Virus record (IMG/VR): IMGVR_UViG_3300035698_011431
Location: 1-64,000 of that record
Length of the DNA: 64,000 nucleotides
From: a virus
Lineage: Duplodnaviria > Heunggongvirae > Uroviricota > Caudoviricetes
Strand: one strand, 5' to 3'
In this document: positions 1 through 64,000 of the stretch, piece after piece
Numbering within the stretch: the first letter of the stretch is position 1
How the letters are laid out: each line of letters begins with the position of its first letter
Translations under genes and position numbers: made by a program
The notes under the pieces: model-generated
Told to the model about the DNA's origin: nothing
Seen by the model: only the letters and a program-made list of their open reading frames with translations
Databases searched by the model: none

Positions 1-17
1 GAGTAGATAGTGATTCT

Positions 18-926
18 ATGGGAACAATCACTTGGACTGAAGGGACAAGGACTTTTTCCCTTGAACCAAAAGCTGGTCAATCTGAATTTCATTTTTGGTC
101 AGGTGGGAAGTTCTTTTCAAAGACATCCACTGAAAGCCTTGTTATCCCCGATGTTGGAGGTACTTATTATGTTTATTATGATACGGATGGTGTCTTACAG
201 TCGGTATTAAACCAAAATTTTGCTGGTGATTTATTTAGAACTGTGGCTATTTCAGGGATGTGTTATTACAATAAAACAGAAGGCACTCTTTGGGTCGCTT
301 CAGATGAACAACACGGGATTATAATGGACTCAGTTACACATTTAAGACTGCATTTGACTGATGGGTATGCACTTTCAATATGGCAAGGTGATAGTGCTTT
401 AATAACAGGGTTAGTCGATGGTGCTACAACGTATACTAATACAGGTTCGGGATTGTTTGAAGATGAAGACATAAGGACAATGGCATCACTAGCGACAACT
501 CACCCTTTTATATATCGTGATGGTGCAACAGGCGAGTGGCGAGAAACAACAGCAGATAATGAATGTGGGCATACTGTTAGTGGTGATACTTGGAATTCTT
601 GGAACGAGAATACTTCAGGGACTATTTGGCAATTAACAGAGTGTACGAATTCAACTGATTTTGTTATTCAATTTTTCATTGCTACAAACTTCACACCCAA
701 CCCTATTAGAAAAATAATAGGTCAACAAACATATTCGAGTAGGGCAAATGCCAGAGCGGGGCTTAAAAATGAACTTACAGCAATCGAACTAGCAGGGTTA
801 CCTTCAGCAGAATCAGTATTTTTATATGCTTATATTTGCAAAAGGACTGGAGAAGTAGAAGATGACGGAGACGGGAATGATTATGTAGACTTAAGAGCCA
901 CAAAAGGATATAATTTACCTGATTAA
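18..926 (+). CDS. hypothetical protein; frame is open to the window edge, so the true start may lie upstream
   Basis: ORF track 302 aa; no stop in frame between nt 3 and 18; no motif recognised. Confidence 0.35.
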   Translation: MGTITWTEGTRTFSLEPKAGQSEFHFWSGGKFFSKTSTESLVIPDVGGTYYVYYDTDGVLQSVLNQNFAGDLFRTVAISGMCYYNKTEGTLWVASDEQHGIIMDSVTHLRLHLTDGYALSIWQGDSALITGLVDGATTYTNTGSGLFEDEDIRTMASLATTHPFIYRDGATGEWRETTADNECGHTVSGDTWNSWNENTSGTIWQLTECTNSTDFVIQFFIATNFTPNPIRKIIGQQTYSSRANARAGLKNELTAIELAGLPSAESVFLYAYICKRTGEVEDDGDGNDYVDLRATKGYNLPD

Positions 927-945
927 TAAATTAAATTTAAAAACA

Positions 946-1287
946 ATGGCAATAACAACAAGTGTAGATGGTGACAATAGAACCGTAACAATAGAATATA
1001 CAGCACTAAAGACAAAAGTAGATCCTACCCTAACGGATGCAGCTCAATGGATATACGAACATCCTGGTAAAGGACATGGAGACTTTACTGTATATAATGA
1101 AGGCGAAGAACCCACAGCAAAGACATTCGACGAGTTAACAAACTTAGAGAAATTACAGTTAATAGACAAAGGTGTTAAGGCTTCAATACTACACTGGGCT
1201 AAGAACAAAGATTCAAATGACAAAGAGATAGCAGCAAGGGAAGCGGTAGAAGCATCAAATCCTGATTATTCCTTAAATGGAGAATAA
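946..1287 (+). CDS. hypothetical protein in head module
   Basis: 113-aa ORF, same strand and tight spacing with flanking morphogenesis genes. Confidence 0.3.
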   Translation: MAITTSVDGDNRTVTIEYTALKTKVDPTLTDAAQWIYEHPGKGHGDFTVYNEGEEPTAKTFDELTNLEKLQLIDKGVKASILHWAKNKDSNDKEIAAREAVEASNPDYSLNGE

Positions 1288-1330
1288 GTGATATTGTGCA
1301 TGATATTATTGTTAATTTATATAAAAAGAA

Positions 1331-1765
1331 ATGAAGAATAAGGATCTAGTAAGAATCTATAATGGAATAAACTCCTTAACTGGATTAAAAGGGACAAAGT
1401 TTACTTATGCAATGGCTAAGAATAAAAGAATATTGGAACCTGAAGTAACAGATATCCAAGATACTTTGAAAAAAGATAATCCTAAGTTTGTAAAGTATCA
1501 AGAAGAGATGGGGGTTATAACAAAAAAGCTTAAACAGGAAAAAGATGAAAAGAAAGTAATCGAATTGCAAACAGAATTTACAGAAGTTCAAGAAAAACAT
1601 AAAGAGACAATAGATAAATTTATGGCTCAAGATAAAGAGTTGGGAGAGATAGAGAATAAAGTAGAGGTACATAAAATAAAACTAGAAGATGTTCCTGGTG
1701 AAATAACCAATGAACAAATGGATAGTATTTATGAGTTAATAGAGGGGAAAGTTGACGCAAAGTAA
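1331..1765 (+). CDS. hypothetical coiled-coil protein (K/E-rich, scaffold-like)
   Basis: 144-aa ORF, charged heptad-like composition; followed by hairpin+T-run terminator. Confidence 0.3.
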   Translation: MKNKDLVRIYNGINSLTGLKGTKFTYAMAKNKRILEPEVTDIQDTLKKDNPKFVKYQEEMGVITKKLKQEKDEKKVIELQTEFTEVQEKHKETIDKFMAQDKELGEIENKVEVHKIKLEDVPGEITNEQMDSIYELIEGKVDAK

Positions 1766-1815
1766 GATAGTTAGTATGTTATAGATACAAATTAGAATAG
1801 TCTTAGCGAAAAAAA

Positions 1816-1848
1816 GCGAGATCACGTACAAAGTGACTCGTTTTTTAT
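1816..1848 (+). terminator. intrinsic terminator (CGAGaTCAC/GTGACTCG stem + T6)
   Basis: stem-loop followed by TTTTTTATTTT; begins with the AAAAGCGAGAT box also seen at 5266 and 7460. Confidence 0.55.
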
Positions 1849-1884
1849 TTTGTTTAAAAAATAACATCTATAACCCTAAAACCC

Positions 1885-2940
1885 ATGGAAATTAAAAAAA
1901 ATAAGAAAGAATTAGAAGTAGTAATAAAGACAATAAGTGAGGATGGCGTTATTGAAGCCATTGCATCCGTTGAAAAGGAAGACAGAGATGGAGACATTGT
2001 AGTCCTTAGCGGGATAGATTTAAAAAACTTCAAAAAGAATTCCCCTGTATTATGGAATCATAATTCAGGTCTTCCTGCTATTGGAAGAGTTATAAAGACT
2101 TGGATTGCCGGAAAGAAATTAATGATGAGTTTTGTCCTTGATAAAGCGGATTCATTTGCAATGGATATAAATAGAAAGATAGTAGACGGATTTATTAAAG
2201 CATTCTCAATAGGATTTATTCCATTAGAATTTGAAGGGAATAAGATAACTAGGACAGAAATGCTTGAGTTATCAGTAGTAAATATTGGAGCTAATGCGGA
2301 AGCATTGAGATCATTCGGAAAATCTTTTGAGGCTAAGGTAAAAGCATTTGAAGCGACTGAAAAGGAAGAGGTAAAGGAGGAAACAGAAGTTGTTTCAAAA
2401 GAAACAAAGGAAGTGGAAAAGGAAAGTGTTGAAAATATTACAGTCAATGTTGCAGTGGATGTTGATCCAAAAAAGGTAGTAAAAGAGGTTAAAGAAATCA
2501 TAGATGAAAAGGAAGTTGATGTTGATGGAGAAGAAGAGTTGGTTACCAAAGAAGAAAACACAGTAGTAGAAAAGGAAGAAGAGGAAGAACTCAAAGGAGA
2601 GGAAAAAGAAACAAAGGAAGATAAACCAGAAAAGGAAGAAGACAAAGAAGATAAAGAAGATATTAAGAAAGAAGATGAGGTAGTTGAGGATAAAACAGAA
2701 GCAAAAAAATTAGAAACTACAGAAGATGTAAAGAACATGGTTCGTAATGCAATAGATTCAATGAATATAACAGTTGAAGCTTTAAGTGGAGTTCTCAGCA
2801 ACTCAGAATCCACAAAAGGTGATAAGACTGTTCCAAAAAAGAAAAAGGTCGAAGACCCAGCCAATAAAAAGGTTGTGAAAAAAGGGAAGCTCGCATACAG
2901 AGCTTTAGAGTCGTTATTACAAGACTTAAAAAAACAATAA
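1885..2940 (+). CDS. prohead protease (HK97/U35-like N-terminal domain) with acidic, lysine-rich C-terminal scaffold-like tail
   Basis: N-terminal ~170 aa resemble phage prohead protease; C-terminal half is E/K/D low complexity; immediately upstream of the capsid gene. Confidence 0.55.
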   Translation: MEIKKNKKELEVVIKTISEDGVIEAIASVEKEDRDGDIVVLSGIDLKNFKKNSPVLWNHNSGLPAIGRVIKTWIAGKKLMMSFVLDKADSFAMDINRKIVDGFIKAFSIGFIPLEFEGNKITRTEMLELSVVNIGANAEALRSFGKSFEAKVKAFEATEKEEVKEETEVVSKETKEVEKESVENITVNVAVDVDPKKVVKEVKEIIDEKEVDVDGEEELVTKEENTVVEKEEEEELKGEEKETKEDKPEKEEDKEDKEDIKKEDEVVEDKTEAKKLETTEDVKNMVRNAIDSMNITVEALSGVLSNSESTKGDKTVPKKKKVEDPANKKVVKKGKLAYRALESLLQDLKKQ

Positions 2941-2941
2941 A

Positions 2942-4255
2942 ATGGAAAAAGAACTAAAAGAAAAGTTGGCAGCTTATTTAATGAAAGATGCTGACACAGA
3001 AGATAAAGAAGAGGTCAAAGAAGAAGTTAAAGAAGATTCAAAGGAAGGCGAAACAAAAAGTGTTGAATCAATGAAAAACGAAATCGCAGAAAGTATCGCA
3101 AAAACAGTTTTCGATAAACTGGAAAGCGATAAAGTTGCTAAAGAATCAAAAGAAAAAGCAGCAAAAGTTAACGAGGTAAACGTACCTAGTATTCAAGTAA
3201 AAGAATATGAAAGAGCTATTTATACTAAGAAAGATGGAAGTAAAATCACTTGTGCGAAATCAGTGAGTGAAGCTATTCAAGGTTGGTATAAAAGTGTTGC
3301 TTCTCGAAATTACGAGGCAGCAGAGACAAAGAGAGCGGAAATCGATACTAAATTTGCACATTTAACAAAGAATGGTTTAGAACCATTGAATCAAACAAAT
3401 GCAGCAGATGGTGGTGTATTAGTTCCAACAATTTTAGCTAATTTTATCGTAGAGATAAAAGAAGATGTGGCTAAAATGAGAGCATTGTCAAATCCTATTG
3501 ACATGACTTCAATGCCTGGTAACACACTAGACATTTCAAAAGAACTTACAAACCCGAAAGTATCATGGTCCGGTATCGAACAATATGATGCTGATAAGTC
3601 AACTACTTCAGCTCAGTATGAGAAGCAAACACTTACTCCTTATACTGTAGCCGCTGTTGTAGCTATTACTAATCAGTTGATTGCAGATTCACCTTTCAAT
3701 ATGATTCAGATCCTTTCTCGTCAACTAGGACGAGCAATGGCTACTGAAGAAGATAGGGTGGCTATCAATGGAACGGGTGTTAATCAACCTACGGGAATTA
3801 GCACATATACTGCAAGCTCAACTATCAATGCAGGTGGAAACCTAACATTTGATAATTTGAACTCGGCATATTGGGCAATGAGAGAAAGTTATAGAGAAGG
3901 TGCTGTTTGGCTCATGAATTCAAATAGGATGGGAGTTGTTCAAGGATTAAAAGATTCTAACAACCGACCTATTTACATCCCTCAAACATTGACAGGGCAA
4001 CCTCCAATGTTGAATAACCTACCTGTTATAGAAAACAATAATGTGGCAAATGCAAGCATTTACCTAATTAACATGAGTTTTTACATGTGGGCATTCAAGA
4101 GTGGTGTTGTAATCGATATTGCTGACCAAGCAAGTATTGGAACTTCAGATCCTGTAAACTTATGGATGAGAAACATGAAAGCTGTTAAAGCTGAAGCTAG
4201 GTATGATGCCGAACTTGTGGATGTTCGCGGACTTACTGAAATTACAAATCCATAG
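2942..4255 (+). CDS. major capsid protein, HK97 fold, with N-terminal delta/scaffold-like coiled-coil
   Basis: 437 aa; charged N-terminal ~60 aa then capsid core incl. GGVLVPT-type motif; position after protease. Confidence 0.75.
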   Translation: MEKELKEKLAAYLMKDADTEDKEEVKEEVKEDSKEGETKSVESMKNEIAESIAKTVFDKLESDKVAKESKEKAAKVNEVNVPSIQVKEYERAIYTKKDGSKITCAKSVSEAIQGWYKSVASRNYEAAETKRAEIDTKFAHLTKNGLEPLNQTNAADGGVLVPTILANFIVEIKEDVAKMRALSNPIDMTSMPGNTLDISKELTNPKVSWSGIEQYDADKSTTSAQYEKQTLTPYTVAAVVAITNQLIADSPFNMIQILSRQLGRAMATEEDRVAINGTGVNQPTGISTYTASSTINAGGNLTFDNLNSAYWAMRESYREGAVWLMNSNRMGVVQGLKDSNNRPIYIPQTLTGQPPMLNNLPVIENNNVANASIYLINMSFYMWAFKSGVVIDIADQASIGTSDPVNLWMRNMKAVKAEARYDAELVDVRGLTEITNP

Positions 4256-4267
4256 GAATAGTTTGAA

Positions 4268-4307
4268 AGTACTGAGATTGAGGGGAGATACGCCCCTCAA
4301 TTCAGTA
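4268..4307 (+). promoter_or_regulatory. 15-bp near-perfect stem-loop between capsid gene and homing endonuclease, no U-tract
   Basis: ACTGAGATTGAGGGG...CCCCTCAATTCAGT inverted repeat. Confidence 0.4.
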
Positions 4308-4375
4308 CGGTTAAACGATTTGACGCTGAACATAAAATACGTTATAATATATAACATAGAATTAATATTATAATC

Positions 4376-5245
4376 ATGGAAAGTAAAAGATTTTATGTTT
4401 ATCAATTAATAGACTCTAGGACTGAACAGGTTTTCTATATAGGTAAAGGACAAGGAAAAAGGTGTAATGATCATGAACGAAATGCAAAAAAGGGTCGTTC
4501 TCATAACAGGCATTTAGGATATAAAATTCTGAAGATCCTGGGAGAAGGGGAAGAGGTGAAGATAAAGAAAGTATTTGAGACTGATGTTGAGCAAGAAGCA
4601 TTTGACAGGGAGATTGAATTAATAAAAATGTATGGGAAAGAAAACTTATGTAATTACGCTGATGGAGGGGAAGGATCGTCTGGGGTGCCATCACCTAAGA
4701 AGGGGCTTACTGTAAATGACGATGATAGGATAAGAAGATTTGTAGAAGCAGGTAGAAAGGCAAGGAAAGGAATGTCGGCATGGAACAAAGGCAAAGAATA
4801 TACAGAAGAGGAAAAAGAGATGATAGATATGGAAGGGTTAAAGAAATATAGAGAAGAGCATGGCAATTGGAACAAAGGCAAAACCTTTTCAAAGGAATAC
4901 CGTCAAAAACTATCAGAAGCCCACAAGGGAAAAACGCTACCAGAAGAACAAAAACGAAAGATAGGACAAGCATTAAAGGGAAGGATAGTAACTGAAGAGA
5001 CTAGGAAGAAAATAGGGGATGCTAATAGAGGAAAGAATAGTGTAAATTATGGTAGGAAATATTCAGAAGAAGAAAGAGCAGAATTAAGTATGAAAGGTAA
5101 TTCTAAGCTAGATCGAGAAACGGTACTAGCAATAAGGGGCTATAGTGGTAACATGAGTTTAAGAGAGTTAGGGGTAAAATATGGAGTATCTAAACAGATA
5201 GCACAAGGTGTGAAGAGTGGGCGAACATACCAATACATAAAGTAA
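4376..5245 (+). CDS. GIY-YIG homing endonuclease with repeated NUMOD3-like DNA-binding motifs
   Basis: N-terminus FYVYQLIDSRTEQVFYIGKGQGKRCNDH (GIY-YIG); repeated W/NKGK...E/K modules; free-standing between capsid and connector genes. Confidence 0.8.
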   Translation: MESKRFYVYQLIDSRTEQVFYIGKGQGKRCNDHERNAKKGRSHNRHLGYKILKILGEGEEVKIKKVFETDVEQEAFDREIELIKMYGKENLCNYADGGEGSSGVPSPKKGLTVNDDDRIRRFVEAGRKARKGMSAWNKGKEYTEEEKEMIDMEGLKKYREEHGNWNKGKTFSKEYRQKLSEAHKGKTLPEEQKRKIGQALKGRIVTEETRKKIGDANRGKNSVNYGRKYSEEERAELSMKGNSKLDRETVLAIRGYSGNMSLRELGVKYGVSKQIAQGVKSGRTYQYIK

Positions 5246-5265
5246 AATAAAATATATCTAGCTAA

Positions 5266-5312
5266 AAAAGGCGAGATCGTATCCTATAAAAAGGTACGGT
5301 TTCGCTTTTTTA
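5266..5312 (+). terminator. imperfect hairpin + T6 after the endonuclease gene
   Basis: GCGAGATCGTATCC...GGTACGGTTTCGC then TTTTTT. Confidence 0.4.
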
Positions 5313-5327
5313 AATTAGAAAAATAAT

Positions 5328-5555
5328 ATGCCAATAATTAAACTTACAAAACCATATAGAGATTATAAAGCAGGATGGGAAGGTGAAATGGATAAGACTA
5401 AATGTGAAGAATTAATCTTAAGAGATAATGCGGTTTATATAGAAGTAATAAAACCATATATGTCTGAAATAAAGGGAGCTAAAAATAAGATGATAAATAC
5501 AACCAAGAAAAGAAAGGTTGTAAGGAGAAAAAGAAAAGTAACTAAGAAGAAATAA
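5328..5555 (+). CDS. small protein with very basic C-terminus
   Basis: 75 aa, C-terminal KKRKVVRRKRKVTKKK. Confidence 0.35.
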   Translation: MPIIKLTKPYRDYKAGWEGEMDKTKCEELILRDNAVYIEVIKPYMSEIKGAKNKMINTTKKRKVVRRKRKVTKKK

Positions 5556-5557
5556 AT

Positions 5558-6181
5558 ATGGCTATAGTAGCACATGCCTTAACTACTCTTGATAGAATCA
5601 AAGATTTCCTTGGAATAACAGGGTCAACTTCCGATACGATCTTAGAAAGATTAATAAATTCGGCCTCTGATTTTATTGAAAAGGAAGTAGGAGGAAGAAG
5701 ATTTAAACTTACTGCTTATACTAATGAAGAATATGATGGTTCGGGAACTTCAATATTAAACTTGAGAAATTGGCCTGTTAGTAGTACAGCAACTACAACT
5801 CTTCAGTTTAGAGAAACATTAGAGAATGTAGCACAATGGCAAACGATACAAAGCAAAGATTATAAAATTGATCTTATTTCCGGCCAGCTTAAATTTATAC
5901 AGGGGACATTGTTTAGCGACATTCCCTTGCATTATAGGGTTAGTTTCACGGCTGGATTTGATTATGATAATGTAGCAACATTTTTATCAGATATAGGAGA
6001 AGGTGACTTAGAATATGCATGTTGGATATTAGTCAGGGATTATTTCAATAAAAAAGGCAAGTCTGGGGATATACAATCGGAATCAATTGGAAATTATTCG
6101 GTAACATTTAATCTAGTAATAAGGAGAGATCAAGAAATGCAAGATATAATCAGAAAGTATTCCCGACCAATGGTGTTTTAA
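5558..6181 (+). CDS. head-tail connector/adaptor (gp6-like)
   Basis: 207 aa; N-terminus MAIVAHALTTLDRIKDFLGI typical of head-tail connector proteins; gene order. Confidence 0.5.
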   Translation: MAIVAHALTTLDRIKDFLGITGSTSDTILERLINSASDFIEKEVGGRRFKLTAYTNEEYDGSGTSILNLRNWPVSSTATTTLQFRETLENVAQWQTIQSKDYKIDLISGQLKFIQGTLFSDIPLHYRVSFTAGFDYDNVATFLSDIGEGDLEYACWILVRDYFNKKGKSGDIQSESIGNYSVTFNLVIRRDQEMQDIIRKYSRPMVF

Positions 6182-6188
6182 TAATAAT

Positions 6189-6518
6189 ATGAGTACAATA
6201 CAACATTTATTTAATAGAAGTTTAACAATAAGAAGGAAGCAATTATTGAATGGTTTCAAGAAAGATTTCAGTACTGTTACCGCTTCTATGCCAGCTCATA
6301 TTCAAAGAGGGACAAGTAATACAGCGATAGATATATATGGAGTAGACAGAGCAGCTTTTTCAGGATGGGTTGATATTAATGCGGATGTTAAGAAGAACGA
6401 CATGATAATAGATCAATCAGACGGTAGAATATATATGGTATCGGCAGTAATAAGGCAGGGAACGGATACAGCAGTGAATGAACATAAGGAATTAATATTA
6501 GCCGAATATCCCAAATAA
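6189..6518 (+). CDS. head-closure / head-tail joining protein (putative)
   Basis: 109 aa, position after connector. Confidence 0.35.
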   Translation: MSTIQHLFNRSLTIRRKQLLNGFKKDFSTVTASMPAHIQRGTSNTAIDIYGVDRAAFSGWVDINADVKKNDMIIDQSDGRIYMVSAVIRQGTDTAVNEHKELILAEYPK

Positions 6519-6544
6519 GTAAGCAAATAAATAAATAAAAAGAG

Positions 6545-6943
6545 ATGGCAAGCAAAGGATTTACTATAAGAATACCTAGTCTTAATAGATATAAAAAAGC
6601 ATTGAGTTCATATCCGAAACTAGTAAGGCCAAAGATAAAGGAGGCCATGAAGAAATCTATTAAGGATATAGAGAAAGCAACTGTTCCTATAACACCGATT
6701 GATACGGGAAAGCTAAGAAAATCATTAAAAACAGGTCAAAGGATTACAGCTACTAGAGGAGTGATAGGAACAGGATTAGGTTATGCATTATATCAACATG
6801 AGACAACAGGTTTGAATCATCCAGGTGGAGGAGAAGCAAAATATTTAGAGACAGGAACTCAAGATTCAATGAAAAAGATTCAAAAGAATTTCGGGCTTGC
6901 AGTGGATGAAACGTTAAAAATAATATCTAAATTCGGAGATTAA
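6545..6943 (+). CDS. neck protein (HK97 gp10-like, putative)
   Basis: 132 aa, size and position. Confidence 0.35.
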   Translation: MASKGFTIRIPSLNRYKKALSSYPKLVRPKIKEAMKKSIKDIEKATVPITPIDTGKLRKSLKTGQRITATRGVIGTGLGYALYQHETTGLNHPGGGEAKYLETGTQDSMKKIQKNFGLAVDETLKIISKFGD

Positions 6944-6954
6944 TCAATAGACAA

Positions 6955-7425
6955 ATGGCACAATCAGTTCATACTTTGATAAAAAATAGAATAAAGACTA
7001 AACTAGAGGAAGTGGACAAGATTCAAGTAGTTTATGATAAGCCTCAATTAGAGTTTGGAGGAATGCCTGCCGCTACTATAATGAGTAGTACGATTGAATC
7101 AGAACCAAACGAAAATGCTAGTGATGAAAGGCGATATATATTTAAAGTTAGATTGTTTTATGATGTTGATAGGGATAATAATGATTCGGTAGGATGGGCA
7201 GTGGATTCACTTTATGATTTGGTAGATGATGTCTTAGATAAGTTTACAGAAGACAAGGATTGGAATAGTCCAACCTCATTTGCCGCTTCAATCCCAGCTA
7301 ACTATACATGGATAGGATTAGATACAGCTGTAGGAGAATGGGATCAAGAAGATGAAAGATCAATAATATTTGTTGATATAGAAATAACAGCCAAGTTTTT
7401 GAGAGATACGGGAGCTTGTTCATAA
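6955..7425 (+). CDS. tail-completion/neck protein (putative)
   Basis: 156 aa, position before major tail gene; followed by terminator. Confidence 0.3.
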   Translation: MAQSVHTLIKNRIKTKLEEVDKIQVVYDKPQLEFGGMPAATIMSSTIESEPNENASDERRYIFKVRLFYDVDRDNNDSVGWAVDSLYDLVDDVLDKFTEDKDWNSPTSFAASIPANYTWIGLDTAVGEWDQEDERSIIFVDIEITAKFLRDTGACS

Positions 7426-7462
7426 CAAGTTCAAAACTAAATTAAATAGTCTAGCTATAAAA

Positions 7463-7510
7463 GCGAGATAAGTTTATATGAAAGCCATATAAGTTTATCT
7501 CGTTTTTTTT
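7463..7510 (+). terminator. intrinsic terminator (17-bp stem, T8)
   Basis: GCGAGATAAGTTTATATG...CATATAAGTTTATCTCG then TTTTTTTT; AAAAGCGAGAT box. Confidence 0.6.
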
Positions 7511-7532
7511 ATTAATTAATTATTTTAAAAAT

Positions 7533-8507
7533 ATGACAACATTCTCGGGGCGAAGAGTCTCAGTAGGATTAGCGAAGGAGATTACAAGGGGAACGGGTGT
7601 AGCACCAGCTCACTGGTTACCACATACATCTCTTTCTTACGATGACAAAGTAGAAAAAGTTGATAGCACTGAAGCTATTGGAAGGATAGAGGATTCGGAT
7701 GACACATTTGTAACAAGCAAATGGGCTGAAGGATCATTAGAAGGAAATATTCGAACAGAAGGATTTGGATTAATATTATTGGGAACAATGGGTACTGTTG
7801 TATCTGCCAGTGTAGGTGGAAGTGCTTATTCTCACACCTATACTCTAAGTCAAACAAATAACCATCAATCATTGACATTTACAGCTGTTGATCCAATCGG
7901 AACTTCTCAGTTCGTAAAATCAGTAATTAGTAGCTTGGCAATCAATGTAGAAACAAATGCTCTAGTAACTCATACAACTGAGTTTATGGGGATGACTTCA
8001 AAGGGAGCTTCTGCAACTGCTTCATTTGCATCAGAACCAACCTTTACTTCAAGACATGTTTGTTTGAAATTAGCTGCTGATACAACGGGATTAGACGCAG
8101 CTACGAATATAACAATCAAAGGATTTACAGTTACATTCACTAAGAATGTTCTAAAGAATGATGTTACATGTTCAGTAGAACCAGATGACTTCTTTAATCA
8201 GGACTTTGTAGTTGAGGGAGAATTTACGCTTGATTATAATGACAGGGTTTACAGGGAACTAATGAGAGAAAATAGTTATCGAGCATTGAGGTTAACAGCA
8301 GAAGATACTGGGGTATCAATTGGAGACGATGATAATCCTAAATTAGTTATTGAATTATCAAGAGTAGATCTTAGAGATTGGGAAGCTGATAGGCCTATTG
8401 ATAGTGTGAGTACCCAAAAGGTAGCTTTTAAGGCATTTGTTGATATCGCCAATTCAAAAGATATGGTAAATGAAATTTCGCTCGTCAATACTACTGCTAG
8501 TTATTAG
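7533..8507 (+). CDS. major tail (tube) protein
   Basis: 324 aa, follows a strong terminator, precedes the chaperone/TMP pair. Confidence 0.5.
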   Translation: MTTFSGRRVSVGLAKEITRGTGVAPAHWLPHTSLSYDDKVEKVDSTEAIGRIEDSDDTFVTSKWAEGSLEGNIRTEGFGLILLGTMGTVVSASVGGSAYSHTYTLSQTNNHQSLTFTAVDPIGTSQFVKSVISSLAINVETNALVTHTTEFMGMTSKGASATASFASEPTFTSRHVCLKLAADTTGLDAATNITIKGFTVTFTKNVLKNDVTCSVEPDDFFNQDFVVEGEFTLDYNDRVYRELMRENSYRALRLTAEDTGVSIGDDDNPKLVIELSRVDLRDWEADRPIDSVSTQKVAFKAFVDIANSKDMVNEISLVNTTASY

Positions 8508-8538
8508 ATAAAAACTTATTAATTAAATCGAATAAAAA

Positions 8539-8886
8539 ATGGAAACAATAGATAGGCCAACAAAAGAAAAAACAATAGGGAATCACAAAATCGTATATAA
8601 AGAATACTTAACAAAGAGAGATAGGCTTTCAATCGATAAGGCTGGAACAGCTAATGCTTCAAGTATTATGCAACAAGGTAGTCAGGAAATGGAAATGAAA
8701 GGATTCTTTGATCCGGAGGCAGCAACCAATGCAGGGATTAAAGCGGTCTTGATTAAAGTAGATGACTTTGAAGGAGATGCAATGTGTAACTTTCTATTGG
8801 ATATGAAGGAGCAAGAATCAGATCCGATTTTCGATTTCATTAATGAACAGACTGAAGAACATAAAAAGGAAGCAAAAAAAAACTAG
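8539..8886 (+). CDS. tail assembly chaperone (gpG-like)
   Basis: 115 aa, acidic, directly upstream of tape measure; ends at an A9 slippery run. Confidence 0.6.
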   Translation: METIDRPTKEKTIGNHKIVYKEYLTKRDRLSIDKAGTANASSIMQQGSQEMEMKGFFDPEAATNAGIKAVLIKVDDFEGDAMCNFLLDMKEQESDPIFDFINEQTEEHKKEAKKN

Positions 8887-9125
8887 ATGATTTTCATCGA
8901 GAATATGATGATTATTTATCAGCATATTCTAAACAAGGAAAACTTACAGAGGAAATACTATGTATATCTGTATGTGAAAAAATGGGCTGGGGAAAGGAAG
9001 AATACCTTGCCCAGCCTGATTTATTTATAAATCAATTATTAGTTAAGTGGAGTCTTGATTCGGAGGATGAGGAAATGAAAGCAAAACAAGCAGAGACGGA
9101 ATCAACTTCTAAGTTAAAGAAATAA
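8874..9125 (+). CDS. -1 frameshift extension of the tail chaperone (gpGT-like)
   Basis: A9 run at 8874-8882; the -1 frame is open for 83 codons to TAA at 9123-9125 and has no ATG start of its own. Confidence 0.55.
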   Translation, partial: KKKLDDFHREYDDYLSAYSKQGKLTEEILCISVCEKMGWGKEEYLAQPDLFINQLLVKWSLDSEDEEMKAKQAETESTSKLKK

Positions 9126-9141
9126 ATTAAATTACAAAACC

Positions 9142-11709
9142 GTGGCAACTTCAGTCTCAAAACTCAAAACTGTCCTTACAGCAGAAGATAAAGCGTCGGC
9201 AGTCTTTAAAAAGATGGCCGGCAGTATGAAAAAAATGGGGAAGTCGGCAGCTCTTGCAGGGGCTGCAGTTGCTGCAGGTATTGGAGCTGGCCTTTTGTTT
9301 TCAATAAAGAAAGCTGCTGATTTTGAAAAGGCAATGAATAGGGTTGGAGCAATTACGGGAGCAACAGGGAAAGAGTTTGAGGCATTAAGAAAAGAAGCAA
9401 AACTCCTTGGAATAACAACTGCGTTCTCGGCAACACAAGCTGCTGAAGGAATGCAAGCATTAGCACAAAAAGGATTTACTACTACGCAGGTAATAGCATC
9501 CATGAAAGGTGTTCTTGATTTGGCAGCGGGATCACAAATGGAAGTTGGAGAAACTGCTGAAATCGCTGCTGGTATTTTAAATACTTTCAATTTATCAGCA
9601 TCAAATTCACAACGAGTAATGGATAGCTTAGCATTTGCATCTATAAATTCAGGCTCAAATGTAAGGGAATTTGGGGAAGCTATGAAGTTTGTAGGTCCCG
9701 CAGCTCAGTCATTAGGAGTCCCAATGGAAGAAGTTATAGCAGCATTAGGAGTTTTAGGAGATAGATCAATCACGGGATCGTTAGCTGGTACTGCTTTAGG
9801 GTCTTCAATGACAAGACTAGCAAAACCAACTAAGGCTATGGGTGTTGAAATGAAAAAGCTAGGAGTTGATTTTTTTGATGCAGACGGAGAATTTGTGGGG
9901 ATACAAGGGACTGTTTCACAACTAGAAAAAGCATTTGTAGGTTTAACTAGTGAACAAAAAGCAGCGGCAATTTCTACAATATTTGGAGCAAGAGCAGTAA
10001 AACAATGGTCAACATTAGTAGATGCAGGAGCAGGGAAACTAGGAGCATTTACAAAAGAGATAGAAGGATCTTCTGGTGCGGCTGATAGACTTGCCAAGGG
10101 ACAATTGAAGGGTTTGTCTGGAGCATTAACAATCTTAAAATCAGGACTTGAAGGAGCAGCGATAGCAGTGGGGGATAAAATCAATCCAAGTCTTTTAAGG
10201 ATGACAGAAAAATTTCAGAAACTATTCCAACCGACTGAATCTTTTGGAACAGCATTAGCGAAAATATCCGGCAAATCATTGGAAGAACTTAATGACGCAA
10301 TGACTCCTGAACAAGTTGATGCTTTTGGTCAAGCATGGAAATTAGCAGGAGATGATGTTGATGAATTCAATGCGGTTTTAAATGAATTAGGGCAAGGAGA
10401 TGTAATAGATGGATTTGATGAACTAGGGATTGGAATAGAAGATATTATGCAAAGCTTTTCAGCAGCAGATGAATCATTAAGTCCTTTTGAAACAGGGCTT
10501 AATAAAATAATGGAATCCTTTAAGTCTTTGCAAGAAATTATAATTCCATTCATTCCAAGCATAGAAGATGTTCGAAATGCGTTTATTAGTATAGGAGAAA
10601 ATCCTCAAGTGATAGCATTTTTTGAAGCTTTAAAAACTCAATTCTTTGCGTTTATAGAAATAGTCACACCTCTTGGACAAAAGTTAATGGAAATAGGACA
10701 GGTAGTGATTCCTTTACTTGGAGAAATGATAGTATTTTTAATGGAGAAGTTTGTAGAGATACAGCCTACATTGGAATCATTATTAGAAGTATGGGGAAGA
10801 GTTTGGGGATTAATTCTAGATGCAAATTTAGTCTTTGTAGAATGGTTTAAGAATGAAGCATGGCCAATAATACAGCAGGTTATTAATGACATAATCACTA
10901 ATTGGGAATTGTTATGGACTGTCTTGCAACCAATTATTACAAATATGGTTAATTTTATTAGAGAGAATTGGGATACAATTAAGAATTATATAGAGGGGAT
11001 ATTAAACGTAATCCTTGGCATTTTTGAAACCGTATGGGCGTTTATTTCCGGTAACATTAAAATATTTTTAGCAGTAATTCAAGGTGATTGGAGTGGTGCT
11101 ATGGATGCAATGAAAGAAATGAATAGTAGGGTATGGGAAGGAATAAAAAGGATAATAAGTGGGGCATGGGAGGCTATAAAAGCATTCTTCTCATTACATT
11201 TAGCGAATATACAGAAGGGATGGAGTTCGGCATGGGATAAGATAAAAGCAACATTAGCTGACATATGGGGAGGAATAAAAGAAAAAGTAAGGGATGGCGT
11301 GGAAAACATAGTGGGCTTCTTTACTGATTTGCCAAGTAAACTAGTAGCGGGATTGTCAGGATTAGGGGCAAAACTAGGCAACAAGTTGAAGTCTGAATTA
11401 AAAGAAGCTTCCGGCCCAATTGGAGGAGCGGTATCTGGGATTGTAGGGTTGTTCAATAAAAATCAATCAGGTACAACTTTTTCGCCAGGTGGGCCGACAC
11501 TTGTAGGTGAACAAGGACCTGAATTAGTTAACCTTCCAAGGGGATCAAAGGTAACTCCGAATACAAGAGCTCAAAGAACTATTGATAATTCAAAAAGTGG
11601 AAACACTGTAGTTTTTAATATTTCCGGTGCTGATCCTCGTTCAATAGCTCAAGAAGTAAAAGCAATATTAGATAGAGATTTAGAATTAAGCTCAAAAGCA
11701 GTAGCATAA
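9142..11709 (+). CDS. tail tape measure protein (GTG start)
   Basis: 855 aa, Ala/Gly-rich helical N-terminus, long W/I-rich repeat region, position. Confidence 0.85.
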   Translation: MATSVSKLKTVLTAEDKASAVFKKMAGSMKKMGKSAALAGAAVAAGIGAGLLFSIKKAADFEKAMNRVGAITGATGKEFEALRKEAKLLGITTAFSATQAAEGMQALAQKGFTTTQVIASMKGVLDLAAGSQMEVGETAEIAAGILNTFNLSASNSQRVMDSLAFASINSGSNVREFGEAMKFVGPAAQSLGVPMEEVIAALGVLGDRSITGSLAGTALGSSMTRLAKPTKAMGVEMKKLGVDFFDADGEFVGIQGTVSQLEKAFVGLTSEQKAAAISTIFGARAVKQWSTLVDAGAGKLGAFTKEIEGSSGAADRLAKGQLKGLSGALTILKSGLEGAAIAVGDKINPSLLRMTEKFQKLFQPTESFGTALAKISGKSLEELNDAMTPEQVDAFGQAWKLAGDDVDEFNAVLNELGQGDVIDGFDELGIGIEDIMQSFSAADESLSPFETGLNKIMESFKSLQEIIIPFIPSIEDVRNAFISIGENPQVIAFFEALKTQFFAFIEIVTPLGQKLMEIGQVVIPLLGEMIVFLMEKFVEIQPTLESLLEVWGRVWGLILDANLVFVEWFKNEAWPIIQQVINDIITNWELLWTVLQPIITNMVNFIRENWDTIKNYIEGILNVILGIFETVWAFISGNIKIFLAVIQGDWSGAMDAMKEMNSRVWEGIKRIISGAWEAIKAFFSLHLANIQKGWSSAWDKIKATLADIWGGIKEKVRDGVENIVGFFTDLPSKLVAGLSGLGAKLGNKLKSELKEASGPIGGAVSGIVGLFNKNQSGTTFSPGGPTLVGEQGPELVNLPRGSKVTPNTRAQRTIDNSKSGNTVVFNISGADPRSIAQEVKAILDRDLELSSKAVA

Positions 11710-11713
11710 ACAA

Positions 11714-12475
11714 ATGGCAAGGACATCAGTAACATTCGATGGAGTAAGTTTACAAACGGCTAATATTATAGCTAGTCGTATAGCACATGAAAGCTATGAA
11801 AACAGGAATCTTTTAGTTCAAGAATTAGGAAATAGAGATGGGGGAAAATTAGTTCAAGAAAGAAGGACTCCAAAGTTTGTACAAATAGAAGGACATTTAA
11901 AATATGATACTCAAGATTTATTAGATGCAGCAATGGATGCTTTGAAAAAGACTTTAAATATACAGGAAGCTAATTTAGATATTTCTTTCGGAGGAGAAAT
12001 AAGACGATATAAAGCTACATTAACAAAGGCAGTTTTACCAAGGGAGCATTTCAATATTAACTGGATTCCTTTTGAACTTGAATTTGAGATTCCAGAAGGG
12101 TTTGGAAAAGATACTACTATCTCATCAGATTCAACAGTAGATGCAGTTGCAACAGTGGACAGAACAATAGATGTAGGAGGAACTTTAGCTCCAAAACCTA
12201 CAATAACCATAACTATAAACTCCGAAACAAATTTAAATAGATTCATAGTCAAAAACGTTACAACTAATAGATCTATGACAGTGGAGAAAGCTTATGATAC
12301 TGATACTCTTGTAATAAATATGGATACAAATGAGGTAACTGTTAATGCTGTTAATCAAGAATATACTGGAGTTTTCCCTGAATTCGTTTTAGGGAATAAT
12401 AATTATACAATCACGCCTAATGCAACAGCAGTGGACATGGATGTAACTGTTTCATATACGGCAACTTATTTGTAA
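11714..12475 (+). CDS. distal tail protein (Dit)
   Basis: 253 aa immediately after TMP. Confidence 0.55.
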   Translation: MARTSVTFDGVSLQTANIIASRIAHESYENRNLLVQELGNRDGGKLVQERRTPKFVQIEGHLKYDTQDLLDAAMDALKKTLNIQEANLDISFGGEIRRYKATLTKAVLPREHFNINWIPFELEFEIPEGFGKDTTISSDSTVDAVATVDRTIDVGGTLAPKPTITITINSETNLNRFIVKNVTTNRSMTVEKAYDTDTLVINMDTNEVTVNAVNQEYTGVFPEFVLGNNNYTITPNATAVDMDVTVSYTATYL

Positions 12476-14829
12476 TGGCTTTACGAAGAACAATCACAAT
12501 TGATAATACCAAAGTTAGTGGGGGTTCAAACCTTACTGATTTTAGGATGTTATTTAAAGGGACTGAAACGTGGTTAAAAACTAAGTCTAATGGTGGAGAT
12601 GTTGAGAATGTAGGAGGGTTTGATTTAATATTCTGGGCTGATTCAAATAGATCAACTCAATTAGATCATGAAATAGTGAATTATGATGGGGTTAATGGAA
12701 CATTTATAGCATGGGTAAGAATTCCAACTTTAAAAGCAGCTTCTGATACGGATATATATTTATCTTATGGAGATAATACAATATCCTCATCGCAAGAAAA
12801 TGTAACGAGTGTATGGGGAACTGCTTATGAAGTTGTATACCATGGCAAGAATTCAACAACGACTACCATAGCTGATAGTACTTCCAAGGCAAGGTTAGCA
12901 ACTAAATTTGGTGTAGGAGAACCGGTAGAAGCAACAGGTCAAATATATAAAGGCCAAAATTTTGATGGTGTAGATGACATAATAACAGTACCTTCAATGT
13001 CCTTGGATATGACTACGTTATCAATGACATGGTCAGCATGGATTAATATTACCTATGTAGCGCCGAATCCAGCATATGCTAACTACCAGATAATGTCATT
13101 ATGGCCTCTAGTTGGAATGCTATTAGTAAATAATGCGGGTGTAAACTATAAGATAGGAGGTTGGGCGGCTTCTAATGCAACAGCATCGGGAGCGGCTAGT
13201 TATGGAGCATGGCATCACGTAGCAGTAGCTTATCAAGGAGCAGGTAGTAATAGTCGAATAACTTATATAGATGGCGTGGCGACCGGAACAGACACCTCAG
13301 GGTCAGTATTTGCATGGGGCGGTGTTCAGAAGATTGGGGAAAATCCTTATACGGCAGTTCCAACGGGAACTATTGAAGAAGTGAGGATGAAGAAAGACCA
13401 AACTTCTGTAGGATGGTTGTTGACTAGATTTAATAATGAAAATGATCCGTCAACTTTTTATGGGATACAAGATGCAGTAGATTTAAGTGCCGCAGCAGGA
13501 ACTTTAAGAAAGAAATACTTTTATAGGTTATATGATGTAAATAGAACCTATCTAGGGAATTTAGATGATACGGTAGTAACGACTGAGCCAGGTTTTACAT
13601 GGGCTGTTAATTCAGGAATGGGTAGTCATGCATTGGGAATTGCTACAACATTAGATGGAGCCGCAGCTACTGATTTAATTAATGGAGAGATACCGGCAGG
13701 GGAAGTAGTAACTAGATGGGATGATATATATCAATGGGATGCAGCCGATTCATTTTGGGATAAAAGTCCCGGAACAATTACTGAAGTTCATGGAGTAGAT
13801 GCTTATGTAGTAGATGCGGATGATCCTACAGGAAAGATAGTGTTTAGTGGAATATTAAAGAAACCAGAACAGTTTGTAAGCAATTCAGGAAATGAAGGAT
13901 TAACATGGAATCTTTATTCATGGGTAACCGAAATGACGGCTACAATATATGAAGATTCTAGTAATAACACAACAATAACCCATACAAACACAGATCCTTC
14001 TGCCATGTTAAAGGATGTGATAGATAGATTTAATGCTAAGAAAAATTATTTTACATACGATTCCGATTCAATTCAGAATACAGGATTAAGTATAACTTAC
14101 ACATTCAAATATGTTACTTGCAAAGAAGCATTAGATAAGATCATAGAATTATGCCCTAATAACTGGGTTTATTATCTAGACGCAGACAGGAAATTCCATT
14201 TATTCCAAGCAGATACAGCAGCACCTACACATGTTCTAAATTTGGGAGTGGAATTTAATGAATGGAATGGATCAATAGATCGAAGCAATATAGTAAATAA
14301 GATTTATTTTAAAGGTGGAGATACTGGAGGGGGAAGTGATTTATATAAACTATATCAAAGAGCTGGATCAATAGCTTTATATGGAGAGCAAGAAATAACA
14401 CTAACAGATTCAAGGGTAACAATAGCAGCTACAGCAGAGCAAAAAGCAAATAGGATCTTAAATGAAAGAGAGGCGCCTGTGAAAGAGATTAGTTTATTTG
14501 TTCCAGACAGCAATTCAAATCTAGGAGAGTTAAAGGGATATGACATAGAAAGTTTTAAACCGGGAGATTCGGTAGAAGCAAGAAATCCTGCAATAAGTAC
14601 AAATATAACAAAGTGGGATTCAACCTTTAACTGGGATGAGGCTTATTGGGATGCAACACCTAATGCTTTATTCGGAATTCCATTATTCATAAATGGAATA
14701 GGTTATACAAGCACTGGTGCTCAATTAACATTGAAAACGGGAGTACCTACATTTGCAAAGAGACAAAAAGATATAGAGAGGAACCTTGTGGATGAACAAT
14801 CCCTTACTATTCCAGCACAACCATCATAA
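12475..14829 (+). CDS. tail-associated baseplate protein (Tal-like), possibly receptor-binding at C-terminus
   Basis: 784 aa after Dit; start overlaps Dit stop. Confidence 0.55.
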   Translation: MALRRTITIDNTKVSGGSNLTDFRMLFKGTETWLKTKSNGGDVENVGGFDLIFWADSNRSTQLDHEIVNYDGVNGTFIAWVRIPTLKAASDTDIYLSYGDNTISSSQENVTSVWGTAYEVVYHGKNSTTTTIADSTSKARLATKFGVGEPVEATGQIYKGQNFDGVDDIITVPSMSLDMTTLSMTWSAWINITYVAPNPAYANYQIMSLWPLVGMLLVNNAGVNYKIGGWAASNATASGAASYGAWHHVAVAYQGAGSNSRITYIDGVATGTDTSGSVFAWGGVQKIGENPYTAVPTGTIEEVRMKKDQTSVGWLLTRFNNENDPSTFYGIQDAVDLSAAAGTLRKKYFYRLYDVNRTYLGNLDDTVVTTEPGFTWAVNSGMGSHALGIATTLDGAAATDLINGEIPAGEVVTRWDDIYQWDAADSFWDKSPGTITEVHGVDAYVVDADDPTGKIVFSGILKKPEQFVSNSGNEGLTWNLYSWVTEMTATIYEDSSNNTTITHTNTDPSAMLKDVIDRFNAKKNYFTYDSDSIQNTGLSITYTFKYVTCKEALDKIIELCPNNWVYYLDADRKFHLFQADTAAPTHVLNLGVEFNEWNGSIDRSNIVNKIYFKGGDTGGGSDLYKLYQRAGSIALYGEQEITLTDSRVTIAATAEQKANRILNEREAPVKEISLFVPDSNSNLGELKGYDIESFKPGDSVEARNPAISTNITKWDSTFNWDEAYWDATPNALFGIPLFINGIGYTSTGAQLTLKTGVPTFAKRQKDIERNLVDEQSLTIPAQPS

Positions 14830-14861
14830 TCAATTAATCAATTAATTAATTTAATAAAAAA

Positions 14862-15377
14862 ATGAGTAATAATATAAGTTCAAATACATTTTCATCTGCT
14901 ACCCAGATAAAATCAGCAGAAGTAAACACAAACTTTACCGACCAAGCAGAATTAATAAATGCTAAGGCTTTAGTCAACTTAACATCGGATCAAAGCATAG
15001 CAACTGGAACGGAAACTTTGTTAGCTTTTGCAACTGAAATATACGACCCAGGAAGCAACTTTGATAATACAGGTGGTAACTATAGCTTTACAGCTCCTGT
15101 AACAGGATATTATTGGATCAATCTACAAGCTAGGGTAAACACTTTAACAAATGCAAAATTCAATTCAGTAAGAATAAAGAATAATAGTACAGTTATAGCT
15201 CAACAGGAAAGATATGCATCGGCAAATGTGAGTACATCTTCAAGTGTGAGTATTGTTTATCTGTTAACAGCAACAGATGTATTACAATTTTATGAAGCAC
15301 ATGATAACGGTTCAAACAGAGATGTAGAAGCTGATGGAATAGCAACATGGGCTAATATTCATCTATTAAGTACATGA
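14862..15377 (+). CDS. putative tail fibre / receptor-binding protein
   Basis: 171 aa, S/T/N-rich, beta-rich C-terminus, position after Tal. Confidence 0.3.
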   Translation: MSNNISSNTFSSATQIKSAEVNTNFTDQAELINAKALVNLTSDQSIATGTETLLAFATEIYDPGSNFDNTGGNYSFTAPVTGYYWINLQARVNTLTNAKFNSVRIKNNSTVIAQQERYASANVSTSSSVSIVYLLTATDVLQFYEAHDNGSNRDVEADGIATWANIHLLST

Positions 15378-15859
15378 TAAGATTCACCTGCTTACAATGT
15401 AATAAGGTTTATAACTTCGAAAACCTAAGAGCTATGAATAGCTTCAGGAAGACTTATCATATTGTAAGTGAGAAAGGGAATAAGACGAGGAATGCAGTAT
15501 GTTCTACTTGTTATTCGGATCTATTTAATCGAGATGGAAGCATTAAGAGTCGTACAGAGGTTGTAGCTCTATACGTTAAGTCAGGGGGAATAGAAGAAAA
15601 CTTCCAGGCAATGGATTGGGATGAAACTGAAATGGATTATAAAATAATCAAAGGAACGATTGAAAATGTCCAATTAAAAGCTAAAGTAGTGAGGGCATTT
15701 TCTCCTGCACAACAGGTTGTAACGGCTAACTTAAGGGGGATATTATATAACAGAGTAATTAATGATCTATATGAAGCAGGTTGTTCATTACAAGAGATTA
15801 GAGACGCCAGGAACGCTGGTCACCCATCTTTGGTAGATTTAATCAGAACATATTTATAA
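15374..15859 (+). CDS. hypothetical protein (Cys-containing N-terminus)
   Basis: 161 aa ORF overlapping neighbours by 4 nt. Confidence 0.35.
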   Translation: MIRFTCLQCNKVYNFENLRAMNSFRKTYHIVSEKGNKTRNAVCSTCYSDLFNRDGSIKSRTEVVALYVKSGGIEENFQAMDWDETEMDYKIIKGTIENVQLKAKVVRAFSPAQQVVTANLRGILYNRVINDLYEAGCSLQEIRDARNAGHPSLVDLIRTYL

Positions 15860-16206
15860 TGGACATAGAATTAATCAATAAAATAGGGTGGCAGGCAGCG
15901 AGCTTTGTTGTGACACTTTTGTTGTTAGTATGGATAGTTAAAAAAGCTTTTTCTATGATGGATAAACAACATAAAGATCATAGGGAAGACAGAAGAATGG
16001 ATGGGGAAAAAATAGAAAAGATAAGTGATGAATTTACAGTAGCACTCAAGGATATTAGTGTGGAAGCTAAAAAAGGACATGATAAAGTACAAGCTCAATT
16101 GAACAGAATAGAAGATTATTCCAGTAAAACCTATTCAAATTTAACAAACCTAAAAGATAATACAGATCGTATAATTCATAATAAAGACTATGATAAAAAA
16201 GTTTAA
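15859..16206 (+). CDS. putative holin / lysis membrane protein
   Basis: 115 aa with one N-terminal TM (AASFVVTLLLLVWIV) then charged coiled-coil; directly upstream of endolysin. Confidence 0.3.
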   Translation: MDIELINKIGWQAASFVVTLLLLVWIVKKAFSMMDKQHKDHREDRRMDGEKIEKISDEFTVALKDISVEAKKGHDKVQAQLNRIEDYSSKTYSNLTNLKDNTDRIIHNKDYDKKV

Positions 16207-16981
16207 AAGAGGGACCAAAGAATTCCCTAAAAGTTGGGAGATATATTATATGCACCCCTATGAGTATGATTGCCCTTGTGGTTGTTCGCCTACTCCAATT
16301 GATAAAGGACTTGTACAGAAAGACGATGTAATGAGGGATAGTGCAGGACATCCATTAATTATAACAAGTGGACATAGATGTAAGAAACACAACTCTACTA
16401 TTAAGGGAGCCGCTTCAAACTCTCAACATATCTATGGAAAAGCTTCTGATAAAAAGATACCTGGAATAACTATAGGACAATTGCACAACCTTACAGAAAG
16501 GCTTGGCTATAATGGGATAGGATATTATACAAATAGAATACATGGGGACGTAAGAAGTAAGAAAGCTAAATGGAATCTTCCCCTAAGAAAGACTACTAAC
16601 AAGCCTATTACAATTAAAGATGATCAAATGTATAAAAAGAAATTTGAGTTCATGGATAAGGAATATAAACGTTTAGAGAAAACATACTTTAAAAGACAAG
16701 CTCAATTAGAAAAAAAGACAATTGAAGTTCTTGAATTAAAAGAAGAGATAACGGATCAACAAATAGAAATAACAGATTTGAATATAGAAGTAGATAAATG
16801 TAGGGCATTTGTAGATGACCAGGCAAAAGAGATAACACGTCTTAGAGGATTAGAAGAAGAAAGGGAAGAAGAAGAGAAAGAAAAGGAAGAAGAGGAGGAG
16901 GAGAAAAACAATAATGATACTAAACGTGTATCATTAATAGAATTTATAACTAATTTATTTAAAAAGAATGATAAAGATTAA
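16190..16981 (+). CDS. endolysin, peptidase M15 (L-Ala-D-Glu / VanY-like) catalytic domain + C-terminal coiled-coil/acidic region
   Basis: ITSGHRCKKHNSTIKGAASNSQHIYGKASD matches the SGYR...H...GGA.NSQH...A.D zinc-peptidase signature of phage M15 endolysins. Confidence 0.75.
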   Translation: MIKKFKRGTKEFPKSWEIYYMHPYEYDCPCGCSPTPIDKGLVQKDDVMRDSAGHPLIITSGHRCKKHNSTIKGAASNSQHIYGKASDKKIPGITIGQLHNLTERLGYNGIGYYTNRIHGDVRSKKAKWNLPLRKTTNKPITIKDDQMYKKKFEFMDKEYKRLEKTYFKRQAQLEKKTIEVLELKEEITDQQIEITDLNIEVDKCRAFVDDQAKEITRLRGLEEEREEEEKEKEEEEEEKNNNDTKRVSLIEFITNLFKKNDKD

Positions 16982-17180
16982 GGAGTATTTAGCTAATCAT
17001 CCTCAAATAGAAAGAAGGTTTTGTTCGTTTATGTGGAGGTTTCTTCCAGCAGTAAGTTTATTTGCAATAGGATTCTTAACAGATTGGATTGACTCTGAAT
17101 TTAAAGAAGAGACCACAATTATGTTAGTGATCTCTTATCTATTAAATGAAGTTACAAAGTATCTTAATAAAAAGACTTAG
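16968..17180 (+). CDS. small membrane protein (lysis accessory?)
   Basis: 70 aa, one TM (FLPAVSLFAIGFL). Confidence 0.3.
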   Translation: MIKIKEYLANHPQIERRFCSFMWRFLPAVSLFAIGFLTDWIDSEFKEETTIMLVISYLLNEVTKYLNKKT

Positions 17181-17998
17181 CTTTTGATATCAATAAATGG
17201 GATTGCTCCACCTGTATATAATGGCATTACTCCATTCCATTTTTTAATTGATTCGTATTCGTTTTCAATCCTTCTCAGTTCTAGGATATCAGGGTTAGCT
17301 TGAAGAGCAGAAGCTTCTATTCTTATAGCTTCTGATTTACCTCTAGCTGCTTCTATCTTTTGATCTGATTGATATTTTACTTTCTCTAGTCTATTCTTTT
17401 CAGCTTCTGCTTCCTGAACTGCGGTTACTTTCGCTTCAATTGCTAGATCGAATTGTTCCGAGAATTGGAAGTTTACAAGTCTAACTTGTTCTACTTCGAT
17501 AAAGTCAGTTTCGATTCTTGATTTTACAGCTTCTTTAATCTCTTTATTAACTTCATCTCTTTTAGTTATCAATTCAGTTGCTGTAAATTTTGCTGTAACT
17601 GATTTTACACCTTCCTGTAATGCCGGCATAATAATTTTCCCTACATATTCTTCCTCGTCTCCAATTTTCTGATATAATTTATTTACTTTTTTAGCATCTG
17701 CCCTATAGTTTATAGCTACTGTTAGTTGAACATCTTGAAGATCAAGACTAGCCGCATCGGCAAGTTTTTCTTCTTTTTGAGTCCTTACATTCATCTTCTT
17801 AATCTTTTGTACGAAAGGAATCTTAAAGTGAACCCCTTCATCTAGAACTCTTTCTGATACTGCTCCAAATGTCATTAATACACCACGTTCCCCTGCTCTT
17901 ACTACACGCACACTTGCAAACAATAATATGATGATGGCAATAATGATTGATCCAGCCCATACTAATCGCTTGATTGTTTTTGACGATAATTCGTCCAT
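17177..17998 (-). CDS. SPFH / band-7 (stomatin/prohibitin-like) membrane protein
   Basis: 273 aa; N-terminal TM then RVVRAGERGVLMTFGAVSERVLDEGVHFKIPFVQKI, the hallmark SPFH start; C-terminal coiled-coil. Confidence 0.8.
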   Translation of the reverse strand: MDELSSKTIKRLVWAGSIIIAIIILLFASVRVVRAGERGVLMTFGAVSERVLDEGVHFKIPFVQKIKKMNVRTQKEEKLADAASLDLQDVQLTVAINYRADAKKVNKLYQKIGDEEEYVGKIIMPALQEGVKSVTAKFTATELITKRDEVNKEIKEAVKSRIETDFIEVEQVRLVNFQFSEQFDLAIEAKVTAVQEAEAEKNRLEKVKYQSDQKIEAARGKSEAIRIEASALQANPDILELRRIENEYESIKKWNGVMPLYTGGAIPFIDIKS

Positions 17999-18026
17999 AT
18001 ATTTTTTTCTTAATTATAATATAACT

Positions 18027-18452
18027 TCATTTAATTTTTTCTAGTAATAACATCCTTTCAATAGTAAGTGTTTGGATTTGAGGGGTAATATCTTCTACTC
18101 TTTGTGTATTTATCATTAGCTTAGCAGCGTTATCTTGAGCAGCATCGACAATCATTTCCCCACAAATTAATATCCCTTGATCTTTTAATCCTATAAGCTT
18201 AGTATCAACTTTAATTAATTCATTGTAACTATCTTCTTTCTTACATACTTCTTTCTCTACAATTTTCTCAACTTCCACTACCTTTTCTACTTCTTTCTCA
18301 ACCTCTACTTCTTTGATTTCAGGTTCTACTTCTTCTGGAGTAGGGGATATACCTACAAGTATTCCAAATATAAATACAAAGAATGCAAATCCTAATATTA
18401 CCACCCAAAACTCTGGCATTTTGAATGTATCTTTTAACTTATTAAAGTCCAT
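18027..18452 (-). CDS. NfeD-like membrane protein (putative SPFH partner)
   Basis: 141 aa, N-terminal TM, E/K/V repeat linker, C-terminal beta-rich domain; immediately upstream of SPFH gene on same strand. Confidence 0.35.
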   Translation of the reverse strand: MDFNKLKDTFKMPEFWVVILGFAFFVFIFGILVGISPTPEEVEPEIKEVEVEKEVEKVVEVEKIVEKEVCKKEDSYNELIKVDTKLIGLKDQGILICGEMIVDAAQDNAAKLMINTQRVEDITPQIQTLTIERMLLLEKIK

Positions 18453-18478
18453 GTTTTTTAACTAATTAATTATAATTA

Positions 18479-18823
18479 TTAACAATCTTCTATAGGATGG
18501 AATTCATCATCTATCTGACAACCAACTGCATAGCCAGGTAATTCTCCTGGGATACTTAACTCTTGAGATTCTGGTTCTATAGGTTGTTCCACTCTTCCCC
18601 ATTCCTTACTCATAATAGATAGATCTAAAACGTTAACTATCCCATCTCCATTGATATCAGCTATCTCATCATCCGATCCCCATTTCTTTCCTATGTATTC
18701 AAGATCAAATACATTAACTTCACCATCATTGTTTAGATCGCTTTGTAGTGCAGCATACACTGTATAAGAAGTGAATACTGTAAAGGTTGCTATTATTACT
18801 ATTGCTATTTTAATTTTGTTCAT
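18479..18823 (-). CDS. secreted protein with a dockerin type-I-like domain
   Basis: signal peptide then two Ca-binding repeats DLNNDGEVNVFDL and DINGDGIVNVLDL (D-x-N-x-D-G-x-V-N-x-x-D), the dockerin signature. Confidence 0.7.
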   Translation of the reverse strand: MNKIKIAIVIIATFTVFTSYTVYAALQSDLNNDGEVNVFDLEYIGKKWGSDDEIADINGDGIVNVLDLSIMSKEWGRVEQPIEPESQELSIPGELPGYAVGCQIDDEFHPIEDC

Positions 18824-18831
18824 TTGTTTTT

Positions 18832-18927
18832 TTATTAATTTAATCTTTTTTTTATTATAAAGAATACAATACTCGTAGTAATCGTTCCTATTATATCTCC
18901 GATTATTATTCCTAGTTCAAAGCTCAT
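18832..18927 (-). CDS. small hydrophobic peptide, copy 1 (MSFELGIIIGDIIGTITTSIVFFIIKK...)
   Basis: ~31-aa ORF lying in a 75-bp direct repeat (18853-18927 / 19645-19719). Confidence 0.35.
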
Positions 18928-19114
18928 TCCTTTATAATTTATTATATACAAATCATAATTATTTGTTTTCTGTTTTATCTTTTGGCCTAGATTTGTTTTT
19001 ATACAAGTTATCCAATAACTCTATCGCCTCATCCAATTCCACTACATTCCTACTCATGTCAAAAATTTTACAATACAACTTTTGATATTCCATTTTTCTG
19101 TTATTTCCCATTTT

Positions 19115-19399
19115 TTAAATTGTTAAAAGCTTTGCCATTTTCTCACTTTCTTCTTTTGCTTTATTTATCCCTTTTTCCGTTACACTTACATCTCTTCTAC
19201 TTTCCATCCTTTTGTTGTTATTATACTCGTCTATATCATTTACCATTTGTCCAAACCTTTTATAATATCCTTTCGTCTCTCCCATAATCATATGTCCTTT
19301 TACAAATTTCCCTGTTTTCATGTCAATTGCACCTTCTTCTTTTGGAGTTATATCTAGTACATTTTTCATGTTTATATAATTACTTTTAATATATTTCAA
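19115..19399 (-). CDS. hypothetical protein
   Basis: 94-aa ORF between the two small-peptide copies. Confidence 0.35.
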   Translation of the reverse strand: MKYIKSNYINMKNVLDITPKEEGAIDMKTGKFVKGHMIMGETKGYYKRFGQMVNDIDEYNNNKRMESRRDVSVTEKGINKAKEESEKMAKLLTI

Positions 19400-19562
19400 T
19401 TATACCATATGGATAGTTGTTGTCAACCCCTTAATCTTGTTTATTCATCATGTCTTTCAAGGTATAATATCTTTCTTTTTTCTTTTTTAATATTTTCTTT
19501 CTATTTTTCTTATAGCTTTTACGTTGTGATTTTCTACAAACTTCACGACGTTTATTTAAATC

Positions 19563-19719
19563 TTTATATGGCATCTTGATTGTTTTTTTCTAATAATTCA
19601 TAAGACTCTTTAAATGTCATCGGTAATTCCTTTAATCTTTTAATTATTATAAAGAATACAATACTCGTAGTAATCGTTCCTATTATATCTCCGATTATTA
19701 TTTCTGGTTCAAAGCTCAT
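19563..19719 (-). CDS. small hydrophobic peptide, copy 2 with C-terminal extension (MSFEPEIIIGDIIGTITTSIVFFIII...)
   Basis: 51-aa ORF, first 26 aa almost identical to copy 1. Confidence 0.35.
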
Positions 19720-19726
19720 CTCTTTA

Positions 19727-20191
19727 TTATTGATTATATTTCTCTAATAATTTTGTTATAGGTTTTAAAGCCTCAATGGCTTTTGCTATCTTCCATTTAT
19801 CCGCTGAAGGAATGCCAGAGTTATCATCCTCATCTATATCCTTTTGATTCTTAATAAGCTGAAGTAATGTATCTAGTCTTAATGTTACAAGGGTGTTTTC
19901 ATAAGGATCTCTATTGATCTTGAAGGCAAGTAAGGGTTCGTATCCTAGAACATCTAACTTCTCTGCTTGTTTCCACCATTCGGGGATGTGGATGTTCTTA
20001 TGGTTCTTAGCTTCTATTCCTGCTGTCTTCCCATTTACCATCATAGACGTATCCACATCTCTCTTCTCTCTATTGCCTGCTCCACTAGCACCATCTCTTT
20101 TAGCTTTGTCATCTAATCCATATTTGATTATCTGATCTGTTATCCAGGATTCTAGTTTCTTACCCTTCTGTTTTTTTTGGCTTGCTTTCAT
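19727..20191 (-). CDS. Holliday-junction resolvase, Hjc-like (PD-(D/E)xK nuclease)
   Basis: E...RDGASGAG...KRDVD...GIEAKNHK matches the Hjc order E / R.x.SG / D / IExK. Confidence 0.45.
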   Translation of the reverse strand: MKASQKKQKGKKLESWITDQIIKYGLDDKAKRDGASGAGNREKRDVDTSMMVNGKTAGIEAKNHKNIHIPEWWKQAEKLDVLGYEPLLAFKINRDPYENTLVTLRLDTLLQLIKNQKDIDEDDNSGIPSADKWKIAKAIEALKPITKLLEKYNQ

Positions 20192-20295
20192 TTAGTTTTC
20201 TTAATTCTTTTACATCTCCAATTTGAGCAATAGATTCTCCACATGCCTTACATCTAATATCCATTGCATATATAGTAGTGTTATTTTGATTTCAA

Positions 20296-20580
20296 TTAAT
20301 TCTCTATTTCTCCACCCCCTCCGAATTGATTATAATTATCTTCATTGAGAGTATAGATTATCATTCCTTTTATTGCCTTGAGTCCATAGAAATATGATTT
20401 CGGTTCTACTTGTAATTCTCCAGCCCAGTAATCTTTCATACATTTTTGAATCTCTATTGAATAGTCAAACACGAATTCAACTTTATTGTGATCTATTTTT
20501 TTTGTTTCAATTAACTTGAAATCGAAATATGACAATATTGAAGCAAATGCCATGTCGGTTGTTTTGTAATATTTATCCAT
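20296..20580 (-). CDS. hypothetical protein
   Basis: 94-aa ORF in leftward operon. Confidence 0.3.
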   Translation of the reverse strand: MDKYYKTTDMAFASILSYFDFKLIETKKIDHNKVEFVFDYSIEIQKCMKDYWAGELQVEPKSYFYGLKAIKGMIIYTLNEDNYNQFGGGGEIEN

Positions 20581-20787
20581 TGTGTTGATGTTCTAAATCT
20601 TGATTCTCTAATAATAACTTTACTTATATTACCGCATTATAAATCATATATGTTAATAGAGCAGTTGCAATTCCTATAGCCATGAATACTGTTATGTTTT
20701 GTAGTGACCAGTCTTTACACCAGCCTTTTATTTCTTCAGTCTCATTTTCTTTCTTTAGTGGTTTCATTGTTTTTTAATTGTTATTTT

Positions 20788-21063
20788 TTATAATTTATCT
20801 ATAATATCTCCTTCTTCTATTTTCTTCATCATACTCTTTTTGAAAAGCCTATATGTTTTTTCAGTCATTTTAAGATCTTCGATTATTTGATCTGTCATTT
20901 TTTTTGTTATCTCAAGGTTATTATTTGACTTTTCCTCAGGGAAATCTTCCTTGTATCGACTACACCAAATTCCTAAAACCTGTTGCCTTTCATTCATGCC
21001 TGCTTCATTCTTAGCTTTCATGAATTGATTTAATGATTCTGGCATCAGTCTTTCTATATCCAT
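20788..21063 (-). CDS. hypothetical protein
   Basis: 91-aa ORF. Confidence 0.3.
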   Translation of the reverse strand: MDIERLMPESLNQFMKAKNEAGMNERQQVLGIWCSRYKEDFPEEKSNNNLEITKKMTDQIIEDLKMTEKTYRLFKKSMMKKIEEGDIIDKL

Positions 21064-21213
21064 TTTTTTATTTTATTAATTTTAATAATTTCTATATGGT
21101 TTTTTATAAACTCCACACCCATTCAAGAGCTTTAAATAATAATGTTAATATAATAGTACCAATAAACATAAGTATTATTGCTCCGAATATTTCACCTAGG
21201 TTAAATCGTGGTT

Positions 21214-21567
21214 TCATTGTTGATTATTACTTAATCTTAATTCCTCTTCTTTTGCACGCAAATAATATTTTAATGATCTAGCAATTTCTACCGCTAACTC
21301 TTTGGTGTTACGAGCAGTTAATTTATTTTCATATTCTATGGATGTTTCAGCTATTATTTTAGCTCTATTCGCTTTCTCTTCCTGATCAAAGCATTCAAGT
21401 AGTTTTTTGTTGTAAATGATCTCGGTATTTTTAATCTTGTCATTAATATTTCCTAGCAATGCCGATGTCATTGTAAGAATTTCTGCTGCCCTATTTGGGG
21501 TGAGTTCTGATGACTTAAAAACCTCATCTTGGATTTCTCCTATTAGTTTTCTTGTATTGGATTCCAT
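21214..21567 (-). CDS. hypothetical helical protein (size and position reminiscent of Gp157-type proteins found beside phage recombinases)
   Basis: 117 aa; weak resemblance only. Confidence 0.25.
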   Translation of the reverse strand: MESNTRKLIGEIQDEVFKSSELTPNRAAEILTMTSALLGNINDKIKNTEIIYNKKLLECFDQEEKANRAKIIAETSIEYENKLTARNTKELAVEIARSLKYYLRAKEEELRLSNNQQ

Positions 21568-21652
21568 TGCAATTAAATGTTTCTATAGTTAACATATATC
21601 AACTTTAAACCTTAACTTCTACCACGAGCCTCTCAAGAGCAAATGAGAGCGA

Positions 21653-22495
21653 TTAAAAAGGAACGTCAGAAACCTTTATTTCCTCGTTATTCACTTCAGC
21701 AATTCTTTTATTAGCAGAAGATACTTCATCCATATCTTTTTCAGTATAATTTTTTCCTTTTGCTTGTTTGATCTTTGCCATTGTTTCTCCAAAATTGGTT
21801 ATATTATCTGTTGCATCCTGTGGAGACATTAATTCTCCTTTAGTAAACATAAGTTTAAAATAATCGGAAAAATCTCCACCACATTTCTCAACATCTATTG
21901 TAGTTTTATAAAAGGATACAGGAGAATTTTGATCAAATAAATCTAAATATCCTATTACAGCTGAGGTGCTTAATGGCTTTGCTTGAATTTTCACTACTTC
22001 TTTAGATGCAAAGATATAGAAATAAATATTTTGTATAAATGAAGGCTCAAGATTAAGTTCGTCTTTCATATAATCTTTTACTTCTCTATATTTTCCTCTT
22101 GTCATTTCTTCATATGTAGGTTTTTCTTCTCCTTTAATTTGAGTTTTCTTGGTTAGGATCACTTCTTCATTGAAGTTTAATATCTCATTTGTATAATATT
22201 GAATTTTTCCTTTCTGTTTTGAATCTGAAAGGTAAGCAGTCTTTGAAAGTATTTGACCAACTAAAGGAACTGGTATTCGTTCTTTCTTGTCGCTTTGTCC
22301 TGTGTCTGGATTTCTTACTGATACAAATAAACTTCCAAGTTCTAATTCGTCACCATTCTTCCTAAAGTTTCCTTTATCAGGTTGGTAAAGTTTAACTAAT
22401 GGAACCTTTGGGATACTATCCCTATCATTCCCTAAAAGCATATTTGCAAGTGCTAAATCTTGTTGATTTACATTTGTTATAGATGTATCGTTCAT
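21653..22495 (-). CDS. hypothetical protein, candidate single-strand annealing/recombination protein
   Basis: 280 aa, position in early-left operon upstream of resolvase; no motif recognised. Confidence 0.25.
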   Translation of the reverse strand: MNDTSITNVNQQDLALANMLLGNDRDSIPKVPLVKLYQPDKGNFRKNGDELELGSLFVSVRNPDTGQSDKKERIPVPLVGQILSKTAYLSDSKQKGKIQYYTNEILNFNEEVILTKKTQIKGEEKPTYEEMTRGKYREVKDYMKDELNLEPSFIQNIYFYIFASKEVVKIQAKPLSTSAVIGYLDLFDQNSPVSFYKTTIDVEKCGGDFSDYFKLMFTKGELMSPQDATDNITNFGETMAKIKQAKGKNYTEKDMDEVSSANKRIAEVNNEEIKVSDVPF

Positions 22496-22800
22496 GATTT
22501 TTAGTTAGTTAGTTAGTTAATTAGTTAATTAGTTGATTTAATTTAGTTGTTTTTTAATATGGTTGTGATATATAATACCAGCCACTATTTGGGATATTAA
22601 TAAGAATAATTGAAGAGTTATCAAGTAAGTAGTTGTCGTTGTGGAAGGTTTAAAAGTGAAGTTAATTAATGTTATTAATACTATCGGAACAAATCCCCAT
22701 ACTCCCCAATATTTACAAAAACGTATCATTATTTCTTTTTTAATTTTAACTTTAGAGAGAAGGGAGTTACCTCCCTATCTTCTATTCCTTTGTCTAATAA

Positions 22801-23052
22801 TTAATAAACAGGATTATCTTCCCAGTATTCAATATTTTCATCATAATTCCCTTCATCTGCATCTTTTATTAACTTTGCTAGGGCTTCTTCTCCTTCTTTT
22901 ATTCCTTTTTTTATTCCTTTTTCCTTTTCTTTTAGATTATCTATACCTCGTTTTATGTCTCTAATCTCATTCTTAATATTATCCTCTCTCTTTTCTTCTT
23001 CATCACTTTCAATTTCTTTTACTAATTGTTCTCCTGTTTTCATTGTTTTCAT
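22801..23052 (-). CDS. hypothetical acidic coiled-coil protein
   Basis: 83 aa. Confidence 0.3.
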   Translation of the reverse strand: MKTMKTGEQLVKEIESDEEEKREDNIKNEIRDIKRGIDNLKEKEKGIKKGIKEGEEALAKLIKDADEGNYDENIEYWEDNPVY

Positions 23053-23256
23053 TATTAATTTTATTATTACTGTTCGAATTTTTTATATCCAAGGCGTCCT
23101 TATTAGTGGATAGTCTCAGGTATTTCAAGTTGGCAAAGAATAGATCTATGAAACAATGACTTTTATAAGTCTAATATGCTTGTGATTATTCTTAATTACT
23201 TAATGTATTTCTAGTATATACCAAAAAGAAAACAATGTCAAATATTATAATAATTA

Positions 23257-23517
23257 TTATTGTGGAAAGAGAATAAATTCTCCTAGCTCCACATCATAAT
23301 ACTTGCAAAGTTTTGCAAGATTATATAACTTTGGATTCTTTCTTCCTGCTTCTACATTACAAATATAAGTTGAGTTCTTATGTCCCAACTTTTTAGCAAT
23401 TTCATTTTGAGTTAAACCCGCAACAATCCTTGCTCTTCTTAACTTTTTCCCTAAAATCATGTATGGTATTTTATTAATATGTGTATCTATATTATACCTT
23501 TTGAGAATAAAAGTCAA
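23257..23517 (-). CDS. XRE-family HTH transcriptional regulator (cI/Cro-like)
   Basis: ILGKKLRRARIVAGLTQNEIAKKLGHKNSTYICNVEAGRKNP is a canonical HTH_3 motif; faces a divergent promoter/operator region. Confidence 0.7.
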   Translation of the reverse strand: MTFILKRYNIDTHINKIPYMILGKKLRRARIVAGLTQNEIAKKLGHKNSTYICNVEAGRKNPKLYNLAKLCKYYDVELGEFILFPQ

Positions 23518-23619
23518 ATGATTAAAGACAGTCCTTTTATTTATTTTTTTCTGATTAATGGTATAATAAGATTATCTATATCAGCATGACTGGCTATGTA
23601 GTAGTGACGATGAGTATTC

Positions 23620-23649
23620 TGTTGATATCAACAAGACGCTCCATATAAT
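23620..23649 (+). promoter_or_regulatory. sigma70-like promoter (TTGATA-16-TATAAT) with a 14-bp perfect palindrome TGTTGATATCAACA over the -35 (operator candidate), followed by GGAGGTGA
   Basis: read directly; lies between the divergent repressor gene and rightward ORFs. Confidence 0.5.
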
Positions 23650-23994
23650 ATAAATTGAGGAGGTGAGCCTAGTCTAATTATGTACTGGACAATTATAAAA
23701 AAAATCCCTTCCTATAGCTGTAAAAAGGATAGGAAAGGATCATTTAAAAAATCAGAGAGAAGATCTTTTAAGAATAAGATCCATAAATTTTTATATAATG
23801 GAGAATTACTAGATTATTAAATAAAGCCAAATATCAGTATAAACACATGAAAAGAACTTATCAAGAACAAAATGACAGGATGTCCTGGATAATGTTAGCG
23901 GGAATATTAGCTCCTTTAGCAGTAATAATAATGATGGGTATAGGATATTTATTTATACTGTTATTGGATCAAATACCACACTGGGTAGAAGATG

Positions 23995-24315
23995 TTAAAG
24001 AGAATGAAGAGAGTATATTAGAAGAGTATTGAGGTGTGAAGAGACGCTATCTTTATCAAGCGTCTCTTTCAATTTCCTAATGCTCCAATGATTCTGTTTA
24101 ACAGATAATCCATTATGATTTTCTCTGTGTTTATGATCATCAACATGACAGCGTAAACACAAAAGTCTTCCATTAGAGGGGTTTGCATAGCCAGGGTTTT
24201 TACGAGAATGATCAATGTGAGAACATTGTAATCTAATCCCAGTAACACCACACTTCTTACAAACACCTTTATCACGAGCCCAAATGACTTCTCTAACATT
24301 TCTTGGAAATGCCAT
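23995..24315 (-). CDS. HNH endonuclease
   Basis: CKKCG...CSHIDH...NPSNGRLLCLRCHVDDH (Cys pairs + HNH); preceded by AAAGGAGG Shine-Dalgarno. Confidence 0.75.
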   Translation of the reverse strand: MAFPRNVREVIWARDKGVCKKCGVTGIRLQCSHIDHSRKNPGYANPSNGRLLCLRCHVDDHKHRENHNGLSVKQNHWSIRKLKETLDKDSVSSHLNTLLIYSLHSL

Positions 24316-24397
24316 TTCGCATCGCCTCCTTTTGGTTATTATAGCATCTTTTTTTTTACTCTAAAATGTGATATAATAAATAAAAGGAGGTAGCATT

Positions 24398-24565
24398 ATG
24401 GATTGGACTAAGACCATAAAAGAAGTATCAACCGCTTGGATTGGATATGGCCCTAGAGTCGCTAGAGTAATAGCTCAAGGCGATAAAGTATCCTTCGAAG
24501 CTGTGTTACAAAAAATGCCTACTGAGGTAAATAAGGAGGCAACATATGTTAAAAAAAATAATTGT
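24398..24565 (+). CDS. small hypothetical protein (55 aa) with strong SD
   Basis: AAAAGGAGGT 8 nt upstream of ATG; below the 60-aa cutoff of the ORF track. Confidence 0.3.
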
Positions 24566-24642
24566 ATTTGATTTGATTCTTGTCTTTTTGGTCTTGCTAA
24601 CGTTTTTAATAGTAACGGCAGTAAAAGGAGAGGAGATATATC

Positions 24643-24864
24643 ATGGAACTAACGCGAAAGAAGCACCTCAAAAACGGATCGGGATTTTGCATCGATAGTC
24701 CGGGTTCTCTACTAGGCAATCTATTAAGTGCCTTCAGAGGCATGGATCTAATCGCACGCACATCCCCTAAAGGCGACCGTATAACTGTTGCATCTAATCA
24801 CGAAATAGTGATAGATGAAGCGTATGATATCGCCAAGGACTTCGAGACATTCTCAAAGGAATGA
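24643..24864 (+). CDS. hypothetical protein with strong SD
   Basis: 73-aa ORF, GGAGAGGAG upstream; locally GC-richer than backbone. Confidence 0.35.
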   Translation: MELTRKKHLKNGSGFCIDSPGSLLGNLLSAFRGMDLIARTSPKGDRITVASNHEIVIDEAYDIAKDFETFSKE

Positions 24865-24912
24865 TCCACACACAAGGGACGGACTTGAAACGCCCGCCCC
24901 TTTAAACTAATA

Positions 24913-25091
24913 TAAGTTTAGTAGAGAGAAGACTGGTAGTGACCAGTAATGAGTCATGTCACCTCTGTATCCATATATACAAGCTCCTCAACGCATATGG
25001 TATGTAAAGTTGGTGAGTAGTTAGGCGGCAGCAAACCTACTATAAAAAAAGTGACCTGCAAGTTAAAGCCTTGCTCTCTCTACTAAGTTTA
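24913..25091 (+). ncRNA. tRNA-like structured element F (5' arm TAAGTTTAGTAGAGAG / 3' arm CTCTCTACTAAGTTTA, D-arm-like CTGG-TAGTGA-CCAG, T-arm-like GCAAG-TTAAAGC-CTTGC, ~110-nt insert)
   Basis: inverted terminal arms and internal hairpins read directly. Confidence 0.4.
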
Positions 25092-25160
25092 TGATAACTA
25101 CCCCTTGACGTCATGTACGGGTAGGGGATAGTTCTAATATAATAGAATTATAATAAAAAT

Positions 25161-25703
25161 ATGGGGAAATATAAAGAAGAATGGCTCAATGATGTTGATG
25201 CAAAAGAATTATTAAGAGGAGATAAAGTTAATATTGTTTTAGCTGAAGCGAAAGATTCTCTAAAAACTTTGATTGAGAATAGTGTACATATAGATAGAAA
25301 GGCAAATACAGCTTTAAATATAACGATAGCATTGCTTACAATATTATTTGGTTATTATATCGTAGAATGGCAAAAGGATAACTTTGATCTCATAATACCC
25401 TTAACCGTTTTTGGTATTTTTTTATTCATAGCAGCAATAATATTCTTTTTATCTTTAGTACCTAGAAAAGAATTCACAACCGGATATTCTCCAAAGATAT
25501 TATTATGGAAAGGGTCAAAAGAGATATATAAGGGGAAGGATGGGAAAAAACTAGTTGCTAATATATTTATGAAGTACCAGGAAAGAATAGAGAAAGTAAG
25601 GGATGGCAATAAAAAAAGGGCAGTTAGTTTGTTTATCGGTGAATTAATATTTATATTAGCTCCATTGTCATTTGTTATAACTTATTTGATAGTGAGGGAA
25701 TAA
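25161..25703 (+). CDS. membrane protein (two TM segments), function unknown
   Basis: 180 aa; hydrophobic stretches ALNITIALLTILFGYYIV and LIIPLTVFGIFLFIAAIIFFL. Confidence 0.4.
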   Translation: MGKYKEEWLNDVDAKELLRGDKVNIVLAEAKDSLKTLIENSVHIDRKANTALNITIALLTILFGYYIVEWQKDNFDLIIPLTVFGIFLFIAAIIFFLSLVPRKEFTTGYSPKILLWKGSKEIYKGKDGKKLVANIFMKYQERIEKVRDGNKKRAVSLFIGELIFILAPLSFVITYLIVRE

Positions 25704-25957
25704 TTTATTTTTCTTTAATATTATCTTTTTCAGCAGCTTTAATTTCTTCGGCTTCTTGCAACATATTTTCTTCAAATAAATTTTCTTCTTCTAGCTCATC
25801 TTCTTTATTTCTTTCTTCGTCTGTCATTTGGGTGTGAAATTAATTTTAATTTGACAATTTTTGTCAAAGACTTATTCTTTAAATAAGTAGTAAATTGATA
25901 AACAAAAACACTTGATAAACTTCTAATATTATGTAAATCTCATCAGTACCTTCAAAA

Positions 25958-26053
25958 ACACTAGAATGTGGAGATGAGGGGTCTTGAACCCCTTGCCGAC
26001 AAGTCTTGGAAACCCGAGCACCACCATGGCATCCCCACATCCTAGTGTTTTTT
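25958..26053. ncRNA. long GC-rich hairpin H1 (18-bp closing stem with G-U-compatible mismatches) with T-runs on both sides; interior carries a T-arm-like AGGGG-TTCAAGA-CCCCT on the minus strand
   Basis: CACTAGAATGTGG...CCACATCCTAGTG then TTTTTTT. Confidence 0.4.
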
Positions 26054-26065
26054 TATACAAAAAAA

Positions 26066-26166
26066 TCTACTGTACAGGCTAGCGCTTTGGGAATATCCAT
26101 TTACGTGAACACCCCCCAAGTATTTGGCTATCTGGGAGATAATCTCTCAAAGCGCCGACCTTTACA
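26066..26166. ncRNA. long hairpin H2 (~25-bp stem ATCTACTGTACAGGCTAGCGCTTTG / CAAAGCGCCGACCTTTACAGTAGAT) flanked by A/T runs
   Basis: read directly. Confidence 0.4.
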
Positions 26167-26291
26167 GTAGATCAAATTTTTAACAATTTTCTCTATACTT
26201 GTGTTTAATTATAGACTTGTAAGTTATTTTTATTATACTAAAATATAGGAAAGAAGGATAGAATCATTTAAGAAATATAAAAGATACAAAA

Positions 26292-26783
26292 ATGGCAAAT
26301 TTCCAAAAAGCAAAAAATGAAGCAGAGAGGGTTATTGATCAGAATTATGTTAGTGATCTGCCGGTCAGAGTAGAAGATTTTGTAGTTAATTATGGTTATA
26401 TAGTCAAAAAAGCAGATTTACCTTCAAATATCGCCGGCTTTGTTAATATTGACGAAAAAGCTATATATGTAAATGATCATGATTCCCCTCAAAGGAAGGC
26501 TTTTACAATTGCACACGAATTGGGTCATATTGTTCTTCATAAGAAAGATTTGGAGTCTCAACCGGAGATTGGTGTTATGTATAGACGTCCACTTGGGCAA
26601 AAAGACCCAGATGAAAAAGAACAAGAGGCAAATTGCTTTGCTGCAAATTTATTAGTTCCTGAAAAACTTTTGAAAGAAGCAATAGCAGAATATAGTCTTG
26701 GCGATGACAATGCTGCATTAGCCAGGTTCTTCGCTGTTTCTAAAGAAGTTATTGGATATAGGCGAAAAGATTTGAATATATGA
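26292..26783 (+). CDS. ImmA/IrrE-family zinc metallopeptidase
   Basis: HELGHIVLH (HExxH) in a ~160-aa protein with the ImmA layout. Confidence 0.6.
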   Translation: MANFQKAKNEAERVIDQNYVSDLPVRVEDFVVNYGYIVKKADLPSNIAGFVNIDEKAIYVNDHDSPQRKAFTIAHELGHIVLHKKDLESQPEIGVMYRRPLGQKDPDEKEQEANCFAANLLVPEKLLKEAIAEYSLGDDNAALARFFAVSKEVIGYRRKDLNI

Positions 26784-26873
26784 AAAATAAGGATGTACAA
26801 ATAAATAAAGGAGATCCAACAAATATTTATCTAGACCTTATCTCTAAATGCCAACTAACATTAATATACAACA

Positions 26874-27224
26874 ATGAACAAAGACACTAAAAAAGAAATC
26901 AAAGAAGAGGTTAAAAAACAACTAGAGAAAGTTCTAGGGGATAATGAAGTTCTAATAATTGAAAAGGCTTCTAATGGCTATAAGATTAAGTGTATGGACT
27001 GGGAAAGAGATGAACCTAAAATGGTAGAAACATTGTTTAAGATAGAACATAATTATGATTCATACGATAGATCTAAAGAATATGATAAAAAAGAGAAAGA
27101 AGGAATTAGTGAGATGGTTAGTGAGATACTTTTTTGGATGGGGTATGACTGGGATAAATGGAGGAAAGATAACCCCGAATTAAAATGGGATAATGTAGGA
27201 GATCATTATGAAGGCAATGGATAA
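26874..27224 (+). CDS. hypothetical protein (W-rich C-terminus)
   Basis: 116-aa ORF. Confidence 0.35.
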   Translation: MNKDTKKEIKEEVKKQLEKVLGDNEVLIIEKASNGYKIKCMDWERDEPKMVETLFKIEHNYDSYDRSKEYDKKEKEGISEMVSEILFWMGYDWDKWRKDNPELKWDNVGDHYEGNG

Positions 27225-27241
27225 ATGGTGGGTTAATGTAG

Positions 27242-27313
27242 CCATCTTAACTCAATCGGCTAGAGGGCAGACTGTAAATCTGTTATTGCTTGGTTCGATT
27301 CCAAGAGGATGGA
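27242..27313 (+). tRNA. tRNA, anticodon GTA (Tyr) with an unusually short variable loop
   Basis: Hand-folded cloverleaf. Acceptor stem CCATCTT/AGGATGG with one G-U pair. D-arm CTCA...AGAG pairs 3 of 4. Anticodon stem GCAGA/TCTGT, loop CTGTAAA. T-arm CTTGG-TTCGATT-CCAAG. No encoded CCA. Confidence 0.5.
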
Positions 27314-27882
27314 CATTATATATAGAAGAAATTAAAATCCCTATATATAAAATCTCTAATGAGGTAAAGGGGATACAGAGTTATCCACACTCAAATTAAA
27401 TCGATACATACATGAATTTAGACGAACAACTAGAAGAATATAGAAGGCTAGTAGACAAACTAGCAGAAGAAGAACCTGAAGAGGTTGAACATATAATGGA
27501 TATTTTTAATGGTATAAATCCTTTTAAGGATAAGAAAACCCGAAAACAATGATCTAGCAGCATCTATCAACTCGTGAGCTATTAGATAGGTCGCTTGGGA
27601 CTATTAGATCAATTGCTTTTGGGGAATAGGGTGTTATAATAGAAATAGCTCAACTCAAGGACTTGACTTTCACGTCAAATAGTGTATAATAAAGAAGCTA
27701 GTAGGTGTTCGATTAAATTCGAATTAAATGCCGAACCTACAATAGGATTGAAATTTGAATAGAACGGGGGTACAGTTAGAAAGCTATAAATGGATGAGCT
27801 TGATGCTAGGTTTACGTACCCTCGTACCGAGTTCAAGCAAGTCCGTTTATAGCTTTTTATATGCCTAAATTATAATAAACAA

Positions 27883-28227
27883 ATGAAATTAACATCAAAA
27901 ATACGTTTAGATTATCATATAACTACTGAATCTTATAGTGTACACGATCCTGTAGAATCAAGAAGACATGATAGTGAGCGAATAGATTTATATATGGTCA
28001 GCTATAATTTCCATGGGGGAACTAATCTTCTAGAGGACATAGATATAAAGATCGCTATTAAAAAATTAATAGACTGGTTCTTTGATAATGGGATAGAAGA
28101 TTATACTATGGATAGTATGACGAAAACAACAGATCCTGGATTAAAACCTTTATTGGAGATACGAGGAGAATTTCAATGTCATGAATTACCGAAAGGGTTA
28201 GAACTCAATAGTTCTTTTAACAATTGA
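27883..28227 (+). CDS. hypothetical protein
   Basis: 114-aa ORF. Confidence 0.35.
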   Translation: MKLTSKIRLDYHITTESYSVHDPVESRRHDSERIDLYMVSYNFHGGTNLLEDIDIKIAIKKLIDWFFDNGIEDYTMDSMTKTTDPGLKPLLEIRGEFQCHELPKGLELNSSFNN

Positions 28228-28356
28228 GTGAGAGAGTGGCGGAATAGTAGACGCAAGTATTAGCGTGCTGTAGAGGGCGAAGATTATTTCATGTCCCTTA
28301 AAATCAAATCCATGGTTAATTATCTACATGCAAGGTCTTGTCCTTGCCTCTCTCCC
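28226..28356 (+). ncRNA. tRNA-like structured element A (GAGAGAG-TG-GCGGAATAGTAGACGC ... GCAAGGTCTTGTCCTTGC-CTCTCTC)
   Basis: acceptor-like 7-bp terminal pairing, D-arm-like and T-arm-like hairpins, ~75-nt insert at anticodon position. Confidence 0.45.
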
Positions 28357-28451
28357 TTAGTTTTTAAAACTAAACTCAAATTACTTGTCTTTCTTGAGTA
28401 TAAATAAATACAAAGGCACAGCTTTAACTAATTAGAATTAATATTAAATAA

Positions 28452-28937
<486 letters not shown>

Positions 28938-28953
28938 AATTAATATTAAATAG

Positions 28954-29190
28954 ATGGAATATAAGGTTGGCGATAATGTAAAAGTAATAAATACAAAGGT
29001 TCCCTATAGAGAGAATGGAAGTGAGGCTAAAATACTAGAAATTAATGATAAAGGGGATGGTATATCTGAAGATAATAATCGTAGATATGAAATCAAATTA
29101 ATATTTATTGATGACAACGTTATTGCGTTTTATTACCCAGGAGATTTAGAAGCTAACCCTTTACAAGAAACAATAAATAGAGTATATTAA
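28954..29190 (+). CDS. hypothetical protein
   Basis: 78-aa ORF. Confidence 0.3.
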   Translation: MEYKVGDNVKVINTKVPYRENGSEAKILEINDKGDGISEDNNRRYEIKLIFIDDNVIAFYYPGDLEANPLQETINRVY

Positions 29191-29373
29191 ATGTACAAAT
29201 ACCAGCTACAATGACAAAATAGAAGGCCAACGGTGGTCTTACTAGGATAAATAGATTTTCTATTTTGTCCGTAGCTGGACCTAGTAACTACCGTTGGCTT
29301 TTTTAGTATTCAAATTACTTACTCTTCTTGAATTAAAATAAATACAAGAGTATCGCTTTAACGCCACTGATTT

Positions 29374-29523
29374 ATCAATTGAATAGAGTAGAAGTGTATA
29401 GGACACGCCCGCTGGACCTGCGGGATGTGGCAAAACCTTGAAGCAATAGTTGGTCACGCGACAGGGATTTAAAGTTAGACATAACCACCGCAAGTAACTC
29501 CTTGCCTACTCTATTCAATTGAT
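29374..29523 (+). ncRNA. structured element C: 150-nt hairpin closed by a perfect 18-bp inverted repeat ATCAATTGAATAGAGTAG / CTACTCTATTCAATTGAT, with GCAAG-TAACTC-CTTGC before the 3' arm
   Basis: read directly. Confidence 0.45.
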
Positions 29524-29556
29524 AAACAAACGCTAAAGTTCTTTTATAAATTAAGT

Positions 29557-29666
29557 GAGAGAGCGATAAGTTAGTTCTTATATGAAAACAAGTCCCAGGT
29601 GGAAACTCTTCAGAGACAAATTCCTGGTGGAAACCCTTACAAGGTGCAAATCCTTGCCTCTCTCCC
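29557..29666 (+). ncRNA. tRNA-like structured element D (GAGAGAG ... CAAGG-TGCAAAT-CCTTG-CCTCTCTC; internal direct repeat CCAGGTGGAAAC)
   Basis: same 3' module and CCCTTAGTTTTTAAAAC tail as element A. Confidence 0.4.
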
Positions 29667-29883
29667 TTAGTTTTTAAAACATTTGCATTAAATACTAATT
29701 AAGGTTATAATATACTTAATTGAATAGAACTCCGATGCCAAACGGAGAATAAACTGATACACGAATGAGAACGTTGTTTTTAACGACGATCCTAATCCTT
29801 ACATATTTGGCAAAAGTGTGTATCGATTTGGATTAGGAGCCGTTAAAAGTAACGTTTTTTTTATATTCTAATAAATAAAAATA

Positions 29884-30732
29884 ATGACAGGGGTCATGTC
29901 TGAAGGTTATGGAATCTTACCTAAAAAGATTCTAAAAGATAAAGAATTATCGAGTACAGCAAAACTTTTATATGTTCTTATAAGTTCATTAACTGCTAAA
30001 ACAGGATATTGTTATGCAAATAATAAATACTTGGGAAAAGAAATGGGCATTAGTGAAGTACAAGTATCGAACACCATTAAAAGGCTAGGCAAATACCTAG
30101 TAATTGAAGATCCAAAGTCTCATAAAAGGATAATCAACCTTAAAGAAAACTTTAAGGAACCACAAAGAAAACTTAAAGGTTCCTTAAAGAAAACTTTAAG
30201 GAACCACAAAGAAAACTTTAAACATAATAGTATAAGTAATAATAGTATAAAAGAAGAAGAAGGAAATTCTCCTTCTTTGGAAGAACCCACATACGTAACA
30301 GATAGAACGAGCATAAAGGAAAGTATTGGTGTATTAAAGGCGCAATTAGGGGAGAAAGCTATACAAACGGCTGATAACTATAAGCCAGACCATGATCCAC
30401 CTAACAAGCACAAGAAAAGGAGAAGCCGTTCCGAGTTACAATTATGTTATGACTATTTGTTAAGGGAAGGAGCGAGATTATTTAAGATAGAGGGGTGGAA
30501 TCCAGGACCGCAACGAAAAGCTATTCGGGCGATAATAGACAGATATCCTGATAAGTCAATTGAATATTTTAAAAAAGAAATAATAGACAGGGCAAACAAA
30601 ATGATTGAAGCTGGTTGGGTAGATGTATATGATTTTTCTAATCTAAATATACACTGGCACAAATTTGGAGAACAAAAGGTTGTTGGCAATACAACTGAAT
30701 TAAAGACAGCAGAGGAACTTCTAAAAAATTAA
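29884..30732 (+). CDS. replication initiator / replisome organiser (N-terminal HTH), containing a 36-bp x2 DNA direct repeat (ori candidate)
   Basis: The N-terminus LPKKILKDKELSSTAKLLYVLISSLT...GYCYANNKYLGKEMGISEVQVSNTIKRL is typical of phage initiators. The gene lies directly upstream of DnaB. Perfect direct repeats occur at 30139-30174 and 30183-30218. Confidence 0.5.
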   Translation: MTGVMSEGYGILPKKILKDKELSSTAKLLYVLISSLTAKTGYCYANNKYLGKEMGISEVQVSNTIKRLGKYLVIEDPKSHKRIINLKENFKEPQRKLKGSLKKTLRNHKENFKHNSISNNSIKEEEGNSPSLEEPTYVTDRTSIKESIGVLKAQLGEKAIQTADNYKPDHDPPNKHKKRRSRSELQLCYDYLLREGARLFKIEGWNPGPQRKAIRAIIDRYPDKSIEYFKKEIIDRANKMIEAGWVDVYDFSNLNIHWHKFGEQKVVGNTTELKTAEELLKN

Positions 30733-30748
30733 AATATAATTTAATTTA

Positions 30749-32053
30749 ATGATCAAACAGATAAACGAAATTCCAAAATGTATTGAGACGGAAAAAGCGT
30801 TGTTGGGATGTCTAATGAATAATCCCCAAGAAGTTATAACACAAGTAAATGATCAAATAACTTTTGATGATTTCTGGGATATTACATACAAGAATATATA
30901 TAAGTCTGCTGAGTTTATTTATAAAAGAGATGGGAGTGTAGACATAGCGGTATTAAGAGAGAATACAAATATCAAGGCAACCGTATTGGCAAGCATATTA
31001 AATTATCCTTTTTCTTTAACTGAGATTCAAGATTATATCAAGAGGATAAAGAACGCTTCTAACCTTAGAAAGTTAATAAATGCAGGGGCAAAGATACAAG
31101 AATTGGGGAAATCGGAAGGGGACATAGATAATATCTTACAAGAAGGGACAAAGTTATTGTCAGATATTGACTACAAAGAGAATGACAGGCAGAAGAACAT
31201 GAATGAGATGTTAACGAATGCAATGCAAAGATATGAGGACAGGGTAAAGAATAAGGGAATGATTGGGATACCAAGTGGCTTTATAGATCTAGATAAATTG
31301 ATACACGGATTTAAGGAAAGCACTATGACGGTAGTAGCAGCAAGACCAAGTGTAGGGAAAACATCTTTTGTCTTAGACATGATTAGAAATATGATTAAAA
31401 AAGGATATTCGGCAATAATATTTAGTTTAGAGCAAAGTTATGAGGAGCTTATCGATAAACTTATATGTGCGGAAGGGGATATAGATCTTTGGAGAATGAG
31501 GGGTGGGAAAATAAATGAAGAAGTTGAAGGACAATATTCGGAAGCCCTTGGGATACTAGGGGATTGTAAATTAATTATAGATGACAGTAGTGCTATAACT
31601 CCAAATCATATTCGAACTACCTTGAAACAACAAATGGAGAGGCAGAAAATAGATATAATAGTAATTGATTATTTAGGATTGATGATGGCTGGATATAAGA
31701 CAAATAATATAACAGAAGAGATAACAAGGATTTCTCAGCAACTAAAATCAATATCAAAAGAGTTTAGGATTCCAGTGATTGTTATTTCTCAATTGAGTAG
31801 GAATATAGAACAACGGGGAGACAAGATGCCTAGATTATCAGATCTTAGAGATTCGGGATCGATCGAACAGGATGCTGATATAGTAATGTTTATTACAAGG
31901 GAATTTCAAAAACCAGAGGGTCAAGATTTATTTGATGTTGATATACAGATCCTCAAACATCGTGCAGGACCGATAGGGTTAGCACAATTATTATTTGATC
32001 CAAGCACTACAAGCTTCAAGAATAAAGTAAAACATGATGGTCCTTCATTTTAG
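30749..32053 (+). CDS. dnaB: replicative DNA helicase, DnaB family
   Basis: 434 aa; Walker A ARPSVGKTSFVLDM, the motifs IIDYLGLM and SQLSR, and a DnaB N-terminal domain. Confidence 0.8.
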   Translation: MIKQINEIPKCIETEKALLGCLMNNPQEVITQVNDQITFDDFWDITYKNIYKSAEFIYKRDGSVDIAVLRENTNIKATVLASILNYPFSLTEIQDYIKRIKNASNLRKLINAGAKIQELGKSEGDIDNILQEGTKLLSDIDYKENDRQKNMNEMLTNAMQRYEDRVKNKGMIGIPSGFIDLDKLIHGFKESTMTVVAARPSVGKTSFVLDMIRNMIKKGYSAIIFSLEQSYEELIDKLICAEGDIDLWRMRGGKINEEVEGQYSEALGILGDCKLIIDDSSAITPNHIRTTLKQQMERQKIDIIVIDYLGLMMAGYKTNNITEEITRISQQLKSISKEFRIPVIVISQLSRNIEQRGDKMPRLSDLRDSGSIEQDADIVMFITREFQKPEGQDLFDVDIQILKHRAGPIGLAQLLFDPSTTSFKNKVKHDGPSF

Positions 32054-32401
32054 GAATTAATTAAACAGGTAAGGAAACATGACTAAAGGAGAATATATTG
32101 AATGGACAAAAGAACTAGCAGGGTTTTGTAGATGGTTTCAAAAGAAATATAACACAGAATCTTTTCATTTAGGGAAATTTGAGAGAGGGGAATATTTTAT
32201 AGTTAGTCCTGTATTGGATAAATTAGTAGCAAATAGAGGGAAGAGATGGCCAGGGGATAATATAATAAAGATAAAAGAATTCAAAAAACAAGCACCTGTT
32301 TTAATATAAAATAAATCAATTTTTTTCCAAAGTTTTTCAAACGGTAAAATGAACGACCTAAGACACCGCATGGATAGTAGAGATACAGCCCTTTAAAATA
32401 T

Positions 32402-32430
32402 TTGACATTGTTTTCTCTTTGGTATATACT
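32402..32430 (+). promoter_or_regulatory. sigma70-like promoter TTGACA-17-TATACT with conserved leader TCATAATCAATTAA...CAAATG
   Basis: near-identical promoter+leader also at 54430-54488; same promoter core at 33224-33252. Confidence 0.5.
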
Positions 32431-32460
32431 TAATTCATAATCAATTAAATAAAAAAACAA

Positions 32461-32922
32461 ATGACTAGAGGTACGGGTTATATAATACAAGGGGATAAAA
32501 AAGGAAAGATTAAAATGTGGCAAACATGCGAATTTAATGGAGATATGTATAGGGAAAAAGAACATGGACATGGGGATAAATTCCTAAAAATGTTATCTAA
32601 AGTGGACGGTAAAGATAGTTTATTACAAATGGCTAAAGATTTTGACAAAGAAGAAGGGTTTGATTATCAAGAAAATTATAAAAATCATTTTAAAATATCA
32701 GAACTTAAGATTAAAGAATTAGAAGAACTTGAAATAGACTTTAACATAGATTATTTCGAAAGATTCTTTTCAGACTGGGTTTTTATAAAAAACACGACGT
32801 CTCTGAATTTCAAATTAATTACTGAAGACAATAAAAAGATCTTTTTACATAAAGAAGAAAGCATAGCTTTAAATTTTGGGAATATTGAGGGTCATTATAA
32901 AATAAAAGCTTCAAACCTATGA
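32461..32922 (+). CDS. hypothetical protein
   Basis: 153-aa ORF downstream of promoter. Confidence 0.4.
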   Translation: MTRGTGYIIQGDKKGKIKMWQTCEFNGDMYREKEHGHGDKFLKMLSKVDGKDSLLQMAKDFDKEEGFDYQENYKNHFKISELKIKELEELEIDFNIDYFERFFSDWVFIKNTTSLNFKLITEDNKKIFLHKEESIALNFGNIEGHYKIKASNL

Positions 32923-33227
32923 TAACTAAAGAACAGATATCACAACAGATTCAAGCATTAGATGAGAAATATTGTGGGGATGGAATACCAGCCTTAGAGA
33001 TATATCAAGCATTTGAATGGGAAAGGAACAGACAGATGGTACAAGTTAAGAAATTACAGGATAATTTGTGGAGGGATAAAATGGAAAAGTTGGAACTAGA
33101 GCATCGAATTCAATTATTAGTAGAAGAGATTGATGAGTTGAAAAATGGGGTGGATACCGAACCGAAAACAACGGAAGAACTAATGGACGATGAGTCATCT
33201 CAATCAATATCGAATAAGAATGTTTGA
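32919..33227 (+). CDS. hypothetical coiled-coil protein
   Basis: 102-aa ORF. Confidence 0.35.
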   Translation: MITKEQISQQIQALDEKYCGDGIPALEIYQAFEWERNRQMVQVKKLQDNLWRDKMEKLELEHRIQLLVEEIDELKNGVDTEPKTTEELMDDESSQSISNKNV

Positions 33228-33252
33228 CATTATTACCCCTTTGGTATATACT
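33224..33252 (+). promoter_or_regulatory. sigma70-like promoter TTGACA-17-TATACT (second copy of the CTTTGGTATATACT core)
   Basis: read directly. Confidence 0.45.
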
Positions 33253-33682
33253 GTATATAGATAAGGTTAATCTAGATCACCTAGCGAGCTTCCGCAGTTC
33301 GAGGATAAAACAAAAGATTAATCGGGTAACAACTCTATAATTAAAATAAACAAACATGGTTACATTTCAAGAGTTAATGGCAAAGATGGTAGAGAGGGGA
33401 AAACTTTCTAAAGAAGGAGCAGATTGGATGACAATAGAATTAAGAAAAGCAGAAGCAATAGAGAGATTAAAAATCTTGAAAAAGAAAAGAGTTCATTTAG
33501 AACAATGGGAGCAAAAAGCGGAATGGGATGGAAATGTATTAGTATTGGATAGGTTGACGTAGGTGAGGTGTTAATCAAAAAGAGGTATGAAATATCAACT
33601 TCGGCATTAAAGCCTCGCTAACATTATCGTACGAGCTAGAAACGTATAATAAGTATAACTTATAATTAAGAAAATGAAACAA

Positions 33683-33859
33683 TGAACTTTAGATTTAATA
33701 AAAAGGATAAAGAGAAATTGGTAGGAGTGAGATTGAATTTGAAGGATTGGAACGAGCTAAATGAGATTGCAAAAAACGAAAAGGCTACTTTAGCTGAGAT
33801 AATAAGAGTATTTATTGAAGAAGCAAAAGAGGAATATAATAATTTAGATAAATAACATA
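33683..33859 (+). CDS. small ribbon-helix-helix (CopG/Arc-like) DNA-binding protein, 58 aa
   Basis: MNFRFNKKDKEKLVGVRLNLKDWNELNEIAKNEKATLAEIIR: beta-strand then two helices; below ORF-track cutoff. Confidence 0.35.
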
Positions 33860-35021
33860 ATGAATAATCAAGATTAAAAACTTAGCTTGCAGGAGACAAA
33901 TATTAAATTAACAAAAATTGTTTAGTTGTTGTTGTTATTATTAGAATGTTTGTTCTATCCTAGACCCTTAGACCTCCTGCAAGTTAATTCTTTAATTAAT
34001 AAACAAATGACAGACAAACTACTAAGAGGATATTTCAAAGCAAACATGATAATAATACCTCCATTATGTTTAGTGGGATTTATTATATCAGTTCAGGGAG
34101 ATATGATATGGGAAGGGATAGTATTATTATTGATAGCGGTAGGGCATTTCTTCATTTCAAAATCATTATATAATAATATAGATAAGATATGAACATCATA
34201 AAAAGGCTAGAAAGAACAATCAATTCAGAGGTAATATTCTGTTGGAATAAAAAGATCAACTTAGAGACAGCAAAGAAAATAACCAAAATACAAAAAAAGA
34301 TAAAAGAGATATTACCAGAGGGATGGAATTATGAATATCATACAAACAAAACTAATTATACAGAGCATATAATTGAGAAGAAAGACGGGAGTTTAATTGA
34401 TATATTACATAACACAGAAAAAACATGAACATAAAAAGAGAGGACGCATATCCTAACATAACAGACTTAGCACGCGCACAATTAAGCAAATCAGATAAAC
34501 AGCCTATAAGAATGGATATAAACAAGCAATTAAAGATTTTAAAAGGAAGTTCCTTGAAGATAAAAGGGATGATCTGTATTTAACTACAAAAAAAATGTTA
34601 GAAAATAAAACAATGAAAAAGAGAATAGAATTTCTAGTAAATTATAAGCCTCCTATATCTAAACTGGGAAAGGAAATGGTTGGCGTACTTAGTCGCATGG
34701 ATCTAGGGATAAGTGGTGTAGAGTTACCACCAACAACAGAGAACTGGAGCTGGTCAACTACCGAGAAGGTGGATAATGAATATATTAAGAAGATGAAAGG
34801 AGTAATTCAAGAAGCTATCAATAGCCAAGGTGGTGAATTAATAAAAGTAAACTATTTACAATGACACTCCATCAAAAGTTAGTTAACAGAGCCTACGCAA
34901 ACAAAAGGCTCACCAAAAGAGAATATAGTAATCTATTAAAAGTAATAGATAAAGGAGACCTAGGGAGTGAGCAAGAATTTAAGATGATAGTTAACAAAAT
35001 TAATAGATAATAACATTGATA

Positions 35022-35199
35022 ATTAGAGTTTTATGGAGTAGTGGCGGAATAGTAGACGCATATATGAAGCGGATTCCAGTATAGTTACACTGTGGCGCAA
35101 CGGTAGCGCTTAGGGGTTTTCCCCTGCGGTTGTAGGTTCGAGTCCTACCAGTATGTAACATGCAAGGTCTTGTCCTTGCCTACTCCATTAAGCTCTAAT
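35022..35199 (+). ncRNA. tRNA-like structured element B: long terminal stem ATTAGAG..GGAGTAG / CTACTCC..CTCTAAT, A-type D-arm and T-arm modules, and a nested second cloverleaf-like insert (D-arm GCGC-AACGGTA-GCGC, T-arm GTAGG-TTCGAGT-CCTAC)
   Basis: read directly; anticodon-equivalent region of inner unit is a 4-nt-loop hairpin AGGGG-TTTT-CCCCT. Confidence 0.45.
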
Positions 35200-35251
35200 C
35201 ATCACAAAAACAAAAAAAACATGAATTATAATATAAAATTAATAAATAGAC

Positions 35252-35539
35252 ATGAAAGAATTAAGATTAGAGTTAAAAGTTGGGGAAGTTTTTACAAAAG
35301 AAAAGTCTGATAAGCTCATGGAATATATTAGAATACTTATTGATGGAGAGCGAAACTTATGGAAGCCTATAAGTAAAAAGAAGAGTTTATTGTTTAAGGA
35401 TAGATTGCTTAATTTTATGTTGAATAATGACACAAATGAAATGTCGTTAAGGGAGATTAGTAGGGCAGTTGGTGCAAAATATCCACAGAAGACGAAACAC
35501 CACCTTAATCGGCTTCATAAAGCAGGGTTAATAAAATAG
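35252..35539 (+). CDS. hypothetical protein, possible winged-helix DNA binding
   Basis: 95 aa, basic C-terminus KTKHHLNRLHKAGLIK. Confidence 0.3.
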   Translation: MKELRLELKVGEVFTKEKSDKLMEYIRILIDGERNLWKPISKKKSLLFKDRLLNFMLNNDTNEMSLREISRAVGAKYPQKTKHHLNRLHKAGLIK

Positions 35540-35569
35540 TAATAAAATTAATAATTAATAAATAATAAG

Positions 35570-36229
35570 ATGGATAAATATAAATTAACAGAAAACAAAA
35601 GAGAAGTATTTGGAATAACATTATTCCAAATAGAAGCATGTATTTCGTTTGGTAGTATTAACAAGGGAGAAAGAGGTGGATGGATAGAGAAGGAAGAAAA
35701 CTTGTCACAGGAGGGAGACGCAAGGGTTTCTGAAAACGCATGGGTTTATGGAGACGCAAGGGTTTATGGAAACGCAAGGGTTTATGGAAACGCAAGGGTT
35801 TCTGAAAACGCAAGGGTTTATGGAGACGCACAGGTTTATGGAAACGCAAGGGTTTCTGAAAACGCAAGGGTTTATGGAGACGCACAGGTTTATGGAGACG
35901 CAAGGGTTTATGGAGACGCAAGGGTTTATGGATACGCATGGGTTTCTGAAAACGCACAGGTTTATGGATACGCAAGGGTTTATGGAAACGCAAGGGTTTA
36001 TGGAAACGCAAGGATTTCTGGAAAGATAAAATTATTGGCAGGATTTTTCTTCGAGATGAGAAATAACAAAGAAGATATTAATTATAAAGAGGTAGATGAA
36101 GAAACGGAATTGATATATAAAGGGGATGCTAAGTTTGGTGAAGAAGAAGATGGTGAGGTTGAGATAAAAGTAGAAGGAAAAACAGTGAAGATAAGTCGTA
36201 AAAGTGCAAAAGCACTAAACTTGATTTAA
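35570..36229 (+). CDS. hexapeptide-repeat protein: ~16 tandem copies of (G-[DN]-A-[RQW]-V-[YS]), beta-helix candidate
   Basis: 18-bp DNA tandem repeat GGARACGCAMRGGTTTMT from ~35712 to 36012 inside the ORF. Confidence 0.5.
   Translation: MDKYKLTENKREVFGITLFQIEACISFGSINKGERGGWIEKEENLSQEGDARVSENAWVYGDARVYGNARVYGNARVSENARVYGDAQVYGNARVSENARVYGDAQVYGDARVYGDARVYGYAWVSENAQVYGYARVYGNARVYGNARISGKIKLLAGFFFEMRNNKEDINYKEVDEETELIYKGDAKFGEEEDGEVEIKVEGKTVKISRKSAKALNLI
35712..36012 (+). repeat. 18-bp tandem repeat x ~16.5
   Basis: read directly; generates spurious antisense and off-frame ORFs (35658..36011 -, 35748..36029 +). Confidence 0.85.
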
Positions 36230-36266
36230 CAAAATTAATAAATAATAAACAAAAATAACATTGATA

Positions 36267-36365
36267 ATTAGAGTTTTATGGAGTAGACCTGCGCAGGCCA
36301 TGGTAAAGCTATACTACGAGCGTAGCGAGCAAGTTCGAACCTTGCATGCTCCATTAAGCTCTAAT
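36267..36365 (+). ncRNA. tRNA-like structured element E (same 5' flank as B: ATTAGAGTTTTATGGAGTAG; canonical T-arm GCAAG-TTCGAAC-CTTGC; 3' ATGCTCCATTAAGCTCTAAT)
   Basis: read directly. Confidence 0.4.
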
Positions 36366-36419
36366 TATTACAAAAACAAAGGTTCAAAAATACTAATATA
36401 TGAACTACTAGATAGTTAG

Positions 36420-37184
36420 TTGGTATTATACGAACCACAAAAAAATATGTATAAAATTAAACATACGAGTATTAGTAATTTAAATAGACAGAACAAGAAA
36501 CGTCTTAAAAGAAAAAAAGAAAGTAAAACCCTAGCATTAACAGCAATAGCTACAATGCTAATTGTATTCATAGCATTAAAAGGAATAGACAAAATAAATG
36601 ATTATCAGAATAAGGTCATTGAAGACGGATTACAAAGAACAATGGATAGAGAAGAAAGCCGAAGGAATGTATCCGAAATTAATGAAGCAATCGTATATGC
36701 TGAAGAAGTATATCAAGAGGTACAGGAGCGAAAACGTATTGAAGAAGCTAAAAGAATCGAAGATGAAAGGCTTGAAAAGATACGTAAGGAAGCTGAAGAG
36801 AAAGCTAAGATTGAGGCGGCTAAACTTAAAGTTAGGGAAGAACAGGCGTCTAGGATTAAACTTGCAAAGGTAAAAAAGAAAACAGTACCTAAAGCGGTTA
36901 GTGGAAATATTCCCCAAATTATAAAGGATGCTAGTCGAAAATACGGAGTGAGTTATAATTTGATGATGAGAATAGCTAGATGTGAAAGTTCATTGAATCC
37001 GAGAGCTTTTAATGGAAAGAATAAGAACGGGACATGGGATGCGGGATTATTTCAGTTCAATTCTTGCCATGGGATTTCAAAAGAGAGGTTATTTGATCCT
37101 TATTATAATGCAAACTTAGCAGCAAGCTGGTTGAAAAATGGGACTAGCCCTTGGAATGCAAGTAAGCATTGCTGGAATAAATAA
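36420..37184 (+). CDS. membrane-anchored lytic transglycosylase (SLT domain) with coiled-coil linker
   Basis: N-terminal TM, then C-terminal RIARCESSLNPRAFNGKN...DAGLFQFNS (catalytic Glu-Ser and GLxQ motifs of SLT). Confidence 0.6.
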   Translation: MVLYEPQKNMYKIKHTSISNLNRQNKKRLKRKKESKTLALTAIATMLIVFIALKGIDKINDYQNKVIEDGLQRTMDREESRRNVSEINEAIVYAEEVYQEVQERKRIEEAKRIEDERLEKIRKEAEEKAKIEAAKLKVREEQASRIKLAKVKKKTVPKAVSGNIPQIIKDASRKYGVSYNLMMRIARCESSLNPRAFNGKNKNGTWDAGLFQFNSCHGISKERLFDPYYNANLAASWLKNGTSPWNASKHCWNK

Positions 37185-37207
37185 TATATAATTAAGTAAC
37201 AAAGAAG

Positions 37208-37717
37208 ATGTTTGGCATAAAATCAGCGAGTAGACAGATAAGTGCAAATACAAGACAAGCGGGAATGGATATTGAAGAGTCAATTGACACTGGAGCAGTG
37301 CAAGTATCTAGTGCTATTAATAAGCAAACCAAATCAATTGATAAACAAACCGAGGTAATGGAAGAGGGGGGTAGGGAAATAGCGTTAGCTATCTTAGATT
37401 CCTCTTGTTCAAATAAAGTTATTGAAGATTTATACGAGCTAATTTCGCAAGCTAAAAAAATAGAGCACAGTTCTTGGATGTCGTCTAATTATAGGGAGAA
37501 AAGAAATACATATACTGTCAATATACAAGATGTTCAGATAATTCTTAGTATATTTAGTTACCTTAATGTGCCAGGGTATACTTTAACTATGGAGATAGAA
37601 GATGAAAAGATTGACCTGACATTAAGGACACCATACCAAAACAAATGTATCTTAAACGCAATCAAAAGGAAGAAAGGAGCATTGGATATTAGGGAGAAAA
37701 TAACACAACCCAAGTAG
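37208..37717 (+). CDS. hypothetical protein
   Basis: 169-aa ORF. Confidence 0.35.
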   Translation: MFGIKSASRQISANTRQAGMDIEESIDTGAVQVSSAINKQTKSIDKQTEVMEEGGREIALAILDSSCSNKVIEDLYELISQAKKIEHSSWMSSNYREKRNTYTVNIQDVQIILSIFSYLNVPGYTLTMEIEDEKIDLTLRTPYQNKCILNAIKRKKGALDIREKITQPK

Positions 37718-39109
37718 TAAACTAATATATAATTAGTAATAAATAGATGAAAGTAAAATACGAAAGTCCTAAATATAAAGTTGGAGATATAGTAATATGT
37801 GGAACTGAGAATCCATATATGACTAAAATCATTTATGCAAGGTACGAGAATGGGAGTTGGCACTATTTTCTAGAGACGTTAAAGGAAGGTAGAGCAACAG
37901 GTTTGAATATACCTATGGTGGTATTTGATAATGGGATTCTAGAGAGAGTATCGTAGGTTTTAACTAATAATAAAAAGATGAGTAGTTATGAAAAGTTAAG
38001 GGATATAATAATAGAATACTTTGATTTACGAGAAGAGGGTGTTCCCAAAAAAATGAGAAAGAAGACGAAGCGGATGAGAGAACTTAAACATATTACGTTG
38101 CCATTAGTTTTGCAGTTTTTAGAAATGGAGAAGATTGCAGTGTTAAACTATTCTTATAGAGAGGGTTATGTGTTTTACGATAGCAAGGGAAGTCATCTTA
38201 ATATTGGTTGGGAGATGCTAAGCGATGACAATAGGGAGCTTACGTTACAAGATCAGTCCGTAGAGTTTATGGATAACGTATTATACTTAATGAACAAAGG
38301 TAATATATAATTAATAAGGTATATAGAATTAAAAGATAAGATAATTATATACAAAGAAAAAAAGATAACGAACTTTGATATATTAAAATTAATAAAATGA
38401 AAACATGCAACAAACAACGGCAATAATGTTACAAGAAGACGAGTTAAAATTAATACTTGAATCTTTAAATGAGAATGAGACGCATGCAACCAATAATATT
38501 TATAAATCGAGAAGGATAGAAGCATTGAAAGTTATTATAAAACAAACAATTAAATGTTTTTGAACGGTCTACGATTCAAGTTCAAAGGTAATATATAATT
38601 AGTAATAAATAGATGAAATATAAACTAGGAAAAAACGTACAAAAAGGTGATAAAATTTTGTTAGCAGGGAAATGGTATCAGATAGAAGAAAAGCTTGATG
38701 GATGTGTAAGTGTAGATAATGGCGGACAAGTTGCTTATGGAGAAGAAATTGAAGGTTGGAAACGTAGAGGAATGGATACTGAGGAGTATCTAGAGTTTAC
38801 CAGGTCAACTGAAAGAGTTATGAAGTATCTATACGATTATCATAATCCACACACAATAATTACCATAAATTGTAACTCTGCGGAAATCTTAGGAGGGCAA
38901 AGGATGCACAAAACAAATAAATATATAAAAGATTGATTAATAGGATGGATATTTAAGGCGATCTATGAAATACTCGGAGATTAAAGTAATGAGAGGGAGG
39001 AAATACGAGAAAAGATTGCTAAATTGGAGAAAGAATTAAACGCAAGGGATGTTCATTATTAGACGACTCAAGTAGTAAGGTAATAAATAATTAAAATTAA
39101 GAAAAAAAT

Positions 39110-39778
39110 ATGGATAAGAAGAAAAAAAATATTAGGGTGCCGGTAAAAACACTAAACATTAAAAAGATTAATGTAAAAATAGGTGGCAAGTCATTAATAA
39201 CTCATCCCTTTAGCGAAAAGGCTAAAAGGCAAATGAGAGAAAAACAAGCAGGACCCACAAAGAAAATAGGAAAAAGGGATGCAAGAAAACCTAAGGAGGA
39301 ATTTGAACATGCTTTGCATATTTTAAAACCAGGAAAGTTTGAATATGTAGAGAATGGAGAAGATTGTGGTCTTGGAGAAGTTAAATTTAGTGGTAAAGCT
39401 GGATTCCCGGCAGTAGGATTTAAGAAAGCTATTGTTGGATCAGCTAGATATGTAGATAGTCTTCCCATGACAGTCCTTAGAGGTTGTCTTTTTGTAAAGG
39501 GAGATGAGGAGACAATCAATGATCTAGTAGAAATAAGTTATAAGAAATTAATTATGCGTGAAGATGCTGTAACAGTGGGAAATGGTTCACAGGATCTTAG
39601 GTATAGGCCAGAATTTAGGGATTGGTCAGCAGAATTATTAGTGGAATATAACGCAGATGTTATGAGTGTTGAGCAAATTACAAATTTAATAAACTTGGCG
39701 GGATTCTCTGCTGGTATTGGTGAAATGAGACCAGAACGAACAGGAGGGAATTACGGGCAATGGTTTCTTATGAATTAA
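39110..39778 (+). CDS. hypothetical protein (basic N-terminus)
   Basis: 222-aa ORF upstream of the TTAAGGCAGAT box array. Confidence 0.35.
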   Translation: MDKKKKNIRVPVKTLNIKKINVKIGGKSLITHPFSEKAKRQMREKQAGPTKKIGKRDARKPKEEFEHALHILKPGKFEYVENGEDCGLGEVKFSGKAGFPAVGFKKAIVGSARYVDSLPMTVLRGCLFVKGDEETINDLVEISYKKLIMREDAVTVGNGSQDLRYRPEFRDWSAELLVEYNADVMSVEQITNLINLAGFSAGIGEMRPERTGGNYGQWFLMN

Positions 39779-40245
39779 GATTAAAAAACATGACAAATAA
39801 AAAAATAGTAGTATCTACTGTACAAAAATCATTAGCTAAGATTGGAGGAGGAGCTGGATTTATACGTCCAGAAGATGTCCTTGCAGAGGCTGAAAGCCCA
39901 AAAAGTCTTCTTCATGATTATTTTGAATGGGAAGATAATAAGGCAGCAGAAGGATATAGATTAATGCAAGCCAGGTGGCTTATAAAAAGTGTAAAGGTAG
40001 AAATAGAAGGAGAAATAACTACGGCATATAAAAATGTACGCATTGAAACAGAGGATGGTAAACAAGAACGTGCGTATGTTCCAACTGTTCAGGTATTTAA
40101 CAATGAGGACTTAAAGACTCAGATTAGAGCGGATGCTTTAGGAAGGTTAGAACATTGGCAAAAACAATATGAACAATGTGATGATCTTCAGGCATTAATA
40201 GATAAAAAGGGCATGAAGGAAATGCGAAAGAAGTATAAAAGCTAA
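39760..40245 (+). CDS. hypothetical protein
   Basis: 161-aa ORF ending at the start of the box array. Confidence 0.35.
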   Translation: MVSYELRLKNMTNKKIVVSTVQKSLAKIGGGAGFIRPEDVLAEAESPKSLLHDYFEWEDNKAAEGYRLMQARWLIKSVKVEIEGEITTAYKNVRIETEDGKQERAYVPTVQVFNNEDLKTQIRADALGRLEHWQKQYEQCDDLQALIDKKGMKEMRKKYKS

Positions 40246-40269
40246 CAGTAACGAAGGATATGGCAAGTT

Positions 40270-40860
40270 TTTATATGGCAGATACGTTCAGGTGAGTGCG
40301 TTATGTAAGGGTCAGCAAGGCAAGGGAATGTTAAGGCAGATGCGTTTTGTATGGTTCGTTCCGAAATGATTCGTTGACTTTCGGTTTTATTAAGGCAGAT
40401 GAGGATAGGAGTGTTTTTCTTCGCAATGGGGTGGAAATATGGGGAAATATTAAGGCAGATGTGATTTAGCATGGACAGGTATGACACATTCCGTAAAGAT
40501 TTGGCAGATGAGGTTCGGTGCTCTAAGTCCGTTAGGGTAAGGTCCGTTTTAATGGGATAAGGCAGATAAGGGTGGCTGGGGAGTGATTAGGTTAGCTACT
40601 GTGTACTTAGTTAAGGCGGATAAGATGCGATTGTTATGGATTGGATGGTTCGGCAGTGGTCGGTACGGTAGTAGGAGATCAGGCATAAATAAGGCAGATA
40701 AGGTGCAAATGCTATGTGTTGGTACGGTCCGGAAACGGTTAAATACGGCAGATATGGATAGCTTAGGCATATCAAAACTAGGGGGGGGTAAGGATTCCCC
40801 TCTCTAGTCAGAGGATATCATGGAGGGGGGGGAGGTGTATTAGCAGTTGTTCTTGTAGAA
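40270..40860. repeat. iteron-like array: nine TTAAGGCAGAT(R) boxes at ~58-bp phasing, ending in G8-containing imperfect palindromes
   Basis: boxes at 40277, 40335, 40394, 40454, 40503, 40561, 40615 (GGCGGAT), 40693, 40747; ~600 bp without credible ORF, GC higher than surroundings. Confidence 0.6.
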
Positions 40861-42137
40861 ATAGGCACAGCAATATTTATTTTGGAATAATTAATAATAA
40901 TAAAAAACATGGAGAAAATAAAAGGATGGAGAAACCAATATGATAAAGACTTTGATGACGTTGGGCGTGTAATAGTATTTGAAAAGTTTATTCAAGGGAT
41001 AGGATTTGGATTTACACCAGCACATGCAAAAGAACATATTAAAGAAAAAGAAGAGAGATATAATAAGGAAATAGCAGCAATGAAAGAAGCGTTTGAATTA
41101 TGGAAACAAGAATTTAAAAGCTAACAAATAATAGATAGATGAAAATAGTAAAAAGTAAGCATCGAGGGTTAGTTCATCAAAGAGCAAGTTGTCTTGAGTG
41201 TGATTGGATGAATGAAGAATATATTGATTGTGAGGCCAGAAAGGAGGCAAAGAAACACGTATTGAGGACAGGGCATAGGGTACAACTGGAAAGTGGTATT
41301 ATGCGACAATATTATTTAATAAATAGCTAACAAATAAATAAAATGGATATAGAGAAAATAAAAGAAAATATAGAACTTGTTATTAAAAAGTTAAAGTATA
41401 TGAATGAGAAAGATGCGGTGCTTCAAGAAAAGATAATATTTATGGGCATAGATGATTTAATAGGAATCCTAACCTTTCGACAAAAAGAGAAGCTAAAAGA
41501 GATATCAGAAAAGATAGATTCTATGATTACGGATCAAGGCACTGAATTCAGTCTAGGTTACGATCAGGCCATAGTAGAAATTCGAGCTTTAAAACTATTA
41601 AATAAATAAAACATGAACAAAAAAGAAGAGATTAAGGCGGCAATTAGAATCCAGTTCAAACAAGCAGTAAATGAGGCATGGGCTAATGGAGCAGACAGAG
41701 TTATTGTTTTACCATCAGCTGAAAAAAGAGAGAAGAATATTTGTGATTTAATAGATGAATTAATAAATGAAACAGATACTCCCAAAAAAAAGAATTAAGA
41801 AAGAATCACTATTGATAAAGATAATAATGTGGATAATAATAGTTCCATTATCTATAATAATAGCGGTTCCAATCACAGTAGTAGTTACTATTTATTTAAT
41901 TAGATTTGCATTTACATGAGGAGGACAATAAATTGGATAATAGTAAGATATAAGATATTGAAATTGCGCATAACCATTAGAAGATTAAAGAGGAAAGGAA
42001 TTTTAAAATAAATATGAGGGGGTAGCTATTCCCTTACCAAGGGCATAGCTAGGAACAAATCTTACAAAGGTTTGTGGAGGTTCAAATCCTTCACCCTTTC
42101 GTCAAACAGCACATTACAAAAGGAGGTGAGATTTCTT

Positions 42138-42302
42138 ATGAGAAGACTTACAGCATTATTGATGATACTAGGCGTGGTTATATTGGTAGCTGGCTGCGAG
42201 ATAAAAGCCAAAGATGATCGCAAAACGATCAAGCGTAACCCAATACGGCCCCCGTACCATCAAATCGCAATGACTTACTATCGACACATTAAGTTGGTAT
42301 AA
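42138..42302 (+). CDS. small lipoprotein (signal peptide + lipobox LVAG-C)
   Basis: MRRLTALLMILGVVILVAGCEIK...; GGAGGTGA Shine-Dalgarno 7 nt upstream; start chosen inside ORF-track ORF 42072..42302. Confidence 0.5.
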   Translation: MRRLTALLMILGVVILVAGCEIKAKDDRKTIKRNPIRPPYHQIAMTYYRHIKLV

Positions 42303-42365
42303 GTTAAAGGCTTTGACAGGTGTGCCTTTGAACACCTGTCACTTACAATTAAGGAGGATAAAAAC

Positions 42366-42737
42366 ATGAACATTGGAGTAGATTTCGGAGCAGTGATTCA
42401 GAAATATCCAGAAATCTTTAAACACCTATTAAGGTGGCATAGGAATTCTGGTGACGTGATTCATATGTTACCGGGTCGAGATTATCATAAGTATTACGAA
42501 GGCACAGATAAAGAAATCCACGAGCAAGTAATGGCAGCGTATAAGGATAAGTTCGATACCTTTGAGATACCATATGATTTTCTTATGCCTCATGACAACG
42601 AATCACACAATGGACATTGTTTTAAGGGTAAGTACTGTCGCGATCACAAGATAGATGTCATGTACGAAAACGAAGAAAGATATTTTCGAGATATCCAGAA
42701 GTGGTCGCCAGAGACCAAATTAATCAAAGTAGATTAA
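42366..42737 (+). CDS. hypothetical protein (His/Cys-rich), strong SD
   Basis: 123 aa, TTAAGGAGGA upstream; 9-bp stem hairpin GACAGGTGT/ACACCTGTC between it and the lipoprotein gene. Confidence 0.4.
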   Translation: MNIGVDFGAVIQKYPEIFKHLLRWHRNSGDVIHMLPGRDYHKYYEGTDKEIHEQVMAAYKDKFDTFEIPYDFLMPHDNESHNGHCFKGKYCRDHKIDVMYENEERYFRDIQKWSPETKLIKVD

Positions 42738-42744
42738 TAGGGTC

Positions 42745-43347
42745 TTGGCAACATTCCCCTCCAAAGAAAGTTGCTTTATCACTAATTTAAAAACAATGAA
42801 GGTATTAGAACAAATAAAAAGGAATTATAAAGACTTTGGATATGTGAGTGTGTTGGAACATAAAAGGCAGTGGGTTTTTGCATCTAATAGTGAGATGCGT
42901 ACAGATATGGTAAGTAAGAAATTTAGAAAGAATTTAATATTCTTTAAATTTGATAATGTCTTGGGTGATTTTAATGAAGGGGATATTGAAATAGTAGCCA
43001 CAATACCCGCAATGGAACTAGCAGGGAAGTTTAAAGTTGGGGATAAATTTAAGCTAAGAAAGTGGGATCCAAATGCGTACAAGGTTATCCATGAGGTGTG
43101 TTCGTTTGATGTTAATGCTAAGACTGGAGAAGTAGCGATAATGGACGACAAGCAAGATCCATATTCATTAACCGAAATAGAACCATATTACGAGGAGGAG
43201 CTAAAAGAGTATAGTCCTAGAAATATAATAATGGAGAAAGAATTAGAGTTTATTGAATCCTTTGCCGAGCATCATACTTTGACAAGGTCTTTGGTGGCTC
43301 AATTTGTAGAATTTCAAGAAGACATAAAGAAGCTAAAAAGCATATAA
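42745..43347 (+). CDS. hypothetical protein
   Basis: 200-aa ORF. Confidence 0.35.
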   Translation: MATFPSKESCFITNLKTMKVLEQIKRNYKDFGYVSVLEHKRQWVFASNSEMRTDMVSKKFRKNLIFFKFDNVLGDFNEGDIEIVATIPAMELAGKFKVGDKFKLRKWDPNAYKVIHEVCSFDVNAKTGEVAIMDDKQDPYSLTEIEPYYEEELKEYSPRNIIMEKELEFIESFAEHHTLTRSLVAQFVEFQEDIKKLKSI

Positions 43348-43372
43348 ATTAAATATAATTAAGAAAAAAATA

Positions 43373-43930
43373 ATGAAATATAAAGTCATAAAAGAGTTCA
43401 TGCCTGAGGAGAAGTGGAAAGATATTACAAGTTATGAAGGTTTATATCAAATAAGTAATAAAGGAAGAGTCAAAAGTTTAATAAACAATATAATACTCAA
43501 ATTATACGATGATAGATATAACACTGTTTTTTTAAGCAAAGGGAAAAAGCAAAAATGTTATTTAGTACATAGATTGGTGGGGAAAGAATTTATTGAGAAT
43601 CCATTAGGGAAATTAGAAATAAATCATAAAGATGGGAACGGGTTAAATAATAATGAGGGGAATTTAGAGTGGTGTACTAGAGCAGAGAATGTGAGACATA
43701 CTTATAGGATCTTAGGAAGAGAGAAAACTAATCCGACCAAAGGGAAGTTTGGCAAGTTGCATTTTAGAAGCAAATTAATATATCAATATGATTTAATTGG
43801 GAACAAAATAGCCGAATATTGGGGAGGTAATGAGGCTAAAAGAAAGACGGGATATACTCAATCGCAGATAGCAAAAGCTTGTAGAGAAGGGAATGTTGTT
43901 TATGGTTATAAATGGAAATATATAAATTAA
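43373..43930 (+). CDS. HNH homing endonuclease (NUMOD4 + HNH_3 type)
   Basis: YEGLYQISNKGRVKSL (NUMOD4-like) and INHKDGNGLNNNEGNLEWCTRAENVRH (HNH_3). Confidence 0.7.
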   Translation: MKYKVIKEFMPEEKWKDITSYEGLYQISNKGRVKSLINNIILKLYDDRYNTVFLSKGKKQKCYLVHRLVGKEFIENPLGKLEINHKDGNGLNNNEGNLEWCTRAENVRHTYRILGREKTNPTKGKFGKLHFRSKLIYQYDLIGNKIAEYWGGNEAKRKTGYTQSQIAKACREGNVVYGYKWKYIN

Positions 43931-44569
43931 TTTAAACTTATGAGATATCGAGTAAAAATTGCTTTCTTCCCTGATGTAATTGTAGGGCAAATTATAGAAA
44001 GATCAGGACACGACGGTTTATTTAGGGTCCATTGTCATAGTAATGTCAATGAGTTTAATCTGCAATATATAAAATCCCACCCAGAAATCTTTGAGCCAGT
44101 AGAAGAGAGGTGGAAGCCTATAGCGGGTTGTGGCTATTATTCTGTTTATGTAGAAGGGGAAGATGACATTAATATGCACATTAGGGAGGCTGGGACTAAG
44201 TATTTCGATCGAAAATATGACATTGGCAATTGTTTCGAAACAGAAGAACAAGCCTCGGAGGCAACAAAAAGAATTAAGGAATTATTACTTAATTATCACG
44301 AAGAAATCAATGAAAAAGAAGACTAAACATTTCAATGAGGACAAACCCTCCGCATTAGGTATGGGGTTAGTTAATAATCCATATGTAGAACCTAAAGAAA
44401 AGAAGGATCCACTAGATAAAATAGCTGGAGACTTTACAGAAGGATTTATGGAAATAAGTTGGAAGGGGATTTGGAAGAAATATATAGCTCCGATACTGAA
44501 ATTCTTAACCATGGTTTTGATTATAGTAGGTTTTATATTACTTTTAACTTCAAACTTAAGGAGCACATA

Positions 44570-44821
44570 ATGCTAGTAGAGATAATTGGATATGTAGCAG
44601 CACTATTAATCTCAACAATGGCTATCCCTCAAATGGTAAAGGCCTATAAGTCAAAAAGCACAGGGGATATATCAATAATATCCCTTGTAATGAGACTTAC
44701 AGGAACTATGCTCTGGATGGTATACGCTATATCGAATAGCTTATGGCCTATGATTATAGGAAACGTTGTAATAACAATAAATTACAGCATCCTTATCTGG
44801 CTTAAGCTAAACTATAAATAG
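44570..44821 (+). CDS. PQ-loop / SemiSWEET-like three-TM membrane protein
   Basis: 84 aa from the internal Met of ORF 44459..44821, with AAGGAG 6 nt upstream; carries IPQ in the first TM (AIPQMVKAYKSKSTGDIS). Confidence 0.4.
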   Translation: MLVEIIGYVAALLISTMAIPQMVKAYKSKSTGDISIISLVMRLTGTMLWMVYAISNSLWPMIIGNVVITINYSILIWLKLNYK

Positions 44822-45622
44822 GATCTTTGCTACTTTCACCTCTAAAGAAAGTAGCTCTACAATAATTAAACTAAAATAATGAGGGAAATAAAGTTTCGAT
44901 GGTATTCAAAAGAATTAGGAATGAGTAAAGGTAAGCTATTAGATAAGTTTATAGATCATAATTCAGGGAACGATATATTAGATTTTGAAGAGGCAACGAT
45001 AGAAAAGCATGAGTTGAATGACTTGTCCGGTCCAATACAATACACAAATTCAGTCGATAAGAAAGGAAAAGAAATATATGAAGGAGATATTGTAAGGTTT
45101 TATGAGGGGGATCAAATTAAATGGGATAGGTTAAGAGTTCAATGGGACTGTGATAGGTGGGGTTTATTCGATGGTATTTGTAATGAGGAATCATTAGACA
45201 TTAATCAAGTACAGATTATAGGTAATATATATGAAGAATTAGAAACAAAATAATTACAATTAAACTAAATATATGTTTCAGGGGATGTTTATTTTAATGG
45301 AATTAGGATTGACAATTCTAGCAGTAAAGCAAAACCTTAAGACAAGAATGAGTTATAGATTTCGAGGATAATGTGGTATAATATATATATCAATCTGGTC
45401 GATTGGTATTTATAAATTTAACAAAAATTAGTTTTGGTTGATTTTGTACTTAGGGAGTGAACTGTTTTTGAAGATTTAATAATGTTACATCTTTTTGACC
45501 AATATTGGTGCACAATTTCTTCTAACTGAGCTATTCGTATAAGATAGGAAGGCTCTAGAGCGTCTCATCGTTCTTCAGTACCCTTTCAGCATACGGTAGG
45601 TTGGTGATAAGAAATATACTAA

Positions 45623-45668
45623 ACAGGCTAGAGTTTTTAAACTCTCGTGGGCCTGTTTTTTATTTTCA
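45623..45668 (+). terminator. intrinsic terminator (ACAGGC...GCCTGT stem, T5ATTTT)
   Basis: read directly; preceded by a GC-rich structured ~80-nt segment. Confidence 0.55.
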
Positions 45669-45863
45669 TTGTATATGTTTTATGGTATAATAGGTATTAA
45701 TAATTATTAATTATAATATTATGGAAGAAGAAAGTTCGGATGCTTATTATGGAGAAGATGATTTGGGAGATGACGAATTAGACATTGATTGGTTAGATGA
45801 AGTAGACAAAGAGAATAATAAATAAATCTTGAATAAAAAGGGATAAATATTAATTAAAAATCA

Positions 45864-46214
45864 ATGAATAATCAAAGGATAATATATCAAAGGACAATAT
45901 TAGAATATCTTAAGTATAATAATTATCTATCCAAAGTAAAGGATTGCAAATTTTGCACGCTTGGAGGGCAACAAGTACTCCATAAATATACATATTGGAC
46001 ATTAATAAGAAATAAGTTTCCTTGGAAGACATGGAAAGAACATAATATCCTTTTGTTAAATAGACACATAAAAAATATAGATATAGAGGAGTTAAAGAGA
46101 ACCGAAATACAAGAGTTCAATGAGATAAGAATAAAACATCCAGAGCATGTAGTAATGCACACAGCTCCAAAGACAATCAAAGTAGATCACTTCCATTATC
46201 ATCTTTGTAAATGA
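45864..46214 (+). CDS. HIT-family (histidine triad) protein, candidate 5'-deadenylase/nucleotide hydrolase
   Basis: C-terminal DHFHYHL fits the HxHxHxx histidine triad motif; sits at head of RNA-ligase cassette. Confidence 0.4.
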   Translation: MNNQRIIYQRTILEYLKYNNYLSKVKDCKFCTLGGQQVLHKYTYWTLIRNKFPWKTWKEHNILLLNRHIKNIDIEELKRTEIQEFNEIRIKHPEHVVMHTAPKTIKVDHFHYHLCK

Positions 46215-46404
46215 ATAAAATAGATCATCCAAAACATTATAATCAAGTACCAGAGATAGAATGTATTGATGTAGTGGAATGGTTTAATTTTAATTTAGGT
46301 AATTCTGTGAAATACATTTGGAGAGCAGAGTTTAAAGAAAATAAGGAGGAAGATCTAAAGAAAGCAATTTGGTATATTAATAGAGAATTGAATAAAAACA
46401 AGGA

Positions 46405-47448
46405 ATGAATTTAGATAAAATAAATAATTTAATAGAGGAGAAGTATGTCTCAGTGCAGAAACACCCTATTGAAGATTTATATATCTATAACTATACACAC
46501 AAGGCTCAATTCGAGGGGAAATGGGATAAGGAAATAAGGATATGTAGGGGATTAATTTTAGATGGGAATAGTGATATTATAGCTAGACCCATGGAAAAAT
46601 TTTTTAATTATGAAGAGGTCGAAGTTAGGGATATTGAAATACCTAAAACAGATTTTAAGGTTTATGAAAAGTTAGACGGCTCGTTAATAATTTTATTTTA
46701 TTATAAACATAAATGGCGAGTAGCTACGAGGGGAAGCTTTACTTCAGATCAGGCAATAAAAGCCCGGGAATTATTAATAAATTATCAGCAATATATAAAC
46801 AAATTTAATAGAAATTATACATATTCACTAGAAGTTATTTATAAATCGAATCGTATTGTATGTGATTATGGAGAAGATGAAAGGCTAGTATTATTAGCAG
46901 GAATAAATATAGAGACAGGCAAAGAAATAGATATAATGAATATAGATTATCCTGATAAGCCAGAAATATTGTCAGGAGTTAAAGATTACAAAGAGATTAA
47001 GGCAAAAGAAGAAAAGAATAAAGAAGGATTTGTAATTAGATATGAAAATGGATTCAGATTGAAGGTTAAGTTTGAAAATTACAAGCGTTTGCATTCTATG
47101 TTGACAGGGATGACAGCACGTAAGATATGGCAAGCTTTAAAAGATAAAGAAGAGGTAAGTAAATATTTGGAAAAAGTACCAGATGAGTTTTATAAGTTTT
47201 TTAAAGACAAAGTAAAAGAAATTGGGAATAATTATAAGGAGATAGAGAGTAAATCAATTGAATATTATAAAGAGAATAGGGGACTAGATCGAAAAGAATT
47301 AGCAATTAAAGTAAACAAAGAAAAGGATAAACGAATAATACCGATTGTATTTAGTCTTTTAGACAAAAAGGATTATTCGGAAACAATATGGAAGATGATA
47401 AAACCAAAACATGAAATGCCACTTAATCAAATAGAAGACAATGAGTAA
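46405..47448 (+). CDS. RNA ligase 1 (T4 RnlA/gp63-like)
   Basis: CRGLILDG...ARPMEKFFNYEE parallels T4 Rnl1 ECRGIMFE...SRPMEKFFNLNE; motif I KLDGSL. Confidence 0.7.
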   Translation: MNLDKINNLIEEKYVSVQKHPIEDLYIYNYTHKAQFEGKWDKEIRICRGLILDGNSDIIARPMEKFFNYEEVEVRDIEIPKTDFKVYEKLDGSLIILFYYKHKWRVATRGSFTSDQAIKARELLINYQQYINKFNRNYTYSLEVIYKSNRIVCDYGEDERLVLLAGINIETGKEIDIMNIDYPDKPEILSGVKDYKEIKAKEEKNKEGFVIRYENGFRLKVKFENYKRLHSMLTGMTARKIWQALKDKEEVSKYLEKVPDEFYKFFKDKVKEIGNNYKEIESKSIEYYKENRGLDRKELAIKVNKEKDKRIIPIVFSLLDKKDYSETIWKMIKPKHEMPLNQIEDNE

Positions 47449-48292
47449 AATTTACATGACCTGTGGCTTACCTGCAAGTGGGAAAAGTACATGGGCGAAA
47501 CAATATATAAAGGAGAATCCTAACACTAAAATCGTAAATAAAGATTCTTTTAGGGCAATGTTAGATAATGGAAAATGGTCAAAGGGAAATGAAAAGTTTG
47601 TTTTAGAAGTTAGGGATTTAATAATAATCGCAGCATTAAAACAAGGTAAAGATATTATAGTAGACGATACTAATTTTAATATTGTTCACTTGAAAAGAAT
47701 AGAAGAAATAGCAGAAAAGCATAATGCAGAGGTGGAAATAAAAGATAGTTTTTTGGATATTCCATTGGATGAATGTATTGAGAGAGATAAGAAAAGAGAA
47801 GGCAGTGTTGGGGAAAAAGTTATTCGAGGGATGTATGACAAATATTTAAAGGAAAAGGATTATGTAAGACAAGACAAAGAATTATCAAAGGCTGTTGTCT
47901 TTGACGTCGATGGGACTTTAACTACAGGTCCTAAAGACAGAAGTCCCTATGAATGGAGTAAGGTTGGACAAGACGAACTATGTCAAGAAGTATATAATGC
48001 GTATAAGCTATACAAAGAAGCTGGATATAAAATAATAATCTTTACAGGACGTGATGGGTGTTGTGAAAAGGAGACAAAGGAATGGTTAAAAAAATATAAT
48101 ATAGAGTATGATTATTTTGATATTAGACCATTGGGAAACGCCGAAAACGATGCTATAATAAAGGAAAGGATGGTAAAGGAAATCTTAGATAAATATTACA
48201 TAGAAGTGGTTTTCGATGACAGAAATCGTGTTTGTAAAAAATGGCGTCAGCTAGGATTCAAATGTTATCAAGTGGCGTGTGGGGATTTTTAA
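47441..48292 (+). CDS. polynucleotide 5'-kinase / 3'-phosphatase (T4 PseT-like)
   Basis: P-loop GLPASGKST at N-terminus; HAD phosphatase motif VVFDVDGTLT in C-terminal half. Confidence 0.85.
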   Translation: MSKIYMTCGLPASGKSTWAKQYIKENPNTKIVNKDSFRAMLDNGKWSKGNEKFVLEVRDLIIIAALKQGKDIIVDDTNFNIVHLKRIEEIAEKHNAEVEIKDSFLDIPLDECIERDKKREGSVGEKVIRGMYDKYLKEKDYVRQDKELSKAVVFDVDGTLTTGPKDRSPYEWSKVGQDELCQEVYNAYKLYKEAGYKIIIFTGRDGCCEKETKEWLKKYNIEYDYFDIRPLGNAENDAIIKERMVKEILDKYYIEVVFDDRNRVCKKWRQLGFKCYQVACGDF

Positions 48293-48302
48293 GAATATTT
48301 AA

Positions 48303-49430
48303 ATGACTATGAAAAGAAAATTAGCTAGTATACAAATAATCGAGTCTTTGGAAGAAATCCCTAATGCAGATAGGATTGAAGTTGCAACTGTTTTGGGATG
48401 GCATTTAGTAGTAAAGAAAGGACAGTTCGAGGTTGGGGATAAATGTGTATATTTTGAAACTGATTCTCTCCTTCCGATAAAAAAAGAGTTTGAGTTTTTG
48501 GCAAAAGATGGGACAAAGAAAATAATTGGAGATGATAATAAAGAATATGAAGGATATCGGCTGAAAACTATAAAGTTGAGAAAACAAATATCTAGTGGCT
48601 TGGCATTATCGCTAAATGAATTAAAGGTAAAGGGGAGCGAAGGGGATGATCTAACAAAAGAGTTAGGGATAATAAAATATGAAGCATTGTCTATTGGAAC
48701 AAATGTTTCAAGTAAAAGACCGGTAGTTTTTCCAAAGTGGATTCCAAAAGGGATAGGGGTTTTTATTAAAAGACATTTTCCTAAGACTGCACGAAAATTG
48801 TGGGGAAAGTCTTTGAGAAGTTTTCCTTCTTATATAGAGAAAACAGATGAAATAAGAATACAAGGTTCTCCTAAGATATTAGAACGACATAAGGATAAAA
48901 AGTTTTATGTAACAGAGAAATTGGATGGTTCTAGTGTTACGATATTTAGGGAAAAGGATAAAACTCAAGTTTGTAGTAGAAAGGTATGGCTTCCAAGGGA
49001 AGACGGCAATCAGTTTTGGGATGCGGTAACTAAGATTGAGGATAAGTTAAATGATTTGGAAGATATAGCATTACAGGGGGAATTAGTAGGGGTAGGGATT
49101 CAAAAGAACCCATTAAAAATGAAGGATAGAAAGATATATTTCTTTAATGCGTATGATTATCAAAAAGGAGAATATCTTAATTTCAAAGAATTCCAGGGAC
49201 TAATAACTAGGCTTGGATTAGAAACTGTTCCTATAATAGAAACAAGTTATAGGCTTCCAGAAACAATTGATGAAATGGTAGAGTATAGTACAAGGAAATC
49301 GACAATAGCAAAAGAAGAGTGGGCAGAAGGATTAGTATTTAGATCTTTAGAAGAAACTCAAGATCAAAGGATTGGTAGGTTAAGTTTTAAATGTATAAAC
49401 CCTAGCTTTCTTCTAGCACATGGGGATTAA
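48303..49430 (+). CDS. second ATP-dependent polynucleotide ligase (KxDG nucleotidyltransferase; RNA ligase candidate) with N-terminal OB-like domain
   Basis: motif I TEKLDGSSV, downstream ligase-like motifs; family assignment uncertain. Confidence 0.5.
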   Translation: MTMKRKLASIQIIESLEEIPNADRIEVATVLGWHLVVKKGQFEVGDKCVYFETDSLLPIKKEFEFLAKDGTKKIIGDDNKEYEGYRLKTIKLRKQISSGLALSLNELKVKGSEGDDLTKELGIIKYEALSIGTNVSSKRPVVFPKWIPKGIGVFIKRHFPKTARKLWGKSLRSFPSYIEKTDEIRIQGSPKILERHKDKKFYVTEKLDGSSVTIFREKDKTQVCSRKVWLPREDGNQFWDAVTKIEDKLNDLEDIALQGELVGVGIQKNPLKMKDRKIYFFNAYDYQKGEYLNFKEFQGLITRLGLETVPIIETSYRLPETIDEMVEYSTRKSTIAKEEWAEGLVFRSLEETQDQRIGRLSFKCINPSFLLAHGD

Positions 49431-49572
49431 AAATTTTAGGATACAAGGGAAATATAGAAGCAGGGATGTATTTTGACAATCCTATGAATAACGTTGTATG
49501 ATTAGTTCATACAAACCTTACGTAAACCCTCTAAATAATTGCTCAGTTTACTCGTAAGGTTTCTGGGCGTTT

Positions 49573-50088
49573 TTGTTTAGAGGGTTTGTACTTTACAAAT
49601 CAATGTTGAAAGTACCAAGTCTAAAAGATATTAGACCGTATTACCCTAAGCTTAATAAAACAACAAAATCAGACAGATCGAGTATATTATGGCATCAATT
49701 AGAATACTGGTTTTGGGTAGTATGGGAAACTAAAAAGAAGAAGAACTTTTATAAATTCATAGAGCCACCAAAGAAAAACAGAGGAGACTATAAAATAGGG
49801 GATAGCTGGAGTGAAGAGTTAGGGTTTACAAAGAGAATATACAGAAATGCCTTTGATAAGATAGGGGTAAGATGGGAAAGCTCAACTCATTTGAAATTAG
49901 CAATAGAGGAGTATGGAGAAGATATAAAGTTCAATAATAGGATGTATTGTAGTGTATATAGCAAGGCAAACAAGAAAAACTTTTATTATAGAAACGAGCA
50001 ATTAGTGAATAATTTGATAAAAGAAAACGAATATGAAGTGTACTTTGACTTTGATAAAAAGATATTAAAAGAACTGTCAAAAGAATAA
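49573..50088 (+). CDS. hypothetical protein
   Basis: 171-aa ORF; nested inverted repeats upstream (49505-49595). Confidence 0.35.
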   Translation: MFRGFVLYKSMLKVPSLKDIRPYYPKLNKTTKSDRSSILWHQLEYWFWVVWETKKKKNFYKFIEPPKKNRGDYKIGDSWSEELGFTKRIYRNAFDKIGVRWESSTHLKLAIEEYGEDIKFNNRMYCSVYSKANKKNFYYRNEQLVNNLIKENEYEVYFDFDKKILKELSKE

Positions 50089-50096
50089 CAGGGTAC

Positions 50097-50160
50097 GAAA
50101 TGTACCCCCAACCATGTAACAAAACGTACCCCCAAAACCAGTTTGGGGGTACGAAAAGTC
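50097..50160. promoter_or_regulatory. cluster of GTACCCCC palindromes (ACGTACCCCCAAAACCAGTTTGGGGGTACG ~14-bp arms; plus GGGTACGAAATGTACCCCC) upstream of ParB-like gene
   Basis: read directly. Confidence 0.45.
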
Positions 50161-50255
50161 CTGTGGTAAACAAAGAGTACCTATCAAAGACTACTAACAG
50201 ATATAATGTAAATTAAATTTAATTTACATTCTCCTTTAACCCAATAACTAATATA

Positions 50256-50771
50256 ATGGAAATAAAAAACATACCAATAGAAGAAATCAATGTAATAGGA
50301 GATAATCCTAGAGAGTTATCAGATGAAAGATTTGAAGCTCTAAAAAAGTATGCCAAGAAATATGGTTTGCTTACTCCATTAGTAGTAGACAAGAGAAGCA
50401 ATAGTTTAATCGGAGGACATTCAAGATTATTAGCTATTAAAGAGCTAGGATGGAAAGAAGTACCTTGTAATATGGTAGAGCCAAAAGACGATTCAGAAAG
50501 GAAAGAAATGCAGTTAATAGACAATGAACAGTTTGGACATTGGATAGAAGATGAGTTGGTAGTTTTCGTTAAAGACACTGGAATAATACTAGAAGACTAC
50601 GAAATACAAACAGATAGTATTAGTTTAGATGAAATAGTTAATGGGGAGGACGTAGATATAGATGATTTCTTCAGGGAGAAAACAGACGAAGAGAAAGAAA
50701 AGGAAAGGGAGGAAGAACAAGAAAAAAAAGAAATTAAATGTCCCAAATGTGGATTTTTATTTGAAAGATGA
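50256..50771 (+). CDS. ParB/Srx-fold nuclease-domain protein with C-terminal Zn-ribbon (DpdB-like partner of DpdA?)
   Basis: IGDNPRELSDERFEALKKYAKKYGLLTPLVVDKRSNSLIGGHSRLLAIKELG fits ParB N-terminal domain; CPKCG at end. Confidence 0.6.
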   Translation: MEIKNIPIEEINVIGDNPRELSDERFEALKKYAKKYGLLTPLVVDKRSNSLIGGHSRLLAIKELGWKEVPCNMVEPKDDSERKEMQLIDNEQFGHWIEDELVVFVKDTGIILEDYEIQTDSISLDEIVNGEDVDIDDFFREKTDEEKEKEREEEQEKKEIKCPKCGFLFER

Positions 50772-51676
50772 AAATATTTTTAGCAAATACTTATTCGTCT
50801 TGGAGGGGGGATATATTAGAGAATTATATGAAAATTTATTTAGCGGGGACACTTACAGGGAATAATAGTTATATTTACCGAGATATGAATGTACATTTAG
50901 TTGATTTAAAAAGAATAAAAAAAGACATGGAAATTTTTATAGCGAGAGGGAATTGCGGGTGGATGACTGGGAAAGAGATAAAATTCAATGATTTTCTCGA
51001 TATATATATACTTGAGAGTTTTTTCTATTTAGATGATTGGATGAAGGTCTTAATAAAAAAGAAGGTGTTTAAAAGGTTTTTATTGGATAGCGGAGCATTT
51101 ACGTTCATGACAGGGGTTGGTGGGGAAGTAAACTGGGAGGAATATGTTGATAAATATGCAAAATTCATAAAAGAATATGATGTAGAATTATTCTTTGAAC
51201 TAGACATTGATTCAGTTGTAGGGTTGAAGAAGGTTGAAGAGCTCCGAGGAAGGTTGGAAGAGAAATCGGGAAAAAGGTGTATCCCTGTTTGGCATAAATC
51301 AAGAGGGAAGGAGTACTTTATAAAAATGTGCGAAGAATATAATTATGTAGCAATAGGGGGGATAGTTACTAAGGAAATAACAGGGAGAGAACATAAGCAT
51401 TTCCCCTGGCTAATAGATATAGCTCATCAAAATAATGCTAAGATTCATGGATTAGGATATACAAACTTAAAAGGATTAAAGAAGTATCATTTCGATTCGG
51501 TAGATTCAACTGCATGGATATATGGGAACAGGGGAGGGTATTTATATAAATTTACAGGCAACACTTTAAAGCAAATACAGTCACCGGAGGGGCTTAGATT
51601 AAAAGGGAGAGAAGCGGCTATACATAATTTTCAAGAATGGATAAAATTTCAAAAATACGCAGATAAAAATTTATAA
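50768..51676 (+). CDS. dpdA: tRNA-guanine-transglycosylase-like protein, DpdA-type DNA 7-deazaguanine transglycosylase (putative)
   Basis: LLDSGAFTF resembles the catalytic TDSGGFQ of TGT; placed between ParB-like and queDEC-folE. Confidence 0.55.
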   Translation: MKIFLANTYSSWRGDILENYMKIYLAGTLTGNNSYIYRDMNVHLVDLKRIKKDMEIFIARGNCGWMTGKEIKFNDFLDIYILESFFYLDDWMKVLIKKKVFKRFLLDSGAFTFMTGVGGEVNWEEYVDKYAKFIKEYDVELFFELDIDSVVGLKKVEELRGRLEEKSGKRCIPVWHKSRGKEYFIKMCEEYNYVAIGGIVTKEITGREHKHFPWLIDIAHQNNAKIHGLGYTNLKGLKKYHFDSVDSTAWIYGNRGGYLYKFTGNTLKQIQSPEGLRLKGREAAIHNFQEWIKFQKYADKNL

Positions 51677-51681
51677 AAACT

Positions 51682-52026
51682 ATGTATAAACTAAAATACG
51701 AAACACAATTCGCAGCAGCTCACCAATTAAAGACAGCTTATTCAAAGGAATGTAATGACTTTTTACATGGGCATAATTGGGAAGTAATTGCTGAAATAGA
51801 GACTAAAGAGCTTGTTAATGATATGGTAATAGACTTTAAAAAATTAAAAGAAATTATTCATAAGTTAGATCATAAAAACTTAGTAGATATATTACCATTT
51901 CAAACAACAGCAGAAAACATAGCAAAGTATCTACATAACGAAATAAAAAAAGAAGTTAAACAAGAGTCTAAGGTTACAATTAAATTATGGGAGGCAGAAA
52001 AGTCTTGCATAGAATATTATGTTTAA
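51682..52026 (+). CDS. queD: 6-carboxy-5,6,7,8-tetrahydropterin synthase
   Basis: 114 aa; CNDFLHGHNWEV (Cys-x3-HGH) signature. Confidence 0.8.
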   Translation: MYKLKYETQFAAAHQLKTAYSKECNDFLHGHNWEVIAEIETKELVNDMVIDFKKLKEIIHKLDHKNLVDILPFQTTAENIAKYLHNEIKKEVKQESKVTIKLWEAEKSCIEYYV

Positions 52027-52921
52027 AGAAGGAAAGGATAATATTAACTATAAAGACGGCAAAACAAAGATGTTAAAGGATAAATTGGAAAACATTGACA
52101 ATTGCCTATTATGTGGGTCTGAGTTCTACTTACTTGTTCATCATCTTGATGGGAATCATGGTAATAACGTAGATGAAAACTTAAAAGTTATGTGTCATCA
52201 GTGTCATGATGTGATTCATCAAAAAGGTTTAAATTTTCACAACAAAAAATGGAAGATAAAAACAAGCGAGGATTTTTTGTCTATACAAGGAGAAGGGGTA
52301 ACGTGTGGGACACCTTCTCTTTTTATTAGGTTATTTGGGTGTACAACAAATTGCCCTTGGTGTGATACGAATTATTCTAAGGGTGATAATGCGTATAAAG
52401 AATACAATTATAAAGAGATAGCGAATTTAATCATTTGTTATGCCAAAAAGAGTTCTATAAGAAATTTAGTAATAACAGGGGGAGAGCCTTTGGAACAATC
52501 TGTCCAGCCTTTGATTATGATAGCGAAACTCTTAGGGTATAGGATAGAGATAGAAACTAACGGCAAGCCAATAGCAGATGGGAATAAATTCATATTACCC
52601 TCTTTTGTTGACCAGTTTAATATTTCACCTAAGTTATGGAGTAAAGAAAAAGTAAGGACATTTAGAAAAGATAGGATAAAAAAATTAATGCAAGTAAATT
52701 CTATTTTTAAATTTGTAGTAAAAACAAGCGAGGATTTTAGGATAGTAGAAGAAATGATAAAGAGAGGGGTTGATAAAGAGAGGGTATGGCTTATGCCACT
52801 AACGGGAGATAAGGATGAAAAAAAGACAATGGGGGTTGTTTGGGATTATTGTGTAAAAAATAAACTTAAGTTTTCGGCTCGGATACATTATTTATTATTC
52901 GGTAACAAAAGAAACATATGA
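52019..52921 (+). CDS. queE: 7-carboxy-7-deazaguanine synthase (radical SAM) with an N-terminal Cys/His-rich HNH-like extension
   Basis: FGCTTNCPWCDT radical-SAM cluster motif; extra N-terminal LCGSE...HHLDGNHGNN...CHQCHDVIH segment. Confidence 0.7.
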   Translation: MFKEGKDNINYKDGKTKMLKDKLENIDNCLLCGSEFYLLVHHLDGNHGNNVDENLKVMCHQCHDVIHQKGLNFHNKKWKIKTSEDFLSIQGEGVTCGTPSLFIRLFGCTTNCPWCDTNYSKGDNAYKEYNYKEIANLIICYAKKSSIRNLVITGGEPLEQSVQPLIMIAKLLGYRIEIETNGKPIADGNKFILPSFVDQFNISPKLWSKEKVRTFRKDRIKKLMQVNSIFKFVVKTSEDFRIVEEMIKRGVDKERVWLMPLTGDKDEKKTMGVVWDYCVKNKLKFSARIHYLLFGNKRNI

Positions 52922-53571
52922 AAACAATTGTAGTATTAAGCGGAGGATTAGATTCAACAACAGTATTATATAATCTTCTAGATAGAAAACATGAAGTAAA
53001 GGCTATATCTTTTGATTATGGGCAAAGACATAAAAAGGAATTAGATTATGCTAAACAGACAACGGATAAATTGGGGATAGAACATGAGGTCATTGATATG
53101 GCTTTTATGAAGAAATATATAAGCAATTCGGCTTTAACAGGTGATATAGAAGTACCAGAAGGGCATTACGAGGATGAGAACATGAAACAAACAGTAGTAC
53201 CGAATAGAAACATGATAATGGCGAGTATAGCGATAGGTTATGCAGTTAATATTGATTATGATGGAGTAGCGTTGGGAGTTCATTTAGGAGATCATGAAGT
53301 TTATCCAGACTGTAGGCCAGAATTTATTTATGCGTTAAAGGTTATTGCTTTAGTATCCAATTACAAAAAGATAAGGATTATAACTCCATATTTATATGTA
53401 TGTAAAGATGGGATAGTAAAAGACGGAATTAGATTAAAGGCAGATTATTCAAAGACATGGACATGTTATAAAGGAGGTGATCTTGCTTGTGGTAAATGTG
53501 GATCATGTCAAGAGAGGCTAGAAGCGTTTAATGATAATAATATTAAAGATCCAATCGAATATGACAAATGA
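52918..53571 (+). CDS. queC: 7-cyano-7-deazaguanine (preQ0) synthase
   Basis: PP-loop [11 protein letters not shown]; C-terminal zinc motif [11 protein letters not shown]. Confidence 0.85.
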
Positions 53572-54403
53572 AATAAAATGGTTAAAGGAAAAGATAGGTA
53601 AGAAAAAGGTTTACGGAATACCTAAAGGAGGATTGATTGTAGCTGGGTTAGCAGGTTTAAACATAGTAGAGACTCCAGAAGAGGCGGAGATAATAGTTGA
53701 TGATTTAATTGATAGTGGGGAAACAATAAAAAAGTATATAGGGAAGAAGGAGATTTATGTATTATATGTAAAACCACATTCCCCTTATAGGGATAAGATA
53801 AATTACTTTAAGGAGGAAGAAGGATGGGTAGAATTTTGGTGGGAGGATAAAGAAAAAGATCAGAAGGATTTAGTTATAAGGGAATTAGAATACATAGGGG
53901 AGAATCCAAAGAGAGAGGGGTTATTAGATACTCCAAATAGGGTAATCAAATCGTGGAATAAATTGTATGAAGGATATAAAACAAATCCAGATGATATTTT
54001 AACGGTCTTTACTAATGAATCAAAGATAGATCAAATAGTGGGATTATCAAACATAGAATTTTATTCAACATGTGAACATCACTTATTGCCGTTTTTTGGG
54101 AAAGCTCATATTTATTACATTCCAAATAAAAAAGGAAAGATTGTAGGAATAAGTAAACTTGCGAGAATAGTTGACATATATGCTAGACGGTTACAGAATC
54201 AAGAAAGGTTGTCAAAACAAATAGCAGATCTAATTGAAGAGAAGTTAGAACCAAAGGGAACGGCGGTAATATTAGAAGCTCAACATTTTTGCATGAAAGC
54301 TCGAGGAGTAGAGAAGGAAAATGCTATAATGAAAACATCTGATTTGAGGGGAGCATTTAGAAAAAATGAAAAGGCTCGCATGGAATTATTCCAATTAATA
54401 TAA
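53561..54403 (+). CDS. folE: GTP cyclohydrolase I (FolE), with ~100-aa N-terminal extension carrying a PRTase-like [10 protein letters not shown] motif
   Basis: [10 protein letters not shown]...[20 protein letters not shown]...RRLQNQERL are FolE hallmarks; alternative upstream start at 53531 in ORF track. Confidence 0.8.
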
Positions 54404-54429
54404 ACAACAGTTAAGTAACATATAAACAC

Positions 54430-54457
54430 TTGACAAACTATTTCGGTTTGCTATAAT
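54430..54457 (+). promoter_or_regulatory. sigma70-like promoter TTGACA-16-TATAAT plus conserved leader (duplicate of 32402 module)
   Basis: read directly. Confidence 0.5.
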
Positions 54458-54488
54458 TAACTCATAATCAATTAAGCAAATAAAACAA

Positions 54489-54863
54489 ATGAAATACGAT
54501 TATGAAGATCTAATGGAAATCACAAGTTTAAGGCATAAAATGCACGTCTGTAATGACGTAACAGAATGGATAGGATTACTAGAATCAGCTCACGAGAATT
54601 TAAAAGAATTAAAAATCAAAGATAGTGGGATAGCTAGATACGATATAGGTGATTTACCACAATGCGAAAAAGATGATTGCGGATATGAAGGAGGAGAATC
54701 ATGTGATTATTGCGATGAAATGGAAGAAGCATTTCTAGATGAAAAAAAAGAAGAAGTTAATACTCAAATCGAATCTTTTTTAGAGAAGTGCGAAGAGAAA
54801 CACGGTATTGAAAATTTAGCACCCACGGGGATAGCAAGATATAATTGGATAAAATCAGTTTAA
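54489..54863 (+). CDS. hypothetical acidic Cys-rich protein with internal GIARY repeat
   Basis: 124-aa ORF. Confidence 0.4.
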   Translation: MKYDYEDLMEITSLRHKMHVCNDVTEWIGLLESAHENLKELKIKDSGIARYDIGDLPQCEKDDCGYEGGESCDYCDEMEEAFLDEKKEEVNTQIESFLEKCEEKHGIENLAPTGIARYNWIKSV

Positions 54864-55255
54864 TGATAAATCACAACGATAAATGAGTAAATACAGTAAG
54901 ATATTAACAGAAGAAGGATATTTCAGAGACAAATACCAAGAGAACAAAGAGGCAAGACAAACTGCCTCTCGTTTTCGTGCAAGAGAAAAAAGATCATTGG
55001 AAATTGAAAGGATTTGTAAAGAGTGGGATAATGATTTAAATAAATATTTAAGGAGAAAATTAAGTAACATATAAAAGAGATGGCTAAGAAGGAATGCCCC
55101 CATTGTAAATTCATGGAAGAGATCGGAGACAACTTAACAGATAAAGACAAAAAGAACAGAACAATATATTACATACTGACAGAAGTATTTGTTTACTTAC
55201 ATAATGGGAAGGCCTATTGTGATTATAAAGATATATCTAAATAAGAATAAAAGAA

Positions 55256-55687
55256 ATGGCAAATGAAGAAAACCTAATACAAAATACAGATCGAAGCCGA
55301 GAGGAAGCCGAAGAGTTGAGTAGAAAAGGTGGTATAAGTTCAGGGGAGGTAAGGAAAGAGAAGAAAGCATTTAAAGATAGTATCTCGAAAGTTTTAGAAG
55401 TGCTAGGGAATAAGGTATCCAAAGGCATAGAAGATGAAGAAGTTAAAAAGCTTATAAAAGAAGAAGGGTATGATGTTTATAAGGCGGTATTGTTATTGAA
55501 TAGTCAAGATGCCTCTGTAACGGAATTAGTATCATTAATGAAACTATTATGGGGGTATAAACATGGGATGCCAGAACAATATATAAAACAAGATACAACT
55601 ATAATAGAAAGGAAGAAAGTAGGGGATTTATTCCCAGAGGATGAAGAATTAAAGGAGCCGGATGAGGATAATAAACCCAAACCTTAA
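55256..55687 (+). CDS. putative terminase small subunit
   Basis: 143 aa, charged helical protein overlapping start of large terminase. Confidence 0.35.
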   Translation: MANEENLIQNTDRSREEAEELSRKGGISSGEVRKEKKAFKDSISKVLEVLGNKVSKGIEDEEVKKLIKEEGYDVYKAVLLLNSQDASVTELVSLMKLLWGYKHGMPEQYIKQDTTIIERKKVGDLFPEDEELKEPDEDNKPKP

Positions 55688-56870
55688 ACAATTAGTAACA
55701 AGTTATAAAGATCCTGAAGTAAATGGATGTGTATTAGAAGGAGGAAGTCGAAGTGGAAAGACCTGGAGTAGTATAGACTTCCTCATATGGCTATGCTCTA
55801 AACACGAAACAAAATCAACTATTCATATAGTAAAGGAAACATACAACTCTTTTAAGACAACAATCTTTGATGATTTAAAGAGAAGACTTCCAATGTATGG
55901 GATAATTGATAGCCCCTTTGGAAGGATAGAAAACATTTCACGATATAATTTATTTGGGAATGAGATACATTTCTTAGGAGCGGATAGTTCAAGCACAGCA
56001 TTAGGGTCAGGTTGTGATTATTTATGGGCAAATGAAACACTTGATATTGCTAAGACTGTATTAGATCAAAAGGAAATGCGTTGTAGGAAGTTCTGGTGGT
56101 ATGATTATAACCCTAAAGAATTAGAACATCATATCTATACGATGGCTGATAATAGGAAGGATGTTAACTTCTTATTAACAACGATGCTAGATAATCCTCA
56201 TATTACAAAGAATGAAAAGAGGAAGATATTGGGATATGAAGCTACTGAACAGAATATAAAGGAGGGAACAGCGGATGCATACTTATGGAATGTTTATGGT
56301 AGGGGGGAGAGAACACAATTAGAAGGAGCGGTATTTATTAACTGGGAGAGTATTACTGAAATCCCAGAGGATGCGAAACTCCTTGGGTATGGATTGGACT
56401 TTGGATATACAAATGATCCAACTACATTAAGTGCTTTATATTTATATAACAATGAAATTTATACAAAGGAATTAATATATGAGACAGGGTTAACTAATCC
56501 AGATATTGCAAGGAAATTAATTGCTTTAGAGATAGACAAAAGCATTCCTATTTATGCAGATTCTGCAGAACCGAAAAGTATTCAGGAAATATATGAGTTT
56601 GGTTTTAATATCATGCCGGTAAAGAAGGGGGCGGATTCGATAAAGTTTGGAATAGATGTAATGAAACAATATAAAATAAACATAACAGCGGATTCAATAA
56701 ATGGAATCAAGGAATTAAGGAATTATAAATGGTTGCAAGACAAAGAAGGGAAGAGTTTAAACAAACCAGTAGACTCATTTAATCACTTTCTAGATGCATT
56801 AAGGTACTCTGTAATGATGTTATTATCAAAGCAGGATGAAACAACTCCAACAGAAATAAGATTCATGTAA
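55662..56870 (+). CDS. terminase large subunit (PBSX/Terminase_3-like)
   Basis: Walker A LEGGSRSGKTWS; C-terminal nuclease-like GLDFGYTNDPTT. Confidence 0.8.
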   Translation: MRIINPNLKQLVTSYKDPEVNGCVLEGGSRSGKTWSSIDFLIWLCSKHETKSTIHIVKETYNSFKTTIFDDLKRRLPMYGIIDSPFGRIENISRYNLFGNEIHFLGADSSSTALGSGCDYLWANETLDIAKTVLDQKEMRCRKFWWYDYNPKELEHHIYTMADNRKDVNFLLTTMLDNPHITKNEKRKILGYEATEQNIKEGTADAYLWNVYGRGERTQLEGAVFINWESITEIPEDAKLLGYGLDFGYTNDPTTLSALYLYNNEIYTKELIYETGLTNPDIARKLIALEIDKSIPIYADSAEPKSIQEIYEFGFNIMPVKKGADSIKFGIDVMKQYKINITADSINGIKELRNYKWLQDKEGKSLNKPVDSFNHFLDALRYSVMMLLSKQDETTPTEIRFM

Positions 56871-56876
56871 TTAATT

Positions 56877-57140
56877 ATGAGAAAGAAAAGGACTCTTTGC
56901 ATAGCAGAGATCAATGAAATGAAATACAAAATAGGACAACATTTAGAATATATAAAAGAAGGATTTAGAGGGTGGGATGGTTACGTAGAATCATATGAGA
57001 ATGATAGGTATGTTTTAAAAAGAGGCTTTGCAATTATAGGCGGATTGGAGGAGAAATATTTAATTCCATATAAAGGGAAAAAGGAGAAAGAGGGGTTAAC
57101 ATTTAAAGATTTAGTAGAGGGTTACAATAGTATGATTTGA
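56877..57140 (+). CDS. hypothetical protein
   Basis: 87-aa ORF. Confidence 0.3.
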   Translation: MRKKRTLCIAEINEMKYKIGQHLEYIKEGFRGWDGYVESYENDRYVLKRGFAIIGGLEEKYLIPYKGKKEKEGLTFKDLVEGYNSMI

Positions 57141-57265
57141 CACAAAAACACAATAGATTATAATAAGGATAAATAATAATCAATTAAGAGGTTGTAATAT
57201 ATCGGTTACTTCTTTTGATGAAACCACCGCTATTAATTCTCACCTCATAATTGATTGTTATCAGT

Positions 57266-57393
57266 AAAAGGGTTGCAATATAACAGTTACTTCAAATTTT
57301 TTGTCGTTGGTTCAATTCCAACCTTTGACTTCGGTCAAGGTAGCTCAGTGGTAGAGCAAAAATCAAGACTCTGTTATAAATTTTTACCCTTTT
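57266..57393 (+). ncRNA. circularly permuted tRNA-like RNA (YrlA-type Y RNA candidate)
   Basis: Module order: T-arm GTTGG-TTCAATT-CCAAC, acceptor-like hairpin CTTTGAC-TTCG-GTCAAGG, then TA, then D-arm GCTC-AGTGGTA-GAGC. The flanks pair: AAAAT/ATTTT, CTGTT/AACAG and AAAAGGG/CCCTTTT. It lies 50 nt upstream of the TROVE protein gene. Confidence 0.5.
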
Positions 57394-57441
57394 ATTGGTA
57401 GTTATGACTGTAATCATCTTCCTCCATTAATCAATAAAAAA

Positions 57442-58845
57442 ATGAGTAAATTTAATGAAAAGACAAAAGGATCAATGAAAATCGTAAATAAGGCTGGTGG
57501 TAGTGCATATAGTCATACTGCTGAGATGGAATTGGTAGTTAGTGTTCTAACTACTTTTTTAAATAACAAGTTTTATGAAAGTGGAGATGAAAGGACTGAG
57601 AGGATAAAAGGGTTAATCCAAAAAGTTGATCCAGAATTTGTAGCAAAATTGGCTATAGTTGCAAGGAAAGAATTTCACTTAAGGAGTGTTTCACATTTAT
57701 TAGTAGGTGAATTATCAAAGAGACAAGAAGCTTCTCCATATATAAGGAAGGCCATTTTAAGTATTACTCAAAGACCGGATGACTTAACTGAATTGGTTGG
57801 ATATCTTGACGGGAAACTCTCAAAGCAAGTTAAAAGAGGGGTAAGAAGGTCTTTATATAAATTCAATAGATATCAATTAGCAAAATATAAGCAAGAAGGA
57901 AGGAAGGTGAAGTTGGTTGATTTGTTTAACTTAGTACATCCTAAACCTGAATTTGCAACTGAGGAACAAAAGAGAGCGTGGAAGGATTTAATTAAGGGGG
58001 ACTTGAAGAGTACGGAAACATGGGAGAGTCAAATGTCTAGTGGTAAGGATAAAAAAGAGGTGTGGAAAGATTTGATAATGGAAGAGAAGTTGGGATATAT
58101 GGCATTATTAAGGAATCTAAGGAACATAGATCAATGGGCTTCAAGTGAAGTTAAAAAGAAAGCATGCGAGATGATTTCAAATAGAGAGATAGTTAAAAAA
58201 TCAAAACAATTACCATTTAGATTTTATTCGGCATATCAGAATGTAGAGAATCAGGATATGTTAGAAGCTATTAATCAAGCATTAGAATATTCAACAGATA
58301 ATATCCCTAAGTTTGAAGGAAAAACATTAATAGCAGTTGATGGGAGTGGTTCAATGATGGGAGATCCAATTGAAAAATCAAGTGTTTTAGCTAGTGCATT
58401 AATTAAATCAAATGATGCTGATGTTGTTTTATATGATGAAAGGATTAGAGAATTCAAATACTTAAGGAGTGAGCCAGCATTAACAATGTCTCAAAGGATA
58501 CAAAACGAATGTATTGGAGGTGGAACTAATACTAGTCAGGTATTTGAATATGCAAATCAAAAAGAAAAAAAATATGATAGAATTATTATCTTGTCGGATA
58601 AAGAAAGTTGGCAGGATTCGGATAGCTTATGGAGAGTAAAGGGAACACAAACAACCTATAATGCGTATCGAAAAATAAATGATTGTTTTGTTTATGCGAT
58701 TGATATTGAAGGATATGGAACAAAAGACATTACAAGCCCCAAGGTATTCCATTTAGCGGGATTCTCGGATAGAATTTTTGATTTCATAAAATGGATAGAA
58801 AAGGAAAATCAAATTGTTGATTATATAAACAAGATCGAACTATAA
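57442..58845 (+). CDS. rsr: Ro60/Rsr-like protein (TROVE domain + vWA domain with MIDAS)
   Basis: The N-terminus NKAGGSAYSHTAEMELVVSVLTTFLNNKFYESGDERTE parallels the Ro60 TROVE start. The C-terminal vWA domain has the MIDAS motif LIAVDGSGSM. Confidence 0.6.
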   Translation: MSKFNEKTKGSMKIVNKAGGSAYSHTAEMELVVSVLTTFLNNKFYESGDERTERIKGLIQKVDPEFVAKLAIVARKEFHLRSVSHLLVGELSKRQEASPYIRKAILSITQRPDDLTELVGYLDGKLSKQVKRGVRRSLYKFNRYQLAKYKQEGRKVKLVDLFNLVHPKPEFATEEQKRAWKDLIKGDLKSTETWESQMSSGKDKKEVWKDLIMEEKLGYMALLRNLRNIDQWASSEVKKKACEMISNREIVKKSKQLPFRFYSAYQNVENQDMLEAINQALEYSTDNIPKFEGKTLIAVDGSGSMMGDPIEKSSVLASALIKSNDADVVLYDERIREFKYLRSEPALTMSQRIQNECIGGGTNTSQVFEYANQKEKKYDRIIILSDKESWQDSDSLWRVKGTQTTYNAYRKINDCFVYAIDIEGYGTKDITSPKVFHLAGFSDRIFDFIKWIEKENQIVDYINKIEL

Positions 58846-59049
58846 GACATGAAAAGAAGGGCACACATATATATAGACATAGAACTTTGGAAGAAATTTA
58901 AGATCAAATTAATAAAGCAAGGCAAGACGGTATCAAGATGGGTGGAAGAGTCTATAAAGGCTTTTTTGGGAGAATAAAACTTATGAAGGTCGCACAGAAA
59001 CAACGTGTTCATAAGATTATTGTAAAATTATAAGTAGCTAATTAAAACG

Positions 59050-59625
59050 ATGAGCGAAATTACATTAAAAAAAGGGGATGACATAACCCTTAAAAAAGAA
59101 GACATGTCTCCAGTTAAGAACCTGATTGCAGGTATTGGTTGGGATTCAAAAGATGATAAAGATGTTGATGTTGATTTATGGATTGTTCCTAAGGAGGTAA
59201 CAAATGCAAAGAAAGATATTTTGTTTTTCCAAAGTGAACAAGAAAATAGTGATGGAAAGAAAATGATTCCTGGAATGGTTCATAGTGGAGATGACTTAAC
59301 AGGAAATGTTTCAGAAGATGGATGTGATGAAATGGTTCATATCAAGGGAGAAGAGTTAGATCAAAAAGAATATCTTGTTGTTGCAAATGTTTATTCAGGA
59401 GATGTATTTGGAACAATTGAAAGATGTTTTGCTGAAATGATTGATCAGGATACTCAAAAAAGTCTAGCTAAGTTTGACATGAGTGGAGAAGGGGGAGATA
59501 ACAAAACATTAGTTGTTGGTAAGATCACAGTTGGAGATGATAAGGCTCTTAGCTTCAAGGCTATAGGAGATTATTCAAAATTGACTTGTGATAATATTGT
59601 TAACAACCCTAGCGAACTATTTTAG
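59050..59625 (+). CDS. TerD-family (tellurite-resistance/Ca-binding) protein
   Basis: 191 aa; ITLKKGDDITLKK...GIGWDSKDDKDVDVDLW pattern typical of TerD domain. Confidence 0.6.
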   Translation: MSEITLKKGDDITLKKEDMSPVKNLIAGIGWDSKDDKDVDVDLWIVPKEVTNAKKDILFFQSEQENSDGKKMIPGMVHSGDDLTGNVSEDGCDEMVHIKGEELDQKEYLVVANVYSGDVFGTIERCFAEMIDQDTQKSLAKFDMSGEGGDNKTLVVGKITVGDDKALSFKAIGDYSKLTCDNIVNNPSELF

Positions 59626-59675
59626 TTTGACTCACAGCCTCGTCGACCCGAGGTTGTTGTTAATTTAAAACAAGA

Positions 59676-60686
59676 ATGATAATAGCCATCGTAATATTAC
59701 TGATTTCCTTTTATTTATTAGCAAAGATTTGTGATAATTATTTTGTTGATTCATTAGAGAAGATAGCCGACAAATTAAAGTTATCTTCAGATGCAGCAGG
59801 GGCAACTTTGATGGCAATCGGATCAAGTGCACCGGAATTGTTTATATCTATAATTGCATTACTAAAAGGGGGAGGGCATGAGATTATTGGGATAAGCACT
59901 ATAATAGGATCATCTTTATTTAATTTGTTAGTAATTATAGGGATTGTAGCTTTTGTTAAGAAGGCAAAGTTAGTGAAACAACCAGTTATTAGAGACATGA
60001 TCTTTTATGCGTTGGGAGTTATTGTGTTAATAGCAGTAATTATAAATGGATCTATAGGGCTTGTGGAGGCATTAGTATTACTAGCGTTATATCTTGTATA
60101 TGTATATTCAGTTGTTAAATGGCGTAAGTGGTTTCCTTATCAAGACAACGGGAAAGGGGAAGAAGAAGAAAAGATAGGAATGACAGGGATGAATAAAGTT
60201 TTAAGTCATGTTTTTCCAAATAAAAAGAGATATGTACTGACATTTATATTATCTATATTATGGATTGCTTTATTAAGTTGGGGATTAGTTGAAAGTGCTA
60301 TAATGATTGCATATAGATTAAACATTTCCGAGATGATTGTAGCTTTAATTATAGTAGCTATTGGAACATCTATTCCGGACATGATGGGATCTATAATTGC
60401 AGCAAAGAGAGGGAATGTGGATATGGCAGTGAGTAACGCAATAGGCTCAAATGTCTTTGATATATTCTTTGGGTTAGGATTACCATATACAATATGCCTT
60501 ATGTTGGGAGGGAAGATAGCTGTAGATAGTAATAACATCTTAATGGTAGCAATCTATTTAATAGGGACTATAATTATTACGTTATGTCTGTTAAAATTCA
60601 GGAAATGGGTATTAGATAAGAAGACGGGGATAATCATGATAGGATTATATGTAATTTGTTTAATATTATTATTAATTAATCAATAA
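59676..60686 (+). CDS. Ca2+/cation antiporter (CaCA, YrbG-like Na+/Ca2+ exchanger)
   Basis: two alpha-repeats GSSAPELFISIIA and GTSIPDMMGSIIAAKRG; ~10 TM segments. Confidence 0.75.
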   Translation: MIIAIVILLISFYLLAKICDNYFVDSLEKIADKLKLSSDAAGATLMAIGSSAPELFISIIALLKGGGHEIIGISTIIGSSLFNLLVIIGIVAFVKKAKLVKQPVIRDMIFYALGVIVLIAVIINGSIGLVEALVLLALYLVYVYSVVKWRKWFPYQDNGKGEEEEKIGMTGMNKVLSHVFPNKKRYVLTFILSILWIALLSWGLVESAIMIAYRLNISEMIVALIIVAIGTSIPDMMGSIIAAKRGNVDMAVSNAIGSNVFDIFFGLGLPYTICLMLGGKIAVDSNNILMVAIYLIGTIIITLCLLKFRKWVLDKKTGIIMIGLYVICLILLLINQ

Positions 60687-61896
60687 AATGATGTTTATTA
60701 TAGGGTTTGTAGTAGGAATCGTTGTTGGGGCTTATGCTCATAAGACAATAAAAGGATTCATAAATAAGGCAGGGAAAAAGATTGATGAAGTTTCAACTGA
60801 TTCAAGTGAAAAGAAATAAATTATTATTAACATAAAGAAGATGGAAGAAAAAAATAAAATAGATAAAAGTTTGGATAATATAATATCCAAAATAGATTCT
60901 AAGTTTGAGTCAGTAGAAGAGTTAGCAAAGACCGTTGGATCAAGAGCAAAAGGGAAGGTAAAGAAAGTAGTAACTCATATAAAGAAACATAAGAAGACCT
61001 ATATCACATTAGCTGGAGTAGCTTATGGAGTGCATTGGTTATTAAAAGAAGATTAATTAATATAAATCATGACAATATATCCTGAATATTGTGCTTTATT
61101 GGTAGTTTTTATTGTTTGTATTGTTATAGTTGTAAAGGAGGTTGTAAGACATTGGAGCGTTGATAGTGAATTAAGAGAAGCGATTCATGACTGGGAAGAT
61201 GATGAGTGTCATCGATATGATGTTTGTAAAGACTGTTCAAGATATAATGAATATGAGGACGAGTGTAGAAGGAGTAGCCCCTGTATAAAATGGAAGGATT
61301 GGAAGGCTAAAGAATTAGGGATTAAGGAGAAAGAAACAAAGGAAATTAAAAATATTAAATCTAAAAAGAAAATGAAAATACCAAAAATATATAGGATAAT
61401 TCTTTGGGGAATAGTAGTTAAGTTGCTATGGAATTTAACCAGTCTATTAATAAATTACTTAGAAACATTAGTATGATAATCGATATATTAATAATAGTAT
61501 TTATAGTATTTGGTGGAATAGCATGTTGGGGTTTAAGTGATTATGTTAAGGACTTAAGTGATGGGATAGAAGAGAAGTTTTGGGGAGACCATTCCGGTTT
61601 CTTGTATATAGGAGTGTGTAGCTCCCTCTCAATAATTATAATTCTAGGTTGGTGGGCATATGTAATAGAAGCTAATAAATACGAGAAAGTGAAGGAATAC
61701 GAAATACAAGGGCATATGGAGAAACATGGGGATCATTTCGTAGTAGACATGAAGGGAGATACCAATAAGGTTATAGAGGGTGACATTGATTGCGATACTA
61801 TCGAATATGAATACACAAAAGAAGAGCAGAAAGTAGTAATAAAGCAGAATGAATATAAGGACATCCGTGGTTGTAAGAAAGTAATAATATATGTAA

Positions 61897-62544
61897 ATGA
61901 TTAAACCAATTCTAAGTATAGACGACTTTAACTTAGGAAACATAGATCTAGCAAAGACAATACAGTCTTATGGACTACAAGAGAACACTATCTTTTTTAT
62001 TGAGTTAATGGGAAAGAGAGTAGACACAACGGGGAAGACAAAAGAAGAGTTAATAGATCCGGCGAATAAAGTACAAATAGAGAAATTAAACGAGATGGGT
62101 TTCGAGGTTTTTAGCCATAATATTTGGCACGATAATAGCTTGAAAGAAAGGATTCATAAAGAACAGTTTAACCAAATATTTAGAAGTAAAGAGATCTTAG
62201 AGGATTTAACGGGGAAGGAATGTACTTGGTATTGTCCAAATCGTGGTCGCTACAACGAACAAATATTAAACATAATAAAAGATGCAGGATACAAATACAT
62301 TAGAACAACAAAAGTATTTGACATAGAGCCAATAAAGGAAGGGATTAATCATACGAGTTTGCATTGTTTTGAAAGATCAGAATATGAAGGGGTTGATTGG
62401 TTAGAAGTAGGGAAGGGATTAATTGATAAGGTGAATAAGGAAGGCGGGTGTTTTAAAATGTGGGCTCACTGCAAAGAACTCTCAAGACCAGGAGAGATGG
62501 ATAAATTTAAAGAAATATTAAAACATGTCAAAGATAACGAATAA
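61897..62544 (+). CDS. hypothetical protein (possible polysaccharide-deacetylase-like fold; weak)
   Basis: 215 aa; HSHNIWHD motif only. Confidence 0.2.
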   Translation: MIKPILSIDDFNLGNIDLAKTIQSYGLQENTIFFIELMGKRVDTTGKTKEELIDPANKVQIEKLNEMGFEVFSHNIWHDNSLKERIHKEQFNQIFRSKEILEDLTGKECTWYCPNRGRYNEQILNIIKDAGYKYIRTTKVFDIEPIKEGINHTSLHCFERSEYEGVDWLEVGKGLIDKVNKEGGCFKMWAHCKELSRPGEMDKFKEILKHVKDNE

Positions 62545-64000
62545 AGATCCTTGGATGATATTTGATAAGGGTTATATAAATAGAGATAAGATTCAGTATA
62601 TTGAGAAAGGGATGGGTATAGGATTATGGCAAATCACAATAAATGATAAATATACTGGATATTTCCATAGTGAAGTTGAGATGGAAAATATTTTTAAGGA
62701 TCTTACTAGCTTCAACATTTAAAGAAATATTAGATCATAAATAATTTATAAGAAAATATGAATGATAAAGGAATAAGTGATAGCGGGGATGAGCCTGTTG
62801 AATTATGGCGATTATACTATAAGATTTTAAAAAAGTATAAGGGTCAAATAAAGAAAGTGGAATATAGAGAAGGAATAGATAATTATGAATATGGATATGG
62901 AGGATTACTTCCAGAGGAATTAACGAATAATGATTTTTATATGAAGGTTGGGAAGGATAATTTTACGGTCGGGGAACATAAGTATTTTTCGATAGATCTT
63001 TGGGGGAAACCGAAAACTTTTTATACTGTTTGTATGAATCAAGAAGAAATAATACAGGATAGATTGGCAAAAATTTTATATTTTCATATAAGGCAGATAT
63101 ATACAAGCAAAAAAGGTGAACCTTGTATTGATAGGATTAGTGAAAAGGAATTGATGAGAAATAGGGCTAATAAAGTATTAAGTTAATTATAAGGTTGTAT
63201 CAATATATAAACAGACAATACAAGTTTTAATATATAAATGAAGAAAATAAATAGCCAAGGGAAAAAGAAACAAGAGATAAAGAGATAGAACATGATATAG
63301 CTAGAATGCAAGGACGGCAAAAAGGGGAAGAGATTGTATCTAAGATAGAAAGAGAATCTAGTCTCGGGGGATTATTTTCAAGGATGTTTGGGGGATAAGT
63401 TTAAAGAAATATTAAAACATATAATTAAATAATAGAAGATGAAAGAAATAGAAGGAATAGATTTAAATGTATTAGTAGAAAAAACCTCAACAACCATTCT
63501 TGAAGATAAAGAGAAAGAACTTTCGGCTGTAATTAGAGGCATGATGTATAGGCAAATAGCATTACAGCAAGAAATTAAAACATCGGAGAATAAAATCAGT
63601 AAAGATAAGGAGAAATTAGAAAAAATAAAACAGAGGATAACGAAAATAAAAGCAGGAGATTGGAGTGTATTAGAGGAAAAGAAAGAAGAAAAAGAAACTC
63701 ACTCTAAATAAATATTAAAATATATTAATGAAAATACTAATGAGTCATAAACCAGAGTTCAGAATATCCGGAGGCTGGACATTTCAGTCTAATTTTATTA
63801 ATGGAATGAAAAGATATTTTCCTGATGTTGATCTTGTATATGATGAAAATGAAGAACATGATATTTATTTCATGCCAATGGTAACAAGCGTTATAGATGA
63901 CAAGGTTATTGAAAGGGAAAAGGATAAGGGTAAAAAGATAGTAATCAGGCTTGGAAATATGCCAAAACCTTCAAGGAATTCACGACAAAGGATATTTAAT

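What the first reader, a model, noticed from the sequence alone, without database searches (positions are those of the whole stretch)
17177..18823. Leftward operon encoding a dockerin-domain secreted protein, an NfeD-like protein and an SPFH/band-7 protein
A canonical SPFH protein is preceded on the same strand by a membrane protein with NfeD-like layout, matching the bacterial nfeD-SPFH operon arrangement. Upstream of both is a small secreted protein whose only recognisable feature is a two-repeat dockerin module (DLNNDGEVNVFDL / DINGDGIVNVLDL). The set lies at the distal end of the repressor-headed early-left operon, where phages keep exclusion and lysogenic-conversion genes. A phage-supplied membrane-microdomain scaffold plus a cohesin-docking protein could act in superinfection exclusion or surface remodelling. 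The dockerin also hints that the host carries cohesin-bearing surface scaffolds.
Basis: partly seen in the sequence, partly recalled or inferred. Interest (0 to 1): 0.6.

Follow-up and report, generated by a model that had tools for sequence, protein, structure and literature searches.

The report
Phage dockerin, membrane protein and prohibitin genes
An uncultivated phage carries three neighbouring genes for cell-envelope proteins: a tiny secreted dockerin, a new single-pass membrane protein and a prohibitin-type scaffold. The supposed NfeD partner is not NfeD, and the trio is a loose set of accessory genes rather than a conserved machine.

Summary
Two calls hold. ORF 17177-17998 is an SPFH protein (Band_7, E 8.8e-34), and ORF 18479-18823 is a signal peptide followed by a two-repeat dockerin (Dockerin_1, E 1e-11). 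The "NfeD-like" call fails. ORF 18027-18452 has no NfeD profile match. It has one TM helix, an acidic linker and a confidently modelled helical hairpin, not an OB-fold barrel. The SPFH protein is prohibitin/HflC-type, a class with no known NfeD partners.

The middle protein belongs to a small phage family with 8 representatives among 1.84 billion proteins. SPFH lies in the same operon in 2 of about 9 independent lineages. The dockerin gene travels with neither. Relatives keep the middle gene at the same convergent junction with the lysis genes but lack SPFH and dockerin.

The cluster is a variable accessory region at the end of an HTH-headed leftward block, downstream of a perfect sigma-70 promoter. 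No cohesin, integrase or defence-system match was found in the window. Prohibitin genes occur in 351 phage records. Dockerins occur on endolysins and tail proteins in viral contigs, but a bare secreted dockerin is rare. Function is untested. Interest is moderate to low.

The parts
17177..17998 (-). Prohibitin-type SPFH/Band 7 protein, 273 aa, with an N-terminal TM anchor (about residues 12-30), an SPFH domain and a C-terminal coiled coil
   Evidence: Band_7 E 8.8e-34 and PHROG 200 E 3e-53. The best solved relatives are prohibitin-2 and prohibitin-1 (6.5e-30, 1.9e-28), then HflC and HflK; no stomatin or flotillin appears. The hydropathy maximum lies at residues 12-30.
18027..18452 (-). Bitopic membrane protein, 141 aa, of a new small phage family: TM helix, acidic KEVEKxVEK linker, mostly conserved Cys, and a C-terminal two-helix hairpin. 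It is not NfeD.
   Evidence: No family hit. There are 8 homologues of 128-140 aa among 1.84 billion representatives. See also alignment A1 and the AF2 model. Fold searches returned only generic hairpins.
18479..18823 (-). Secreted stand-alone dockerin, 114 aa: signal peptide (1-24), two-repeat dockerin (28-73) and an acidic Pro/Glu tail ending in C-x11-C
   Evidence: Dockerin_1 E 1e-11. Solved dockerins match at 1.9e-5. An orthologue-like protein, P0002, has the same architecture (43% identity; Dockerin_1 2.7e-14).
18835..18927 (-). 30-aa truncated duplicate of the small TM ORF at 19564-19719, just upstream of the dockerin gene
   Evidence: It lies inside the 127-nt direct repeat 18834-18960 / 19626-19752 (87% identity, with a 59-nt identical core).
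19626..19752 (.). Upstream copy of the 127-nt direct repeat. Together with 18834-18960 it brackets a 792-bp segment holding the promoter and two small ORFs.
19399..19426 (-). Perfect sigma-70-type promoter, TTGACA-N16-TATAAT with an extended -10 TG. It is the nearest upstream promoter candidate for the cluster.
   Evidence: It matches 12 of 12 consensus positions. The window holds 3 perfect matches against 0.12 expected. No terminator-like site was found on the minus strand between it and 17177.
18959..19369 (-). Two small ORFs of unknown function (19115-19369 and 18959-19111) between the promoter and the dockerin gene
   Evidence: ORF list. No significant family matched.
23257..23460 (-). 67-aa HTH_3 (Cro/CI-type) protein at the head of the leftward gene block
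   Evidence: HTH_3 E 2.7e-8 on the concatenated query, residues 165-220 of bin 9 (gene g38).
15859..17180 (+). Convergent lysis cassette: a 115-aa TM protein, an M15 endolysin (16190-16981) and a 70-aa membrane protein whose stop overlaps the SPFH stop
   Evidence: Peptidase_M15_3 E 1.8e-14 and PHROG 894 endolysin. ORF layout.

Best explanation
This is a variable accessory ('moron'-type) region at the distal end of the leftward, HTH-headed early block of an uncultivated siphovirus from polar meromictic-lake metagenomes. It encodes three proteins that all go to the cell envelope. They are probably co-transcribed with two small ORFs from a consensus sigma-70 promoter at 19426-19399.

1. A Sec-secreted protein of about 90 aa (mature form) that is essentially a bare dockerin with intact Ca2+ loops.
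2. A bitopic membrane protein whose C-terminal helical hairpin probably faces outward. It belongs to a new small phage family and is not NfeD.
3. A prohibitin/HflC-type SPFH protein. By homology it is expected to form a ring or cage on the outer face of the cytoplasmic membrane.

The middle gene is the conserved resident of this genome position. SPFH and the dockerin are add-ons that come and go.

Inferred mechanism:
- The SPFH ring corrals membrane proteins during infection. The paradigm is HflKC and prohibitin gating FtsH-type proteases.
- The bitopic protein is a candidate client or adaptor of that ring.
- The free dockerin acts separately, occupying a cohesin-type partner on the host surface as a competitive plug.

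Shown here: domain identities, topology elements, gene order, and non-conservation of the trio. Inferred: orientation, ring formation, any partner, any phenotype.
For: Domain calls.

The middle protein is not NfeD. The SPFH4/prohibitin class has no NfeD partner and is predicted to face the periplasm: PMC2636767.

Middle family:
- It has 8 members, all 128-140 aa, with the same layout.
- An SPFH gene lies directly downstream in L009 (73% identical SPFH).
- In L013/L014 it lies three genes downstream, with an SPFH only 23% identical to this one.
- No SPFH gene is found near the middle gene in L010/L071, L015/L016/L072, L017/L018, L020, L021, L067 or L068.

The dockerin gene is absent from every related context. 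L009 joins homologues of window genes g40/g41 directly to middle plus SPFH. L071 keeps the same convergent endolysin layout, with the middle gene as the last gene.

The promoter and the flanking 127-nt repeat point to modular acquisition.

Prohibitin genes are common early-region accessory genes in phages. There are 351 records, with examples next to replication or nuclease genes and no NfeD.

Dockerins in viral contigs act as C-terminal targeting modules on a CHAP endolysin, a GH25 lysozyme and large tail-region proteins. So cohesin-type surface partners are plausibly relevant to phage-host contact.
Against: No experiment or expression data exist.

Co-occurrence of the middle family with SPFH rests on two independent lineages out of about nine. 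That is suggestive only.

The orientation of the SPFH and middle proteins is inferred from homology and charge distribution, which is not decisive for SPFH.

No cohesin was found in the window, even at E<=1 for tail and unknown proteins. The host is unidentified, so the dockerin's partner is unknown. Many non-cellulosomal dockerin-like modules have no known cohesin partner (own knowledge; Peer et al. 2009, cited in PMC8542988).

Tight spacing (26-28 nt) and the shared strand would also fit a functional trio in this particular phage.
Confidence: 0.5

Rival explanations
1. This is a dedicated three-gene module, an NfeD-SPFH membrane-microdomain pair plus a cohesin-docking protein, that works as one unit in superinfection exclusion or lysogenic conversion.
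For: The genes share a strand and have 26-28 nt gaps. They sit at the distal end of an HTH-headed leftward block. All three products are envelope-targeted. A membrane protein lies directly upstream of SPFH, as in nfeD-SPFH operons.
Against: The middle protein has no NfeD profile match, a single TM and an all-helical C-terminal domain. The SPFH protein belongs to the prohibitin class, which lacks NfeD partners (PMC2636767). The trio is not conserved: relatives lack the dockerin, or lack both the dockerin and SPFH. No integrase was found in the window and there was no PADLOC match.
Confidence: 0.15
2. The cluster is lysis-related. The middle protein would be an i-spanin-like or antiholin-like periplasmic coiled-coil protein, and SPFH would tune holin or membrane integrity, acting with the adjacent lysis cassette.
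For: The architecture (N-terminal TM, extracytoplasmic helical coiled coil, mostly conserved Cys) resembles lambda Rz-type i-spanins (own knowledge; model). The cluster abuts the endolysin cassette in the window and in L071. No obvious spanin pair was recognised in the lysis cassette itself.
Against: The cluster is on the opposite strand, in the early-type block that also carries a RusA-like resolvase. Family members also occur next to a Rep_O-like gene, HTH genes, a portal/ClpP region and methylase genes, not next to lysis genes. There is no partner lipoprotein: the dockerin protein has no lipobox. Fold matches are generic hairpins with E>0.04.
Confidence: 0.1
3. The dockerin ORF is an evolutionary remnant, the leftover targeting module of a larger dockerin-tagged phage protein such as an endolysin or tail protein. 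It would have no function of its own, and SPFH and the middle gene would be unrelated passengers.
For: In 20 viral loci the dockerin is nearly always the C-terminal module of a larger protein. The region shows signs of rearrangement: a 127-nt duplication and a truncated 30-aa ORF immediately upstream.
Against: The ORF has its own signal peptide fused directly to an intact two-loop dockerin. P0002, from an unrelated assembly, has the same signal peptide, dockerin and EPIEPE-tail architecture at 43% identity, which argues for a maintained small protein.
Confidence: 0.1

Closest known systems
Phage-encoded prohibitin-family / Band 7 proteins (PHROG 200; e.g. Burkholderia phage CSP3 WBF05259.1, Faecalibacterium phage FP_Toutatis AUV56734.1)
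   Same: Same domain and size, same N-terminal anchor, and the same location among early accessory genes. Identity is 41% to CSP3 and 32% to FP_Toutatis, and 351 phage records match.
   Different: Those genes stand alone, with no conserved membrane partner or dockerin next to them. None has a tested function as far as my paper searches showed.
Bacterial and archaeal NfeD-SPFH operons (YbbJ-QmcA, YuaF-FloT, PH1510-PH1511)
   Same: A small membrane-protein gene lies directly upstream of an SPFH gene on the same strand.
   Different: NfeD partners carry a C-terminal OB-fold beta-barrel (PMC4208085, listed) and pair with the SPFH1/2/5 classes (PMC2636767). Here the partner is a single-TM helical hairpin and the SPFH protein is prohibitin-type.
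HflK/C-FtsH and mitochondrial prohibitin complexes
   Same: They are the closest solved relatives of the SPFH protein (prohibitin-2 at 6.5e-30, HflC at 1.6e-10). They share the anchor, SPFH domain and coiled-coil layout.
   Different: Those are hetero-oligomers of two paralogues that cage an AAA protease. Here there is a single SPFH gene. Its partner, its ring formation and any FtsH link are untested.
Type I dockerins of cellulosomal and non-cellulosomal proteins (e.g. PDB 2y3n_B)
   Same: Two tandem Ca2+-loop and helix segments, with a Pfam score above the cut-off and alignment to solved dockerins.
   Different: It is not appended to an enzyme or structural protein: the protein is just a signal peptide, a dockerin and a 40-aa tail. 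Positions 10-11 of the repeats are V-F and V-L, not the clostridial S-T pair (sequence reading; the S-T rule is from own knowledge). No cohesin was found nearby.
Dockerin-tagged phage proteins in IMG/VR contigs (CHAP endolysin L053, GH25 lysozyme L058, tail-region proteins L003/L054, L061, L065)
   Same: A viral origin and the same Dockerin_1 module.
   Different: There the dockerin is a C-terminal targeting module of a functional protein. Here it is free and secreted.
Receptor-masking proteins such as phage T5 Llp (functional analogy only, from own knowledge)
   Same: A small, early-expressed, exported phage protein that could bind a host surface component.
   Different: There is no sequence or structural relation. 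Llp is a lipoprotein that binds FhuA. No binding partner is known here.

Membership tests
NfeD (PF01957; short NfeD such as YuaF/YbbJ) | Match to the NfeD profile | tested here: not met
   Pfam returned no family at E<=1. PHROG, NCBIfam and PADLOC also returned none. A profile search of the PDB found no NfeD chain.
NfeD (PF01957; short NfeD such as YuaF/YbbJ) | C-terminal soluble OB-fold beta-barrel | tested here: not met
   AF2 with a 9-sequence alignment gives two long helices (73-105 and 109-140) with pLDDT 86-96 and no strands.
NfeD (PF01957; short NfeD such as YuaF/YbbJ) | Several N-terminal TM helices | tested here: not met
   There is one TM helix (12-34). The multi-TM expectation comes from own knowledge.
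NfeD (PF01957; short NfeD such as YuaF/YbbJ) | Gene directly upstream of an SPFH gene in one operon | tested here: met
   The gap is 28 nt on the same strand. The same holds in L009.
NfeD (PF01957; short NfeD such as YuaF/YbbJ) | Partner SPFH of the stomatin/flotillin classes (SPFH1/2/5) | tested here: not met
   The best solved relatives are prohibitins and HflC/K only. The class rule is from PMC2636767.
SPFH/Band 7, prohibitin-HflC class | Band_7 domain above the Pfam cut-off | tested here: met
   117.5 bits against a cut-off of 23.6.
SPFH/Band 7, prohibitin-HflC class | N-terminal membrane anchor followed by an SPFH domain and a coiled coil | tested here: met
   The hydropathy peak is at residues 12-30. 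Residues 178-246 align to the prohibitin-2 coiled-coil fragment 6iqe_A.
SPFH/Band 7, prohibitin-HflC class | Closer to prohibitin/HflKC than to stomatin or flotillin | tested here: met
   All 14 PDB hits at E<=1e-3 are prohibitins or HflC/K. Sources name the homologues 'prohibitin family protein'.
SPFH/Band 7, prohibitin-HflC class | Large ring or cage oligomer facing the extracytoplasmic side, associated with FtsH | not testable with these tools
   This needs multimer modelling or experiment.
Dockerin type I (PF00404) | Profile match above the cut-off covering both repeats | tested here: met
   45.3 bits against a cut-off of 22.9, residues 28-73 on profile positions 2-54 of 57.
Dockerin type I (PF00404) | Two Ca2+-binding loops with D/N at positions 1, 3, 5, 9 and 12 | tested here: met
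   DLNNDGEVNVFD and DINGDGIVNVLD are read directly from the ORF and align with the loops of 2y3n_B.
Dockerin type I (PF00404) | A cognate cohesin partner | tested here: inconclusive
   No Cohesin match was found in any window protein at E<=1e-3, or at E<=1 for tail and unknown proteins. The host is unknown, so a host cohesin cannot be tested.
Dockerin type I (PF00404) | Appended to a catalytic or structural protein | tested here: not met
   The protein is only a signal peptide, a dockerin and a 40-aa tail. In viral contigs the usual state is a C-terminal module on a larger protein.
i-spanin (Rz-like) | N-terminal TM plus an extracytoplasmic coiled coil | tested here: met
   AF2 model.
i-spanin (Rz-like) | Encoded in the lysis cassette with an o-spanin lipoprotein gene | tested here: not met
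   It lies on the opposite strand to the endolysin. There is no lipobox protein next to it. Homologues sit in early or morphogenesis regions.
Known anti-phage defence or exclusion systems (PADLOC-DB) | Match to any defence-system protein model | tested here: not met
   No hits for seven proteins of the cluster at E<=0.01.

The most novel reading that the evidence does not exclude
The free secreted dockerin is a phage-made decoy. It would saturate cohesin modules on the host surface. Other phages in such communities exploit those modules through dockerin-tipped tail proteins and dockerin-tagged endolysins (seen in IMG/VR loci L003, L061, L065, L053, L058). The decoy would therefore block rival adsorption or keep progeny off cell debris. 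In parallel, the prohibitin-type ring with its new bitopic partner would form a phage-specific SPFH-client pair that remodels the membrane. This would be a new receptor-masking principle based on cohesin-dockerin competition.
Probability: 0.08. Interest if true: 0.7.

Novelty: new variant of a known kind. Interest (0 to 1): 0.35.

Why it matters
Phage prohibitin genes are widespread but have no assigned role. A recurring bitopic partner would give a handle for testing what phage SPFH rings enclose.

Dockerin modules on phage endolysins, tail proteins and now a free secreted protein suggest that cohesin-dockerin docking is used at the phage-host interface. My paper searches did not find this described. 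If the free dockerin competes for host cohesins, it would be a simple new way for a phage to edit a cell surface.

As it stands, the finding is mainly a corrected annotation: not NfeD, and not a conserved module. It also yields two modest leads.

Tried and rejected
- **DNA search of 15000-21000 against INPHARED phages.** No match. tblastn of the dockerin protein against the same phages also found nothing.
- **Single-protein scans of viral contigs.** SPFH and the middle protein found nothing. Alignment A1 was too divergent to search with.
- **Single-sequence AF2 of the middle protein.** Uninformative for the C-terminal domain (pLDDT <50). It was rescued by the 9-sequence alignment.
- **Foldseek of that model against PDB and BFVD.** Only generic helical hairpins such as ING4, designed hairpins, CdvB, PspA and MacA, with nothing at E<=1e-3. 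No fold-based function was assigned.
- **Host assignment.** TerL is at best 37.5% identical to Flavobacterium phages. Only 10 of 100 genes have an SD-like motif. The Na+/Ca2+ antiporter is about 50% identical to Prolixibacteraceae and Patescibacteria proteins. The dockerin scan of GTDB genomes gave hits scattered over several phyla. Together these lean weakly to Bacteroidota or the wider Fibrobacterota-Chlorobiota-Bacteroidota (FCB) group. Three perfect TTGACA/TATAAT promoters do not fit the usual Bacteroidota promoter (own knowledge), so I make no host call.
- **The Ace Lake Cloacimonadota lead.** 'Ca. Stygibacter' has a cohesin scaffoldin and dockerin enzymes (PMC8542988). It is an attractive candidate host type because relatives of this phage come from Ace Lake metagenome 3300031227. 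Nothing links the phage to that genus.
- **Cohesin in the phage.** Searched for and not found.
- **Defence-system models.** None matched.
- **Spanin reading.** Considered and ranked low (see rival explanations).
Full report
**Observation**

The interval 17177-18823 is filled by three consecutive minus-strand ORFs:
- 17177-17998, 273 aa
- 18027-18452, 141 aa
- 18479-18823, 114 aa

The gaps between them are 28 and 26 nt.

The 273-aa protein is a clear SPFH protein. Pfam Band_7 gives E 8.8e-34 and PHROG 200 gives E 3e-53.

The 114-aa protein matches Dockerin_1 at E 1e-11, with 45.3 bits against a cut-off of 22.9, over residues 28-73. It also aligns to solved dockerins, with 2y3n_B at 1.9e-5. The first 24 residues read as a Sec signal peptide with a V-Y-A/A cleavage site (sequence reading; hydropathy). 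The protein is strongly acidic, with net charge -16.

The 141-aa protein has no match in Pfam (even at E<=1), PHROGs, NCBIfam or PADLOC.

**The middle protein is not NfeD**

A full HMMER scan of 1.84 billion representative proteins found only eight relatives, all 128-140 aa. Their alignment shows an N-terminal hydrophobic helix, an acidic KEVEKxVEK linker, a mostly conserved Cys and a C-terminal domain of about 65 residues.

AlphaFold2 on a single sequence was uninformative. With the nine-sequence alignment it gave:
- a TM helix at 12-34
- a disordered linker
- a helical hairpin at 73-105 and 109-140, with pLDDT 86-96 and no strands

NfeD proteins are defined by a C-terminal OB-fold beta-barrel (PMC4208085, listed). 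A profile search of PDB sequences found no NfeD. Foldseek found only generic hairpins.

The SPFH partner is also of the wrong class. All its solved relatives at E<=1e-3 are prohibitin-1/2 and HflC/K. Hinderhofer et al. 2009 found NfeD partners only for SPFH1/2/5, and none for HflKC (SPFH3) or the prokaryotic prohibitins (SPFH4). They predict SPFH4 to face the periplasm (PMC2636767).

The resemblance to an nfeD-SPFH operon is therefore limited to a small membrane-protein gene sitting upstream of an SPFH gene.

**Genomic setting**

The window is a siphovirus-like phage genome. Concatenated-ORF Pfam scans identified the following:
- an HK97-type capsid, tail tube, tape measure, Dit and a Laminin_G_3 tail protein
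- DnaB
- an RNA-repair set
- 7-deazaguanine genes
- TerL, Ro60, TerD and a Na+/Ca2+ antiporter

An M15 endolysin was found in the earlier scan of the ORFs next to the cluster.

The leftward block runs from a 67-aa HTH_3 gene (23257-23460) down to the SPFH gene. The SPFH stop overlaps the stop of the last gene of the convergent lysis cassette. No integrase, recombinase or cohesin was detected. The window has no terminal redundancy, so the genome may continue beyond it.

A perfect TTGACA-N16-TATAAT promoter with an extended -10 lies at 19426-19399 on the minus strand. Three such sites occur in the window against 0.12 expected. No terminator-like site lies between this promoter and 17177 on that strand.

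A 127-nt direct repeat (18834-18960 and 19626-19752, 87% identity) duplicates the start of a small TM ORF. It leaves a truncated 30-aa copy immediately upstream of the dockerin gene. This is a footprint of modular rearrangement.

**Conservation**

Exact copies of the SPFH end of the locus occur on short contigs ENA ERZ27315536 and JGI 3300005915.

| Locus | Arrangement |
|---|---|
| L009 (IMG 3300033064, a Lake A, High Arctic metagenome) | Middle homologue at 46-49% identity, followed directly by an SPFH 73% identical to this one. It is preceded by homologues of window genes g40/g41. The 5.4 kb in between, including the dockerin, is absent. |
| L013/L014 | Middle homologue, with a Band_7 gene only 23% identical to this one three genes downstream |
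| L071 | Same convergent layout (C1q-like fibre, holin-like gene, M15 endolysin). The middle gene is the last gene of the opposing operon. No SPFH and no dockerin. |
| L015/L016/L072, L017/L018, L020, L021, L067, L068 | Other middle-family contexts, none with SPFH nearby |

SPFH therefore accompanies the middle family in two of about nine independent lineages. About 0.7% of GenBank phage records (351 of 50,697) carry a homologue of this SPFH protein. The association is suggestive and not obligatory.

The dockerin protein has only two relatives among 5.8 billion proteins. P0002 has the same signal peptide, dockerin and EPIEPE-tail design. Its 597-nt contig shows no linked genes.

**What is already known about the parts**

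Prohibitin-family genes are annotated in hundreds of phages. They sit among early, replication or nuclease genes without NfeD or a conserved membrane partner. The closest metagenomic SPFH homologues (about 53% identity) are on phage-like contigs, preceded by unrelated small multi-TM ORFs. I found no paper testing a phage SPFH protein.

Dockerins are not reported for phages in the papers I could search. A capped scan of IMG/VR found 20 loci. Dockerin_1 is fused to the C-terminus of these proteins:
- a CHAP endolysin
- a GH25 lysozyme
- large tail-region proteins of up to 1504 aa
- secreted proteins

A further locus encodes a secreted S8 peptidase with a dockerin-like C-terminus found by tblastn, though Pfam scored only the peptidase domain there. 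None of the 20 is a dockerin-only protein.

**Mechanism**

Shown:
- the identity of the two domains
- a single-TM helical-hairpin protein
- co-linearity behind a consensus promoter
- non-conservation of the trio

Inferred:
- By homology to prohibitin and HflKC, the SPFH protein forms a ring on the outer face of the cytoplasmic membrane that sequesters membrane proteins.
- The bitopic protein, which shares an operon with two very different SPFH proteins, is a candidate client or adaptor.
- The secreted dockerin binds a cohesin-type partner that the phage does not encode, and so may act as a competitive plug on the host surface.

The lysogenic-conversion framing lacks support.

Two alternatives cannot be excluded: a lysis-related role for the middle protein, and a remnant status for the dockerin. 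Both rank lower. The reasons are the strand and context evidence for the middle protein and the conserved P0002 architecture for the dockerin.

**Host**

Evidence is weak and conflicting:
- TerL is at best 37.5% identical to Flavobacterium phages.
- Shine-Dalgarno motifs are not enriched: 10 of 100 genes against a 15% background.
- The named relatives of the Na+/Ca2+ antiporter are Prolixibacteraceae and Patescibacteria, at about 50% identity.
- The nearest dockerins in GTDB genomes are scattered across phyla.
- Three perfect sigma-70 promoters are not what Bacteroidota usually use (own knowledge).

Relatives come from Ace Lake (IMG 3300031227; PMC9324843). There, 'Ca. Stygibacter' (Cloacimonadota) carries a cohesin scaffoldin and dockerin enzymes (PMC8542988). 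That is a lead, not a link.

**Verdict**

The region is best described as a mosaic accessory region encoding three envelope proteins. Two modest novelties emerge: a new bitopic family recurrently linked to phage prohibitins, and a rare stand-alone secreted dockerin. It is a new variant of known kinds, of moderate to low interest.

Noticed in passing
window 57137-58845: A perfect sigma-70 promoter (57137-57164) is followed by a structured 270-nt non-coding stretch. That stretch folds with z -5.3 and contains a YrlA-like Y RNA candidate at 57280-57380 (RF02553, 42.8 bits, below the gathering score of 69; E 2e-8 in a 361-nt search). A Ro60/TROVE gene follows at 57442-58845. This looks like a phage Ro60 and Y-RNA module.
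   Followed up: partly
window 59050-60686 and 18479-18823: One phage carries three Ca2+-related genes: TerD (59050-59625), a Na+/Ca2+ antiporter (59676-60686; Na_Ca_ex E 1e-54, about 50% identical to Prolixibacteraceae and Patescibacteria proteins) and the Ca2+-dependent dockerin. Whether they are connected is unknown.
   Followed up: partly
window 19399-19426, 54430-54457, 57137-57164: There are three perfect TTGACA-N16-18-TATAAT promoters against 0.12 expected, in a genome whose genes largely lack Shine-Dalgarno motifs. The combination is unusual and unexplained, and it bears on host identity.
   Followed up: partly
window 18834-18960 and 19626-19752: A 127-nt direct repeat (87% identity, with a 59-nt identical core) duplicates the ribosome-site region and the first ~30 codons of a small TM ORF (19564-19719). 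It brackets a 792-bp segment holding the promoter and two small ORFs.
   Followed up: yes
window 17141-17173 and 18003-18035: An imperfect 33-nt inverted repeat (73% complementary) brackets the SPFH ORF almost exactly. A 17-nt repeat (18004-18020 / 18469-18485) brackets the middle gene. Both may be chance in AT-rich DNA.
   Followed up: no
IMG/VR loci L053, L058, L003/L054, L061, L065: Viral contigs encode endolysins (CHAP, GH25) and very large tail-region proteins that end in a Dockerin_1 module. This suggests cohesin-dockerin docking is used for cell-wall targeting and adsorption by some uncultivated phages.
   Followed up: partly
window 46405-49430 and 50768-54403: An RNA-repair set (two RNA ligases and a Pnkp-like kinase/phosphatase) lies next to a 7-deazaguanine pathway: PTPS/QueD, radical-SAM QueE-like, QueC and GTP cyclohydrolase I.
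   Followed up: no
window 42138-42302: A small ORF (54 aa) has a lipobox-like LVAGC motif, so it is a possible phage lipoprotein. It lies far from the lysis cassette (ORF translation).
   Followed up: no
window 28235-28450, 28933, 29651, 35009-35160, 36254, 37723, 38589: Several 20-33-nt exact repeats are shared between intergenic regions of the rightward early region. They may be repeated regulatory elements.
   Followed up: no
window 4376-5245 and 43373-43930: Homing-endonuclease-like genes are present: a GIY-YIG with NUMOD3 directly after the major capsid gene, and an HNH_3 with NUMOD4.
   Followed up: no

Follow-up and report, generated by a model that had tools for sequence, protein, structure and literature searches.

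The six dispersed structured repeats of this phage represent, in diverged form, a widespread family of phage RNAs that is apparently unannotated; elements A, B and D are members of the family, and C, E and F its degenerate paralogs. Family members retain a class II tRNA-Leu body with an acceptor of 7 bp, U8/A14, a D arm of the Leu type, an A15:U48-type pair and, stacked on the acceptor, a T arm. Judging from sequence, the elements are probably genes for non-decoding, tRNA-derived RNAs that are processed by tRNA enzymes.

A preliminary description of the window, that is, the whole 64,000-nt stretch analysed here, had reported six intergenic elements with paired 5' and 3' arms. All six were found at the positions reported, all on the + strand, intergenic and in the same orientation as the genes:

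Element F, 24911..25093 (+): acceptor AGAGAGA 24923-24929 / TCTCTCT 25075-25081, with 12 bp of additional leader-trailer pairing; D-position hairpin ACTGGT/ACCAGT 24932-24947; T-position hairpin GCAAG-TTAAAGC-CTTGC 25058-25074.
Element A, 28215..28369 (+): acceptor GAGAGAG 28230-28236 / CTCTCTC 28348-28354; tRNA-Leu-type D arm 28237-28255; insert of 75 nt; T arm GCAAGG-TCTTGT-CCTTGC 28330-28347; extended arms 28215-28229 and 28355-28369.
Element C, 29371..29526 (+): acceptor AGAGTAG 29385-29391 / CTACTCT 29506-29512, with a 14-bp extension; T-position hairpin GCAAG-TAACTC-CTTGC 29490-29505; no Leu-type D arm.
Element D, 29542..29679 (+): acceptor GAGAGAG 29557-29563 / CTCTCTC 29658-29664; family-type T arm (A)CAAGG-TGCAAAT-CCTTG(C) 29639-29657; extended arms and 3' tail in common with A.
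Element B, 35022..35199 (+): acceptor GGAGTAG 35035-35041 / CTACTCC 35180-35186; tRNA-Leu-type D arm 35042-35060; insert of 102 nt; T arm 35162-35179; extended arms in common with E.
Element E, 36267..36365 (+): acceptor GGAGTAG 36280-36286 / ATGCTCC 36346-36352, 6/7 paired including one G-U; canonical T arm GCAAG-TTCGAAC-CTTGC 36329-36345; flanks in common with B, interior unrelated.

MFE folds closed all six elements with their own arms, as had been described, and the z-scores against dinucleotide shuffles were -5.42 (C), -3.85 (B), -3.80 (E), -2.94 (F), -2.76 (A) and -2.38 (D), the folds of A and D including the full arms. The terminal helices were longer than first described, 19-22 bp in total, with 12-15 extra pairs beyond the 7-bp acceptor in F, A, C, D and B. 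The extended arms fall into four types of unrelated sequence, yet every type pairs; when the arms were read directly, their wobble pairs were all on the + strand and there were no A.C pairs. The T-position hairpin GCAAG-N5-9-CTTGC occurred five times in the 64-kb window, in F, A, C, B and E, each time abutting the 3' arm on its 5' side, where shuffles expect 0.05; element D carries the variant ACAAGG-TGCAAAT-CCTTGC. A D-position hairpin had been claimed for A, B, E and F, and was clear in A, B and F but weak in E, where a palindrome of only 3 bp takes no part in the MFE fold. The modules of 19 and 23 nt common to A and B proved real, as did the shared flanks of B and E (87-90% over 41-46 nt) and the shared tail of A and D (30 nt, 100%). 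The compensatory change of the terminal stem was also present in the window, but at only about three of the seven stem positions; it is the homologues elsewhere, not the window copies, that supply the strong evidence of covariation.

The preliminary description had proposed a covariance model and a wider search. The model that we built for the family, R1, on which true tRNAs score only 17-21 bits, found B (50.4 bits, E 6e-12), A (48.5 bits, E 2e-11) and D (27.7 bits, E 1.8e-5), together with homologues in other phages. R1 gave no detection of C, E and F, which we therefore class as degenerate paralogs. Full R1 matches of 60-71 bits were found in SPP1, a phi3T/SPbeta hybrid and Listeria phage vB_LmoS_188, and, among the Herelleviridae, in Bacillus phages BSP38 and SPG24 and Enterococcus phage phiSHEF16. 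The matched stretches in these confirmed cultured phages carry no annotation, no family in Rfam 15 matched, and neither ARAGORN nor Rfam RF00005 called the family elements. The exact T module was present in more than 119 IMG/VR contigs and the exact D module of A and B in 28. When the D and T modules were combined in one query, 130 records of cultured phages matched, many of which match the D module alone and are annotated tRNA-Leu genes; such genes were those of cyanophages, Stenotrophomonas phages and Erwinia phages, in line with an origin of the family from tRNA-Leu.

Selection on RNA structure, first argued from the window copies, is supported by family-wide covariation of the acceptor. 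We picked 91 loci by the sequence of their D and T modules only, independently of the acceptor, and the seven acceptor positions were complementary at 7/7 in 82 loci and at 6/7 in eight (90/91 with at least 6/7), against a chance expectation of about 1.3%. There were 46 distinct acceptor pairs among the 91 loci, all seven pairs change on both sides, and the observed covariation was reached in 0/500 shuffles. Acceptor sequences are hypervariable across the family, and the family-wide helix stops at 7 bp, pairing beyond it being at chance level. T8, A14 and A15 are invariant, the T preceding the T stem is nearly so, and the discriminator is A in 68% of members and another nucleotide in 32%. The near-invariant D- and T-arm sequences, including an unusual G at T-loop position 2, exceed in conservation what a processing handle would need, which hints at a specific partner.

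The family architecture comprises the 7-bp acceptor, a tRNA-Leu-type D arm (UGGCGGAAUAG(G)UAGACGC), a variable insert of 8-280 nt, and a T arm with a 6-bp stem and the loop UGCAAAU. The earlier view of tRNA-like elements with variable inserts replacing the anticodon region is upheld, and the D arm of A and B is genuinely of the tRNA-Leu type. As in class II tRNA-Leu, there are a 7-bp acceptor, U8, an A15:U48-type pair, an A discriminator in most members, and a hairpin in the position of the long variable arm, ending 1-2 nt ahead of the T stem. The sequence of the D arm, UGGCGGAAU(U/A)GGUAGACGC, hardly differs from the D arm in annotated tRNA-Leu genes of phages. Unlike tRNA-Leu, the family has a linker of 8-24 nt without an anticodon stem-loop, its variable-arm hairpin is greatly expanded and lineage-specific, and most members have a 6-bp T stem and the loop UGCAAAU, with G at the universal U55 position.

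The insert, which replaces the anticodon arm by a short linker and the expanded hairpin, ranges from 8 to about 280 nt across the family, the minimal member (L177) having only 8 nt between its D and T arms. Nearly the same insert occurs in SPP1 and in BSP38, an unrelated myovirus, with different but compensated acceptors. Occasionally an insert contains a nested tRNA: a complete tRNA-Thr in the family member L260, and in B a tRNA-shaped unit:

35086..35156 (+): tRNA-shaped unit nested in the insert of B, predicted from the fold, with canonical D arm and T arm.

ARAGORN reported the latter as tRNA-??? and Rfam tRNA gave 40.3 bits; it is not a decoder, because the loop of its "anticodon" hairpin is only 4-6 nt. 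The length range, the nested tRNAs and the insert shared by SPP1 and BSP38 suggest that the insert is tolerated cargo.

In BSP38 and phiSHEF16 the element lies within a tRNA array on the tRNA strand, and likewise in IMG/VR tRNA clusters, whereas in temperate Firmicute siphophages it lies between the late activator and HNH/TerS; outside this phage it is a single-copy gene, either in tRNA arrays or at a fixed position before the packaging genes. We propose that the + strand elements are transcribed with early genes, fold into a tRNA-like L shape, and would be released by the host tRNA-maturation machinery, with RNase P acting 5' of the acceptor, followed by 3' trimming and possibly CCA addition. 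Such release fits with the position of the family inside tRNA arrays of large lytic phages. The tRNA body would then provide processing, stability and recognition, and the insert would be a lineage-specific displayed domain. In this phage, leader-trailer pairing, which is absent from the rest of the family, lengthens the acceptor helix to 19-22 bp, a size that would suit RNase III, so that these copies probably also punctuate and process polycistronic early transcripts; the long helices thus suggest intercistronic processing of the RNase III type. The mosaic of A/B modules and of B/E and A/D flanks probably arose when paralogs recombined at the conserved D and T modules, which accounts for it best.

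The window copies themselves depart from the family consensus at tRNA-elbow nucleotides: A and B are without G18G19 and have T loops of 6 nt. These departures, together with the missing Leu-type D arm of C, E and F, mean that the window copies may no longer fold or act like tRNAs. The leader-trailer helix also pairs N-1 with the discriminator, which is unfavourable for RNase P.

The alternative that survives best, possible but clearly less probable than our proposal, is that the elements are purely cis-acting intercistronic signals, such as RNase III/RNase P sites, 3'-end stabilisers or terminators, in early mRNAs, their tRNA likeness being vestigial and no trans-acting RNA product mattering. 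This is consistent with the intergenic, gene-oriented placement of all copies, with the 19-22 bp terminal helices specific to this phage, with the loss of tRNA-core features in C, E and F, with the T run that closes the A/D tail, and with the strong structure of many neighbouring intergenic regions. The position between late activator and packaging genes (HNH/TerS) in temperate Firmicute phages would also suit a purely cis-acting role. However, a cleavage site needs neither a family-wide tRNA tertiary core nor exact D/T conservation, and members occur inside the tRNA arrays of lytic phages, where mRNA punctuation is not needed. A T-rich tract follows the element in only 8/98 members, and scanning for the terminator consensus gave none on the + strand at the elements.

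It is rather unlikely that the RNA acts through its tRNA-Leu body as a mimic, either charged by LeuRS or bound by another enzyme or a defence nuclease that would recognise the tRNA elbow or acceptor; its role would be that of a decoy, a sponge or a non-ribosomal aminoacyl donor. LeuRS does not read the anticodon; its identity elements are A73 and the tertiary core, and anticodon-less minimal tRNA-Leu substrates can be charged. The D arm identical to that of real tRNA-Leu genes, the conserved U8, A14, A15 and U before the T stem, the predominant A discriminator, and an acceptor of exactly 7 bp with free flanks all point in this direction. Against it, the discriminator is non-A in nearly a third of members (C in A and D of the window), G replaces the universal U55 in the T loop, the acceptor and T stems stack to 13 bp instead of 12, and the acceptors are hypervariable. 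In the window copies, moreover, G18G19 is missing and the ends are buried in long helices, and CCA is encoded in only 1/98 members.

The preliminary description had also raised a possible link of the six elements to the Ro60 homologue of this phage. That A-F are Y-RNA-like partners of Ro60, binding it through the long 5'/3' helix as in Yrn1, we consider improbable. The phage does encode Ro60, and the long terminal helices are peculiar to it; bacterial Y RNAs (YrlA, Yrn1) are likewise non-decoding tRNA mimics with D-like and T-like arms and a helix of the 5' and 3' ends, and are also found in phages. Yrn1 of D. radiodurans has the same order as the elements, with a terminal stem, a D-like region with D-loop features and then a T arm (PMC4201824). 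The window, however, contains a better candidate:

57280..57380 (+): YrlA-like Y RNA, Rfam RF02553 42.8 bits, E 1.8e-7, below the RF02553 gathering score of 69; fold z -3.46.
57442-58845: Ro60 (TROVE+vWA) gene with a Pfam TROVE match, about 60 nt downstream of the YrlA-like RNA.

The YrlA-like RNA is the probable Ro60 partner and is distinct from the six elements, which lie 21-32 kb away. In YrlA the order is circularly permuted, from T arm through acceptor hairpin to D arm, opposite to the D-then-T order of the elements, and a Ro60-binding helix is present, next to a Ro60 gene; the elements have none of these features. A-F lack the GNCGAA Ro-binding motif and any other shared helix sequence, and gave no Rfam match to Y RNA or YrlA at E<=10. 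The annotated neighbourhoods of the cultured-phage family members examined contained no Ro60-related terms.

Very improbable, and already largely refuted, is the reading as miniature mobile elements (MITEs) or as inverted repeats that act at the DNA level, for instance in recombination or packaging. Several dispersed copies with terminal inverted repeats and a mosaic of flanks and interiors would fit, but the terminal arms differ between copy types and always pair, contrary to TIRs that a transposase recognises. Target-site duplications are absent, the similarity of B and E runs about 25 nt past the arms, G-T pairs occur on the + strand only, and the homologues are single-copy at conserved positions with covarying acceptors. 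Least credible of all is the reading as interrupted tRNA genes, split or with introns, from which decoding tRNAs would mature, possibly via the phage RNA ligases. The acceptor, D and T parts do resemble tRNA, Rnl1, Pnkp and an Rnl2-like ligase are encoded by the phage, and if RNase P and RNase Z cut out the tRNA-shaped unit of B, the ends left behind would be ligatable. But the sequence flanking the inserts cannot assemble an anticodon stem-loop, no anticodon arm remains, L177 has just 8 nt between its D and T arms, ARAGORN with introns allowed found nothing, and the Rfam search showed no group I or group II features.

Returning to the proposed non-decoding tRNA-derived RNAs, several known systems resemble them in part. 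The engineered "tRNA scaffold" keeps the acceptor, D and T arms and replaces the anticodon arm by an arbitrary structured RNA, and cellular tRNA enzymes process and stabilise the chimera. The family appears to share this design, except that it is natural, conserved and diversified and the scaffold is man-made; if our proposal is true, the elements would be its natural counterpart. Species 1 and species 2 of T4 (rnaC, rnaD) are likewise small stable RNAs from a phage tRNA cluster, presumably matured together with the tRNAs, and rnaC has a canonical T arm adjoining its 3' end. They differ in having no recognisable sequence similarity to the family, no Leu-type D arm and a weak acceptor, and represent one locus with two RNAs rather than a widely distributed family with a conserved core. 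In tmRNA, too, both RNA ends form a tRNA-like acceptor/T-arm domain that encloses a large non-tRNA internal domain; it has no D stem, and its tag ORF, pseudoknots and alanine identity (G3:U70) are all absent from the elements. GOLLD and ROOL RNAs are phage- or prophage-borne, often beside tRNA genes, and GOLLD variable regions can embed tRNAs, as do B and L260; they are 5-8 times larger than the elements, are without a tRNA-like closing domain, and had no match to the elements in Rfam.

Two further tRNA-like elements were present in the window:

Element H, 42016..42101 (+): 7-bp acceptor; 6-bp T stem TGGAGG/CCTTCA with loop TTCAAAT; fold z -4.59.
25966..26036 (-): small tRNA-shaped RNA, predicted from the fold; 7-bp acceptor with a 4-bp extension; T arm AGGGG-TTCAAGA-CCCCT.

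Element H, which is not among the six, has two long hairpins without an anticodon loop, and its R1 score (18.8 bits, E 0.006) is at the level reached by true tRNAs. The small RNA on the - strand, and none of the six, gave sub-threshold Rfam matches to the tRNA-like domain of tmRNA; it also matched mascRNA below threshold.

The six tRNA-like intergenic elements of the preliminary description were all found where it had placed them. They occupy the following positions:

24911-25093, plus strand: element F
28215-28369, plus strand: element A
29371-29526, plus strand: element C
29542-29679, plus strand: element D
35022-35199, plus strand: element B
36267-36365, plus strand: element E

The claimed pairing of each 5' arm with its own 3' arm held, as minimum free energy folds closed every one of the six elements by its own two ends. 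In F, A, C, D, and B all seven acceptor positions pair (7/7); in E six do (6/7). Past the acceptor, F, A, C, D, and B have 12-15 extra pairs, and E has extended arms in common with B. Because further pairs follow the 7-bp acceptor-like stem, the terminal helices reach 19-22 bp, longer than had been described. With the full arms included, fold z-scores across the six elements were -2.4 to -5.4 versus dinucleotide shuffles. The wobbles in the arms are G-T on the plus strand and there are no A.C pairs, which points to an RNA transcribed in the gene sense. The hairpin in T-arm position was also borne out: GCAAG-N5-9-CTTGC occurs five times in 64 kb versus 0.05 expected, each time immediately 5' of a 3' arm, and element D carries a one-mismatch variant. 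The modules common to A and B, the flanks common to B and E, and the tail common to A and D are all real, and they make the window copies a mosaic.

An anticodon arm (5-bp stem, 7-nt loop) was found in none of the six elements, where an insert of 50-110 nt takes its position. The six elements were unmatched by the tRNA covariance model (Rfam RF00005) and by ARAGORN, even at E<=10. In the window, ARAGORN and Rfam called as tRNA only a unit nested in B, whose 'anticodon' loop has just 4-6 nt, and the following gene:

27242-27314, plus strand: tRNA-Tyr(GUA), the only normal tRNA (class I, 73 nt, short variable arm, first pair C1:G72)

The T loops of the elements are TTCGAAC in E, TGCAAAT in D, TTAAAGC in F, and 6 nt long in A, B, and C. 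In A and B the D loop reads AAUAGUAGA, which has one G versus the canonical G18G19.

The 19-nt module that A and B have in common proved to be a class II tRNA-Leu D arm. This D module occurs as an exact string at 28 IMG/VR loci, each with 7 nt upstream and, 45-200 nt downstream, a T arm together with a stretch complementary to the upstream 7 nt; such loci often fill tRNA-cluster gaps left empty by ARAGORN. More than 119 IMG/VR contigs contain the T module (T stem and loop) in the form seen in element D (CAAGGTGCAAATCCTTGC), and upstream of it nearly all have a Leu-type D arm. About 100 distinct members were parsed, with 67 different acceptor strands. Among 91 loci picked by D-module and T-module sequence only, with pairing not presupposed, acceptor complementarity was 7/7 in 82 and 6/7 in 8, against about 1.3% expected. 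In a 41-sequence alignment of mixed trimmed and full members, which replaced a full-length MAFFT alignment with misaligned T arms, all seven acceptor pairs vary on both sides and 97.7% of cells pair. None of the shuffled and slid controls came near the observed acceptor covariation. Little or no variation occurs at U8, A14, A15, and the U directly 5' of the T stem, indicating that the tRNA tertiary core is preserved. The family is a conserved RNA structure, a tRNA-Leu body that has a variable insert and no anticodon arm; in large lytic phages its members stand among tRNA genes, and across the family the 7-bp acceptor ends are free.

The T stem usually has 6 bp with the loop UGCAAAU, and in a minority 5 bp with the loop UUCAAAU. 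In three IMG/VR loci (L005, L007, and L020) the T loop itself holds an extra insertion, TG | ACTATACGAGTA ... CTCGT | CAAAT, with its own stem ACGAG/CTCGT. The span from D arm to T arm ranges from 8 nt (in locus L177) to about 280 nt. Typically, a linker of 8-24 nt precedes a long hairpin that closes 2 nt 5' of the T stem, the position of an expanded variable arm. In two members a tRNA is nested in the insert, namely a complete tRNA-Thr (L260) and the defective tRNA-like unit of element B. No conserved motif was found in the linker of family members. A pseudoknot joining the 5' linker to the inside of the insert, suggested by the Listeria-type and Bacillus-type inserts, was rejected for lack of family-wide support; the longest complementary run between linker and insert averaged 4.4 versus 4.1 expected, with p<=0.05 in 3 of 60 members.

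Membership of the window copies was assessed with R1, a covariance model built on the conserved core and tolerant of the insert. R1 scored 50.4 bits for B, 48.5 for A, and 27.7 for D, with ordinary tRNAs at 17-21 bits, and gave no match to C, E, or F at E<=10. The D module, UGGCGGAAUAG(G)UAGACGC right after the 7-nt acceptor strand, is exact in A and B and absent from C, D, E, and F. Element D has both the family T stem GCAAGG/CCUUGC, with an outer A.C pair, and the loop UGCAAAU, and its 3' acceptor strand adjoins; A and B have the family T stem but the loop UCUUGU. Elements C, E, and F retain GCAAG/CUUGC, and they have arms in common with R1-detectable members (E with B; C near B; F near A and D), for which reason we read them as degenerate paralogs on sequence grounds. 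The window copies, with their 12-15-bp extension, depart from a pattern of exactly 7 bp with unpaired flanks. In the family, extension past 7 bp is at chance level, and 48 of 98 members have none at all. Since the helix ends at 7 bp across the family, the long leader-trailer helices are a local variant peculiar to this phage.

A combined query with the D and T modules returned 130 cultured-phage records, many of which match one module only; they include phages of Bacillus, Listeria, Enterococcus, Lactobacillus, Leuconostoc, and Brochothrix. Where the D module matched by itself, the matched stretch is an annotated tRNA-Leu gene, in cyanophages and in phages of Stenotrophomonas and Erwinia, and this confirms that the family derives from tRNA-Leu. 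Full R1 matches were confirmed in six cultured phages:

SPP1, NC_004166 6647-6756 (L360 1048-1157): 70.9 bits
Enterococcus phage phiSHEF16, L359 2995-3124: 69.7 bits
Bacillus phage BSP38: 65.2 bits
Bacillus phage SPG24: 65.2 bits
phi3T/SPbeta hybrid, MT366946 (L361 2500-2635): 62.1 bits
Listeria phage vB_LmoS_188: 60.8 bits

In BSP38 and phiSHEF16, both gene-annotated Herelleviridae records, the element lies within the tRNA array and on the tRNA strand. In temperate Firmicute siphophages it lies between the sigma-region-4 late activator and the HNH/TerS genes, and in Listeria prophages it adjoins the Rfam motifs rliG, rli62, and mcrA but is a separate element. In SPP1, between genes 9 and 11, it is overlain by 'gene 10', a doubtful call on the minus strand. 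The inspected records all lack an annotation of the element, and no RNA is mentioned at its locus in the SPP1 re-annotation paper. SPP1 and the unrelated myovirus BSP38 have a nearly identical insert and T arm with different, compensated acceptors. Recombination with the conserved D and T modules as exchange points would account for this sharing and for the mosaic of the window. A scan of genome contigs with 17 nt of the D module gave 120 matches, nearly all in an Alphaproteobacteria coding gene; the only clear family member among them was L070. In the tRNA array of phiSHEF16 we also observed a tmRNA-like gene at L359 2900-2995 (3' part within the searched stretch, 40.7 bits), the end of which is the exact start of the tRNA-Leu-like family member.

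tRNA mimicry by phage and bacterial RNAs is already known. No family of Rfam 15 covers the elements at gathering thresholds or at E<=10, as searched with the window region, 12 family loci, and one strong member, and no described equivalent was found in the literature searched. A 2023 survey with 10,006 candidate structured RNAs lists unnamed 'tRNA-like' ones from IMG/VR (PMC10690425), which may include this family. In Rfam 15, the inspected annotations, and the literature searched, the family appears to be undescribed in its architecture and breadth as well as in the multi-copy form with extended helices. Megablast against cultured phages gave no relative of the window phage, and a lookup of identical proteins gave nothing but a 1.9-kb piece of the contig itself. 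When IMG/VR and metagenomes were scanned at the protein level, the relatives had at most 71% identity, and elements C, E, F, G, and H had no nucleotide homologues in them. Among these, H is an additional element:

42016-42101, plus strand: H, an anticodon-less tRNA-like element (7-bp acceptor, 6-bp T stem, loop TTCAAAT, two long hairpins)

H lies 38 nt upstream of a gene and has a fold z-score of -4.59; R1 gives it 18.8 bits, a score that ordinary tRNAs also reach. In 70 metagenome loci, R1 with default filters gave no match and a structural script picked up just a few elements of tRNA-like form. Nothing informative came from scans for sigma-70 promoters and terminators, and an over-permissive fuzzy-motif scan gave noise only.

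As for how the RNA most likely works, it would be transcribed along with its neighbors, fold into a tRNA-like L shape, and be excised by RNase P and 3'-processing enzymes, so that a stable chimera would persist and display the insert from the tRNA body. In the window phage, the 19-22-bp helices would make the copies substrates for RNase III-type cleavage, and the copies would then also divide early polycistronic transcripts; many neighboring intergenic regions are likewise strongly structured. One main rival limits the RNA to a cis-acting role in processing or stability. The other main rival is a mimic whose action would depend on tRNA-Leu identity, such as one charged by LeuRS or serving as a decoy. 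A specific partner is hinted at by the extremely strong conservation of the D and T modules and by the odd G of the T loop.

A more ambitious reading, which we regard as rather unlikely, is that the family is a previously unrecognized class of phage effector RNA. The anticodon-less tRNA-Leu chassis, unusual in its 7/6 acceptor-T stack and G55 T loop, would present interchangeable RNA domains, sometimes whole tRNAs, or engage a tRNA-binding host factor (e.g. LeuRS, RNase P, or an acceptor- or elbow-directed defense enzyme). The family, expanded to at least 6-8 copies in the window phage, would there cooperate with the RNA toolkit of the phage, whose candidate parts are as follows:

28452-28937: Rv2179c-like 3'-5' exoribonuclease, between elements A and C
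46405-47448, plus strand: Rnl1-type ligase of an RNA-repair cassette (46405-49430)
47441-48292, plus strand: Pnkp (polynucleotide kinase-phosphatase) of the same cassette
48303-49430, plus strand: Rnl2-like ligase with PHA02142 OB domain, same cassette
57280-57380, plus strand: YrlA-like Y RNA (RF02553, 42.8 bits, E 1.8e-7, below gathering score), about 60 nt upstream of the Ro60 gene
57442-58845, plus strand: Ro60 (TROVE and vWA, Pfam)

For example, a nested tRNA could be excised by RNase P/Z and the chassis resealed by a ligase.

A narrower proposal, that the six elements are Y-RNA-like partners of the phage Ro60, fared poorly, and nothing positive in our analysis supports such binding. Going by its literature description, D. 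radiodurans Yrn1 has a similar topology, which makes such binding conceivable. However, the GNCGAA (N0-1 G) helix motif is in no terminal arm, the Ro60 gene is 21-32 kb off, the D-then-T order is opposite to that of YrlA, and RF02553 did not match the elements at E<=10. The YrlA-like RNA at 57280-57380 itself runs T arm, acceptor hairpin, D arm, the order expected of it. A second long hairpin upstream of it (57173-57262, plus strand) has the motif GGTTG(T/C)AATATA.C.GTTACTTC in common with the YrlA 5' strand and, judged from this sequence, may be a YrlB-like second Y RNA.

ARAGORN found no tmRNA in the window, and the only Rfam match to tmRNA (RF00023) was a 25-bit partial one to the following feature:

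25966-26036, minus strand: 71-nt tRNA-shaped RNA (7-bp acceptor with 4-bp extension, canonical T arm)

Proper D and anticodon arms are absent from this RNA, and its sub-threshold matches are to the tmRNA tRNA-like domain and to mascRNA. On inspection, the T4 rnaC/rnaD region (T4 70908-71171) had nothing similar beyond a generic T arm, leaving an analogy only. A MITE or other transposon (the preliminary description had also suggested miniature mobile elements) was not supported, as the arms are of four unrelated sequences (A/D, B/E, C, and F) and flanking direct repeats are absent.

To our knowledge, there are few tRNA mimics, among them tmRNA, YrlA, and the T4 stable RNAs. Each of these has been instructive on RNA processing or quality control. 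The present family is apparently common in phages, being found in more than 119 metagenomic viral contigs and several cultured phages, among them the workhorse models SPP1, the phi3T/SPbeta hybrid, Listeria temperate phages, and Bacillus and Enterococcus Herelleviridae. Since genetically tractable phage-host pairs are among its carriers, its function is directly testable there; the finding is solid. If the tRNA body is a natural scaffold, it would be nature's counterpart to a widely used synthetic-biology device, and if a tRNA-binding host factor is targeted, a new takeover or counter-defense mechanism may be involved. Annotating the family would at the least put an end to false ORF calls like SPP1 'gene 10' and account for the 'empty' gaps of phage tRNA arrays.

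The window, an AT-rich genome of a tailed phage (33% GC), has nearly all genes on the plus strand. Pfam assigned capsid, tail, and terminase genes, a DnaB helicase, a cassette for 7-deazaguanine, and RNA enzymes that form an unusual set. Four early-region intergenic stretches (33856-34006, 33563-33681, 27553-27882, and 26060-26170) are strongly structured (z -3.2 to -5.9, mononucleotide shuffles) and have no tRNA-like features, which suggests that this phage makes general use of intercistronic RNA structures. C1:G72 is the archaeal/eukaryal type of TyrRS identity. It is odd in the tRNA-Tyr of a phage whose promoters are of the sigma-70 type, whose SD sites are strong, and which has an SLT lysin. 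The duplicate contig (L285/L286) has a single mismatch, apparently in the D loop of this tRNA. Three 22-nt iteron-like direct repeats at 30138-30221, inside an HTH_36 (replication-initiator-like) ORF (29884-30732), probably mark the replication origin. Between B and E, a tandem array with an 18-nt period (35646-36077; 17 overlapping register-shifted copies, with ends down to about 63% identity) encodes the YdcK beta-solenoid/hexapeptide repeats of ORF 35570-36229. The region 3' of the Ro60 gene (58845-60686) carries unusual phage cargo, a TerD-domain gene (59050-59625) and a gene for an Na/Ca-exchanger-family membrane protein (59676-60686).

What the first reader, a model, noticed from the sequence alone, without database searches (positions are those of the whole stretch)
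35022..35199. Element B: a tRNA-like shell enclosing a second cloverleaf with canonical D and T arms but no anticodon arm
Inside the A/B-type shell (acceptor GGAGTAG/CTACTCC extended to ~20 bp by ATTAGAG.../...CTCTAAT) lies a 72-nt unit. It has acceptor TACACTG/CAGTATG, 'TG' and D-arm GCGC-AACGGTA-GCGC. It then has a 22-nt segment of exactly the right length for position 26 plus anticodon arm plus variable loop, and T-arm GTAGG-TTCGAGT-CCTAC. The anticodon-arm slot can only form AGGGG-TTTT-CCCCT (a 4-nt loop), so it cannot decode. A nested, non-decoding tRNA mimic is unusual. It may be a tRNA-derived decoy, such as a bait for anticodon nucleases or a ligand for the RNA-repair/Ro proteins.
Basis: seen in the sequence. 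Interest (0 to 1): 0.65.

Follow-up and report, generated by a model that had tools for sequence, protein, structure and literature searches.

The report
Nested tRNA-like RNA in phage
This is a real, strongly folded phage RNA gene in which a tRNA-Leu-derived outer frame encloses a second tRNA-shaped body that cannot read codons, and the outer frame belongs to a large family of phage RNAs (also present in model phages SPP1 and phi3T) that I could not find in Rfam 15 or in the papers I searched.

Summary
Window 35022-35199 folds into a 20-bp closing helix, a tRNA-Leu-type D arm, a small hairpin, a complete inner cloverleaf (35086-35156) and a T-like arm. ARAGORN calls the inner unit with a 2-base anticodon, and Rfam tRNA scores it 40.3 bits.

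The inner unit keeps the conserved elbow nucleotides. Its anticodon loop has 6 nt (GUUUUC, closable to a UUUU tetraloop), so it is not a normal decoder.

The new result concerns the outer shell. It is a divergent member (49 bits, E about 5e-11) of a large family in phages and prophages, whose identifiable hosts are Firmicutes. Members have a 7-bp acceptor, UG, a D arm GCGGAAUAG(G)UAGACGC identical to that of genuine phage tRNA-Leu genes, 0-200 nt of variable cargo and a T arm. No CCA is encoded. Covariation is strong (98% of cells paired, 15 of 16 pairs with double changes).

The family has no Rfam 15 model and is unannotated in every cultured-phage record examined. Eight literature searches found no description. 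None of about 105 other shells carries a nested tRNA.

The Ro60 gene in this window has its own YrlA-like RNA beside it, so B is probably not the Ro ligand. Function is unknown. My best guess is a stable, non-decoding tRNA mimic.

The parts
35022..35041 (+). 5' strand of the 20-position closing helix. The last 7 nt (35035-35041, GGAGTAG) are the acceptor-like 5' strand of the shell.
   Evidence: Sequence, MFE fold, inverted repeat I3. The identical 33-nt stretch 35009-35041 recurs at 36254-36286.
35042..35060 (+). U8-G9, the shell D arm GCG-GAAUAGUAGA-CGC (35044-35059) and A26. The sequence is that of a tRNA-Leu D arm.
   Evidence: The 19-mer GTGGCGGAATAGTAGACGC occurs in 59 IMG/VR contigs, one of them a normal tRNA-Leu(CAG). 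The R1 alignment covers it.
35061..35083 (+). Hairpin in the anticodon-arm position of the shell: stem UAUAU/GUAUA around a 13-nt loop that can form an internal GAA/UUC helix. It is not an anticodon loop.
   Evidence: MFE fold.
35086..35156 (+). Inner cloverleaf (the cargo, in the variable-arm position of the shell). Acceptor TACACTG/CAGTATG; D arm 35095-35109; anticodon-like arm 35111-35126 with 6-nt loop GUUUUC; variable loop 35127-35131; T arm 35132-35148; position 73 is U.
   Evidence: ARAGORN (labelled 'tRNA-?(Lys|Lys)(tt)'). Rfam tRNA 40.3 bits with alignment. MFE fold.
35162..35179 (+). Shell T-like arm GCAAGG-UCUUGU-CCUUGC: the 6-bp stem of the family with a deviant 6-nt loop.
   Evidence: R1 alignment. 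Identical to the arm of E1 at 28326-28349.
35180..35199 (+). 3' strand of the closing helix. CTACTCC (35180-35186) is the acceptor-like 3' strand. A35187 sits at the discriminator position but is paired in the extended helix.
28230..28354 (+). E1, a second shell of the same family in the window. It has the same D and T arms as B, an acceptor GAGAGAG/CTCTCTC (four compensatory pair changes relative to B) and an unrelated 74-nt cargo.
   Evidence: R1 55.8 bits, E 7.8e-13. Sequence.
29557..29664 (+). E3, a weaker family member. It uses the same acceptor frame as E1 and has the consensus T arm CAAGG-UGCAAAU-CCUUG, but its D arm is replaced by another hairpin.
   Evidence: R1 29.5 bits, E 8.7e-6. 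Sequence.
36264..36368 (+). E5, which has the same closing helix and flanks as B around a different 60-nt cargo with a canonical T arm GCAAG-UUCGAAC-CUUGC. It is not matched by R1.
   Evidence: blastn, sequence, fold z = -3.7, inverted repeat I17.
29371..29526 (+). E2: a 21-bp perfect closing helix ending in GAGTAG/CTACTC, a T-like hairpin GCAAG-UAACUC-CUUGC and a 100-nt cargo. It is not matched by R1.
   Evidence: Sequence, fold z = -6.7, inverted repeat I5.

Best explanation
Element B is a composite, non-decoding RNA gene derived from tRNAs.

Anatomy:
- The outer part is a divergent member of a large family of phage RNAs derived from the top half of tRNA-Leu (7-bp acceptor, U8-G9, Leu-type D arm, T arm). 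In this family the anticodon and variable region is replaced by a variable cargo domain.
- In B the cargo is a small hairpin plus a nearly complete second tRNA body. The loop of that body is shortened to GUUUUC and can close to a tetraloop.
- The acceptor of B is prolonged to a 20-position helix, so the RNA has no free tRNA-type ends until it is processed.

Proposed mechanism:
1. It is transcribed on the + strand together with the early and replication genes.
2. It folds into a multi-way junction.
3. It is excised at the long helix, or remains as a stable structured block.
4. It acts as a tRNA-shaped molecule that tRNA-handling or tRNA-targeting proteins bind but cannot use for decoding.

The role I consider most likely is a decoy or competitor in the conflict over tRNA damage. 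The same genome also carries a kinase-phosphatase, two RNA ligases, a tRNA-Tyr and a Ro60/YrlA pair.

Shown: sequence, fold, family membership, covariation of the frame, and non-canonical loops.
Inferred: transcription, processing, the binding partner and the decoy role.
For: Inner cloverleaf and fold:
- The inner cloverleaf is called by two independent tRNA finders.
- The MFE fold contains all the parts, z = -3.85.

Family membership:
- A covariance model R1, built from 40 shells of other phages, hits 35035-35186 at 49.0 bits, E 5e-11. It hits E1 at 55.8 bits.

The family is real:
- Among 96 unique loci chosen only by a T-arm 17-mer, 72 have the Leu-type D motif upstream. Of these, 61 show 7/7 acceptor pairing, against 2.4% in a partner-swapped control.
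- On 117 distinct sequences, 98.1% of cells are paired and 15 of 16 pairs have double changes. With partners slid, pairing is 32-50%.
- The D arm is identical to that of genuine phage tRNA-Leu genes.

Within the window:
- B and E1 share D and T arms but differ by four compensated acceptor pairs.
- B and E5 share the frame but not the cargo.
- The window encodes an Rnl1-like ligase, PNKP, a second RNA ligase and TROVE/Ro60.

Orientation: in the recurrent neighbour-gene clusters of family loci (ArpU-like, HNH, TerS), the flanking genes lie on the same strand as the shell.

Indirect expression evidence: in a Listeria phage, a shell lies directly 3' of the region matched by the sRNA family rliG. 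rliG is expressed in lysogeny (PMC7397523).
Against: - No expression or processing data exist for this window.
- The only other copy of B found is an identical metagenome fragment, so the inner cloverleaf has no comparative support.
- B's shell T loop (UCUUGU) lacks the T-loop motif that is conserved in the family.
- The inner acceptor has a mismatch. Both features would also fit decay.
- None of about 105 other shells has a nested tRNA, so the nesting could be a recent accident.
- The family discriminator is A in only about 58% of members, and most members have a free 7-bp acceptor whereas B does not. B may therefore not be handled like its relatives.
- Nothing links B specifically to an anticodon nuclease.
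- R1 also gives genuine tRNA-Leu genes 30-41 bits, so the 49-bit score is not far above the score of the ancestor.
Confidence: 0.45

Rival explanations
1. Evolutionary debris. A tRNA gene, already damaged or later damaged, recombined into the variable region of a shell or of a tRNA-Leu gene. The nested arrangement has no function of its own. At most, the shell still works.
For: - The inner unit has a 6-nt loop, a C.A mismatch and a U.G pair in the acceptor.
- The shell T loop is degenerate.
- There are no diverged orthologues.
- Nested tRNAs are absent from the other shells.
- Shells often sit in tRNA arrays, where such recombination is plausible.
- Fragments of T arms occur in 3 of 95 cargos.
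Against: - All conserved elbow nucleotides and all four helices of the inner unit are intact.
- The loop change is the kind that closes the loop rather than a random lesion.
- The whole element is much more stable than shuffles.
- A 20-position closing helix is kept in two copies with different cargos.
Confidence: 0.2
2. The shell is mainly a processing and stabilising scaffold, a natural counterpart of engineered tRNA scaffolds. RNase P, RNase Z or RNase III cut at the frame. The inner cloverleaf is then released by RNase P/Z as a separate small tRNA-like RNA, or the cuts split the shell into two paired halves.
For: - The 7-bp acceptor length is strict and unextended in most family members (81 of 98 with at most 1 extra pair).
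- The elbow nucleotides are conserved.
- Cargo varies from 0 to about 200 nt.
- In L040 a type II hammerhead lies immediately 5' of a shell.
- M. smegmatis YrlA is cut by RNase P and receives CCA in vivo (PMC4201824), which is a precedent.
Against: - In B both acceptors are extended by flanking pairs (+13 for the shell, about +3 for the inner unit). From general knowledge of RNase P and RNase Z, this disfavours cleavage.
- No CCA is encoded.
- A scaffold role does not say what the cargo does.
Confidence: 0.2
3. B is a second Y RNA, bound by the phage Ro60 protein in the manner of D. radiodurans Yrn1. Yrn1 has tRNA-order D, anticodon-like and T arms, a 6-nt 'anticodon loop' and ends that form a long helix.
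For: - The window encodes TROVE plus Ro60 vWA domains.
- Chen et al. 2014 describe Yrn1 with a 6-nt loop and state that all three characterised species have at least two Y RNAs.
- B has a long terminal helix.
Against: - A YrlA-like RNA lies directly upstream of the Ro60 gene, with a further hairpin at 57173-57261.
- B is 22 kb away.
- B gets no Rfam YrlA or Y_RNA hit even at E up to 10.
- The motif GNCGAAN0-1G is absent from B. It is also absent from the window's own YrlA-like region, so this point is weak.
- Other phage loci with shells showed no Ro60 in the DNA held.
Confidence: 0.08
4. The inner unit is a working tRNA with an unusual 6-nt loop, for example a doublet-reading or frameshift-promoting tRNA related to tRNA-Lys(UUU). 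It would be matured out of the shell.
For: - ARAGORN reads a 2-base anticodon 'tt' and guesses Lys.
- The score is above the Rfam gathering score.
Against: - There is no purine at position 37.
- Positions 32 and 38 are G and C and can pair, leaving a tetraloop.
- The acceptor has a mismatch.
- The flanks extend the acceptor helix.
- No CCA is encoded.
- No isotype-specific similarity was found to 274 phage tRNAs.
Confidence: 0.03
5. The element acts at the DNA level, as an attachment or recombination site or as origin-like repeats, or it is merely an RNase III or terminator-type punctuation hairpin between genes.
For: - There are long inverted repeats with conserved flanks in several copies.
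- The location is intergenic, in a replication-module region.
- From memory, B. subtilis RNase III processes phage SP82 early transcripts at long intergenic hairpins.
Against: - Compensatory changes that keep pairing but not sequence, across about 100 family members and between B and E1, point to RNA structure.
- The internal tRNA-type arms are unnecessary for a DNA site or for a plain hairpin.
- There is no T-run after the helix.
Confidence: 0.04

Closest known systems
Bacterial and phage Y RNAs with tRNA-like domains (YrlA, Rfam RF02553; D. radiodurans Yrn1)
   Same: - They are non-decoding tRNA mimics with conserved D and T arms and a long helix formed by the two RNA ends.
- Yrn1 has the normal arm order and a 6-nt 'anticodon loop' (PMC4201824), like B's inner unit.
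- They occur together with RNA-repair genes.
   Different: - In YrlA the domain is circularly permuted (T arm, closed acceptor hairpin, D arm).
- YrlA lies next to the Ro60 gene. This window has exactly such an RNA at 57259-57400.
- B is not permuted, is 22 kb from the Ro60 gene, lacks the Ro-binding motif and gets no Rfam hit.
- B has two tRNA-like layers.
Genuine type II tRNA-Leu of phages
   Same: - The D arm and U8-G9 are identical.
- Both have a 7-bp acceptor.
- A is the most common discriminator.
- Both have a T arm.
- R1 gives real tRNA-Leu genes 30-41 bits.
   Different: - The shells have no anticodon arm with a Leu anticodon.
- Their interior is 0-200 nt of non-homologous sequence.
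- Most have a 6-bp T stem and G at position 55 (UGCAAAU).
- ARAGORN and the Rfam tRNA model do not call them.
Phage T4 stable RNAs species 1 and 2 (rnaC, rnaD)
   Same: - They are small stable RNAs of unknown function encoded inside a phage tRNA cluster.
- rnaC ends in a canonical T arm (CCGGG-TTCGAAT-CCCGG) followed by an acceptor-like 3' strand.
   Different: - They have no Leu-type D arm.
- R1 scores rnaC only 14.2 bits, below T4's own tRNA-Ser and tRNA-Leu.
- The host is a proteobacterium.
- Nothing is nested inside them.
tmRNA tRNA-like domain
   Same: An acceptor plus T arm frame the two ends of a larger RNA whose interior is not a tRNA.
   Different: - tmRNA has a degenerate D region, a G3.U70 alanine identity element, pseudoknots and a tag reading frame.
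- ARAGORN found no tmRNA in the window.
- The shell keeps a full D arm and has short, non-conserved cargo.
Listeria sRNA rliG (Rfam RF02415) and the phage ncRNA neighbourhood (ROOL, drum, mcrA motif)
   Same: - They share the genomic niche.
- In Listeria phage LP-LmcIH1-8 the rliG match ends where the shell begins. The shell is followed by the mcrA motif and lies downstream of the LmaC gene.
- In Brochothrix phage ADU4 two shells lie beside ROOL, drum and tRNAs.
   Different: - The Rfam rliG model covers the upstream leader, not the shell.
- ROOL and drum are unrelated folds.
Engineered tRNA scaffolds for recombinant RNA (Ponchon and Dardel; cited from memory)
   Same: A tRNA frame with the anticodon region replaced by an arbitrary structured RNA, giving tRNA-like processing and stability.
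   Different: - That is a laboratory design based on tRNA-Lys or tRNA-Met.
- Here the arrangement is natural, Leu-derived and of unknown purpose.

Membership tests
Canonical tRNA (Rfam RF00005): inner unit 35086-35156 | Cloverleaf with acceptor, D, anticodon and T arms, scoring at or above the Rfam gathering score | tested here: met
   40.3 bits against a gathering score of 29, model positions 1-71. ARAGORN also calls it.
Canonical tRNA (Rfam RF00005): inner unit 35086-35156 | 7-nt anticodon loop with U33 and a purine at position 37 | tested here: not met
   The loop is GUUUUC (6 nt) and its G and C can pair to leave UUUU. No register gives a 5-bp stem with a 7-nt loop (direct inspection of the sequence).
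Canonical tRNA (Rfam RF00005): inner unit 35086-35156 | Fully paired 7-bp acceptor with free ends and a 3' CCA, encoded or added | tested here: inconclusive
   There are 5 Watson-Crick pairs, one U.G and one C.A mismatch. The flanks GUU/AAC extend the helix. No CCA is encoded. Processing and CCA addition cannot be tested here.
   GGAGTAG/CTACTCC pairs 7 of 7, and the 19-mer is matched exactly.
   The stem GCAAGG/CCUUGC matches the consensus, but the loop is UCUUGU (6 nt) and lacks the U54-A58 and C56 pattern. E1 has the same deviation.
   49.0 bits, E 5.1e-11 in the window and 7.2e-10 in 0.9 Mb. The family range is 43-90 bits, and real tRNA-Leu genes score 30-41.
   B is extended by 13 positions. 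81 of 98 members have at most 1 extra pair. L052 (+8) and L199 (+15) are like B.
Y RNA / YrlA (Rfam RF02553) | Encoded next to the Ro60 (TROVE) gene | tested here: not met
   B is 22 kb upstream of 57442-58845. A YrlA-like RNA occupies the adjacent position.
Y RNA / YrlA (Rfam RF02553) | Ro-binding helix with the motif GNCGAAN0-1G in the 5' strand | tested here: not met
   The motif does not occur in 35022-35199. It is also absent from the window's own YrlA-like region, which has GUUGYAA instead, so this test is weak.
Y RNA / YrlA (Rfam RF02553) | Match to the Rfam covariance model, with the permuted order T arm, acceptor hairpin, D arm | tested here: not met
   There is no YrlA or Y_RNA match at E up to 10 in 34800-35400. 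The arm order in B is the normal tRNA order.
Y RNA / YrlA (Rfam RF02553) | Physical binding by Ro60 | not testable with these tools
   This needs immunoprecipitation or a gel shift.
tmRNA | tRNA-like ends, a tag reading frame and pseudoknots, detectable by ARAGORN or Rfam | tested here: not met
   ARAGORN and Rfam found no tmRNA in the window.

The most novel reading that the evidence does not exclude
The shell is the founding example of an undescribed, widespread class of phage RNAs. Known hosts are Firmicutes, and members include SPP1, phi3T and Listeria, Lactobacillus, Enterococcus and Brochothrix phages. The class would be natural 'tRNA scaffolds': tRNA-Leu top halves that the host tRNA machinery recognises and matures (RNase P and RNase Z, CCA addition, perhaps even leucylation, because LeuRS needs neither the anticodon nor the variable arm). 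They would display exchangeable cargo domains. Element B shows that the cargo can itself be a tRNA body with a sealed UUUU loop. That would make B a two-headed tRNA mimic used against tRNA-targeting host defences.
Probability: 0.3. Interest if true: 0.85.

Novelty: new variant of a known kind. Interest (0 to 1): 0.68.

Why it matters
tRNA mimics such as tmRNA, Y RNAs, viral tRNA-like structures and mascRNA have each revealed a distinct piece of biology.

This family has well over a hundred distinct members in the sample alone, with textbook covariation. It sits in phages that have been studied for fifty years (SPP1, phi3T, Listeria A118-type prophages). It is unannotated in every cultured-phage record examined, has no Rfam 15 model, and was not described in any paper my searches returned.

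If it is matured or charged like a tRNA, it would be a new way for phages to use, or to jam, the host tRNA machinery. This would be directly testable in Bacillus subtilis.

Element B itself is the only member found with a whole second cloverleaf inside. It lies in a genome loaded with tRNA-repair genes, a Ro60/YrlA pair and several further tRNA-like RNAs. That makes this genome a good place to ask what non-decoding tRNA shapes are for.

If B turns out to be a decayed recombinant, the family still stands.

Tried and rejected
Searches for relatives of the window:
- megablast of 26000-38000 and blastn of 35000-35220 against 50,697 phage records found no match.
- The exact 19-mer of B's closing helix in IMG/VR gave one chance hit inside a giant-virus contig.
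- A pattern for the inner D arm plus loop in IMG/VR gave nothing.
- The single metagenome scan returned only a 2.2-kb fragment identical to the window (L063). No covariation test of the inner cloverleaf was therefore possible.

Rfam: gathering and E-value modes on the window and on 22 family loci gave no family for the shell.

Promoter and terminator scan of 27800-36600: 46 promoter-like sites against 40.7 expected, and no terminator after B. This was not informative.

Nested tRNAs in other shells: none by ARAGORN in 98 + 7 unique shells. T-arm-like hairpins occur in 3 of 95 cargos against 0.5 expected.

Isotype of the inner unit: no phage tRNA among 274 is notably similar.

T4 rnaC and rnaD as members: rejected, 14 bits.

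Ro-binding motif: absent from B. One match in E1 is within chance, given 10 matches in the window.

Co-occurrence of shells with RNA-repair genes in the fetched loci: only 3 weak cases (PNKP in L014 and L030, Rnl1 in L050) and no Ro60. The flanks held are short.

Leucylation idea: weakened, because the discriminator is A in only about 58% of members.

DNA-level att site idea: rejected because of the compensatory changes.

Eight literature searches found no description of the family. The SPP1 re-annotation paper does not mention it.
Full report
**1. The observation**

- Positions 35022-35041 (ATTAGAGTTTTATGGAGTAG) pair with 35180-35199 (CTACTCCATTAAGCTCTAAT). There are 20 positions with one U.U mismatch. 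The repeat finder extends this to 25 nt at 88% complementarity.
- Inside the helix come, in order:
  - UG and GCG-GAAUAGUAGA-CGC (35042-35059);
  - a small hairpin (35061-35083);
  - a 71-nt cloverleaf (35086-35156);
  - GCAAGG-UCUUGU-CCUUGC (35162-35179).
- ARAGORN calls the cloverleaf as a tRNA with a two-base anticodon 'tt'.
- The Rfam tRNA model gives it 40.3 bits against a gathering score of 29, full length.
- The minimum-free-energy fold of 35022-35199 contains the outer helix, both shell arms and all four arms of the inner unit. Energy is -65.5 kcal/mol, z = -3.85, with none of 200 dinucleotide shuffles as stable (my re-run gave z = -4.6).

This is much more than chance. I make three small corrections.

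- The inner unit is 71 nt.
- Its acceptor TACACTG/CAGTATG contains a C.A mismatch and a U.G pair.
- In the register that keeps a 5-nt variable loop, the anticodon stem is UAGGG/CCCUG with a 6-nt loop GUUUUC.

Otherwise U8, A14, G18G19, U54-U55-C56 and A58 are all in place.

**2. What the shell is**

The window holds other copies of parts of the shell.

- E1 (28230-28354) has the same D arm and T arm as B. Its acceptor is GAGAGAG/CTCTCTC, against GGAGTAG/CTACTCC in B. That is four positions changed on both strands with pairing kept. Its interior is unrelated.
- E5 (36264-36368) has B's closing helix and flanks around a different cargo.
- E2 and E3 (29371-29526 and 29557-29664) use the same two frames again.

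The shell's first 26 nt read like the 5' part of a type II tRNA-Leu. I therefore scanned IMG/VR for the 19-mer GTGGCGGAATAGTAGACGC.

- 59 contigs hold it.
- Only one of them is an ordinary tRNA-Leu(CAG).
- In nearly all the rest, the motif is preceded by 7 nt whose complement follows a T arm 60-200 nt downstream.
- A subclass carries an insertion inside the T loop.

A second scan used a common T arm, CAAGGTGCAAATCCTTG.

That second set was chosen without reference to the 5' side, so it gives an unbiased test.

- Of 96 unique loci, 72 have the D motif.
- Of those 72, 61 show perfect 7/7 acceptor pairing.
- When the 3' strands are swapped between loci, the figure is 2.4%.
- The perfectly paired loci use 32 different acceptor sequences.

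D stems also covary: GCG/CGC, GUG/CAC, ACG/CGU and AUG/CAU.

I built a covariance model (R1) from 40 non-redundant members. None of them came from the window.

- In the window it finds E1 at 55.8 bits, B's shell at 49.0 bits (E 5e-11), E3 at 29.5 bits and a weak tRNA-like candidate at 42016-42100.
- In 100 sources it finds 118 matches.
- On that alignment 98.1% of cells are paired and 15 of 16 pairs have changes on both sides. With partners slid by 1-3 columns, pairing is 32-50%. The alignment is fitted to the model, so one search is the cleaner test.
- Real tRNA-Leu genes score 30-41 bits with R1.
- The D arm is literally that of genuine phage tRNA-Leu(UAA/CAA/CAG) genes.

The family is therefore a tRNA-Leu derivative.

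**3. Properties of the family**

- Length runs from 51 to 320 nt, with a median of 122.
- The shortest members have essentially no cargo and consist of acceptor, D arm and T arm only (L079, L090).
- Cargos are not alignable between members.
- No CCA is encoded, and the discriminator is A in about 58% of members.
- Most members have a 6-bp T stem and a T loop UGCAAAU, with G at position 55.
- In 81 of 98 members the acceptor helix is not extended by the flanks, as in a true tRNA precursor. B (+13), L052 (+8) and L199 (+15) are exceptions.
- Hosts identified in reference genomes are Firmicutes: Paenibacillus, Bacillus, Clostridia, Lachnospiraceae, Enterococcus and Leuconostoc.

Members occur, unannotated, in several cultured phages.

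- SPP1, between genes 9 and 11.
- phi3T, after yonN.
- Listeria A118-type phages.
- Lactobacillus phage ATCC 8014-B2.
- Brochothrix phage ADU4, with two copies next to ROOL, drum and tRNAs.
- Enterococcus and Leuconostoc phages.

In temperate phages, the recurrent neighbours on the same strand are an ArpU-like late regulator upstream and HNH endonuclease and small terminase downstream. In lytic phages the shells lie in tRNA and ncRNA islands. In one case a type II hammerhead abuts the 5' end.

Rfam 15 has no model for the family at gathering or permissive thresholds. In a Listeria phage the Rfam rliG match ends exactly where the shell starts. rliG is a prophage sRNA expressed during lysogeny and is dispensable for plaque formation (PMC7397523).

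Eight full-text searches found no description of the family. The SPP1 re-annotation paper (PMC6316719) does not mention it. I cannot exclude a description in literature that the library does not hold.

**4. What is special about B**

In the geometry of a type II tRNA, the hairpin 35061-83 occupies the anticodon-arm position and the inner cloverleaf occupies the variable-arm position.

- None of 98 + 7 other unique shells contains a tRNA call.
- Three of 95 cargos contain a T-arm-like hairpin, against 0.5 expected. tRNA fragments in cargos therefore recur, but whole cloverleaves do not.
- B's shell deviates from the family in its T loop (UCUUGU) and in its extended helix.
- B has no diverged orthologue in the collections I could scan. 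The only other copy is an identical metagenome fragment. The inner unit thus rests on single-sequence evidence.
- Its origin by isotype is unclear. ARAGORN guesses Lys from the UU core.

**5. Context in the window**

The window looks like a phage genome of 33% G+C.

- B lies among small + strand genes, between a replication module and a lysozyme-like gene. The replication module has an initiator and a DnaB-like helicase.
- Further along are an Rnl1-type RNA ligase, a kinase-phosphatase (PNKP) and a second RNA ligase at 46405-49430. A TROVE/Ro60 protein lies at 57442-58845.
- A 7-deazaguanine pathway (QueD, QueE, QueC, FolE) is also present.
- Directly upstream of the Ro60 gene lies a YrlA-type permuted tRNA-like RNA, made of:
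  - a T arm GTTGG-TTCAATT-CCAAC;
  - a closed acceptor hairpin;
  - a D arm GCTC-AGTGGTA-GAGC;
  - a long terminal helix.
- That YrlA-type RNA folds with z = -6.3 and scores 42.8 bits with Rfam YrlA, below the gathering score of 69.

So the Ro60 protein has its expected partner next door. B gets no such hit and lacks the published Ro motif. That motif is also absent from the local YrlA-like RNA, so the argument from the motif is weak and the argument from position is the stronger one.

Chen et al. 2014 describe D. radiodurans Yrn1 as having tRNA-order arms and a 6-nt 'anticodon loop'. This is the closest published analogue of B's inner unit, and it keeps the Ro idea alive at low probability.

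**6. How it most likely works**

What is shown:
- a transcribable + strand element with a very stable fold;
- a frame under RNA-level selection;
- a cargo that keeps every tRNA tertiary-contact nucleotide but has a sealed, shortened loop;
- no encoded CCA.

What I infer: the RNA is made with the neighbouring genes and is either kept as a block or cut at the long helix. It then presents one or two tRNA elbows to proteins that recognise tRNA shape, without being usable in decoding.

I commit to a decoy or competitor role in the tRNA-damage conflict as the single most likely function, at roughly one chance in four. The reason is the gene company it keeps: PNKP, two ligases, a lone tRNA-Tyr, and Ro60/YrlA.

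The main rivals are:
- a scaffold or processing role, with the cargo released;
- plain decay of a recombinant tRNA;
- a second Y RNA.

The structural and family statements I hold at about 0.9. The combined statement, including mechanism, I put at 0.45.

**7. Comparison and novelty**

B works like a tRNA mimic of the Y RNA, tmRNA or T4 species-1 kind, but it is a member of none of them.

- YrlA fails on position, topology, motif and model.
- tmRNA is not detected.
- T4 rnaC scores 14 bits with R1.

B is a member of the shell family by model score, acceptor and D arm. It is an atypical member in its T loop and its helix extension.

tRNA mimicry is a known kind of thing. This Leu-derived, cargo-bearing frame and the nested cloverleaf appear to be undescribed. 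I therefore rate it a new variant of a known kind, with fairly high interest that rests mainly on the family.

Noticed in passing
window 57259-57400 (+): A YrlA-type Y RNA candidate lies directly upstream of the TROVE/Ro60 gene. It has a T arm, a closed acceptor hairpin with a UUCG loop, a D arm and a long terminal helix. Fold z = -6.3. Rfam YrlA scores it 42.8 bits, below the gathering score of 69, so the gathering-threshold scan of the window did not list it.
   Followed up: yes
window 57173-57261 (+): A second hairpin lies just upstream of the YrlA-like RNA (20-nt arms, 90% complementary). It shares the box AAGAGGTTGTAATATA / AAAGGGTTGCAATATA with the YrlA-like RNA. It may be a YrlB-like second Y RNA, and the box may be the local Ro-binding sequence.
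   Followed up: partly
window 46405-49430 and 57442-59625 (+): An RNA-repair style gene set is present: T4 Rnl1-like RNA ligase, PNKP kinase-phosphatase, a second RNA ligase with a PHA02142 OB domain, Ro60 (TROVE plus vWA) and a TerD-domain protein.
   Followed up: partly
window 50256-54403 (+): There is a ParB-N protein, an unassigned 302-aa protein, then QueD (PTPS), a radical-SAM QueE-like protein, QueC and GTP cyclohydrolase I. This is a 7-deazaguanine pathway, presumably for DNA or tRNA modification.
   Followed up: partly
window 28230-28354, 29371-29526, 29557-29664, 36264-36368, 42016-42100 (+): Five further framed tRNA-like elements. E1 and E3 share one frame (AGTGAGAGAG...CTCTCTCCCTTAGTTTTTAAAAC). 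B, E5 and E2 share another (GAGTAG...CTACTC with long extensions). Cargos differ, as if cassettes were exchanged between constant frames. 42016-42100 is an uncalled 85-nt tRNA-like fold with a T arm GGAGG-UUCAAAU-CCUUC.
   Followed up: partly
window 25954-26052, 26065-26172, 27777-27859, 29203-29306, 29700-29866, 33873-33996 (+): Several other intergenic long-helix structures, some ending in T runs. They include nested or pseudoknot-like stems just upstream of the replication initiator gene. This genome is unusually rich in structured non-coding regions.
   Followed up: no
window 27242-27314 (+): tRNA-Tyr(GUA) is the only canonical tRNA found in the 64-kb window.
   Followed up: no
L003, L016, L024, L041, L043, L054 and the 'ATATAAG' group (L010, L014, L028, L029, L032, L045, L049, L050): A subclass of shells has a helix inserted inside the T loop: GCGAGG-UG[ACUAUACGAG...CUCGU]CAAAU-CCUCGC, followed by the acceptor 3' strand. 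The T loop UGCAAAU is split between G55 and C56.
   Followed up: partly
L040 3557-3746 (-): A type II hammerhead ribozyme (Rfam, 42.7 bits) ends immediately 5' of a shell. This suggests that its 5' end is generated by self-cleavage there.
   Followed up: no
L211 (phage SPP1) 1496-1604 and 1620-1670: SPP1 carries a shell (80.6 bits) between genes 9 and 11. It overlaps the annotated minus-strand 'gene 10', which the record itself flags as being in conflict with its translation. The shell is followed by a mini tRNA-like hairpin (T arm CCGGG-UUCAAUU-CCCGG inside the stem ACGGAC/GUCCGU) and a T run.
   Followed up: partly
L212 (Listeria phage LP-LmcIH1-8) 1338-1824: The Rfam rliG match (160 bits) stops at the first base of a shell. 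The 3' third of the rliG model is replaced by the shell, and an mcrA RNA motif follows. rliG-type transcripts in some Listeria prophages probably include a shell.
   Followed up: partly
L060 (Brochothrix phage ADU4) 991-2934: A dense ncRNA island holds ROOL, a tRNA, drum, two shells (2297-2418 and 2497-2680) and then tRNA-Met and tRNA-Lys. The record annotates small hypothetical ORFs over most of it.
   Followed up: no
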